Shown piece by piece: positions 1 to 32,000 of a stretch of 32,000 nt of DNA; positions within the stretch are counted from its first letter, which is position 1, and each line of letters opens with the position of its first letter. The translations under genes and the position numbers were made by a program. The stretch covers positions 60,001 to 92,000 of the forward strand of contig NZ_CP010341.1 of assembly GCF_000940845.1 (NCBI RefSeq). Reading direction: 5' to 3'. The notes under the pieces were generated by a model. It did no database searches and was not told the origin of the DNA. It saw nothing but the letters and a program-made list of their open reading frames with translations. The stretch comes from Propionibacterium freudenreichii subsp. freudenreichii (GTDB lineage Bacteria; Actinomycetota; Actinomycetes; Propionibacteriales; Propionibacteriaceae).

Positions 1-735
1 GTGATCGCGGTGACGATGGCCGTGCTGGCGGCCCTGCTGGTGGTGTTGGCCCTGGTGAGCCGCTTCAGCGGCACCGCCGCCGAGCGGGCCGGCCGCCGCC
101 CCGGCGTGGCCCGGATGCTGTGGGCGATGGTGCCGATCGTGCTCACCGTGGTGGTGTTGTGGACCTATTCGCTGCTGGCCACCGACGTGCTGCTGGCGCG
201 CTATTTCACGGCCGCCGCGCCGTTCTATGCCGTGGTGTTGGCCGAGGCGACCATGGCATTGCGCTGGAGGTGGGCGCGCGTCGTGCCGGTGTTGTTGCTG
301 GTGGGTGCGCTGGCGCTGGCCGGATTCCAGCGCCGCCCCTACGCGAAGGTCACCTGGGAGGACTATTCGCTGCTCGCGACGGTGATGCGCACCGAGGCCC
401 AGCCCGGTGATGGACTGCTCACCGAACGCAATCCGCAGCCCAACGAGAACTACCAGGTGGCGCTTGCCTGCGATCCGGACGCCTTCACCCACGTGATCAA
501 CCTCGCCCAGCCCAACAAGCCGCCGCTGGACGGACCCTTCCGCAGGGATCCGCCGCGCATCCGGCTGGTCACCTATCCCCAGCTGCCGCAGCGCATCTGG
601 CTGGCGGTGCCGTTCGGTCAGTGGAGCGAATACGGCCAGCAGCTGGAGCACCTGGGCTACCAGCCGACGCTCACCGAGCGCGGCCCGCAGGGCGATCCGG
701 GTGGCCATGCCATCACGCTGTGGCAACGGCGGTGA
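1..735 (+). CDS. GT-C (GT39/PMT_2-like) polytopic membrane glycosyltransferase, C-terminal part; 5' end lies outside the window
   Basis: The frame is open from base 1 to the TGA at 733-735. Hydrophobic helices are followed by a soluble tail. By eye it aligns along its length with the C-terminal half of the gene at 11941-13472 (YFTAAAPFYAVVLAEA vs YLTPVAPFFAMALAEL; INLAQPNKPPLD vs IDLAQPTKPPLD; both end GH(A/T)ITLW), so the two are paralogues. Confidence 0.6.
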   Translation: MIAVTMAVLAALLVVLALVSRFSGTAAERAGRRPGVARMLWAMVPIVLTVVVLWTYSLLATDVLLARYFTAAAPFYAVVLAEATMALRWRWARVVPVLLLVGALALAGFQRRPYAKVTWEDYSLLATVMRTEAQPGDGLLTERNPQPNENYQVALACDPDAFTHVINLAQPNKPPLDGPFRRDPPRIRLVTYPQLPQRIWLAVPFGQWSEYGQQLEHLGYQPTLTERGPQGDPGGHAITLWQRR

Positions 736-772
736 TGCGCGTCGGCCCAGCGGTCCCGGTTGTCGCGGGCGG

Positions 773-2340
773 TCAGCAGTCGGCCGAGCGCTGCACCCAC
801 AGGGTGGAGCTGCCCGCCACTGCGAAGCTTGGGTAGTGCACCGTCTCCACCATCGCCATGTCGGGCAGTGGAGATTGCGAGACCGTGTAGCAGGCCCGCG
901 TGTCAGCAAAGGACGAGGTGTAGCCGTGGGCGCCCACCACACCCGAGCCGGTGACCATCGGCCGTGACGAGTGCCAGCCCAACCACTCGAAGCCGGCGTC
1001 GATGTCGGTGGCGGACACACCGCGGGCCACGAGTCGTTCGGCTGCCCGCCACTGGGCCCCGTCGCGGGCCAGTGTGCTGGCGGTCACCGACCAGCTCAGC
1101 GCCGCGACGACCACCAATCCCACGGCGCCGGCCCACCGGGAGGTCGTCGGCACGCTGGCCCTTGAAGGGCTCGAAGACCGCGGAGGGACGGCCCGGGGAG
1201 TGGCCGAGGCTCCCGGCGAGGCGGCGGACGTCGCAGCCGGCCGTGCCGCCAGCGATCCCAACAGCGGCCCGCACAACAGCGGCACCAGTGTGATCAGGTA
1301 GCGGTCGTAGATCTCCTGGCCGATCAGCGCCTGCCCGAGCGTGCCCGCCACCAACAGGCCTGCCGCTGCCGCGGTGAGCGGGTCGACGCGCCGACCTCGT
1401 GGCGCAGCCGTCTGCCCGGGGGCGCGCAGGCGCGCCTGCACCGCCGTGCCGACGAGCAGGCCCGCCGACAGGCAGGTGAGCACCAGCACCGCGTTCCACA
1501 CCGACGCCGCAAAGATCGTCTGACGGCCGTGTTCGGCGCTGGCATAGGCGCCGCCGGCAGGTACAGGGCCAGGGTCAGCAGGCCCATCGGCAGCCCTGCC
1601 AGCACGGTGCGCAGTGCCCGGGACGCCGTCCGCCGGATGGCACACCAGATGAGGAAGGCAACGAAGGCGAACACCACCATCACCGTGCCCTGCACATAGG
1701 CCACGGTGATGGTCAGGTAGCCGGCCGCGAAGGCGGGCCAATATGACTTCTTCTGCACGATGAAGCGCCACAGGCCCCACAACACCCACGGGAAATAGGC
1801 CCAGACCTCCAGGTTCGTCACCCACGACGTGGCATCCAGGAACAGCGTGAAACCGCCAAGCGGTGCCGCCACCCCTGCCATCACGGACAAGCAGCGCCGA
1901 GCACCGAATTGCCGGGCCAGGGCATAGACGCCCGCGCCGCCGACCATCATGAAGAACAGCTTGACGCCGGTGGCCATCACGGCCGCATTCGACACCAGCT
2001 GGGTGATCAGGCCGATCACGATCACCACCGGGTTGAGCAGCCCGAACTGTTCCACGGTGTAGTTGCCCGCCATCCACGCGCTCGGGTTGAGCAGTGGCCA
2101 ATGCCCGTGCGAGATCTGACGGCCGAGCTCGAACCATTGCCCGTAGGCGCCACCGGCCGAGTCGTCGTACCAGTAGAAGTGGCTGTTGGTCAGCAGCGGG
2201 GTGAGTCCGATGAGTGCCACCAGCGCGGCCACCAGTCCGATCGCCACGAGCTCGCGACGCAGGGAGCCCGTCGTCGAGCGGGGCCGGGGTGAGTGGTGGG
2301 CGTCGTCGGCCAGCTCGACCTCATGGCCCGGCTGGCTCAT
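773..2340 (-). pseudogene. Polytopic membrane protein (probable GT-C-type glycan transferase/polymerase), about 520 aa if joined; reading frame broken near 1550-1560
   Basis: Two overlapping minus-strand ORFs (1324-2340 and 773-2137) each look like real membrane protein on only one side of about 1550-1560. The upstream frame reads ...AGLPMGLLTLALYLP and then becomes R/C/A-rich junk. The other frame is junk upstream and reads GGAYASAEHGRQTIFAASVWNAVLVLT... downstream. The frame offset fits a 1-nt deletion (or 2-nt insertion). ATGA start/stop overlap with the upstream gene at 2337-2340. Confidence 0.6.
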
Positions 2341-4427
2341 CGGCAGGCCTCGATCCGGTAGAGCACCGCGTGGCCGTTGTTGGCCACCGGCACGAAGCCG
2401 GGCGCCTCATAGAGGCGGGCGAATCCCGGGGCGTACTGGGCATAGTTCGACCTGTTCACCTCATACCACCCGAAGTCGAGCGCATAATGCACATTGAGGT
2501 CGCTCAATGCGTGACAGACTTCCGGGTTGAATTCCGCGAAGCGGAGATTCTGATTGATGGTGTAGACATCGCGACTCGGCGTGTAGAGAATATGGGTGGT
2601 GGTGGTCTTCACATTCTCCAGTGCATATGCCATGGAGCTCCCGTTGTACGGCACGGTGGCCACCGTCTCGTCGGCCGGCACCAGCTCGGGCAGGCGCTTG
2701 AGCAGCGCATATTCGTCGGTGTCCACCACGTTGCCGTTCCAGGTGATGCGGTAGCTGTCCGCGGCGTCGCGCAGGGTGGTGCGCAGCGTCGGCGCCAGCA
2801 GGGTGGCGGGCACGAGCACCACGGCCAGCAGCAGCGTCACCGTCGCCACGATCGGGGTGGTCGGGGCGGTGAGCTGGCGGCGGGCGGTGAGCCAGCCGAC
2901 GAGCCACCGCGCCATCGCTGAGCAGCCGATGACGGCCAGCGGTAGCGCGGTGAGGGGCAGGGCTGCGGCCAGGCGACTGGGATCGTTGTACCAGATGCCC
3001 ACCAGGGCGTTGCGGAGCCACCCGCTGGGGAAGCATGACACCGCCATCCACAGGAAGATCAGCAACCCATGGGCTGCGAGCAGCCAGATCTGCCGGCGGG
3101 TGACGATCACCACCACGGCGCCGACCACCACCAGCACCGAGATGGGCAGCACGGTGATCGTTGCGGTGCTGGGCGTCATGGTCAGGGCCTGCCATAGTGC
3201 GCGGCGGGGTCCGATGATGGCGTTCCAGACGGCCGCATCCTCGGGTGGGCGGATCTTTGCCCAGATGGCGATGATCACCAGCGCCGCGAGTGCCGTCAGG
3301 CCGATGGCCCCGCGACGTTGCCAACGCGGCTGGTCGGAATCGCGGGCACGCAGAATGCGGGTGAGCCAAGTGGCCAGCATCGGGATGAGCACCACGCAGA
3401 ACAGCGCGATCGTATTGGGGTGGGCGATCGCCATGCCGAACATCGCCAGCAGTCCCACGGGAAGCGCGGAGCGCAGCGGCGTGCGATGCTCACCGAGCCC
3501 GAGGGCCTGGTAGGCCAGGGCGATGGTTGCCGGGATCAGGGCGATGCCGAACATGTTCGGGTAGAGCACGCCCCACGACGCGGGCAGGTAGGGGAACGCC
3601 GGGAAGGCGCCCACCATCAGGCCGGCGGCAACGAGTGCCGGCGCATTGACGCGTCCCAGCACGTGCAGCAGGTAGAAGCAGCCGAGGACCCAGACGACGG
3701 CGGGCACGGCCACCACCATGGCGTTGTTGGCGGCCACCACGTCGGTGGAGTGCACCATCTTGAGTGCGAGGGTGGCCACGTCGTGCCAGGCCAGCGGATA
3801 GAACGCCGCGGGATTGTCGCCCGTGGTCATCGTGATGGCCAGCGACGAGCCATTCGAGTTGTCCAGGATCCAGCGGATCGCGCTGAGGTGGAACACATTG
3901 TCGAACGACTGCGAGAAGTTGTCGGGGCGGCCCAGGATGGTGATGATGTGCCAGCAGGTGAGCACCATGCCCAGTGCGCCGGCGCCGAGCCACCACCCGG
4001 TGGCCAGGGGTCGGGGGGCACCCCGCGTGGCGGACCCGGTCACCTCGGGGGAGCCGGGCGACGCCGCAGAACTAGGCGACGCGGATGCGGATGCGGCGGA
4101 CGCCGCGACGCGCCGCGGGCCCGGTGCGCCGTCGGCGTGCGGGGCATGGCCCGTGCGTGCGTCCACGAGGCGATGTGCCAGCCAACGCACCGCCAGGCAG
4201 CCGAGCGCACACACCACCGTCAGCAGTGCCGGCGGCAGCAGGTTCCAGCCCAGGCCCACCTTGTTGGCGACGATGGCCGACGCGGCGATGATGGCGGTGG
4301 ACACGCCCGGCGCGAGCGCCAGGGAGACCTTCCACGACAGTTTCGCGCAACGGTTCACGATGCCGCCGGGCAGCACCAGCAGCACCACTGAGGCTGCGAC
4401 GAGTGCACAGAAGCCGAGCCAGCTCAT
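2337..4427 (-). CDS. Large (696 aa) polytopic membrane protein, probable extracytoplasmic glycosyltransferase (reminiscent of DUF6541-type proteins)
   Basis: Uninterrupted 696-aa ORF with a strong RBS (AGGAGG 5 nt before the ATG at 4427). It has more than 12 hydrophobic segments, an Ala/Ser-rich cytoplasmic loop and a soluble C-terminal domain (YNGSSMAYALENV...HYALDFGWYEVN). It sits in an operon between rmlA and the frameshifted membrane protein. The family name is from memory only. Confidence 0.75.
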   Translation of the reverse strand: MSWLGFCALVAASVVLLVLPGGIVNRCAKLSWKVSLALAPGVSTAIIAASAIVANKVGLGWNLLPPALLTVVCALGCLAVRWLAHRLVDARTGHAPHADGAPGPRRVAASAASASASPSSAASPGSPEVTGSATRGAPRPLATGWWLGAGALGMVLTCWHIITILGRPDNFSQSFDNVFHLSAIRWILDNSNGSSLAITMTTGDNPAAFYPLAWHDVATLALKMVHSTDVVAANNAMVVAVPAVVWVLGCFYLLHVLGRVNAPALVAAGLMVGAFPAFPYLPASWGVLYPNMFGIALIPATIALAYQALGLGEHRTPLRSALPVGLLAMFGMAIAHPNTIALFCVVLIPMLATWLTRILRARDSDQPRWQRRGAIGLTALAALVIIAIWAKIRPPEDAAVWNAIIGPRRALWQALTMTPSTATITVLPISVLVVVGAVVVIVTRRQIWLLAAHGLLIFLWMAVSCFPSGWLRNALVGIWYNDPSRLAAALPLTALPLAVIGCSAMARWLVGWLTARRQLTAPTTPIVATVTLLLAVVLVPATLLAPTLRTTLRDAADSYRITWNGNVVDTDEYALLKRLPELVPADETVATVPYNGSSMAYALENVKTTTTHILYTPSRDVYTINQNLRFAEFNPEVCHALSDLNVHYALDFGWYEVNRSNYAQYAPGFARLYEAPGFVPVANNGHAVLYRIEACR

Positions 4428-4482
4428 GGATGCCTCCTGGATGCCGGACGCTGGTGCGTTGCCATGGCCACCTGCGGCCCGT

Positions 4483-5352
4483 TCAATGGCCGATTGCCAC
4501 GAGCTGGGCCAGGTAATCGCCGTAGCCCGACTTCGCGAGCAGCCGGGCGCGCTCCAGCAGGTCGTCGTCGGACAGCCAACCCTGGCGCCAGGCGATCTCC
4601 TCGGGGCATCCCACCTGCAGTCCCTGGCGGGCCTGGATGGTGCGCACGAAGTCGGACGCGTCGTTCAGCGAGTCGAAGGTGCCGGTGTCGAGCCAGGCGG
4701 TGCCACGCGGCAACACCTCGACGTGCAGGCGGTTGGCCGCCATGTAGATGCGGTTGATGTCGGTGATCTCGAGCTCGCCGCGGGGGCTGGGGGCCAGGTT
4801 GCGGGCGAAGCCGACCACGTCATTGTCATAGAAGTAGAGGCCCGGCACGGCCAGGTGCGAACGCGGCTCGGCGGGCTTCTCCTCGATCGAGACGGCCATG
4901 CCCAGGGCGTTCACCTCCACCACGCCGTAGGCCTGCGGATCGGCCACCCAGTAGCCGAAGATCGCCGCGCCCTCGACGTCGGTGTTGCGGGCCAGGCGCG
5001 TGCCCAGCCCGGGGCCGTAGAAGATGTTGTCGCCCAACACCAGGGCCACCTTGTCGCCACCGATGAAGTCGGCGCCGATGGTGAATGCCTGCGCCAGGCC
5101 CTTGGGGGCGTCCTGCACCGCGTAGGTGAGGTTGATGCCGAAGCCCGAGCCGTCACCGAGCAGTCGGTGGAAGGAATCGGCGTCCTCGGGGGTGGTGATC
5201 ACCAGCACGTCGCGGATGCCAGCGAACATCAGCGTCGACAGCGGGTAGTACACCATCGGCTTGTCATACACCGGCACCAATTGCTTGCTGGTGCCCATGG
5301 TGATCGGGTGCAATCGGCTTCCCGTGCCGCCCGCCAGAATGATGCCCTTCAT
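4483..5352 (-). CDS. rmlA: Glucose-1-phosphate thymidylyltransferase
   Basis: 289 aa. The N-terminus [18 protein letters not shown] is the G-x-G-T-R-L nucleotidyltransferase loop. Full-length resemblance to RmlA/RfbA ([27 protein letters not shown]). GGAG lies 6 nt upstream of the ATG. Confidence 0.95.
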
Positions 5353-5446
5353 GACTGCTCCCAGATTCGGCTGCTGCTAGTGGCGACGCCCCGGTCGCAC
5401 CCACGCGCACGTTCCTGTGCGCCGCAGGCTGATCAGGCGTCGGGGT

Positions 5447-5483
5447 CAATCTATCGGGCCGGCGGGCCAGCCTCGATAGACTG
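5447..5483. promoter_or_regulatory. AT-richer inverted repeat in the divergent rmlA / GT2 control region (candidate operator)
   Basis: CAATCTATCG (5447-5456) and CGATAGACTG (5474-5483) are reverse complements at 9 of 10 positions, separated by a 17-nt GC-rich spacer. The repeat lies in the 163-bp gap between the rmlA start (5352) and the GT2 start (5516). Confidence 0.35.
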
Positions 5484-5515
5484 GGGCGACGATGTCGCGC
5501 GACCGGAGGGTGGGG

Positions 5516-6262
5516 ATGACCAGAACGCTGATCATCATGCCTGCCTGGAACGAGGACGAGGTCATCGGCGACACGATCAGGGAGCTGCGCTCGGTGCTGC
5601 CCGACATCGACCTGCTCGTGGTCAACGACGGCTCCACCGATGCCACCGTGAGCGTGGCCGAGGCGGCGGGCGCGCTGGTGCTCAACCTGCCCTACAACAT
5701 GGGTGTGGGCGGCGCGATGCGGGCCGGCTACAAGTACGCGCGCCGCTTCGACTACGACCAGGCCATCCAGGTGGACTCCGACGGCCAGCATGATCCGCGC
5801 GATGTACGCACGGTGTTGGCGGGCCTCAAGCAGGCCAACATCAGCATCGGGGCGCGTTTCGCCGGCCGTGGCGAATACACGGTGCGCGGTCCGCGGGCCT
5901 GGGCGATGCGCTTCCTGGCCGGCATCGTGTCGCGGCTGGCGCACTACAAGCTCACCGACATCACCAGTGGCTTCCGTGCCGCCGATCGGCTCGCGATCGA
6001 GCAGTACTGCCGTCACTTCCCGGTGGAATACCTGGGCGACACCATCGACTCGCTGGTGGTGGCGATCCGCTCGGGGCTCACCGTGTGCCAGGTGCCGGTG
6101 GAGATGCGTCCGCGCCAGGCCGGCACGCCATCGCACAATCCGCTCAAGGCGGCCCTGTACCTGAGCCGGGCGGTGGTGTCGCTGTTCATCGCGATGACGC
6201 GTCGCCCGGTGAAGCACGACCCGTCGCTGCGTGCCGCACACGGCGAGGAGGCCGCACTGTGA
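5516..6262 (+). CDS. GT2 polyprenol-phosphate sugar synthase-like glycosyltransferase (GtrB/DPM1/PpgS class)
   Basis: Starts MTRTLIIMPAWNEDEVIG. VVNDGSTD and QVDSDGQHDP motifs are typical of this GT2 subclass. GGAGGG at 5505-5510 favours ATG 5516 over the in-frame ATG 5492. No C-terminal TM helices in the protein itself. Confidence 0.85.
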   Translation: MTRTLIIMPAWNEDEVIGDTIRELRSVLPDIDLLVVNDGSTDATVSVAEAAGALVLNLPYNMGVGGAMRAGYKYARRFDYDQAIQVDSDGQHDPRDVRTVLAGLKQANISIGARFAGRGEYTVRGPRAWAMRFLAGIVSRLAHYKLTDITSGFRAADRLAIEQYCRHFPVEYLGDTIDSLVVAIRSGLTVCQVPVEMRPRQAGTPSHNPLKAALYLSRAVVSLFIAMTRRPVKHDPSLRAAHGEEAAL

Positions 6263-6684
6263 AAAGCACCATCTTCTTCGTGATCCTCACCGTGATCATG
6301 CTGTTCGTCGTGGGCAACCTGTTGCGCAGCCGCCGCATCCGCGAGCGCTATGCGGTGCTGTGGGTGCTCGTGGGGCTGTTCATGCTGGTGCTGGTGGCCT
6401 TCCCCGTGCTGCTCGACCGGTTGGCCCACCTGGTGGGCATCGCCGTGCCGTCGAACCTGCTGTTCATCCTGGTGATCGCCATGCTGCTGGGCATCACCCT
6501 GCAGTTGACCCTCGAGGTGTCGCGCGCCGAGGACCGCAGCCGCGTGCTCGCCGAGAACGTTGCCATCCTCAACCTCGAGATGCGCGAGGCCGGGCTCACC
6601 CACCTGCCGACGCATGGCGCGCCCGGCGACGAGATGAGCGACACCACCGACGATGGGCCCGAGGGTCCCGACGCGTCCCGGTAG
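6259..6684 (+). CDS. Small integral membrane protein, DUF2304-like partner of the preceding GT2
   Basis: The GTG at 6259 overlaps the GT2 stop (GTGA). 141 aa with 3-4 hydrophobic helices (IFFVILTVIMLFVVGNLL, YAVLWVLVGLFMLVLVAF, LLFILVIAMLLGITL) and then an acidic tail. The upstream part of the tracked ORF (6085-6258) is antisense-like junk. Confidence 0.8.
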   Translation: MKSTIFFVILTVIMLFVVGNLLRSRRIRERYAVLWVLVGLFMLVLVAFPVLLDRLAHLVGIAVPSNLLFILVIAMLLGITLQLTLEVSRAEDRSRVLAENVAILNLEMREAGLTHLPTHGAPGDEMSDTTDDGPEGPDASR

Positions 6685-6822
6685 CCATGCGGCCCGGTAG
6701 CCACGCGTCGCATCCGGCAAGTGGGCCGGCTCGTCCCCGTCCCCCCGGCGCCGGTCGATAGGCTGGCCACCTGCCCGCCGACCGTATGCGGCAGGGTCTT
6801 CCCGGAGAGGTTGCGACGAGCG

Positions 6823-7704
6823 ATGACTGTTGATGTGCTGTTCCCCTTCTACGGCGACGTGGAGCTGATGAAGCAGGCGGTGCACAGCGTGCTGCGCCAG
6901 AGCCATCGCGACTTCCGGCTGATCGTCATCGACGACGGTTACCCCGACGCGTCGATCCCCGGCTGGTTCGCCGCGCTGGGCGACGACCGCGTGTCGTATG
7001 AGCGCAACGCCACCAACCTCGGAGCGAACGGCAACTACCGCAAGGCACTCACCCGGGTGACCAACGAGCTGGTGGTGGTGATGGGCGCCGACGACGTGAT
7101 GCTGCCCAACTACCTGCAGTGGCTCGTCGACCGTGCCGGGGAGCACCCCGAGGTGCAGATCTTCCAGCCCGGCGTCGTGGTGATCGACGAGCACGGCAGT
7201 GGCGTCAATGGCCTTGTCGACGCCGTGAAGTCCGTCTACCGGCCCCGCGGCAGTGGCGTGCGCGTGCTCACCGGTGAGGCGTTGGCGGTGTCACTGCTGC
7301 GCGGCGACTGGCTGTACTTCCCGTCGGTGGGCTGGCGCGCCGAGACCATCACCTCCATCGGGTTCCGCGAGGGCTACGACGTGGTGCAGGACCTCGCCCT
7401 GGCGCTCGACGTGGCGATGCACGGCGGTTCACTGCTCGTCGACTCGCAGCTGGCCTTCATGTACCGGCGCCACTCGTCGTCGGATTCGTCGGTGCGCGCG
7501 CTGTCGGGCACCCGCTTCGATGAGGAGCGCCGCTTCTTCGAGAACATGGCCGCCGAGATGGCCGAGCGGGGTTGGAACCACGCCGCCCGGGTGGCCAGGC
7601 TGCACCTGTCATCGCGCTTCCACGCCGCCACGCTGCTGCCCGGCGCGCTGCGCCACGGCAACCGTGAGGGCCTGCGCAACCTCGGCCGTCACCTGGTGAA
7701 GTAG
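6823..7704 (+). CDS. GT2 family glycosyltransferase
   Basis: 293 aa from ATG 6823, with GGAGAGG 12 nt upstream. N-terminal GT-A fold signature VDVLFPFYGD...LRQSHRDFRLIVIDDGYPD and the acidic motif MGADDVM. The tracked ORF start at 6721 adds Pro/Arg-rich junk. Confidence 0.8.
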   Translation: MTVDVLFPFYGDVELMKQAVHSVLRQSHRDFRLIVIDDGYPDASIPGWFAALGDDRVSYERNATNLGANGNYRKALTRVTNELVVVMGADDVMLPNYLQWLVDRAGEHPEVQIFQPGVVVIDEHGSGVNGLVDAVKSVYRPRGSGVRVLTGEALAVSLLRGDWLYFPSVGWRAETITSIGFREGYDVVQDLALALDVAMHGGSLLVDSQLAFMYRRHSSSDSSVRALSGTRFDEERRFFENMAAEMAERGWNHAARVARLHLSSRFHAATLLPGALRHGNREGLRNLGRHLVK

Positions 7705-7714
7705 ACCGATACCC

Positions 7715-8506
7715 ATGCCCACGGATTCGTCCGACGCCACCCCACGGGGGATGGTCAGCGTATGCATGGCCACCTACAACGGGGCCGCCTTCGTCACCGA
7801 GCAGATCGCCTCGATCCTGCCGCAACTCGCAGCCGGCGATGAGCTGGTCATCGTCGATGACGCCTCCCGTGACGACACGGTCGAGGTGATCTCGCGCCTT
7901 GACGATCCACGCATCCGGCTGGTGGCACGCGACGAGAACCGGGGCTATGTGCGCACCTTCGAACAGGCTCTCGGCCTGGCGCGCGGCGAATACCTGTTCC
8001 TGTGCGACCAGGACGACGTATGGATCCCCGGGCGCGTCGACATCATGGTGGAGGCGCTTGGCGAGCACCAGGTGATTGCGTCCAACCTGGCGACCCTGGG
8101 GGGCCCTGACCGCATTCCGGGCCCGTTCTGGATCACCGACTGGCGCGTCAGCTCACGCGACTCCGACCACTCGGTGCGCAACCTGGTGCAGTTGCTCGCC
8201 GGGCTGCAGTGCTACTGGGGATGTGCCATGGCCGTGCGTCGTGACGCCCTGGACTACCTGCTCCCCTTCCCGCGCTTCCTGGACGAGACCCATGACCAGT
8301 GGATCGGACTGTGCGGGAACATGGCGCATTCGATGGGCCATGTTGATGCGCGCACGGTGTGGCGGCGCATCCATGACTCGAATCTCACGCCCACGCAGCC
8401 GCGGGGGCTCATCCCTGCCCTGCGTTCGAGGTTGATGCTCCTGCGCTGCCTGGCGGTTGCCTGGCAAAGGGGCCTGCATGTCGGCAATCCACGAAAGCAC
8501 GGGTGA
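7715..8506 (+). CDS. GT2 family glycosyltransferase, rhamnosyltransferase-like
   Basis: 263 aa. Contains VSVCMATYNGAAFVTEQIASIL...LVIVDDASRDDT...FLCDQDDVW. The pattern is paralogous to domain 2 of the next gene. The alternative start at 7751 cannot be excluded. Confidence 0.8.
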   Translation: MPTDSSDATPRGMVSVCMATYNGAAFVTEQIASILPQLAAGDELVIVDDASRDDTVEVISRLDDPRIRLVARDENRGYVRTFEQALGLARGEYLFLCDQDDVWIPGRVDIMVEALGEHQVIASNLATLGGPDRIPGPFWITDWRVSSRDSDHSVRNLVQLLAGLQCYWGCAMAVRRDALDYLLPFPRFLDETHDQWIGLCGNMAHSMGHVDARTVWRRIHDSNLTPTQPRGLIPALRSRLMLLRCLAVAWQRGLHVGNPRKHG

Positions 8507-10428
8507 AACGAGGAATGGCTGTGAACCATGCGGGTCTGTCGCCGGTGGCGGTGGTGGTGTCGCTGTTCAACCCCCCACCGCAGGTCGTCGAGCGGTGCGC
8601 GGGTTGGGTGCAGTCGATCGGGCCGGTGTTCGCCGTGGACGACGGCTCGCCAGACCCGGCCGTGCACCGCGTGCTCGATGCGCTGGTGGCGCACGGCGTC
8701 ACGGTGCTGGTGAACCACCGCAACGAGGGGATCGCCCGGGCCCTCAACGTGGGCATATCCCGCGCCCTGCGCGATGTCGCACCCGCGTGGATCCTGACCA
8801 TGGACCAGGATTCCGAACTCGGTGACGGCTATCTCGCGGCGGCGCAGGCCACGTTGGCCACGGCCCGGCGAAAAGACCGGGTGGGCATGCTGTGTGCGGA
8901 GTGGATCGGTGACCTGCGCGCTCCCACGATCCGCAGCCGCGGCGTCGTCGAGGTACGTGAGCCGATCCAGTCGGGCATGCTCATGCGGGTCTCCATGCTC
9001 CGCCAGCTTGGCCTGTTCGATGAGTCATTGTTCATCGACGCGGTGGACACCGACTTCGTGGCGCGGGCGCGGCAGCGGCGATGGAGCGCGGTGCCGATCG
9101 TGGGTGGGCACCTGCACCATGCGCTGGGACAGACCGTTCCGGTGACGGTGCGGGGTCGGCCGTTGACATGGCGTGGACGGCAGCGCCACATCACCTACCA
9201 CCCCCCATTGCGCAGCTACTACACGGCGCGCAACCAGCTGCACCTTGCCGGACGCTATGCGTTCAGGTGCCCGGGGGTCCCGCTGCGGACCTATGCCACG
9301 CAGGCCACCATCCTGGCCTCGCTCGCGGCCTTCGCCCGGGACCGTCGGCTGCAGTGCACGGCGCTCGGCCTGGGGGTCCGCGACGCGCTCCTGGCCAGGT
9401 ATGGCTCGATCGGCATCGGGGCGTCCCGGGCACTCGGCCTGCCGGAACCCGGCGCCAACCCCGCCCCCGGTGCGGTGCCACGGAACTTCGAACGCCAACC
9501 GGTGGTGGCCCAGATACTGCTCAGCACCTGGAACGGGCAGGAATACGTGGCCGAGTTGCTGGAGAGCCTGCTGCGCCAGGAGACGCAGGCGCAGGTGCGC
9601 ATCCTGGTGCGGGACGACGGGTCCACCGACGACACCCTCACGGTGCTTGACGGATTCGCCGAACGGGACCCCCGGATCACCGTGGTCAGGGGCGAGAACC
9701 GCGGTGTCGACCGATCGTTCCATGCGCTCATGCAGATGGCTGATCCCGACGCGGACCTGTACTTCTTCTGCGACCAGGACGATGTCTGGTTCACCGACAA
9801 GGTGCAGGCGGCAGTGGAGGCCCTCAGCGACCAACTGGGCCTGTCCGACGCGTCCGGTGGTCCGCGCCCGGCGCTGTACTGCTCGCGCTCCATGGTCACC
9901 GATTCGTCGTTGGAGCCCATCGGCCCGACGCGGGACTACGAGCGCGCCTCGCTGGCGCATGCCCTGGTGATGAACATCGCGCCCGGCCACACGATGGCGC
10001 TGACCGCACCGCTGCTGCGGCTGGTGCGCGATCATTTCGATCCCGACAAGATCATGGTCTTCGACCACTGGATCTACCTGGTGGCGGCGGGCCTGGGCAG
10101 TGTGGTCTTCGACCACACCTGGCACACCTGGTACCGCAATCACGATTCGAATGCCATCGGATATTCGGTGAAGGACTCATGGTCCACCCGCATCGCCGCG
10201 GTGCGTGAGGCGGACTTCGGCGCCTACACCCGTCAGGCGGCACAGTTCGAGCGGGATTTCGGAAGCCAGCTCCATGGGCGTCGGGCGGCCCGGCTGCGCG
10301 GGTTCGTCCACCAGGGATCGCTGCTGTCGCGGCTGCGCTATGTGCGTCGCTTCGGGATCGAGCACGGCTCAACGCTCGCCTCGGTGAGCGCGGCCGTGCT
10401 GTTCATCGTGGGCAGCTACCGGCCCTGA
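8503..10428 (+). CDS. Two-domain glycosyltransferase (GT2 + GT2), candidate polymerase or bifunctional transferase
   Basis: 641 aa. Domain 1 (aa ~13-290): VAVVVSLFNPP, AVDDGSPD, TMDQDS, FIDAVDTDFVARA (L-rhamnosyltransferase-like GT2). Domain 2 (aa ~335-600): ILLSTWNGQEYV, LVRDDGSTDDT, FFCDQDDVW. The GTG at 8503 overlaps the upstream stop (GTGA). The GTG at 8521, with GAGGA 6 nt upstream, is an alternative start. Confidence 0.85.
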   Translation: MKRGMAVNHAGLSPVAVVVSLFNPPPQVVERCAGWVQSIGPVFAVDDGSPDPAVHRVLDALVAHGVTVLVNHRNEGIARALNVGISRALRDVAPAWILTMDQDSELGDGYLAAAQATLATARRKDRVGMLCAEWIGDLRAPTIRSRGVVEVREPIQSGMLMRVSMLRQLGLFDESLFIDAVDTDFVARARQRRWSAVPIVGGHLHHALGQTVPVTVRGRPLTWRGRQRHITYHPPLRSYYTARNQLHLAGRYAFRCPGVPLRTYATQATILASLAAFARDRRLQCTALGLGVRDALLARYGSIGIGASRALGLPEPGANPAPGAVPRNFERQPVVAQILLSTWNGQEYVAELLESLLRQETQAQVRILVRDDGSTDDTLTVLDGFAERDPRITVVRGENRGVDRSFHALMQMADPDADLYFFCDQDDVWFTDKVQAAVEALSDQLGLSDASGGPRPALYCSRSMVTDSSLEPIGPTRDYERASLAHALVMNIAPGHTMALTAPLLRLVRDHFDPDKIMVFDHWIYLVAAGLGSVVFDHTWHTWYRNHDSNAIGYSVKDSWSTRIAAVREADFGAYTRQAAQFERDFGSQLHGRRAARLRGFVHQGSLLSRLRYVRRFGIEHGSTLASVSAAVLFIVGSYRP

Positions 10429-11693
10429 TCCCCGTGGTGGGTGGCAGCCCCGGTGCCCACGTCGTAGCGGGCACGCAGCACCCGCAGGGCGGGCAGCACG
10501 GTGGCCGCCATGATCACCGCCTCGCTCAGCGCGAGGCCGGCGGCGATCCCGGCCGCGCTGTGGTGCAATCCGGCGAACACCATCGCGATGATTCCGAAGA
10601 GCGCGGCAACCGACGTTGCCAGCAGGACCGTCCTCTGTCGTCCGTTGGGCACCAACAGGTTGCGCAGGAACGGCGTTGAGGCCGAAATGAACAGGAACGC
10701 CAGCGCGTACCAGGACGTGAGTGCGAAGCCGGCGGCGACCTGCGGGCCGAACAGCACCTGGGTGGCCCACGGTCCGAGCAGCGCGATGCCCACTGCGCCC
10801 AGGAGGCCCAGGAGCAGGTGCAGGGCGATGGCCGCGTGGTGGCGCCTGCGCCCGGACGCACCCTCCACCTCGAGGGTCCAGCCCTGCAGGGCATTCCCCA
10901 GGGCGGTCACGGCGAACAGCGCATAGCGGTAGAGCTGGTCGGCAGAGGCGAAGCGGCTCGAATCGATGCTGAGCAACAGCGCCGTGGCGATGGGCACCGG
11001 GGCATAGGCGTAGGCAACCCCGACGAGGCTGGCCGACGCGATCGACGTCATCGATCGGATCGAGCGCCATGCGTCCCCGAGGCTCACGGGTGAGGAGGGG
11101 GCGGTGGTGATCACGCGTCGTGGGAACAGCCACAGGGCGACCAGGATTGCGATGATCAGGAGCACGGGGTAGGCGATCATCGACCGCGTCCACAACATGA
11201 TCGGCACCGAGACGATGGTGCCGATCACCCGCGGCAGGGTGTCGTAGAGGCCGAGTAGCTTGGGCCGGCCCACCCCGATGCAGAACCACTGGGGCGACAG
11301 GGCCCCCATTGTGAATGCGCACGCCACGAGTGCCGCGGGGAGTCGGACGGAGGCCGGCGCGAGCAGCAGCGTGACCACCACGGTGGCCGGCAGCACGAAG
11401 GCCAGCATGAGCAGGCGGCTGTAGACGCTCTCGGTGTACAGGCGGGAGCGTTCGGCCTCGGAGGCCTGGGCCACCATGGCGGGCCCCACATAGCTCCAAC
11501 CCCAGGTGGCCAGGCTCATGCCGAATGTGCCGATGGACATGGCCGCGACAACGCCCGACCAGCCGTCGCCCACGAAGCGCGCGATGATCGGCGTCGCCAC
11601 CAACGGAGTGACCAGCGACAGCAGCGGCCAGCCGGTGAAGCCGGCGAGCCGACGCACCACCTCGGTGGCGGCGCCCGCGTTGTCACGATTCAC
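10416..11693 (-). CDS. Polytopic membrane protein, MOP/Wzx-like oligosaccharide flippase (tentative)
   Basis: 425 aa with a GTG start. About 12 hydrophobic segments run across the whole length, with short loops and no soluble domain, which matches Wzx-type flippases in size and layout. Its 3' end overlaps the convergent two-domain GT gene by 13 nt (10416-10428). Confidence 0.55.
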   Translation of the reverse strand: MNRDNAGAATEVVRRLAGFTGWPLLSLVTPLVATPIIARFVGDGWSGVVAAMSIGTFGMSLATWGWSYVGPAMVAQASEAERSRLYTESVYSRLLMLAFVLPATVVVTLLLAPASVRLPAALVACAFTMGALSPQWFCIGVGRPKLLGLYDTLPRVIGTIVSVPIMLWTRSMIAYPVLLIIAILVALWLFPRRVITTAPSSPVSLGDAWRSIRSMTSIASASLVGVAYAYAPVPIATALLLSIDSSRFASADQLYRYALFAVTALGNALQGWTLEVEGASGRRRHHAAIALHLLLGLLGAVGIALLGPWATQVLFGPQVAAGFALTSWYALAFLFISASTPFLRNLLVPNGRQRTVLLATSVAALFGIIAMVFAGLHHSAAGIAAGLALSEAVIMAATVLPALRVLRARYDVGTGAATHHGDQGR

Positions 11694-11889
11694 TCAGTCA
11701 CTCTTTCGGCTCGGGACGCGCCGCAGGTGTGCCCGTGTGGTGGTCATCGGGCGCCAACATGGCACTCGGGACGCGAATCGTCGTCACGTGTGCAGCGCGT
11801 GCGTTGACAATATCAGCGCGCCAGGATGCGGCACGCGGGCGCCTTCGTGGCCGGTGGGACAGCCCACGAGGCTGCGGCTGCGTCCCCGG

Positions 11890-11961
11890 CAGGGTGCCCT
11901 GCCTCTCCCACAGGGTGCCCTACTTCTCCCAGAGGGTGCCCTATTTCTCCCACAGGGTGAT
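11890..11961 (-). repeat. 21-bp tandem repeat (about 3.4 units) reiterating the last codons plus stop of the GT-C gene
   Basis: Minus strand reads ATC ACC CTG TGG GAG AAA TAG (11961-11941, gene end) | GGC ACC CTC TGG GAG AAG TAG (11940-11920) | GGC ACC CTG TGG GAG AGG CAG (11919-11899) | GGC ACC CTG CCG (11898-11887). Confidence 0.9.
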
Positions 11962-13472
11962 GGTGTGCCCCTGCGGCACGCCGCTCTTCGCGTAGACGCT
12001 GTGGTAGCCGAGCTCGGCGAGTTGGGAACCGTACACGGCGCGCCGGGTGTGCCAGGAGGCAACCCAGATGCGCGGGGGAAGCCATTCCTGGGCGGCCAGG
12101 TTGAGCTCCGGCGGGTCGTGCGCCCAGGCGAAGTCCAGGGGTGGCTTGGTCGGCTGGGCCAGGTCGATGAGCGTCGAGAAGGCGCCCGGATCCACCGAGA
12201 CCGCGCCGCGATAGGAGAAGACCCAGTCCTGGATCGGGTCGATCAGGAAGCCATCCCCGGCCCGGGCGGATTGCCGCATGACCCTGGACATCAGGTTGTA
12301 ATCGGTCCCCGAAGCCTTCGCATAGGTACGCTGCTGGAACCCGAACAGGGTGAGGGAGCCCACCATCAGGAGGATGACCAGGCCCCGTATCCAGCGTCGC
12401 TGCGCATGGATCGCCAATTCTGCAAGGGCCATGGCGAAGAAAGGTGCCACCGGCGTCAGATAGCGGCCCTGCAGCACATTGGTCCACACCAGGGAGGCGA
12501 TCCACAGGATGCCCACCCCGGTGGCGACCGGGACCAGGGCAAACGCCAGCCGGCGTAGGTGCCGGCCGCGGGACTCGACGACGACTGCGATCAGGAGGAT
12601 GGCGGCAACCACCGCCATAGCTGCGGCAATTGCATCGGGCACCCTGTCCGATATCTCCGGCACCGGAGGGGTTCGTGACGCGGCCCAGGACTGCACCAGG
12701 GCTGTCTCGATGAGGGAATACTTCTCGCTGGCCAACCATCCGATCTGGCCCAGTTGGCGTGAGGTCGCCACGCCGAACGGCGCGACCAACGCGGCGCTGA
12801 CGATCCCGGCGGCGGCGAGCATCCATCGTCGCCTGCCCTTGGTGAAGAACCAGGCGGCAGCAACCAGGCCAGCCATGGGAAGCGCCGCATACAGGTGCAC
12901 CAGCATCGCGGCCGCAATGGCCAGCACAAGGCCCACCCAACGCAGCCACGAGGGGCGCCGGCGATAGACCACCACGAGCAACAGTGCGAGCGCCGCGAAC
13001 ATCGACGACATCGCATAGGGCCGTGCTTCGATGGCCATGAGCAGTGTGCGGGGGAGCAGTCCGTAGGCGGCCGCATAGGCGAGTTGCCCCCGTCGGCCGA
13101 CCAGTCTTCGTCCCACGCCCGCCATCGCCATCGTGCCACACCGGCAGCGATCACGCTGGGCAGCCGCAGCGTGAAGGGCGTGATGCCGACCAGGTCGACC
13201 CACCAGTGCACCACCTCGTAATAGGCGGCATGGACCATGTCGGACCCGGACGGCAGCGTCGGAATGCCCTGCCACATGCTGGCCATGTCCCGGCTTGAAT
13301 AACTCACGACGTGTGCCGTGGCGACCTCGTCCAGCCACGGCGATACGCGCCAGGCGCCAACCAGAGTGAGAAGAACCACGACCAGCCCCAGGACCGCGTC
13401 GCCCCGCACACTCTGCGGCACGAGACGCTGCACCACTCCGATTCTCGTGGGCGATGCTTCGTTCCGGGGCAT
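11941..13472 (-). pseudogene. GT-C (GT39/PMT_2/ArnT-like) membrane glycosyltransferase, about 509 aa if joined; reading frame broken near 13130-13145
   Basis: The N-terminal 112 aa in the frame of ORF 12591-13472 look genuine (WRVSPWLDEVATAH...HAAYYEVVHWWVDLVGITPFTLRLPSVIAAGV, including the loop-1 DE motif and the RLPS motif typical of GT39/ArnT-like enzymes). The rest continues in the frame of ORF 11941-13338 (TMAMAGVGRRLVGRRGQLAYAAAYGLLP...). The offset again fits a 1-nt deletion. Confidence 0.65.
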
Positions 13473-13555
13473 GACGACAAGACTAGTTGTCGCAGCGGTA
13501 TATCAGTGGGCGGCGCGCAAGCGCATCACTCGCTCATGCCTGGCCTCGAAATGAT

Positions 13556-13567
13556 TCTGGTACCAGA
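13556..13567. promoter_or_regulatory. Perfect 12-bp palindrome TCTGGTACCAGA in the low-GC gap upstream of the GT-C gene (candidate operator)
   Basis: The palindrome is read directly from the sequence. It is flanked by ATGATTC (13551-13557) and TTGATTC (13580-13586). It lies in the 154-bp gap between the rmlCD stop (13627) and the GT-C start (13472). Confidence 0.3.
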
Positions 13568-13626
13568 TTGTTGGGGATATTGATTCGGATCTACCGCGAC
13601 TGGCAAACAGCCGTTCATATTCCCAA

Positions 13627-15087
13627 TCAATCAGGGCGGTTCACTGTCGGCTGTTGTCCGGACCCGTCCCGGCGCAACTGCGCCACATAGGCGTCCAGGC
13701 GCTCCTCCATGGAGGGCGGACGGAAGCCGGTGGCCTCGATGCGGGTGAGGTCCAGCGTGCTGTCGGCGGGGCGCGGTGCGGCGTCCTTGCCGGCGAAGTA
13801 CTCCGCCGTGCTGATCGGTGACACATCCTGCGGGTCGTGGCCGCTCAGGGCGAAGACGCGCTTGGCCACCGCGGCCCAGCTCAGCGGGGTGCCCTCGTTG
13901 GACAGGTTGTAGGTGCCCCAGGCGGCGCCGTGGCGCAGCAGGTGGATGATGCCGGCGGCCAGGTCGGTGGTGAAGGTGAGGCGTCCCACCTGGTCGTCCA
14001 CCACCTTGGGGGCGATGCCGCGCCCGGCCAGGTCAACCATGGTGCGCACGAAGTTCTTGCCCTCGCCCACCACCCAGCTGGTGCGCACCAGGTAATGCCT
14101 GGGCGTGGCGGCCACGGCGGCGTCGCCGCCGGCCTTCGACTGCCCGTAGACGCCCAGGGGGCTCGGCATCTCGTCCTCGCGATGCGGTGCCCGGGTGCCG
14201 TCAAAGGTGTATTCCGACGAGATGTGCACCAGCGTGAGCCCGTGCTCGGTGGCAACCCGGGCGAGGTTTGCCGGCCCGGTGGCGTTCGCGGCCCATGCCC
14301 GCGGCCTGCCCTGGGCGGTCTCGGCACCATCGACGTCGGTCCAGGCCGCCGCATTCACGATGACGTCGACGGTGCTCCAGTCGTAGGCGTCCACACTGGC
14401 CCGGTCGGCGATGTTGAGCTTGTCGAGGTCGACGCCCACCGGGAGGAAGCCGGCATCGGGCAGCTGCGCCATGAGCGCGCGTCCCAGCTGGCCGTGGGCA
14501 CCGGTCACCAGCACCCTCGGCATCGCCGGGGGGAAGGGCGTCACCGCGTCGAGGCGCGGATGGGCGCGGTCCTTGTCCGACAGGATCGCGTCGTCCAGCG
14601 CAATGGGCCAGTCGATGGCCACGGTCTCATCGGCCAGGTTGAGGAAGGTGTACTTCGCCTCGGGCGACCAGTGCGCATTCACCAGGTAGGTGTAGGCGGT
14701 GTTCGGCTCCAGCGTCTGGTAGGCGTTGCCCACGCCCCGCGGCACGTAGACGGCCACGCCGGGATCGATCTCGCAGGTGAACACGGTGCCGAAGCTGGGA
14801 CCCTCGCGCAGGTCCACCCAGGCGCCGAAGACGCGGCCGGTGGCCACCGAGATGAACTTGTCCCAGGGCTCGGCATGGATGCCGCGGGTGACGCCCACCT
14901 CATCGTTGAACGAGATGTTGTTCTGCACCGGGCCGAAGTCGGGCAGACCCAGCGCGGTCATCTTGGCGCGCTGCCAGTTCTCCTTGAACCAGCCCCGGTT
15001 GTCGCCGTGCACGGTGAGGTCGAACACCAGGAAGCCCGGAATCGGGGTGGTGGTGGCGGCCAGCTGCTTCTCGTGGTCAAGCGCCAT
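13627..15087 (-). CDS. rmlCD: Bifunctional dTDP-4-dehydrorhamnose 3,5-epimerase / dTDP-4-dehydrorhamnose reductase (RmlC-RmlD fusion)
   Basis: 486 aa from ATG 15087 (MALDHEKQ...), 4 nt after the rmlB stop. The N-terminal half is an RmlC cupin (HGDNRGWFKENW, GIHAEPWDKF). The C-terminal half is RmlD (VLVTGAHGQLG Rossmann motif, NAAAWTDVDGAE, YGQSKAGGD). The tracked ORF extension to 15297 is junk that overlaps rmlB. Confidence 0.9.
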   Translation of the reverse strand: MALDHEKQLAATTTPIPGFLVFDLTVHGDNRGWFKENWQRAKMTALGLPDFGPVQNNISFNDEVGVTRGIHAEPWDKFISVATGRVFGAWVDLREGPSFGTVFTCEIDPGVAVYVPRGVGNAYQTLEPNTAYTYLVNAHWSPEAKYTFLNLADETVAIDWPIALDDAILSDKDRAHPRLDAVTPFPPAMPRVLVTGAHGQLGRALMAQLPDAGFLPVGVDLDKLNIADRASVDAYDWSTVDVIVNAAAWTDVDGAETAQGRPRAWAANATGPANLARVATEHGLTLVHISSEYTFDGTRAPHREDEMPSPLGVYGQSKAGGDAAVAATPRHYLVRTSWVVGEGKNFVRTMVDLAGRGIAPKVVDDQVGRLTFTTDLAAGIIHLLRHGAAWGTYNLSNEGTPLSWAAVAKRVFALSGHDPQDVSPISTAEYFAGKDAAPRPADSTLDLTRIEATGFRPPSMEERLDAYVAQLRRDGSGQQPTVNRPD

Positions 15088-15091
15088 GGTG

Positions 15092-16099
<1,008 letters not shown>

Positions 16100-16162
16100 C
16101 TAGCAATCAGGGCCTTCACCGAGCTGGCACGATCTCCCGCCCGGCGAACGGGGACAGATGTG

Positions 16163-16201
16163 GATGGGGCCGGGCAGTCGCAATGACTGCCCGGCCCCAT
16201 C
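16163..16201 (-). terminator. Perfect 17-bp stem / 5-nt loop hairpin downstream of the LGFP-GH73 gene (intrinsic terminator without a U tract)
   Basis: GATGGGGCCGGGCAGTC (16163-16179) and GACTGCCCGGCCCCATC (16185-16201) are exact reverse complements. The hairpin lies 20 nt after the stop at 16221. No T/U run follows on either strand. Confidence 0.6.
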
Positions 16202-16220
16202 TGCGTGAGTATGGCGTCGA

Positions 16221-19200
16221 TCAGACGTCGTACTGATAGAGGTTGTAGCGATCCATGATCGAGATGATCTTGTTCGCATAGGTGGGATCGGTGGCATATC
16301 CGGCAGCCGCGATCGCCCGCACGAAGTCCCGATCATTGGTGGTCAGGAAGGCCGGGTAATAGCGGTTGGCCGAGTTGCTCGGATCGCCCAGGCTCAGGAA
16401 GAAGCCATGGTCGAGGAAGGAATCACCCGGGCTGTTGTAGCTGCGGAAGCCCGCCTGAATGGTGACATAACCGCCATTCACCCACTCGCTGGTCGAGTAC
16501 GAGGTGCACCCCGAGACGAAGGGGCTGCCGTAGGCAGGGCACTTGATGCCGAAGTAGTTGTTGTCCACTGCGGTCAAGCTGCTCTGGCCCCAGCCACTCT
16601 CGATGATCGACTGGGCAATCGACACGGCAGCCGGAACCCGATATCGGCGCTGCTCTTCCTGGGCGAACCCAGCAACCCATCGGATATAGCCGGCCTCGTC
16701 ACCCGCGGCTGGCTTGGAGCCGCCCGTATTGACCACATTGACCACGGTGCCACCGGAGTTCTTCCAGGCGATAGTGCCATTCTGGAAGGTCTGGATGGTG
16801 CCGTCGTCGGTGGGTGCCTCATCGCTGGTGGGGAAGCCTAGTGCGCCATCGGACGCACCCCAGGCGAAGTAGGTTGCTCCGACGGCGCCGCGCACCGCAT
16901 AGGCGTAGTTGTTCGGTCGCCAGTAGATGCGTCCGCCCTCGAAATCTTGGGAGACGCCGCCATTGATAGCGGCCTCGCCGGCACGGGGGAACTGAAGCAG
17001 GCCTGAGGATGCGCCAAGCTTGAGATACTCGTCAAGCATCGCGCCACGCACAGTGGCGTTCCCAAGGCCGTCCTTCCAGTAGATGCGCCCGCCTTGGAAC
17101 ACCTGGTAGCTCCCTCCGTCGGCGCTGATCTCGCTGCTTGTCGGCAGTCCGAGTAGTCCGGTTGACGCGCCTTGGTTGATGTAGGAGTCGCCGATGCCGC
17201 CGCGCACCATATGGCCACCAGTTGGGCCGCTCCAGTAGATGCGGCCGCCCTGGAACTGCTGGTACCAACCGTTGGGCAGGGTGATCTCGTTGCTCGTGGG
17301 CAATCCGAGTAGGCCGTAGGCTGAGTTGCCCATTGCTGTGAAGGTGTCGCCGATGCCTCCCTTGACCACATTGACCACGGTGCCACCGGAGTTCTTCCAG
17401 GCGATAGTGCCATTCTGGAAGCTCTGGATGGTGCCGTCAGCGGTTGGATTCTCATTGCTGGTGGCAAAGCCCAGCGCGCCGCTCGAACCACCCCATGCGT
17501 CATAGGTGGCTCCGATGGCGCCGCGCACCAGGTAGGCATAGCTGTTGGGATGCCAGTAGAGGCGTCCGCCCTCGAAGTCCTGTAGGGCGCCGCCAGCGAT
17601 GGCGACCTCTCCTCCCCGCGGGAAGGCGAGCAGGCCCGACGACGCATTCATGCTGAGGTAGGCGTCAAGCATCGCGCCGCGCACGGTGCCGCTTCCCAGT
17701 CCGTCCTTCCAGTAGATGCGACCACCCTGGAAGACCTGGTAACTCCCCCCGTCCGCACTGATCTCGCTGCTGGTAGGCAGGCCGAGCAGACCGGTTGAGG
17801 CACCCTGGTTGACATAGGAGTCCCCGATGCCGCCCCGCACCATATGACCACCGGTCGGACCGAACCAGTAGATGCGGCCGCCCTGGAACTGCTGGTACCA
17901 ACCGGCAGGCAGGGAGACCTCGTCGCCAGTGGGCAGGCCGAGCAGCCCATAGGCCGAGTCGCCCATTGCCGCGAAGGTGTCGCCGATTCCGCCCTTGATG
18001 GCGTGTCCGCCGGTGGCGCCGCTCCAATAGATGCGGCCGTTCTGGAACTGCTGCATCCATGCACCATTGCCGAGGCTGAGTTCACCACTGACGGGGGCGC
18101 CGAGGGTAGACAAGGCGGATTCCCCGAGCGCCGCGAAGGTGTCGCCAATGCCGCCCTTGACGAGAATGCCGGCAGTGGGATAGCTCCAGAAAATGCTTCC
18201 GTTCTGGAAGTGCTGGAACCAGCCATTGGAAAGAACCGTCTCGTCGCCGGTGGGCAGGCCGAGCAGCCCATAGGCCGAGTCGCCCATTGCCGCGAAGGTG
18301 TCGCCGATTCCGCCCTTGATGGCGTGTCCGCCGGTGGCGCCGCTCCAATAGATGCGGCCGTTCTGGAACTGCTGCATCCATGCACCATTGCCGAGATCAA
18401 CTTCGTCGCCGGTGGGCATGCCCATGGCACTTGGCGCGCTTGCCATGGCTGCGAAGGTGTCGCCGATGCCGTTATGCACGATGCGTGCACCGCTCGCCTG
18501 GCTCCAATAGATGAGTCCGCGCTGGAACTGCTGGTACTGGGAGCCATCGGCCAAAGTAGTTACCTGCCCAGAGGGCAGACCAAGACTTGCTGGCCCATCA
18601 GTGCCGAGGCTGGCATAGATCGCACCGATATTGCCATGGACAACGACTCCAGCGGTGGCATAACTCCAGAAGATGCTGCCCTTCTCAAACTGCTGTGCCC
18701 ATCCATTCGCAACCGCAGCCTCGTCGCTTGTGGGGAGTCCCAGATCAGCGAACGCGGAGGAACCCAGGGACGTGTAGGTGTCGTTGATCCCACCGTGGAC
18801 GATATGGGCTCCAGTGGTTGGCGACCAGAAGATGCGGCCGCTCTGGAAGCTCTGCATTACGCCACTTCGAACGGAGACTGGGTCAGCCGTGGGCAACCCG
18901 AGATAGCTGTATGCCGAATCCCCAAGTGCCGCATAGGCCGCTGCAATATCGCCGTTGGTGGCGTGTCCGCCAGTGGCTCCGCTCCAGAAGATGCGGCCGT
19001 TCTGGAACTGCTGCACCCACATGCCGTTGCCGAGATCCCTCTCGTCGCCCGTGGGCAGTCCGATATCGGTGAGCGCAGAATCACCCATCGCAAAGTAGAC
19101 ATCGCCGATGCCGCCCTTGATGGCATGCGCGCCGGTGGCCTGCGACCAATAGATGCGTCCGTTGGCGAACTGCTGCCAGGCGCCGCCCCCGCTGAGGGCA

Positions 19201-20255
19201 GTTTCTGACGAGGTGGCCGCACCAAGCACTCCGTTGGCACCGCCCAGCTGGTTGTACAGATCTCCGATCGCACCCGAAGTCGCGATCTGCGCAGATGGCG
19301 CCACCGCATCAGCGATGGCGCTGGTCGGGGCCTGGGTCGTCGGGGCCTGGGCGGTCGGTGACTGGGTTGTTGAGGGGGCTGCCGCCGAGGGGGTCGCTGG
19401 GCTTGCACTCGACGAGCTGGAGCTGTTCGCGGGGGTTGGCGTTGCCGGCGTCGACGCGCTCGTGGCCGCGGTGGTGGGCTGCGCGGTGCTCTTGGCCGAT
19501 GCCGTGTTGGCGGCTGATGAGTTGCTACTGGTCTTGGTGGTCGCATCCGCTGCGGAGTTGGCGCTCGTGGCCGTGGTTGCTGTCGACGTGGAAGCGGTTG
19601 CAGACGGCGCGCTCGACGCCGTCGCGGTTGCGGACGTGGTCTTGCCCAGGGCGGCGTACTTTGCCGCCACATCGCTGGTGACGACCTTTCCGCCGTCATT
19701 GGTCCAGTAGATGCCAGCGTTCTGGAACTGCTGGTACCAACCGTCAGGCAGCTTCACCTCATCGTAGGTGGGCAGACCGAGCTTGGTCAGCGCGGCATCG
19801 CCCAACGCGACATAGGTATCGCCGATGCCGCCCTTGATGGCATGCGCGCCGGTGGCCTGCGACCAGTAGATGCGTCCATGCTGGAACTGCTGCCAGACGC
19901 CACCACCGGTAAGGGGGGTCTCCGATGCAGTGGCCAGGCCGAGCTCGCCGTCGGCGCCATCCATGGCCGTGTAGAGATCGCCGATGGCACCCGAGACGGT
20001 GATGGTCTTTGGCGTGGTGGACGTCTCACTTGTGGCTAGGACAGGTGTCGCAGAGCTGCTGGAGCTGGTGGTGCCCGACGACGCAGAGGTGCTGGCCGAC
20101 GTTGCCGCCGGACTGGCAGGGGTCTCAGAGACGGTGTCGGCAGAGGCATGTGAGGGGGCTAGGGCGAGGGACAGGCCTACCGCTGGGATGGCTGCCAGAA
20201 TGAAACCGGCAGTGCGCGTATAGGGAATGCTCTTCTTAGAGGGCCCTGCTAGCAC
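16221..20255 (-). CDS. Secreted cell-wall hydrolase: signal peptide, S/T-rich linkers, about 18 LGFP repeats, C-terminal GH73 (mannosyl-glycoprotein endo-beta-N-acetylglucosaminidase) domain
   Basis: GTG at 20255 with GGAGGA 7 nt upstream. Signal peptide ...FILAAIPAVGLSLALAPSHASA/DT. There are 2 + 16 repeats of about 53 aa with the pattern G.IG..Y...G...G.LG.PT..E....GG..Q.F..GRIYWS..TG.H. An S/T/A/P low-complexity linker spans 19290-19643. The C-terminus carries VSIAQSIIESGWGQSSL...NNYFGIK...GFRSY (GH73 signature, about 16224-16700). The tracked ORF extension 20256-20669 overlaps glf and is rejected. Confidence 0.9.
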   Translation of the reverse strand: MLAGPSKKSIPYTRTAGFILAAIPAVGLSLALAPSHASADTVSETPASPAATSASTSASSGTTSSSSSATPVLATSETSTTPKTITVSGAIGDLYTAMDGADGELGLATASETPLTGGGVWQQFQHGRIYWSQATGAHAIKGGIGDTYVALGDAALTKLGLPTYDEVKLPDGWYQQFQNAGIYWTNDGGKVVTSDVAAKYAALGKTTSATATASSAPSATASTSTATTATSANSAADATTKTSSNSSAANTASAKSTAQPTTAATSASTPATPTPANSSSSSSASPATPSAAAPSTTQSPTAQAPTTQAPTSAIADAVAPSAQIATSGAIGDLYNQLGGANGVLGAATSSETALSGGGAWQQFANGRIYWSQATGAHAIKGGIGDVYFAMGDSALTDIGLPTGDERDLGNGMWVQQFQNGRIFWSGATGGHATNGDIAAAYAALGDSAYSYLGLPTADPVSVRSGVMQSFQSGRIFWSPTTGAHIVHGGINDTYTSLGSSAFADLGLPTSDEAAVANGWAQQFEKGSIFWSYATAGVVVHGNIGAIYASLGTDGPASLGLPSGQVTTLADGSQYQQFQRGLIYWSQASGARIVHNGIGDTFAAMASAPSAMGMPTGDEVDLGNGAWMQQFQNGRIYWSGATGGHAIKGGIGDTFAAMGDSAYGLLGLPTGDETVLSNGWFQHFQNGSIFWSYPTAGILVKGGIGDTFAALGESALSTLGAPVSGELSLGNGAWMQQFQNGRIYWSGATGGHAIKGGIGDTFAAMGDSAYGLLGLPTGDEVSLPAGWYQQFQGGRIYWFGPTGGHMVRGGIGDSYVNQGASTGLLGLPTSSEISADGGSYQVFQGGRIYWKDGLGSGTVRGAMLDAYLSMNASSGLLAFPRGGEVAIAGGALQDFEGGRLYWHPNSYAYLVRGAIGATYDAWGGSSGALGFATSNENPTADGTIQSFQNGTIAWKNSGGTVVNVVKGGIGDTFTAMGNSAYGLLGLPTSNEITLPNGWYQQFQGGRIYWSGPTGGHMVRGGIGDSYINQGASTGLLGLPTSSEISADGGSYQVFQGGRIYWKDGLGNATVRGAMLDEYLKLGASSGLLQFPRAGEAAINGGVSQDFEGGRIYWRPNNYAYAVRGAVGATYFAWGASDGALGFPTSDEAPTDDGTIQTFQNGTIAWKNSGGTVVNVVNTGGSKPAAGDEAGYIRWVAGFAQEEQRRYRVPAAVSIAQSIIESGWGQSSLTAVDNNYFGIKCPAYGSPFVSGCTSYSTSEWVNGGYVTIQAGFRSYNSPGDSFLDHGFFLSLGDPSNSANRYYPAFLTTNDRDFVRAIAAAGYATDPTYANKIISIMDRYNLYQYDV
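16731..17996 (-). repeat. Intragenic tandem duplication, period 633 bp (211 codons = 4 LGFP repeats)
   Basis: GACCACATTGACCACGGTGCCACCGGAGTTCTTCCAGGCGATAGTGCCATTCTGGAAG occurs at 16731 and again at 17364 (offset 633). The two encoded 211-aa modules (KGGIGDTF...GGTVVNVV) are roughly 80-85% identical by eye. Confidence 0.85.
17919..18395 (-). repeat. Two copies of a 156-bp segment (155/156 identical) at an offset of 321 bp (107 codons = 2 LGFP repeats)
   Basis: 17919-18074 and 18240-18395 were compared base by base. The single mismatch is A at 17928 versus G at 18249. Both encode ...DE.SLGNGAWMQQFQNGRIYWSGATGGHAIKGGIGDTFAAMGDSAYGLLGLPTGDE. Confidence 0.9.
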
Positions 20256-23744
<3,489 letters not shown>

Positions 23745-23748
23745 GCCT

Positions 23749-24633
23749 GTGAGTTCGTCTGATCTGGCGTCGCTGCCGTTGCATGCCCCCGGGCACTCCA
23801 ACGGCCTGCTCGACGTGCCGAAGTGGCACTTCCTCCTCAACCTGTTGGTGAAGAAGGAACTGCGCGTCCGCTACCGCGGCTCGGTGCTTGGCATGCTGTG
23901 GAGCTACGTCAAGCCGGCCGTGCAGCTGCTCGTCTACTACATGGCGATGGGTAAGTTCCTGCGCCTGTCGGCGTCGATGACCAACTACGTCATCTACCTG
24001 TTCGCCGGCATGGTGATGATCAACTTCTTCAATGAGGTGATGGGCAACACCACCCGCTCGATCGTCAACAATGCGCCACTGGTGGGCAAGATCTACCTGC
24101 CCCGCGAATTGTTCCCGGTGTCGAGCCTGTGGGTGGCGTTCGTGCACTTCGTGCCCCAGCTGGCCGTGTTGCTGCTGGGGGCGTTGATCGTCGGCTGGCG
24201 GCCCACGATGCTCAATGTGATGGCCGGACTGCTGTCGATCGCCATGGTCGCCATCTTCGCGCTGGGCCTGGGCCTGGCCTTTGCCGCGTGGAATGTGATG
24301 TTCCGCGACGCCGAGAACCTGGTTGACCTGATCGCCATGGTGGCCCTGTGGGTGTCGCCGGTGTTCTACAACTGGAGCATGGTGCAGTCGGTGGTGCCCG
24401 GCTGGCTGTGGAACATCTACCAGTGCAATCCGCTGGCGATGTCGGTGGAGCTGTCGCACTATGCGTTCTGGGTGCCCACCCGGGGCGTCACCGCCACCCG
24501 GTCGATGGCCGAGCTGATGCCACCGCACTGGGTGATGTGGTCGGGTGTGGCGCTGCTCATCTCGCTGATCATCCTGGTGCTGGGCCAGATGGTCTTCCGT
24601 GCCAACGAGGGCAAGTTTGCCCAGGAGCTGTGA
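23749..24633 (+). CDS. wzm: ABC-2 type polysaccharide export permease (Wzm-like)
   Basis: ELRVRYRGSVLGMLWSYVKPAVQLL entry motif and six hydrophobic helices. The GTG at 23749 has GAGGAA about 10 nt upstream. The longer TTG start at 23698 would overlap glfT2 by 47 nt. Confidence 0.85.
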   Translation: MSSSDLASLPLHAPGHSNGLLDVPKWHFLLNLLVKKELRVRYRGSVLGMLWSYVKPAVQLLVYYMAMGKFLRLSASMTNYVIYLFAGMVMINFFNEVMGNTTRSIVNNAPLVGKIYLPRELFPVSSLWVAFVHFVPQLAVLLLGALIVGWRPTMLNVMAGLLSIAMVAIFALGLGLAFAAWNVMFRDAENLVDLIAMVALWVSPVFYNWSMVQSVVPGWLWNIYQCNPLAMSVELSHYAFWVPTRGVTATRSMAELMPPHWVMWSGVALLISLIILVLGQMVFRANEGKFAQEL

Positions 24634-25403
24634 TGAGCGAGCCTGTTGAATCCACGGTGATGGTCGATCCCAACCTGGTGGTCGCGCGGCTGCGCGATGT
24701 GGACAAGCGCTTCACCCTGCACCACACGCACTCCATCAAGGAGTACTTGGTGTGGACGATGAAGGGCCGCAAGGGCGAGCTCTCGGAGAGCTTCCTGGCC
24801 CTCGACGACGTCAACCTCGACATCCACCAGGGCGAGTCGGTGGCGCTGCTGGGCTTCAACGGCTCGGGAAAGTCCACCTCACTGAAGCTGCTGTCGGGCG
24901 TCATGATGCCCGACAAGGGCGAGGTGGCCATTCGTGGCCGCATCGCCGGCCTGATCGAGGTGGGCGCCGGCTTCCATCCCGACCTCACCGGGCGTGAGAA
25001 CGTCTACCTCAACGGCGCGATCCTCGGCATGAGCGAGTCGGAGATCGACGAGAAGTTCCAGCGCATCGTCGACTTCAGCGAGATCGAGAAGTTCATCGAC
25101 ACCGAGGTGAAGTTCTACTCCTCGGGCATGTTCCTGCGCCTGGCCTTCGCGGTTGCCGCACACTCCGAGCCCGACATCTTCCTCATCGACGAGATCCTCA
25201 CGGTGGGCGACGAGCCGTTCCAGCGCAAGTGCATCGCCAAGATCAAGGAACTCAAGGCCGGCGGGCAGACACTTGTGGTGGTCAGCCACGACCTCGACAT
25301 GGTGCGCGGCATCTGCGATCGCGGCGTGGTGCTGGCGCAGGGCCGGGTGACCTTCGACGGCGACGTCGACGACGCGGTGGAGTTCCTGCGCAGCACCGAG
25401 TGA
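24633..25403 (+). CDS. wzt: Polysaccharide export ABC transporter ATP-binding protein (Wzt-like, NBD only)
   Basis: 256 aa from ATG 24633 (TGATG overlap with wzm). Walker A GFNGSGKST, signature YSSGMFLRLAF, Walker B DIFLIDE, H-loop VVSHD. There is no C-terminal extension. Confidence 0.9.
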   Translation: MSEPVESTVMVDPNLVVARLRDVDKRFTLHHTHSIKEYLVWTMKGRKGELSESFLALDDVNLDIHQGESVALLGFNGSGKSTSLKLLSGVMMPDKGEVAIRGRIAGLIEVGAGFHPDLTGRENVYLNGAILGMSESEIDEKFQRIVDFSEIEKFIDTEVKFYSSGMFLRLAFAVAAHSEPDIFLIDEILTVGDEPFQRKCIAKIKELKAGGQTLVVVSHDLDMVRGICDRGVVLAQGRVTFDGDVDDAVEFLRSTE

Positions 25404-25515
25404 CCCTCGGCCCCGCTCCAGGCTCGGGCCCGGGTTCAGGGCCCCGGTTCAGGCTCCGGACCTGCCACGGCCGCGCCGTGCCACGACCCCGACATCGGTG
25501 CCCGGAACCGTGCCA

Positions 25516-27924
25516 CTACAGGCGGCCGGTGATGCGTCCCGCCGCGCGGCTCAGATAGCCGCGGGCCACTTGGTACTGGCGCTTGGCGAAGTTGAACCCG
25601 CCCCCGGCGCGCACCGCATGGTCGGTGGCGCGTAGCTGCACCTGCAGGTCGGCGATGAGCTGCTGCTGGGTGCCCAGGGCGTCCACCACCTCCTGGATCT
25701 TCTGCTCCAGGTGGTCGGTCTCGCGCTCCAGTTCCTTGCTGATGAACAGGGGCAGGCCCAGGCCGTTCTTGTCGGTCCATTCCTTGAGGGCCTTGTTGCG
25801 CAGCAACAGGTCGTACTCGGTGTGGTCGGAGCTGTTGGTGTACATCGAGTTGCCGGCCGTCCCCTCGGCGGGCTGCAGCGGACGATGGTGCCAGTTGGCC
25901 AGGGCGTGGTCGATGAAGCCCACCTCGCCGGCCTGTAGCAGGCGCAGGTGGAAGACGTAGTCGCCGATCACCGGATAGTCCTCGGCGTACAGCCCCACCC
26001 GGTCGTGCACGGCACGCCGGTAGACCAGGCAGATCGGCACGATGCGGTTGAGCTTCACGAAGTCGAGCAGGCGCATCGCATGCAGATCGGGCCACGACGG
26101 GAAGCGCTCATAGGTCACCCAGTCGGGGCCCACCTGCCGCTCCATCACGATCGTGGTGCGGGTGGCGACGGCCTCCTCGTCGGGATGGGCACGCAGGTGC
26201 GTGAGCGTCTCGAGCAGGAACCGCGGCTGCCAGCTGTCGTCGTCGTCGTGGATGTTGACGAATTCACTGTGCGAGTTGGCCAGCCCCACGTTGGAGGCGG
26301 CCTCCATGCCGTGCGACACGGGATTGTTCACCACGGTGAGTCGATCGCCGAGCTCGCTGCGGTAGCGGTCGAGTACGGACGCCACCTGGTCGGTGTCGCC
26401 GGCGTCGTTGACCACCACCAGCTGCCAGTCAGCCCAGGCCTGCTCCAGCACGTCCTGGACGGCGCGGTCGAGGAAGCCGGGGCGGTTCTGCGTGCGCATG
26501 ATCAACGCCACCGTGCGGTCGGCGCCGGCAGCCGGTGCATAGCGGAAGGGGGCAATCGCCGCGGCGACGTCGCCGGTGAAGCGGTCGACCTGGTCGAGCG
26601 CGGCGGGTCCGCCGAGCGGGGCGGCGCTGTCGGGGGTGGCAGCGTCGTGTGTGGCATCGCGGGGGGCCTCGGCCGGGTTGCTCGCGTCGGCGCGATCACT
26701 GTCATCGGCGGTGTCACTGGCCTCGTCGAGCACGGCAACCACCTGGTCCCACCAGCGGCTGGCGGCGTCCAGGCGCTCGGGGCGCACGGCCAGCGCGGCG
26801 CTGCGTTCGGCGTCGGCGCCGGCCACCAGGGCATCGAGCACCGCGTCGGCGACATCGGCACGCAGGGCACCGGTCGCCGGGTCCCACAGGGCCGCGAAGG
26901 GCACCGACGCGTTGCTGCGGCCCCAGTTCGCCAGGGCGCCATCGACGCGGCTGCGGGCATAGCGGCCGAGGGTGATCGGCAGCACCGGGGTGCCGGACAG
27001 CAGTCCGAAGACCACCGGATGGAAGCGGGTGGTGAGCGCCCATCGCGAGGCGGCCAGCCGGGTGGTGGCGTCAACCGCCTGTTCGATGGGCAGCAGCGTG
27101 GCCTGATGGCTCATCTGCGCGGCCACCAGCTTGTGGATGCGCACATCGCTGCGCGGACGGTCGGGATCGGCCATGTGCGGCACGAACTCCACCTCGGCGC
27201 CGGTGCGCTGCGCCAGGCCGTCGATCAGGGCAGCCATGATGGACACATAGTCGTGTTCGGCGAAGGGTTCGGCGTTGTCGCCGAGCGTGACGCTGATCCG
27301 GTTGGCCTTGGGATGGTCCCAGTCGGCGTCCAGCAGCACGGCGTCGTCGAGGGTCTGGAAGATCGCCGGATGCTCGGGGCACAGTTGCGTGGCCAGCCGA
27401 TAGCTGTCGGCGTCGCGCACGCCCACCAGCTGGCACAGCTCGAGCAGTTCTTTGAGTGCGGCGCGGTCGCTGAGCAGCAGGAAGGGCCCCAGGCTCTGCC
27501 CGCTGAGCACCACCGGGATGTCGAGGAAGGACGCCACCAGGGCGGTGGCCAGGCGCTCATAGACCAGCCAGCCGAAGTTGGAGTTGAGGCTGCCGCCGCC
27601 ACCGATCACCAGGGCGTCGACGCCGCGCAGCTGGTTCATGATCTTGAACAGCTTGTCCTTGGCAGGCAGGGCCACGTGGTTTCCCGACAGCACCTTGCGG
27701 ATCTCGGCCAGGTAGCGGTCGCGCTCGTCCAGCGGCCAGGGGAAGGTGAGTGCCGGGATCGACTCGGCGTGTGGCTGCCCGCCGGGTCCGTACTTCTCCT
27801 GACGCGAGATCATCACCACCTCGTGTCCGCGCTGCCGCAGCTGTGCCGCGCTGGCGATTCCGATGGCCTCGTCGCCGACGTGATAAACCGCCTGGTCAAC
27901 CTCGCACAGAAGCGCTACCCGCAT
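25516..27924 (-). CDS. Tri-domain protein: polysaccharide pyruvyltransferase-like domain + GT2 domain + C-terminal coiled coil
   Basis: 802 aa, with AAGGAG 6 nt before the ATG at 27924. aa 1-400: VYHVGDEAIG, DALVIGGGGSL, TTRFHPVVFGLLSGTPVLPI (CsaB/WcaK-like). aa ~470-690: ALIMRTQNRP, VVVNDAGD, NIHDDDDSW (GT2). aa ~728-768: ELERETDHLEQKIQEVVDALGTQQQLIADLQVQL (heptad-like). Confidence 0.85.
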   Translation of the reverse strand: MRVALLCEVDQAVYHVGDEAIGIASAAQLRQRGHEVVMISRQEKYGPGGQPHAESIPALTFPWPLDERDRYLAEIRKVLSGNHVALPAKDKLFKIMNQLRGVDALVIGGGGSLNSNFGWLVYERLATALVASFLDIPVVLSGQSLGPFLLLSDRAALKELLELCQLVGVRDADSYRLATQLCPEHPAIFQTLDDAVLLDADWDHPKANRISVTLGDNAEPFAEHDYVSIMAALIDGLAQRTGAEVEFVPHMADPDRPRSDVRIHKLVAAQMSHQATLLPIEQAVDATTRLAASRWALTTRFHPVVFGLLSGTPVLPITLGRYARSRVDGALANWGRSNASVPFAALWDPATGALRADVADAVLDALVAGADAERSAALAVRPERLDAASRWWDQVVAVLDEASDTADDSDRADASNPAEAPRDATHDAATPDSAAPLGGPAALDQVDRFTGDVAAAIAPFRYAPAAGADRTVALIMRTQNRPGFLDRAVQDVLEQAWADWQLVVVNDAGDTDQVASVLDRYRSELGDRLTVVNNPVSHGMEAASNVGLANSHSEFVNIHDDDDSWQPRFLLETLTHLRAHPDEEAVATRTTIVMERQVGPDWVTYERFPSWPDLHAMRLLDFVKLNRIVPICLVYRRAVHDRVGLYAEDYPVIGDYVFHLRLLQAGEVGFIDHALANWHHRPLQPAEGTAGNSMYTNSSDHTEYDLLLRNKALKEWTDKNGLGLPLFISKELERETDHLEQKIQEVVDALGTQQQLIADLQVQLRATDHAVRAGGGFNFAKRQYQVARGYLSRAAGRITGRL

Positions 27925-28099
27925 ACGAAGCTCCTTGATACCGGGACGTGTGGCCGGCCGGTACCCTCGCCACCACAGATCTTTTGGACGTTATCATGCG
28001 CGGCCGCACGATCCGGGCGCGCGAAACCGGCCCCCAGCGCGCCCACGGGCGCTGCGGCGAACAGGCGTCGCGCCTGCTCGCGCGACGGGCCGGCAGCTC

Positions 28100-28957
28100 T
28101 CAACGCCTGCCCACCAGCCTCATCATCGTGCGGTATGCACGCTGCCGCAGGCCGGTGGGGACCAGGCGGTACAACCCACGCACCGCGACATTGCGCGCCC
28201 CCACCAGGTGGCTGACGAATCCGGAGCGCACGAAGGCTCGTTGCAGCGCCAGCTCGCTGCCCAGCATCTCGACGCCGCCGCGCCGCTTGTAGGCACCCGA
28301 TCCCACCCGGTAGAGCACCAGCGGATCGGGCAGGTTCGTCACCCGCGCGCCGCACTGCAGCATGCGGGCGAACAGCCAGTAGTCCTCCATCTTGGACAGA
28401 TGCTGGTAGCCACCCGCACGGGCGACGGCACTCTTGCGGTACACGACGGTGGGGTGGTTGAAGGGGTCGCGGAAGTGGGCCACCCGGCGGATCTCGTCGC
28501 CGTCCTGGGGCAGCCGACGGACCATGCCCGGATGGTGCTCGTCGTCGTTGAATTCCTGGATGGCCGAGCCCACCAGGTCGTAGCCGTCGGGCTCGCCCGG
28601 CGCGTCGCCGGCGATCACCGGGAGTTGGCGTGAGAACCGGTGTGGCACCGAGATGTCGTCGGCGTCGGCGCGAGCCACGATCTCGTAGCGGCATGCCTCC
28701 AGGCCCAGCTCGAGGGCGGCGGCCAGGCCCCGGTTCCGGTTGATGCGCACCAGCGTCACGGGGATGTCCCCCACGGCACTGCCGTCGGACGCGTGGGCGA
28801 TCACCTCTTCCAACTCGGGCGGCACCGGCCCGTCGCGCACGATCACGATCTCATTGGGACGCAGGATCTGGTCGGTGCTGATCGACGCCAGTGCGCGGGC
28901 GAAGAACTCCGGCTCGTCGCCGGCGTAGACCGGCAGCAGCACGCTGAACGCCGTCAT
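28100..28957 (-). CDS. GT2 family glycosyltransferase
   Basis: 285 aa. FSVLLPVYAGDEPEFFARALASI, IVIVRDGPV and ARADADDISVPHRF match the GT-A N-terminal pattern plus acidic motif. ATGA overlap with the upstream gene at 28954-28957. Confidence 0.8.
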   Translation of the reverse strand: MTAFSVLLPVYAGDEPEFFARALASISTDQILRPNEIVIVRDGPVPPELEEVIAHASDGSAVGDIPVTLVRINRNRGLAAALELGLEACRYEIVARADADDISVPHRFSRQLPVIAGDAPGEPDGYDLVGSAIQEFNDDEHHPGMVRRLPQDGDEIRRVAHFRDPFNHPTVVYRKSAVARAGGYQHLSKMEDYWLFARMLQCGARVTNLPDPLVLYRVGSGAYKRRGGVEMLGSELALQRAFVRSGFVSHLVGARNVAVRGLYRLVPTGLRQRAYRTMMRLVGRR

Positions 28958-29916
28958 GCGGGCTCCTTCGCCAGGGCCTCGATGTCCGACTCGGCGGGGG
29001 TGCCGGCAAGCACCCGGCCATTGCTGCGTGGCCCGGCGCGCAGTCCGTCGCGCAGGCCGGTGCGCAGGCCACGCGACAGCACCCGGCGGTTGCCCGAGGT
29101 GCGCAGCGTGTGCGCCCAGCGCCGCAGCGTCGACGCGCCGTAGATCAGCTTCTCCCAGCGCGTCAGGGCGCGGGAGCGGGTGAACAGCCAGACCTTGTTG
29201 CGCACCTCCTGGTAGAAGCGCGGCCCCGGATCCGCCCCCGAATCGCCGAACGCCCGGGTGAGGTGGCGCACGCGGCTGGCCGGCACGTAGAGCCCCTCAT
29301 GGTGGCGCAGCAGGCGCGCGGTGTACTCGAAGTCGTCGTTCCACAGGAAGTAGTCGGCCATCGGCAGGCCGCATTCGCGCACTGCCTCGGCGTTGATCAG
29401 GATGGACACGAACGACGCCGAGCGGATCGGGCGGCATCCCAGCCGTGCGGCGTCGGCCTTCTCGCGGGGCGAGGCGTCCAGTCGGGTGCGGGGGGTGTTC
29501 ATGGGGTGCTCGCGGCCGTCGGACCAGTCGGCGCGGCTGGCCAGCACGGCAAGCTCGCGGGGATAGAGCCGGGCCGTGTCGAGAAGGGCCTGCAGGGCGG
29601 TGCTGGTGGGCACGGTGTCGTCGTCCATGATCCAGATGCCGTCGGCCCGCTGACGCGCCATGGCGGCGGCGATGCCGGTGGTGAAGCCGCCTGCCCCACC
29701 GGTATTGGTGGGCATGGTGATCACCTCGGTGACCACCGGGTGATCGCGGGCGATGTCGCCGGAACCATCGGTGGACGCATTGTCCACGACGATGACGGCA
29801 TCGGCCGGCCGGGTCTGGCCGGCCAGGCCATCAAGGCACTGGGTGAGCAGCTCACGACGGTTCCAGGCCACGACCACCGCAACGATGCGGGGCGGGTTAC
29901 CGGGGGTGGGCTTCAT
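28954..29916 (-). CDS. glfT1: GlfT1-like GT2 galactofuranosyltransferase (tentative)
   Basis: 320 aa. IVAVVVAWNRRELL, VIVVDNASTDGS, TNTGGAGGFTTGI, IWIMDDDTVP and RFYQEVRNKVWL parallel the motifs I recall for M. tuberculosis GlfT1 (Rv3782): IVVDNDGCGDS, NLGGAGGFALGM, VWLADDDGHA, RFFTYRNRGYVL. Confidence 0.7.
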   Translation of the reverse strand: MKPTPGNPPRIVAVVVAWNRRELLTQCLDGLAGQTRPADAVIVVDNASTDGSGDIARDHPVVTEVITMPTNTGGAGGFTTGIAAAMARQRADGIWIMDDDTVPTSTALQALLDTARLYPRELAVLASRADWSDGREHPMNTPRTRLDASPREKADAARLGCRPIRSASFVSILINAEAVRECGLPMADYFLWNDDFEYTARLLRHHEGLYVPASRVRHLTRAFGDSGADPGPRFYQEVRNKVWLFTRSRALTRWEKLIYGASTLRRWAHTLRTSGNRRVLSRGLRTGLRDGLRAGPRSNGRVLAGTPAESDIEALAKEPA

Positions 29917-30069
29917 GCGCTCAGCCTAGCGATTGCCACCGACATTCCGGGCGCCTGTCGGATTGCCGCGGGCCGCCGATGCCGGGGACGGGCCGGCGGC
30001 CGGTCGCGCGCGGTTCCCGGTAGTCGCGGGGGCATGTCCAGGGTGCCGTGATCCGCATCGGGGCGCACA

Positions 30070-30106
30070 AATGGGCGCGAACTCCCCGCAGGGAGCCGCG
30101 CCCATT
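30070..30106 (-). terminator. Hairpin downstream of the thioredoxin-like gene (candidate intrinsic terminator)
   Basis: AATGGGCGCG (30070-30079) pairs with CGCGCCCATT (30097-30106). An inner CTCCC (30082-30086) pairs with GGGAG (30091-30095). On the minus strand the stem is followed by UUGUGCG. It lies 34 nt after the stop at 30140. Confidence 0.55.
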
Positions 30107-30139
30107 CGCGTCGCCGAAGGCCTCGCGGGGACGGCGACG

Positions 30140-30556
30140 TCAGGCGGCCTGTAGTTCCGCCAATGCGTCGACGAACTCGGCCTTGCGTGAGGGCCCGACG
30201 AAGCGATAGCGGATGGCGCCATCGGGGTCGAGCAGGAAGACGGTGGGGGTGCGGTTGATGCCGAACTCGCGCACCAGGTCGAGGCGTTCCTCGCCGTCGA
30301 TCTCCACGTGGTTCACGTCGTCACGCTGGGCGGTGAGGCCCGACAGCAACCTGCCGGTGGCCACGCACGGCGCGCACACCTTCGACGAGAACTGCACGAA
30401 GGTTGCGGTGGAACCCAGCGGTGTGCCGAGCTCGGTGGGGCCCAGGGTGGGTTCGTCGAGGGCGGCCTCACGGGCCCGGCCGTCGGTGAGCTTGCGGTAG
30501 CCGCCGAAGGCGAGCACCACGGCCACCGCGCCGATTGCTACCCATAGTCCTGTCAT
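30140..30556 (-). CDS. Membrane-anchored thioredoxin-fold protein (CxxC = CAPC)
   Basis: 138 aa from ATG 30556 (MTGLWVAIGAVAVVLAFGG, an N-terminal TM anchor). FVQFSSKVCAPCV is a thioredoxin-like active site, and RTPTVFLLDPDG contains a cis-Pro-like element. The tracked upstream extension to 30739 is junk. Confidence 0.75.
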   Translation of the reverse strand: MTGLWVAIGAVAVVLAFGGYRKLTDGRAREAALDEPTLGPTELGTPLGSTATFVQFSSKVCAPCVATGRLLSGLTAQRDDVNHVEIDGEERLDLVREFGINRTPTVFLLDPDGAIRYRFVGPSRKAEFVDALAELQAA

Positions 30557-30560
30557 GGTG

Positions 30561-31070
30561 TCATCCCGTCTGTGTGGCGTTGCCGGTGGAGGGCCGGGAG
30601 CTGCCGAAGAGGCGCTTGCCCAGCAGGTACATCTCGCACCCGAGGCAGAACCCGAACAGCGCATTGAGGCCCGCTGCCACCAGGGCGAACGCGACGGCCA
30701 CGTAGAACAGCACCGGCAGCGAGAAGACGACGCCGGCAAGTCCGGCGATGGCGAAGGCCAGTCCGACGCCCTGGGCGAAGCGGGGCGCTGCGGCGTCCTC
30801 GAATTCGCTGGCCGGTGCGATGCGCGGACGCACGACGCTGCGGAAGAACAGGCCGTAGGGCTGGCGCGAGACGCCCAGCACCGCGCCCGCCGCGAAGGCG
30901 AGCGTCTGGATGGCCAGCACGATCACGCCGGGCCACGGGCCGAGCACGAGGGCGGCGATGAGCAGCACCGAGGTGATCGCGGCGCCGAAGCGGGGCCCGC
31001 GCACGTCAACCTGCCCGGGGCCGGGCCGGACACGCCCGGTGAGGGGAGCGGAGGCAGCTGTTGCAGACAT
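30561..31070 (-). CDS. Four-helix membrane protein, DUF4395-like, with C-terminal CLGC motif
   Basis: 169 aa from ATG 31070, with GGAG 7 nt upstream. Four hydrophobic segments and a C-terminal LNALFGFCLGCEMY motif. Its stop lies 4 nt before the thioredoxin-like start. The family name is from memory. Confidence 0.7.
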   Translation of the reverse strand: MSATAASAPLTGRVRPGPGQVDVRGPRFGAAITSVLLIAALVLGPWPGVIVLAIQTLAFAAGAVLGVSRQPYGLFFRSVVRPRIAPASEFEDAAAPRFAQGVGLAFAIAGLAGVVFSLPVLFYVAVAFALVAAGLNALFGFCLGCEMYLLGKRLFGSSRPSTGNATQTG

Positions 31071-31724
31071 ATGGAAACTCCTGAAGCGGAAGGAACTGTG
31101 AAGGTGAGGGGGATTGTGAGGGGGCCGGGATCGGGGGACTGCTGGCATCGGGTCGGTCATCGTGCTGGGGCTCCCGGGTGGTGACCCCGCGGCGATCCCG
31201 CTCGGGTCTGGTGCCTCCGGGAGTCGGTCGGGGCGGGTGAATCCCTGCGCGACACCAGTTGGGGAGAACCGGTGTGGACAACCAGTTGTGTGGATCACAA
31301 GTGGGGAACCAGTGCGGGGAATCCGGTGTGAGGGCCGAGGGGTCCGTACCCGGTTCGGTAGGGGCCGGGTCCTCACGAGCGGGACCCTTCAGGAGCTGGG
31401 TGCTCCCGGGCTCTGGTCCTTCCGGAGCCGAGCGATCTCAGCGGGGTGGACGTCGCACAGGTCCGGTTGTTCCGGGTTGGTGGGTGCGTCCACGGGGATG
31501 CCAGGCGTCAACGCCGATGATTCAGCAGCGGACGGTCAGCTGGCTCAGCAACAACAGGAATGCGAAGAGTACGCAGAGCTCCGCACGGCGGCGAGGGCAA
31601 GTACCTGATGCATGTGTTGAGAGTAACACCGTGCGTTCAGTGCACCAAGGGTGATCAGCCAGCGGCTGACAGGCGCGCGAAGGGCTGCGGGTTCTTGGGG
31701 CTGCTGGTTCTTGCCGGGCGCCCA

Positions 31725-31949
31725 TGTCCACTTAGTGCTCGGTGGGGCGGGCGTCGGCCGGTCAATCTGCTTCAGGGAGGACTTTTACGTCGTCTACCCT
31801 GCAAAAGTCCTCACTGAAGCTACTTCGCGCTGCGGACGCCGGGTCCTGGCTCGTTTCGCCGCCGGTTTTCCCCCTGAGTGGGCAGTTGTGCGGTAATGAC
31901 GCCGCACAGGTGTCCACTGAGTGCTCGGTGGGGTGGGCGTCGGCCGGTC
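31725..31949. repeat. Two direct copies of a 39-nt element (37/39 identical), 186 bp apart, in non-coding DNA
   Basis: TGTCCACTTAGTGCTCGGTGGGGCGGGCGTCGGCCGGTC at 31725-31763 and TGTCCACTGAGTGCTCGGTGGGGTGGGCGTCGGCCGGTC at 31911-31949. Confidence 0.85.
31769..31820. other. Nested two-tier hairpin (7-bp + 9-bp stems, 16-nt loop); possible structured RNA or protein-binding palindrome
   Basis: GCTTCAG (31769-31775) pairs with CTGAAGC (31814-31820), and AGGACTTTT (31778-31786) pairs with AAAAGTCCT (31803-31811). Further hairpins lie at 31886-31909 (TGTGCGG/CCGCACA) and 31961-32000 (GGTGCGGAT/ATCCGCACC with inner AGCAC/GTGCT). Confidence 0.6.
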
Positions 31950-32000
31950 CACAGAAGATAGGTGCGGATAAAGCACTGTCTACGGTGCTCAATCCGCACC

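What the first reader, a model, noticed from the sequence alone, without database searches (positions are those of the whole stretch)
16221..20255. Giant secreted murein hydrolase with about 18 LGFP repeats, back-to-back with the galactofuranan genes
The 1344-aa product has a Sec signal peptide, two S/T/A/P-rich linkers, and 2 + 16 copies of a ~53-aa LGFP-type repeat. It ends in a GH73 glucosaminidase domain (IIESGWGQS...NNYFGIK). LGFP repeats are known mainly from Corynebacteriales envelope proteins such as C. glutamicum PS1. There they are proposed to be cell-envelope anchors, but no ligand has been defined. Here an unusually long LGFP array is fused to a peptidoglycan hydrolase. The gene shares a 292-bp divergent control region with glf, inside a locus that builds a Galf/Rha wall polymer. 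The simplest hypothesis is that the LGFP array docks the hydrolase onto the polymer made by its neighbours. That would give an orphan binding module a concrete candidate ligand, and would couple autolysin targeting to wall-polymer synthesis.
Basis: partly seen in the sequence, partly recalled or inferred. Interest (0 to 1): 0.75.

Follow-up and report, generated by a model that had tools for sequence, protein, structure and literature searches.

The report
LspA: LGFP-repeat wall hydrolase beside galactan genes
The gene is real as described, but it is the already named surface protein LspA of the cheese bacterium Propionibacterium freudenreichii: a secreted cell-wall-cutting enzyme on a long wall-binding repeat array, sitting in a sugar-polymer gene cluster in a way that recurs in distant relatives, which makes the polymer a plausible but unproven docking site.

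Summary
Window 16221-20255 (-) encodes a 1344-aa protein with a Sec-type signal peptide, two S/T/A/P linkers, 2 + 16 LGFP repeats (Pfam E 8e-235) and a C-terminal GH73 domain with its catalytic Glu. It lies 292 bp from, and divergent to, glf-glfT2-wzm-wzt.

It is not a new protein. It is Large surface protein A (LspA) of Propionibacterium freudenreichii. LspA is published as a guanidine-extractable, non-covalently bound surface protein with a glucosaminidase domain. Its function is untested.

"No ligand defined" is partly outdated. The LGFP domain of C. glutamicum MytA has a crystal structure and pulls down peptidoglycan-arabinogalactan.

The docking hypothesis is plausible and gains comparative support:
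- LGFP-bearing wall enzymes of three catalytic types sit in galactan or arabinogalactan clusters in three actinobacterial orders.
- All 203 phages with LGFP matches (endolysins where listed) infect arabinogalactan-walled hosts.

It is not demonstrated. LGFP array alleles vary independently of the flanking glycosyltransferase sets, and peptidoglycan itself remains a viable ligand.

New here:
- LspA repeat number varies between strains (11-18 copies).
- A hypervariable array cassette sits in an otherwise ~96% identical locus.

Verdict: an uncharacterised member of a known kind, the repeat-targeted autolysin. Interest is moderate.

The parts
16221..20255 (-). lspA coding sequence (1344 aa plus stop), Large surface protein A of P. 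freudenreichii
   Evidence: ORF, GTG start and SD. Exact protein present in GCA_027945155.1 and GCA_900000125.1. Homologues are named 'Large surface protein A'.
20139..20255 (-). Sec-type signal peptide, aa 1-39 (MLAGPSKKSIPYTRTAGFILAAIPAVGLSLALAPSHASA|D)
   Evidence: Charge and hydropathy profile with an AXA site. Surface and secretome detection in the literature. SignalP was not run.
19998..20138 (-). S/T/A/P-rich linker 1 (aa 40-86, 81% STAP); candidate O-glycosylation region (inference)
   Evidence: Composition. By analogy, mycobacterial Ami3 is stabilised by Pmt mannosylation.
19680..19997 (-). N-terminal pair of LGFP repeats (aa 87-192)
   Evidence: Pfam LGFP and repeat HMM map. The pair is absent from the P0024/P0026 allele class.
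19281..19682 (-). Truncated repeat stub (aa 192-206) followed by S/T/A/P-rich linker 2 (aa 207-325, 87% STAP)
16740..19280 (-). Main array of 16 LGFP repeats (aa 326-1172), each a helix plus a 3-4-stranded sheet. This is the hypervariable, copy-number-variable cassette between strains.
   Evidence: (consensus v.GgIGDtY.a.G.Sa.g.LGlPT..E..l..G...QqFQ.GrIyWs..tG).
16740..17999 (-). Tandem duplication of a 4-repeat super-unit: aa 753-963 (17367-17999) against aa 964-1172 (16740-17366). 82% aa and 81% DNA identity.
16239..16667 (-). GH73 N-acetylglucosaminidase domain (aa 1197-1339). Catalytic Glu E1219 at 16599-16601; YATD at aa 1320.
20256..20547 (.). 292-bp divergent lspA-glf intergenic region. 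It holds a perfect 6-3-6 palindrome, TCAACC-CAC-GGTTGA, at 20344-20358 inside a block conserved between species.
   Evidence: No Rfam family and no sigma-70 consensus match.
20548..23744 (+). glf (20548-21735) and glfT2 homologue (21732-23744): the UDP-Galf supply and the galactofuran polymerase
   Evidence: TIGR00031 at 339 bits, above its cutoff of 304. Three GlfT2 Pfam domains. Full-length match to M. tuberculosis GlfT2 4FIX, E 3e-127.
23749..25403 (+). ABC-2 exporter pair Wzm (23749-24633) and Wzt (24633-25403)
   Evidence: The galactan-export Wzm/Wzt models are among the best NCBIfam hits but score below their cutoffs.
25516..29916 (-). Remainder of the conserved half of the locus: CsaB-like pyruvyltransferase-GT2 fusion (25516-27924), GT2 (28100-28957) and a GlfT1-like GT2 (28954-29916)
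   Evidence: Conserved at 94-98% DNA identity in most strains compared (83-88% in L017).
4483..16090 (.). rml side of the locus. It holds rmlB (15092-16090, -), the rmlC-rmlD fusion (13627-15087, -), two unassigned products of 510 aa (weak EamA hit) and 425 aa, four GT2 genes, DUF2304 and rmlA (4483-5352, -). Gene content varies between strains.
   Evidence: At least four gene sets are seen among strains.

Best explanation
LspA is a Sec-exported, non-covalently wall-bound autolysin. The C-terminal GH73 domain cuts the GlcNAc-MurNAc bond of peptidoglycan. The 2 + 16 LGFP repeats form an elongated, multivalent wall-binding module that holds and positions the enzyme in the wall.

The most likely ligand of the array is the peptidoglycan-linked galactofuranan-type polymer, or the peptidoglycan-polymer junction. 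That polymer is built by the conserved glf-glfT2-wzm-wzt half of the same locus. The many repeats would give avidity along a repeating chain, as choline-binding repeats do for pneumococcal LytB.

The likely role is septal splitting (daughter-cell separation) and wall remodelling coordinated with polymer insertion.

Shown: the domain architecture, an intact catalytic Glu, the fold, surface location with guanidine extractability (literature), and the gene context and its conservation.

Inferred: enzymatic specificity, the ligand, the physiological role, and glycosylation of the linkers.
For: Architecture and fold.

Surface location: LspA is a non-covalent, guanidine-extractable surface protein without SLH domains (PMC5893755, PMC5390290, PMC5902329).

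LGFP as a wall binder: the MytA LGFP domain binds peptidoglycan-arabinogalactan, as reported in PMC11299179. It aligns with LspA at E 1e-30 and by structure.

GH73 relatives: they carry interchangeable wall-binding modules (SH3, LysM), so LGFP occupies the cell-wall-binding slot. The nearest named relatives are GsmA, described by NCBIfam as a sporangiospore-maturation cell wall hydrolase.

Conserved synteny within Propionibacterium: lspA is divergent to glf-glfT2-wzm-wzt in all seven distinct P. freudenreichii loci examined and in another Propionibacterium lineage (loci L003 and L013) at 79% DNA identity.

Synteny in other orders:
- Modestobacter, Geodermatophilus and a related metagenome contig place [Rv3811_N-Amidase_2-LGFP] plus a giant LGFP-only protein between the LCP ligase and wzm-wzt-GT2-glfT2-glf.
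- A Corynebacteriales-type contig has Esterase+LGFP (MytA type) four genes from glfT2-ubiA.
- M. tuberculosis Ami3 is Rv3811, two locus tags from glf Rv3809c (plus established locus numbering).

Systematic test: of 105 metagenomic LGFP stretches, 5 contain glfT2 against 0.15-0.30 expected (Poisson P 5e-7 to 2e-5). 11 contain any galactan or AG-cluster marker, including 7 of the 30 stretches of at least 9 kb.

Phages: all 203 phage records with LGFP matches infect Gordonia, Rhodococcus, Mycobacterium, Nocardia or Tsukamurella, all arabinogalactan-walled hosts.
Against: There are no binding or enzymatic data for LspA.

LGFP array classes differ by about 45-58% identity between strains, while the galactan core genes stay about 96% identical. 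Array class assorts independently of the variable glycosyltransferase sets: L018 has a divergent array with a window-type GT set, and L017 has a window-like array with a different GT set. Any polymer ligand must therefore be the invariant part.

About three quarters of long LGFP loci have no galactan marker within about 6 kb. Specific counter-examples exist (L021, L008, L009).

Gene clustering of envelope functions and phylogenetic inertia could produce the synteny without ligand specificity.

AG-walled hosts also share A1-gamma meso-DAP peptidoglycan, which by my recollection P. freudenreichii also has. The host distribution therefore does not separate peptidoglycan from galactan as ligand.

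The chemical structure of the polymer made by this locus is not known. I found nothing on it in the held literature.
Confidence: 0.5

Rival explanations
1. The enzyme is the same, but the LGFP array binds peptidoglycan itself (glycan strands or the directly cross-linked meso-DAP stem peptide). The position next to glf reflects only the general clustering and ancient synteny of envelope genes.
For: The MytA pull-down used peptidoglycan-arabinogalactan complexes, so peptidoglycan is not excluded. LGFP sits in the slot that peptidoglycan-binding LysM and SH3 modules occupy in related GH73 enzymes. Array alleles vary freely while the flanking glycosyltransferase sets do not track them. Most LGFP loci are not near galactan genes. 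AG-walled phage hosts share one peptidoglycan chemotype (knowledge).
Against: LGFP genes are enriched in galactan and AG clusters across three orders and three catalytic types. At this sensitivity there are no LGFP matches in phages of hosts outside Corynebacteriales; from my knowledge of the collection, not counted here, it holds many phages of Arthrobacter, Microbacterium, Streptomyces and Cutibacterium.
Confidence: 0.3
2. The long LGFP array is mainly a rigid spacer or an adhesin. It projects the protein beyond the wall and mediates cell-cell clumping or interaction with hosts or phages. Wall attachment and hydrolysis are secondary.
For: Strain JS22, which displays LspA, clumps in a salt-reversible way, and the authors call LspA an adhesin (PMC5902329). 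The array is a hypervariable, copy-number-variable cassette in an otherwise ~96% identical locus, as is typical of exposed surface antigens or phage receptors. MytA LGFP repeats form a stalk-like extension.
Against: The core residues of the repeat are conserved in all allele classes. The GH73 domain is intact and 87-100% conserved among strains. LspA was not linked to immunomodulation in the multi-strain study. The clumping link is only correlative.
Confidence: 0.13
3. The GH73 domain acts on the GlcNAc-containing linkage unit or on the polymer itself rather than on peptidoglycan. LspA would then trim or release the neighbouring wall polysaccharide.
For: Only the gene context. GH73 enzymes cleave after GlcNAc.
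Against: Every solved GH73 structure matched here (AtlA, Auto, FlgJ, LytB) is deposited as a peptidoglycan hydrolase or endo-beta-N-acetylglucosaminidase, and these are characterised peptidoglycan-degrading enzymes. The active-site motifs are the canonical ones.
Confidence: 0.04

Closest known systems
C. glutamicum mycoloyltransferase A / PS1 (MytA), C-terminal LGFP domain (PDB 6SX4, 6SWZ)
   Same: Same repeat family and fold: phmmer E 1e-30 and Foldseek E 7e-20 with rmsd 3.6 A over 267 columns. It is a wall-associated secreted enzyme, and its LGFP module is reported to bind peptidoglycan-arabinogalactan. MytA-type genes also lie near glfT2/ubiA.
   Different: MytA has 5 repeats, not 18. Its catalytic domain is an N-terminal esterase, not a C-terminal GH73. 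Its host has a mycolate outer membrane and arabinan, which P. freudenreichii is not predicted to have: no ubiA or dprE genes are in this window.
Mycobacterial Ami3 (Rv3811) and Geodermatophilaceae [Rv3811_N-Amidase_2-LGFP] amidases
   Same: These are peptidoglycan hydrolases fused to LGFP repeats and encoded beside glf/glfT2/wzm/wzt. Ami3 is O-mannosylated, paralleling the S/T-rich linkers of LspA. A metagenomic protein (P0034) combines Rv3811_N, Amidase_2, LGFP and a GH73 that is 51% identical to that of LspA.
   Different: The catalytic domain is an amidase rather than a glucosaminidase. LGFP follows the catalytic domain rather than preceding it. I did not verify the LGFP content of Rv3811 itself on its sequence; it is inferred from the Pfam family name and from the index of PMC2447325.
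Streptococcus pneumoniae LytB
   Same: By my recollection it has the same logic and almost the same numbers: a long array of wall-polymer-binding repeats (about 18 choline-binding repeats) followed by a C-terminal GH73 glucosaminidase, non-covalently bound and acting in daughter-cell separation. The GH73 domains match (PDB 4Q2W and 7PJ3).
   Different: The repeat family is unrelated (choline-binding, with a phosphocholine teichoic acid ligand). The LytB catalytic module has extra domains. The LspA ligand is undefined.
Enterococcus faecalis AtlA and Listeria Auto (GH73 autolysins)
   Same: They are the best structural matches for the catalytic domain (7QFU target TM 0.85; 3FI7), with the catalytic Glu aligned. 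They share the modular layout of a catalytic domain plus repeated wall-binding modules. By my recollection AtlA also has a glycosylated S/T-rich N-terminal region.
   Different: Wall binding is by LysM (AtlA) or GW (Auto) modules placed C-terminal to the enzyme. About 30% sequence identity.
GsmA-type GH73 hydrolases of Actinoplanes and relatives
   Same: They are the closest named sequence relatives of the LspA GH73 domain outside Propionibacterium (about 45-52% identity; NCBIfam NF038016 185 bits). NCBIfam describes GsmA as a sporangiospore maturation cell wall hydrolase.
   Different: The NCBIfam score is below the equivalog cutoff of 240. The listed named GsmA relatives show GH73 alone in Pfam, and other close GH73 relatives carry SH3 or LysM partner domains; all are about 190-300 aa and none has LGFP.
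Actinobacteriophage LysA endolysins with LGFP
   Same: LGFP serves as the presumed cell-wall-binding domain of a peptidoglycan hydrolase. Matches occur in 203 phage records.
   Different: They have 2-4 repeats. All hosts are Corynebacteriales, and none is a P. freudenreichii phage. They work in lysis from within rather than housekeeping.

Membership tests
LGFP repeat proteins (Pfam PF08310) | Tandem ~53-54-aa repeats scoring above the Pfam gathering threshold | tested here: met
   18 stretches, 759.9 bits against a cutoff of 22, E 7.8e-235. Own HMM map.
LGFP repeat proteins (Pfam PF08310) | Repeat fold of an N-terminal helix plus a 3-4-stranded antiparallel sheet, stacked as in MytA | tested here: met
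   AF2 model with pLDDT 82.6 and a helix/strand pattern per repeat. Foldseek match to 6SX4 at E 7e-20, rmsd 3.6 A.
LGFP repeat proteins (Pfam PF08310) | Binding to the cell wall (peptidoglycan-arabinogalactan in MytA) | not testable with these tools
   Indirect only: LspA is guanidine-extractable from cells and has no SLH or LPXTG. The ligand is unknown.
GH73 peptidoglycan N-acetylglucosaminidases (PF01832) | Domain HMM above the gathering threshold | tested here: met
   114.3 bits against a cutoff of 30.2, aa 1197-1339.
GH73 peptidoglycan N-acetylglucosaminidases (PF01832) | Catalytic general-acid Glu in the E-S/T-x-W-G motif, plus the YATD motif | tested here: met
   IIESGWG (E1219) aligns with ALESNWG of Auto and IVESGWG of AtlA. 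YATDPTY is present.
GH73 peptidoglycan N-acetylglucosaminidases (PF01832) | Hydrolysis of the GlcNAc-beta-1,4-MurNAc bond | not testable with these tools
   Needs a zymogram or muropeptide analysis.
GsmA equivalog (NCBIfam NF038016) | Whole-protein score at or above the curated cutoff (240 bits) | tested here: not met
   185.3 bits, covering only the C-terminal 178 model positions. LspA is related to GsmA but is not an equivalog.
LspA (Large surface protein A) of P. freudenreichii | Sequence identity and shared locus with proteins so named | tested here: met
   Homologues named 'Large surface protein A' share 54-89% identity in the best local alignment and the same LGFP + GH73 architecture. 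Unnamed or otherwise named P. freudenreichii orthologues (P0001, P0006, P0015, P0018) reach 95-100%. GH73 is 87-100% identical across alleles. All lie at the same glf-divergent position.
SLH-anchored surface proteins of P. freudenreichii (SlpA/B/E, InlA) | C-terminal SLH domains | tested here: not met
   No SLH Pfam hit at E <= 0.01. The literature agrees.
Sortase-anchored (LPXTG) surface proteins | C-terminal LPXTG motif, hydrophobic segment and charged tail | tested here: not met
   The protein ends ...IMDRYNLYQYDV, inside the GH73 domain.
Secondary-wall-polymer-targeted autolysins (LytB/Atl type) | A peptidoglycan hydrolase domain fused to a repeat array | tested here: met
Secondary-wall-polymer-targeted autolysins (LytB/Atl type) | The repeat array binds a non-peptidoglycan wall polymer | not testable with these tools
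   Only comparative support: synteny in three orders, enrichment of glfT2 near LGFP genes, and phage host range.
Mycobacterial-type galactan machinery (neighbouring genes) | Glf equivalog and a full-length three-domain GlfT2 | tested here: met
   TIGR00031 at 339 bits, above its cutoff of 304. Glft2_N + GT2 + GlfT2_domain3. 4FIX E 3e-127 over residues 29-652.
Mycobacterial-type galactan machinery (neighbouring genes) | GlfT1 and galactan Wzm/Wzt equivalogs | tested here: inconclusive
   These are top or near-top NCBIfam hits but far below their cutoffs: GlfT1 82 against 330, Wzt 159 against 400, Wzm 39 against 380.

The most novel reading that the evidence does not exclude
LGFP is a lectin-like module specific for the galactofuran (or linkage-unit) part of peptidoglycan-attached polymers. 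LGFP-bearing wall enzymes (GH73 in Propionibacterium, Amidase_2 in Geodermatophilaceae and mycobacteria, mycoloyltransferase in Corynebacteriales) together with glf-glfT2-wzm-wzt would then form an ancient, co-inherited module that couples peptidoglycan cleavage or envelope assembly to galactan insertion. P. freudenreichii, a food-grade organism without mycolates or arabinan, would be the simplest system in which to define the ligand.
Probability: 0.35. Interest if true: 0.7.

Novelty: new member of a known kind. Interest (0 to 1): 0.45.

Why it matters
LGFP repeats decorate many envelope enzymes of Mycobacterium, Corynebacterium and relatives, including Ami3 and mycoloyltransferases, and the matching phage proteins (endolysins/lysin A in 39 of the 40 records listed). 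Their exact ligand is still undefined. If the ligand is the galactan backbone or linkage unit, that would explain how these enzymes are positioned in the arabinogalactan layer.

P. freudenreichii LspA would offer a tractable model: a single LGFP protein, a galactan-type locus without arabinan or mycolate, and natural alleles with 11-18 repeats.

For P. freudenreichii itself, LspA is a strain-variable surface protein in a probiotic and cheese starter. Its hypervariable array may bear on clumping, phage sensitivity and surface properties.

Tried and rejected
(1) Co-variation test. I asked whether divergent LGFP array classes track the strain-specific glycosyltransferase sets downstream of lspA. 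They do not. L018 has a divergent array with a window-type GT set at 96% DNA identity. L017 has a window-like array with a different GT set. I therefore dropped the idea that the array is tuned to the variable part of the polymer.

(2) Riboswitch or leader in the 292-bp region, for example the c-di-AMP/ydaO type common upstream of actinobacterial wall hydrolases. There is no Rfam hit at gathering threshold or at E <= 1. There is no sigma-70 consensus promoter and no terminator after lspA.

(3) A systematic locus survey with the search for related loci on LGFP alignments A3 and A4. I replaced it with a degenerate DNA pattern scan.

(4) Reading the primary MytA LGFP paper (doi 10.1111/mmi.14492) and the full text of the LGFP-defining paper (PMC2447325). 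Neither is held, so those claims are second-hand.

(5) Literature on a P. freudenreichii galactofuranan or wall polysaccharide structure. Nothing relevant was found.

(6) The first genome-contig scan used the GH73 end of the protein and returned only one close relative. The two mycobacterial LGFP loci it brought in have no glf or glfT2 within 10 kb.

(7) The 'LRR-containing protein' label given to LspA in PMC5902329. No LRR family appears in Pfam at E <= 0.01.

Full report
**1. What is there**

The ORF on the minus strand runs from 20669 to 16221. The GTG at 20255 is preceded by AGGAGG about 9 nt upstream, and this start region is conserved in other strains and another species. It gives a 1344-aa product.

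Pfam finds 18 LGFP stretches (E 7.8e-235) and a Glucosaminidase/GH73 domain at aa 1197-1339 (E 7.3e-33). An HMM built from the repeats themselves maps the following:
- two repeats at aa 87-192
- a truncated repeat stub at aa 192-206
- a 119-aa linker that is 87% S/T/A/P
- sixteen contiguous repeats at aa 326-1172

The first 39 residues have a basic n-region, a hydrophobic core and an ASA|D site. A 47-aa linker that is 81% S/T/A/P follows.

Repeats 11-14 and 15-18 are a tandem duplication of a four-repeat super-unit, with 82% aa and 81% DNA identity. TRF sees the 159-162-bp period.

The GH73 catalytic Glu (E1219, in IIESGWG) aligns with the catalytic motif of Listeria Auto and E. faecalis AtlA. 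The YATD motif is present.

An AlphaFold model of aa 910-1344 (pLDDT 82.6) shows each repeat as a helix plus a 3-4-stranded sheet. It matches the MytA LGFP domain (6SX4, E 7e-20) and the AtlA GH73 domain (7QFU, target TM 0.85).

**2. Identity**

The exact protein is encoded in two Propionibacterium freudenreichii assemblies. Its homologues carry the name 'Large surface protein A'.

In the literature LspA is one of five guanidine-extractable, non-covalently bound surface proteins of P. freudenreichii. It has no SLH domain, and its glucosaminidase domain is noted. It has been detected on the surface or in the secretome of several strains, and it was not implicated in immunomodulation (PMC5893755, PMC5390290, PMC5902329, PMC12191393). 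None of the passages retrieved from these papers mentions the LGFP array (a term search in PMC5902329 found none), and that paper calls LspA an LRR protein, which Pfam does not support. Its function has not been tested.

**3. Context**

lspA lies 292 bp from glf, in divergent orientation.

On the glf side the genes are:
- glf, which passes its NCBIfam equivalog cutoff
- a full-length GlfT2 homologue (three GlfT2 Pfam domains; 4FIX E 3e-127)
- an ABC-2 Wzm/Wzt pair
- a CsaB-like pyruvyltransferase fused to a GT2
- a GT2
- a GlfT1-like GT2

On the other side are rmlB, an rmlC-rmlD fusion, two unassigned products of 510 aa (weak EamA hit) and 425 aa, four GT2 genes, DUF2304 and rmlA.

Comparison of seven strain loci shows that the glf side is conserved at 94-98% DNA identity in most strains, and 83-88% in L017. 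The rml side exists in at least four gene sets, some with IS elements.

**4. Variation of lspA itself**

Among P. freudenreichii proteins the array has 2+11 to 2+16 repeats, or a single array of 11-12 repeats. Blocks that are 100% identical are present or absent, which indicates copy-number change. The window carries the longest allele.

There are three array classes:
- In the P0023 class, the signal peptide and N-terminal pair are identical to the window and GH73 is 95% identical, but the array is only about 45% identical.
- In the P0024/P0026 class, the array is 44-58% identical and GH73 87-90% identical.
- The third class is the window type.

In L018 the flanks are about 96% identical to the window on both sides, while the array region has essentially no DNA similarity. 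The fold-defining residues are the same in all classes. The array is therefore a hypervariable cassette.

Array class does not track the rml-side gene set (L018 and L017). If the array binds a product of this locus, it must be the invariant part.

**5. Is LGFP linked to galactan elsewhere?**

(a) As reported in PMC11299179, MytA LGFP repeats have a crystal structure and pull down peptidoglycan-arabinogalactan. LspA aligns to them at E 1e-30.

(b) A tblastn search of eight LspA repeats against 50,697 phage records finds 203 phages. The matches lie in endolysin/lysin A genes in 39 of the 40 records listed. All 203 phages infect Gordonia, Rhodococcus, Mycobacterium, Nocardia or Tsukamurella. These hosts all have arabinogalactan walls.

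(c) Gene contexts of unrelated LGFP proteins point the same way:
- A Geodermatophilaceae-like metagenome contig and Modestobacter roseus carry LCP ligase, then [Rv3811_N-Amidase_2-LGFP], a small ORF, a roughly 1,100-aa LGFP-only protein, and then wzm-wzt-GT2-glfT2-glf. In Modestobacter, ubiA and dprE1/E2-like genes lie just upstream.
- Geodermatophilus bullaregiensis has the same core with rmlB/rmlD and DUF6541.
- A metagenomic protein combines Rv3811_N, Amidase_2, LGFP and a GH73 51% identical to that of LspA, inside a wzm/wzt-rmlB-GT2 locus.
- The Pfam name refers to M. tuberculosis Rv3811, which is Ami3. By locus numbering it lies two genes from glf (Rv3809c) and glfT2 (Rv3808c). That last point is established knowledge, not re-verified here.

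(d) A degenerate DNA pattern for the F-Q-x-G-x-[IV]-Y-W-[ST] motif returned 120 metagenomic stretches, of which 105 carry LGFP repeats.
- 5 contain glfT2, against 0.15-0.30 expected by chance (Poisson P 5e-7 to 2e-5, uncorrected for relatedness).
- 11 contain some galactan or AG-cluster marker, including 7 of the 30 stretches of at least 9 kb.
- One of these, L039, reads glfT2, ubiA, an AftB-sized ORF, an esterase, esterase+LGFP (MytA type) and a cutinase, which is the Corynebacteriales AG/mycolate cluster.

LGFP enzymes of three catalytic types therefore sit in galactan clusters in three orders. Most LGFP loci, however, show no such neighbour, and explicit counter-examples exist (L021, L008, L009).

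**6. Mechanism**

The best-supported reading is a Sec-exported, non-covalently wall-bound GH73 autolysin whose LGFP arrays are its wall-targeting module.

The closest GH73 relatives outside the genus are GsmA-type hydrolases and proteins that carry SH3 or LysM in place of LGFP. NCBIfam describes GsmA as a sporangiospore maturation cell wall hydrolase. LGFP thus occupies the interchangeable cell-wall-binding slot. The design parallels pneumococcal LytB, which by my recollection has about 18 choline-binding repeats plus GH73, docks on teichoic acid and acts in daughter-cell separation. Its catalytic domain is among the matches.

I put about 0.85 on 'wall-bound GH73 autolysin targeted by LGFP'. 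I put about 0.45 on the ligand being the galactofuranan-type polymer or its junction with peptidoglycan. The main rival is peptidoglycan itself, at about 0.3.

**7. Comparison and novelty**

The object is a named protein with a database-visible architecture, and the kind (a repeat-targeted modular autolysin) is well known. LGFP-hydrolase fusions are common.

What is not in the literature I could read:
- recognition that LspA's bulk is an LGFP array
- its copy-number and cassette polymorphism
- the cross-order association of LGFP enzymes with glf/glfT2 clusters

**8. Verdict**

It is a new, functionally uncharacterised member of a known kind. Interest is 0.45.

Noticed in passing
window 25516-27924 (-): A CsaB-like polysaccharide pyruvyltransferase is fused to a GT2 in the conserved half of the locus (PF04230 E 1e-31; TIGR03609 best hit, below cutoff). 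P. freudenreichii anchors SlpA/B/E and InlA by SLH domains, which in other bacteria bind pyruvylated wall polymers. This locus may therefore make the SLH ligand. In strain locus L016 the fusion is split into 473-aa and 327-aa ORFs.
   Followed up: partly
window 16740-19280 (-), compared with L018, L015 and L011: The LGFP array is a hypervariable cassette. In L018 both flanks are about 96% identical to the window while the array region shows almost no DNA similarity. Copy number ranges from 11 to 18 repeats among strains. The cause (phage pressure, host interaction or repeat turnover) is unexplained.
   Followed up: partly
window 4483-13500, compared with L011, L012, L015 and L017: The rml side of the locus exists in at least four gene sets among strains. 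One set has DUF2142, others have different GT2 genes, and some have IS elements of the rve or ISL3 type. This resembles the conserved-core plus variable-part organisation of lactococcal rhamnose wall-polysaccharide loci.
   Followed up: partly
window 20344-20358: A perfect 6-3-6 palindrome, TCAACC-CAC-GGTTGA, is centred about 96 nt upstream of the lspA start. It lies inside the only intergenic block conserved between P. freudenreichii alleles and another Propionibacterium species. It is a candidate operator; no regulator has been identified.
   Followed up: partly
P0001, P0004, P0005, P0015, P0018-P0020: Many database entries for LspA orthologues start at an internal ATG (MDGADGELG...). This is 97 codons downstream of the SD-preceded GTG and drops the signal peptide and first linker. 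It is probably a start-codon mis-annotation.
   Followed up: partly
window 2337-4427 (-); L024 19405-21414: A DUF6541 membrane protein (E 4e-162) lies at the edge of this locus and recurs inside the Geodermatophilus LGFP/wzm/wzt cluster. It is probably part of the polymer assembly machinery.
   Followed up: no
L023 (Modestobacter roseus) 4438-22978: A non-mycolate actinobacterium carries PAP2-ubiA-dprE1-like-dprE2-like genes next to LCP, two LGFP proteins, wzm-wzt, a GT2, glfT2 and glf. This suggests an arabinogalactan-like polymer outside Mycobacteriales, with giant LGFP-only proteins (about 1,085 aa) of unknown function.
   Followed up: partly
window 13627-15087 (-): RmlC (dTDP-4-dehydrorhamnose 3,5-epimerase) and RmlD (reductase) are fused in one 486-aa product. 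The fusion is conserved among strains.
   Followed up: no
L049 6700-12044 (-): A metagenomic contig encodes an FG-GAP + LGFP(6) protein next to an LGFP(10) protein and a wzm/wzt pair. This is another LGFP partner domain.
   Followed up: no
PMC5902329: A secretome paper describes LspA as 'a LRR containing protein'. No LRR family appears in the Pfam scan at E <= 0.01, and the repeats are LGFP.
   Followed up: yes

Follow-up and report, generated by a model that had tools for sequence, protein, structure and literature searches.

A candidate enzyme for the SLH wall anchor of Propionibacterium freudenreichii: a pyruvyltransferase-like and GT2 fusion protein encoded beside wzm and wzt

What is the function of a single protein that joins a pyruvyltransferase-like (PvT) domain to a GT2 glycosyltransferase, ends in a long helix and a basic tail, and is encoded next to the wzm and wzt genes of an ABC transporter? 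The question arises in Propionibacterium freudenreichii, a cheese starter and probiotic in which the SLH proteins SlpB and SlpE act in adhesion and against inflammation. Actinomycetota are rich in SLH-domain proteins; to our knowledge, only in Firmicutes is it established which wall ligand such proteins bind and how it is made (CsaB/TagA), the known ligand being pyruvylated ManNAc, added by TagA (GT26). The SLH-anchored proteins of P. freudenreichii are SlpA, SlpB, SlpE and InlA. Its SLH proteins can be extracted with guanidine, are held without covalent bonds (PMC5462946; PMC5390290) and are encoded elsewhere in the genome (PMC5390290), and no ligand or pyruvyltransferase for them is reported in the literature searched. 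The same literature gave nothing specific on a P. freudenreichii pyruvyltransferase or csaB, on actinobacterial SLH ligands or on pyruvylated galactofuranans, and no chemical evidence for pyruvate in the P. freudenreichii wall polysaccharide.

The fusion gene (25516..27924, minus strand) lies in the window, the whole 32-kb stretch of DNA that was analysed, and it is real. It encodes 802 amino acids plus stop in the order PvT, linker, GT2, candidate coiled coil and basic tail; its GC content at codon positions 1, 2 and 3 is 0.73, 0.45 and 0.89, and a Shine-Dalgarno sequence, AAGGAG (27931..27936, minus strand), can be read 6 nt upstream of the ATG. The protein begins with MRVALLC, at the same start point as its homologs, and shares 99% identity with a protein of P. 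freudenreichii that carries the annotation 'glycosyltransferase / polysaccharide pyruvyl transferase family protein'. Its AlphaFold2 model is confident (pLDDT 87.9, pTM 0.85). The convergent 112-bp gap to wzt that was read off at the outset is correct, with the wzt stop at 25403 and the stop codon of the fusion gene at 25516-25518; no sigma-70-like promoter, intrinsic terminator or terminator-like hairpin was found in this gap.

The first step is the chemistry of the N-terminal domain (aa 1-407; 26704..27924, minus strand), as delimited by Pfam, AlphaFold2 and invariant residues. Its PF04230 core spans aa 16-318 (E 1.3e-31) and profile positions 2-277 of 280. Both Pfam families named in the sequence-only reading pass their cutoffs, PF04230 with 111 against 25.3 bits and PF00535, the GT2 family, with 66 against 23.3 bits. 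The best NCBIfam match of the PvT domain is CsaB (TIGR03609), aligned over aa 88-317 only, and its score of 78.5 bits is under the equivalog cutoff of 213.1, so the domain is better described by its sequence as CsaB-like than as a CsaB ortholog. The domain is modelled with a pLDDT of 90-99 and Foldseek gives generic GT-B-like folds only; PDB sequence searches with the single sequence (E up to 10) and with a profile returned no solved relative. Y14, H15, G17, R170, D171, S174, R300 and H302 do not vary among 35 homologs, at least 90% of which also keep D18, and the domain carries the PEP- and acceptor-site motifs, N/HxGD near the N-terminus, RxxxS/T and RxH. Matched by motif and spacing rather than by superposing structures, Y14, R170, R300-x-H302 and R326 correspond to Y14, R148, R306-x-H308 and K328 of CsaB, where Y14, R148, R306, H308 and K328 are the PEP-site residues (PMC10435577), and the NxGD, RxxxS and H motifs of WbbZ (PMC10629545) find counterparts in the same manner. 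PEP-dependent ketal formation on a sugar is the putative chemistry of the PvT domain.

Between the two catalytic domains lies an acidic linker rich in Ala, Pro and Asp (aa 408-470; 26515..26703, minus strand), which varies in length and sequence among homologs and is predicted to be disordered, aa 415-436 being unmodelled with a pLDDT <50. It is followed by the GT2 domain of GT-A fold (aa 471-722; 25759..26514, minus strand), which is defined by PF00535 (aa 475-642, E 4.3e-18), a PDB profile and Foldseek. Within it, the HDDDD motif (aa 559-563; 26236..26250, minus strand), a putative metal and nucleotide-sugar site of DxD type, runs from H559 through D560, D561 and D562 to D563 and is invariant in the 35 homologs, as is W565; stand-alone homologs from Actinomyces, Geodermatophilus and Snodgrassella share the motif. 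Linker and motif had both been seen at the outset, and both are there. Foldseek aligns the domain to GT-A structures with target-normalised TM-scores up to 0.86, and the PDB profile and Foldseek matches include the single-addition enzymes 6p61, SpsA, AvpGT 9jma, WrtF and TarS/TarP, together with the GT-A modules of chondroitin and heparosan synthases. By sequence and model, the domain thus resembles single-addition GT-A enzymes and not a polymerase. The best PDB sequence match, 9jma, had been labelled in a table as a PglI-type glucosyltransferase; the entry is actually 'AvpGT', and for this reason it was not used for inferring the donor sugar.

The C-terminus begins with a heptad-like helix, a candidate coiled coil (aa 723-773; 25606..25758, minus strand), which AlphaFold2 models as a single helix of 51 residues with a block pLDDT of about 48-80, followed by a second helix at aa 777-798. 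A coiled coil at this place had been expected, and the helix is present, but its heptad signal in the fusion protein itself is modest (0.725 vs 0.55 +/- 0.09 in shuffles, 14 of 300 shuffles scoring at least as high). Across the family the signal returns, 52 of 67 homologs having z > 2, and the candidate coiled coil accompanies the GT2 subfamily with or without PvT. Among the 120 best stand-alone homologs, no GT2-coiled-coil fusion to another capping chemistry (methyltransferase, kinase) was found. The last segment (aa 777-802; 25519..25596, minus strand) is a basic helix with a net charge of +6, presumed to contact the membrane or a partner; the family mean in the last 25 residues is 7.8 K+R vs 1.5 D+E. 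Its hydrophobic moment, 0.45, is not above that of shuffles (0.40 +/- 0.12), and the description as an amphipathic membrane helix was for this reason dropped in favour of 'basic tail'.

Catalytic modules followed by a long helix and a basic tail, within a wzm/wzt locus, recall the terminators of ABC-transporter glycan pathways, and it is possible that the GT2 domain and a pyruvate cap end a GlfT2-type polymerisation while the coiled coil spaces the capping sites from the membrane-bound polymerase and so sets chain length, as in WbdD or WbbB, with SLH docking secondary or absent. An extended coiled coil is described as the hallmark of terminators, with the terminator at its distal end (PMC11231755), and WbbZ ends WbbY polymerisation in vitro (PMC10629545). 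WbdD (Escherichia coli O9a and Klebsiella pneumoniae O3, O5), WbbB (O12) and ORF7-O4 (GT137) likewise have a capping module at one end of a helix, a membrane-proximal C-terminus and a wzm/wzt locus, and in O9a and O4 the polymerase is a separate protein (PMC11231755, PMC3482155), as the GlfT2-like neighbour would be here. The domain order puts the capping module distal to the membrane-proximal end, if the tail is taken as that end. The coiled coil and tail vary from 53 to 107 aa across homologs, with a 7-residue indel against one of them (P0003), and the stand-alone GT2-coiled-coil homolog of Actinomyces oris, in an rml/RgpF cluster, converges on a Wzt that carries Wzt_C. Several points weigh on the other side. 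The proposed cap is sugar plus pyruvate, whereas theirs is methyl/phosphate or Kdo; the helix of about 51 residues (roughly 7 nm) is much shorter than that of WbdD, and its heptad signal is modest. Wzt_C (PF14524), the C-terminal carbohydrate-binding module, has no similarity in the Wzt here or in that of any Propionibacterium-type locus, so that the partner transporter has no cap-reading module. The pair has no ABC transporter or polymerase beside it in Brachybacterium, Kocuria and Arthrobacter, and chain length is independent of the cap in the one characterised pyruvate-cap system (PMC11231755). GlfT2-type polymerases are moreover thought to control length intrinsically, which counts against a ruler. 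We regard termination as the main function as unlikely. The capping role in the sequence-only reading is plausible to the extent that WbdD and ORF7-O4 place their catalytic modules in the same way, beyond a coiled coil and a basic tail (PMC11231755), and weakened by a Wzt without a cap-binding module. The candidate coiled coil does not lie between the two catalytic domains, whose spacer is a predicted disordered linker; the polymerase is probably the separate GlfT2-like neighbour, and a ruler function is hypothetical.

The closest precedent for a pyruvate cap is K. pneumoniae O1b, where the terminal pyruvate added by WbbZ has already been characterised (PMC10629545), contrary to the initial view that no terminator using a pyruvate ketal was known. 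WbbY/WbbZ and the present locus share an ABC-transporter pathway, a Galf-containing galactan, a Wzt without a carbohydrate-binding module (CBM) and adjacent glycosyltransferase and pyruvyltransferase genes, and in O1b the terminal pyruvate halts extension in vitro (PMC10629545). The differences are also clear: WbbZ belongs to the Pvg1p clade whereas the fusion PvT is CsaB-like, WbbY is a dual-GT polymerase whereas the fusion has a single GT2, and WbbY and WbbZ are separate and divergently transcribed, and the O antigen that they make is Gram-negative and unrelated to SLH proteins.

The second step is the genomic association with SLH genes. SLH genes lie within 10 kb of 36 of 61 PvT loci and of none of 16 loci that have the GT2-coiled-coil gene only (Fisher p = 8e-6); counted by genus group instead, the figures are 10/17 vs 0/13 (p = 0.001), a comparison that corrects for phylogeny roughly only. 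Pfam confirmed SLH in 9 of 10 sampled SLH neighbours. Immediate adjacency occurs in Brachybacterium, Propioniciclava and two further loci (L030 and L081): the fusion of Brachybacterium huguangmaarense begins 4 nt behind an amidase-SLH gene, with two more SLH genes after it, an amidase-SLH gene abuts the fusion in L030, and the stand-alone PvT of Propioniciclava has three flanking SLH genes. A Propionibacterium-related MAG carries on one strand an SLH protein gene and then, further along, PvT-GT2, glf, glfT2, wzm, wzt and an amidase-SLH gene. The SLH repeats encoded beside the fusion retain the Arg of the TRAE-type motif (xRDAM). Coupling to SLH genes, a trait of CsaB, is thus found at the family level; the 32-kb window holds no SLH gene, which makes the link indirect for P. 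freudenreichii itself, and a second pyruvyltransferase may be encoded elsewhere in its genome. The docking epitope for SLH proteins, at first only a secondary idea, has become the best-supported function, as SLH genes cluster with PvT in at least 10 genus-level groups.

The same survey bears on another possibility, that the GT2 domain adds branch sugars which PvT pyruvylates, giving an anionic polymer for charge, cation binding, phage or immune interaction rather than for SLH anchoring in particular. No SLH gene lies within 10 kb of 25 of the 61 PvT loci, including all Kocuria loci, and the pair in Kocuria and these other loci would be accounted for by such side-chain decoration, as would the likeness of the GT2 domain to TarS/TarP, which are side-chain, single-addition enzymes. 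Actinobacterial pyruvylated wall glycopolymers without a known protein-binding role exist (PMC6801904). The fusion gene also shows a sharp allelic replacement within the species, 100% identity giving way to about 60% at its boundary, a pattern typical of antigenic surface loci. Side-chain decoration leaves unexplained, however, both the repeated strong adjacency to SLH-domain genes and the terminator-like coiled-coil-plus-tail architecture, and we think it improbable as the main function.

Further support for the docking-ligand reading comes from the gene pair itself. Across Actinomycetota, the genes for PvT and the GT2-coiled-coil subfamily are conserved as a pair: of 77 loci, 26 have a fusion, 17 have separate genes in the same order, 9 have them in reverse order and 6 have them adjacent on opposite strands. 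This fused-or-split (Rosetta-stone) pattern argues that both enzymes share one substrate. The fusion has PF04230, the PEP-site residues (by motif and spacing) and the family-level coupling to SLH genes in common with the CsaB/TagA system. There, a glycosyltransferase first supplies the sugar, and pyruvylation follows on the lipid-linked intermediate (PMC6030368); we propose the same order here. The partner differs, being a fused GT2 with a coiled coil instead of the separate GT26 TagA, and so do the host, an actinobacterium, and the polymer context of glf/glfT2 and Wzm/Wzt. No ManNAc genes were seen near the fusion gene.

The third step is the glycan. On the plus strand lie glf, encoding UDP-galactopyranose mutase (20548..21735; PF03275, E 3.6e-83), a gene for a GlfT2-like galactofuranosyltransferase and candidate polymerase with all three GlfT2 domains (21732..23744; PF17994, GT2 and PF19320), wzm for an ABC-2 permease (23698..24633; PF01061, start codon uncertain, 294-311 aa, weak NCBIfam galactan_ABC_perm match) and wzt for the ATPase (24633..25403; PF00005), which converges on the fusion gene. 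The wzt ORF of 257 aa, annotated as 256 aa in strain CB129, has teichoic-acid and galactan export ATPases as its best NCBIfam matches, the galactan-export Wzt model (244 positions) being matched at 18-239. On the minus strand, a GT2 gene directly upstream of the fusion (28100..28957; PF00535) keeps its place in every P. freudenreichii and related locus, and is followed by a GlfT1-like GT2 gene, a candidate galactan primer enzyme (28954..29916; PF00535), with GlfT1 as best NCBIfam match at 82 bits, under the equivalog cutoff of 330. The window also holds a second GT2 set, rmlA-D, a DUF6541 protein and a GT-C-like membrane protein; rhamnose-containing polymer genes lie at 2337-16090. The arrangement of Glf, a three-domain GlfT2-like enzyme, a GlfT1-like GT2 and galactan-type Wzm/Wzt recalls the mycobacterial and corynebacterial galactan pathway, in which Wzm/Wzt are Rv3783/Rv3781, although all NCBIfam scores here are under equivalog cutoffs; we know of no pyruvyltransferase or GT2-coiled-coil component in that pathway.

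Could the enzyme act on a different glycan, for example the rhamnose-containing polymer or a glycolipid, its place beside wzt being incidental? The second GT2 set and its companion genes in the window would offer such a target, and the Brachybacterium fusion sits outside any glycan cluster. Against this, the GlfT1-like and GT2 genes upstream and wzt-wzm-glfT2-glf downstream are kept in synteny in Propionibacterium, related MAGs and Boudabousia, and in a relative without the PvT domain the GT2-coiled-coil gene still fills the syntenic slot. A place in a wzm/wzt glycan locus recurs in L023, L029, L030, L081 and L086. By tblastn with the window proteins, glf-glfT2-wzm-wzt adjacency was found only in Propionibacterium-like, Boudabousia and Mobiluncus loci, and is not family-wide. 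For P. freudenreichii we consider a different target glycan very improbable.

Taken as a whole, the sequence-only reading is partly supported, and we propose the following mechanism with somewhat better than balanced confidence: the fusion is a membrane-associated, probably oligomeric, bifunctional enzyme that installs a pyruvylated sugar on a lipid-linked wall galactofuranan as the docking ligand for SLH domains. To judge from the neighbouring genes, Glf and the GlfT1-like and GlfT2-like enzymes would assemble a Galf polymer on a polyprenyl carrier, on the cytoplasmic side of the membrane. The GT2 domain, an inverting GT-A enzyme with the HDDDD site, would add one beta-linked sugar, most likely at the non-reducing end, and the CsaB-like domain would use PEP to form a pyruvate ketal on it. 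The heptad helix and basic tail may keep the catalytic modules near the membrane, and capping of the tip may also halt galactan extension. Wzm/Wzt would then export the glycan for attachment to peptidoglycan, where the SLH domains of SlpA, SlpB, SlpE, SlpF and InlA could dock non-covalently on the pyruvylated unit; this last step we infer from the gene neighbourhoods in relatives and the known CsaB/SLH paradigm.

Terminal and side-chain placement of the pyruvylated sugar are not separable by sequence, and side-chain enzymes of the TarS/TarP type likewise have C-terminal oligomerisation domains. Terminal placement is supported by four lines: a terminal pyruvylated residue is reported to be what SLH domains bind (PMC8942822); the pyruvate of Klebsiella O1b is terminal, on a glycan of an ABC-transporter pathway in which the transporter lacks a CBM (PMC10629545); terminators of pathways of this kind are marked by their coiled coils (PMC11231755); and the Actinomyces oris GT2-coiled-coil homolog converges on a Wzt with Wzt_C. 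Strain CB129, which displays SLH proteins, has an intact copy of the fusion gene. That this strain is PvT-less, which would contradict the SLH hypothesis, was considered and rejected: an intact 798-aa copy (L084) lies on the same chromosome, and another (L083) in the wild-type CB129 draft. The second copy (L082) lies in CP030279.1, which was assembled from Ion Torrent data (PMC6107788). It has lost ~1.07 kb by deletion, is accompanied by an ISL3 fragment and a split glfT2, and may be an assembly artefact.

The fusion gene is a concrete candidate for making the SLH wall anchor of P. freudenreichii, and it ties this anchor to a mycobacterial-type Galf polymer exported via Wzm/Wzt. The widespread PvT and GT2-coiled-coil module, fused or split, may serve to predict where in the Actinomycetota SLH ligands are made. 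A bolder version, which we hold to be rather unlikely, is that a single polypeptide ends the growth of an actinobacterial galactofuranan and at the same time makes the signal for S-layer anchoring. The GT2-coiled-coil proteins would then be a new family of sugar-adding terminators with a short WbdD-like ruler, accompanied by Wzt_C in Actinomyces, to which a CsaB-like domain was recruited in P. freudenreichii, Brachybacterium and others, turning the terminating sugar into the pyruvylated SLH ligand. If these proteins are a terminator family, the coiled-coil terminator principle of Gram-negative O antigens would also hold for wall glycans of Gram-positive bacteria; and if terminator and anchoring functions are combined, recombinational swapping of the fusion gene from strain to strain would alter tip chemistry or chain length, and thus the surface proteins that a probiotic strain displays.

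The gene at 25516-27924 (-), which converges on wzt (24633-25403, +) across the 112-bp gap described in the sequence-only reading, is a genuine gene of 802 aa, as had been proposed. GC at codon positions 1/2/3 is 0.73/0.45/0.89, as in a true high-GC gene, and an AAGGAG ribosome-binding site lies 6 nt 5' of the ATG. Both catalytic domains suspected in the protein are found by Pfam far over the gathering scores, namely a pyruvyltransferase domain (PF04230, aa 16-318, E 1.3e-31) and a GT2 domain (PF00535, aa 475-642, E 4.3e-18). Among NCBIfam models, CsaB matches the N-terminal domain best, but its 78.5 bits fall short of the equivalog cutoff of 213. The enzyme resembles CsaB/TagA in its mode of working without being a CsaB equivalog, and it carries a fused GT2 where CsaB/TagA has GT26. 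A P. freudenreichii protein with 99% identity to it has no annotation beyond 'glycosyltransferase / polysaccharide pyruvyl transferase family protein', and the family is annotated but uncharacterised.

In an alignment of 35 full-length homologs (A1), the interdomain linker differs in length, and HDDDD(559-563)-x-W, whose acidic core had been singled out earlier, is invariant. A conserved G[LIV]GLP motif is always followed by a charged heptad-like segment of variable length and then by an Arg-rich end; homolog tails span 53-107 aa, with a mean of 7.8 K+R versus 1.5 D+E in the last 25 aa. In the AlphaFold2 model (pLDDT 87.9, pTM 0.85), the two catalytic domains are well packed, the linker (aa 415-436) is unmodelled, and the C-terminus forms a helix of 51 residues (aa 723-773) followed by a last one at aa 777-798. 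As to the coiled coil suggested for this end, the long helix is modelled and the heptad signal recurs across the family (z > 2 in 52/67 homologs), but in the target itself the signal is modest, being matched by 14 of 300 shuffles.

The two catalytic modules recur as a gene pair in Actinomycetota. A scan of one genome per species, with arrangements taken from tblastn and ORF checks, gave 77 loci. Pyruvyltransferase and GT2-coiled-coil are fused in that order in 26 (Propionibacterium-like MAGs, Brachybacterium, Kocuria, Helcobacillus), separate on the same strand in the same order in 17 (many Arthrobacter, Herbiconiux, Boudabousia) or in reverse order in nine (Rothia, Sinomonas), and adjacent on opposite strands in six (Brooklawnia, Nigerium); 16 loci hold the GT2-coiled-coil only and three the pyruvyltransferase only, two of these three at contig ends. 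This Rosetta-stone pattern of fused and split arrangements argues that the two proteins work on a common substrate. Stand-alone GT2 homologs in Actinomyces, Geodermatophilus and even Snodgrassella retain the HDDDD motif, the heptad segment and the basic tail; thus, the coiled coil belongs to the GT2 module and not to the fusion. The syntenic position in L023, an uncultured Propionibacterium, is occupied by a GT2-coiled-coil protein of 359 aa that lacks a pyruvyltransferase; its gene lies between the upstream GT2 gene and wzt. Between this gene and wzt, the same locus has an inserted gene (11011-12393, -) for a polytopic membrane protein of 460 aa, which is without counterpart in the window.

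The pyruvyltransferase is also associated with genes for SLH proteins. When the fetched loci were searched with SLH triplets from the Brachybacterium huguangmaarense neighbours, SLH-coding regions appeared in 36 of 61 pyruvyltransferase-containing loci versus 0 of 16 with the GT2-coiled-coil only (Fisher p = 8e-6), and by genus-level groups in 10/17 versus 0/13 (p = 0.001). Pfam confirmed SLH domains in nine of ten sampled neighbours; these come from several genera and include, among others, amidases, a deacetylase and an S8 protease. The SLH repeats beside the fusion retain the Arg of the TRAE-type motif. In B. huguangmaarense, the fusion starts 4 nt after an amidase-SLH gene, is followed by two further SLH genes and sits outside any glycan cluster; in another fetched locus (L030), an amidase-SLH gene comes directly after the fusion, and in Propioniciclava three SLH genes surround a stand-alone pyruvyltransferase. 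A Propionibacterium-related MAG is collinear, in the order SLH protein, DUF6541, pyruvyltransferase-GT2, glf, glfT2, wzm, wzt and amidase-SLH. A search of the P. freudenreichii window found no SLH gene; the species displays SlpA, SlpB, SlpE, SlpF and InlA through SLH domains, non-covalently and in guanidine-extractable form (PMC5462946; PMC5390290; PMC5902329). Our literature search found no paper on the wall ligand of these proteins or on a csaB-type gene in P. freudenreichii, and a link of pyruvyltransferase-GT2 to SLH anchoring in Actinomycetota appears to be unreported in the literature searched.

In the window, the target is flanked on one side by glf, a three-domain GlfT2-like gene, wzm and wzt, and on the other, on the same strand, by a GT2 gene (28100-28957, -) and a GlfT1-like GT2 gene. 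Farther left, rmlA, rmlB and an rmlC-rmlD fusion are found together with additional GT2 genes and with genes for a DUF6541 membrane protein and a GT-C-like protein. By this gene content, the window is a large locus for wall polysaccharide whose galactan core is of mycobacterial type. The RmlC-RmlD fusion (13627-15297, -; 556 aa, with dTDP-4-dehydrorhamnose 3,5-epimerase and reductase domains) is likewise annotated in other strains. At 2337-6262 and 11941-13338, the DUF6541 polytopic protein, a small GtrB-like GT2 (5492-6262) and the GT-C-like mannosyltransferase-related membrane protein look, taken together, like a 'three-component' system that uses a polyprenyl-phosphate-sugar for extracytoplasmic decoration; in other fetched loci (L004/L081, L016, L030), both DUF6541 and the small GT2 are again found beside the fusion. 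Divergent from glf, an ORF of 1482 aa (16221-20669, -) combines 18 LGFP repeats with a glucosaminidase domain at the C-terminus. This protein is very probably LspA, a guanidine-extractable surface protein of ~115 kDa with a glucosaminidase domain (PMC5390290), and its length is not constant across strains and species (818 aa in CB129, a strain displaying SLH-anchored proteins; 1103 aa in another Propionibacterium species, L086). In relatives, its place beside the glycan cluster is taken by an amidase with SLH domains, which suggests the same wall glycan as a possible ligand of the LGFP repeats.

With the domain identities, the motif conservation, the conserved gene pair and the SLH neighbourhood as observed facts, we infer the acceptor, donor sugar, reaction order and ligand role of the product as follows. 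The GT2 domain is predicted to be an inverting GT-A enzyme, and its nearest structures are single-addition enzymes, e.g. SpsA, TarS/TarP, WrtF and 6p61. It would add one sugar to the lipid-linked Galf polymer built by the neighbouring enzymes, and the CsaB-like domain would then ketalise this sugar with PEP. PEP-site residues are kept by motif and spacing (Y14, R170, R300-x-H302 and R326 in the target; Y14, R148, R306-x-H308 and K328 in P. alvei CsaB, PMC10435577). Wzm/Wzt would export the pyruvylated glycan, and the pyruvylated unit would serve as the SLH docking ligand. Sugar-then-pyruvate chemistry on one glycan is highly probable, and the product is rather likely to be the SLH ligand.

Where the modification sits on the glycan is a closer question, and we lean slightly towards a terminal position; the pyruvylated sugar may instead be a side chain, judging from the genes. 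SLH domains are reported to bind the terminal pyruvylated residue (PMC8942822). No characterised terminator with a pyruvate ketal was known to the sequence-only reading; this is outdated, as WbbZ makes the terminal pyruvate of Klebsiella O1b on a Galf-containing galactan, in an ABC-transporter pathway whose transporter lacks a CBM, and WbbY products are shortened by WbbZ in vitro (PMC10629545). WbbY/WbbZ and the target share pathway logic but differ in clade, architecture and biological purpose. Coiled-coil proteins with a distal capping module have been described as a terminator marker (PMC11231755). In Actinomyces oris (L087, 10001-12377), a stand-alone GT2-coiled-coil gene converges on a 405-aa Wzt with PF14524 Wzt_C within an rml/RgpF rhamnan-type cluster; its product is a candidate for a chain terminator that adds a sugar, in an ABC-transporter pathway of a Gram-positive bacterium.

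The target shares the topology of WbdD and ORF7-O4, and its coiled coil may be a ruler of chain length. We consider this unlikely: the helix is short; the Wzt_C carbohydrate-binding module was found neither in the Wzt of the window (256-257 aa) nor in the other fetched loci, A. oris apart; in Brachybacterium, Kocuria and Arthrobacter, the gene is not part of a transporter locus; and the pyruvate cap in Klebsiella O1 does not set chain length (PMC11231755).

The gene varies between strains. One P. freudenreichii assembly (L079, GCA_044990515.1) matches the window at 100% DNA identity between 31855 and about 28656. Beyond this point, DNA identity drops sharply, to 83-86% in the 3' half of the upstream GT2 gene, 61-70% in the pyruvyltransferase domain, about 50% in the linker, 74-80% in the GT2 domain and 54-61% in the coiled coil. 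The pattern is that of an allelic replacement, with a recombination breakpoint just upstream of the target, and the replacing allele resembles that of L086. At least three allele classes occur in the species, at 99%, 90% and 59% protein identity (34, 12 and 27 member sequences), and some strains have split or truncated versions, namely P0204 (498 aa, pyruvyltransferase) with P0208 (311 aa, GT2), and P0209 (473 aa). The CB129 delta-slpB chromosome (CP030279.1) contains two copies of the locus ~50 kb apart: one (99121-121517, L084) is intact, and the other (150524-163360, L082) has lost the pyruvyltransferase domain in a ~1.07-kb deletion and also shows a split glfT2 and a fragment of an ISL3 transposase. 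Considering that the assembly is Ion Torrent based (PMC6107788), the second copy may be an assembly artefact, or it may be a real degenerate duplication. Allelic variation such as this would be expected if the gene writes a surface epitope, and the alleles and split versions are natural variants that can be compared for SLH-protein display.
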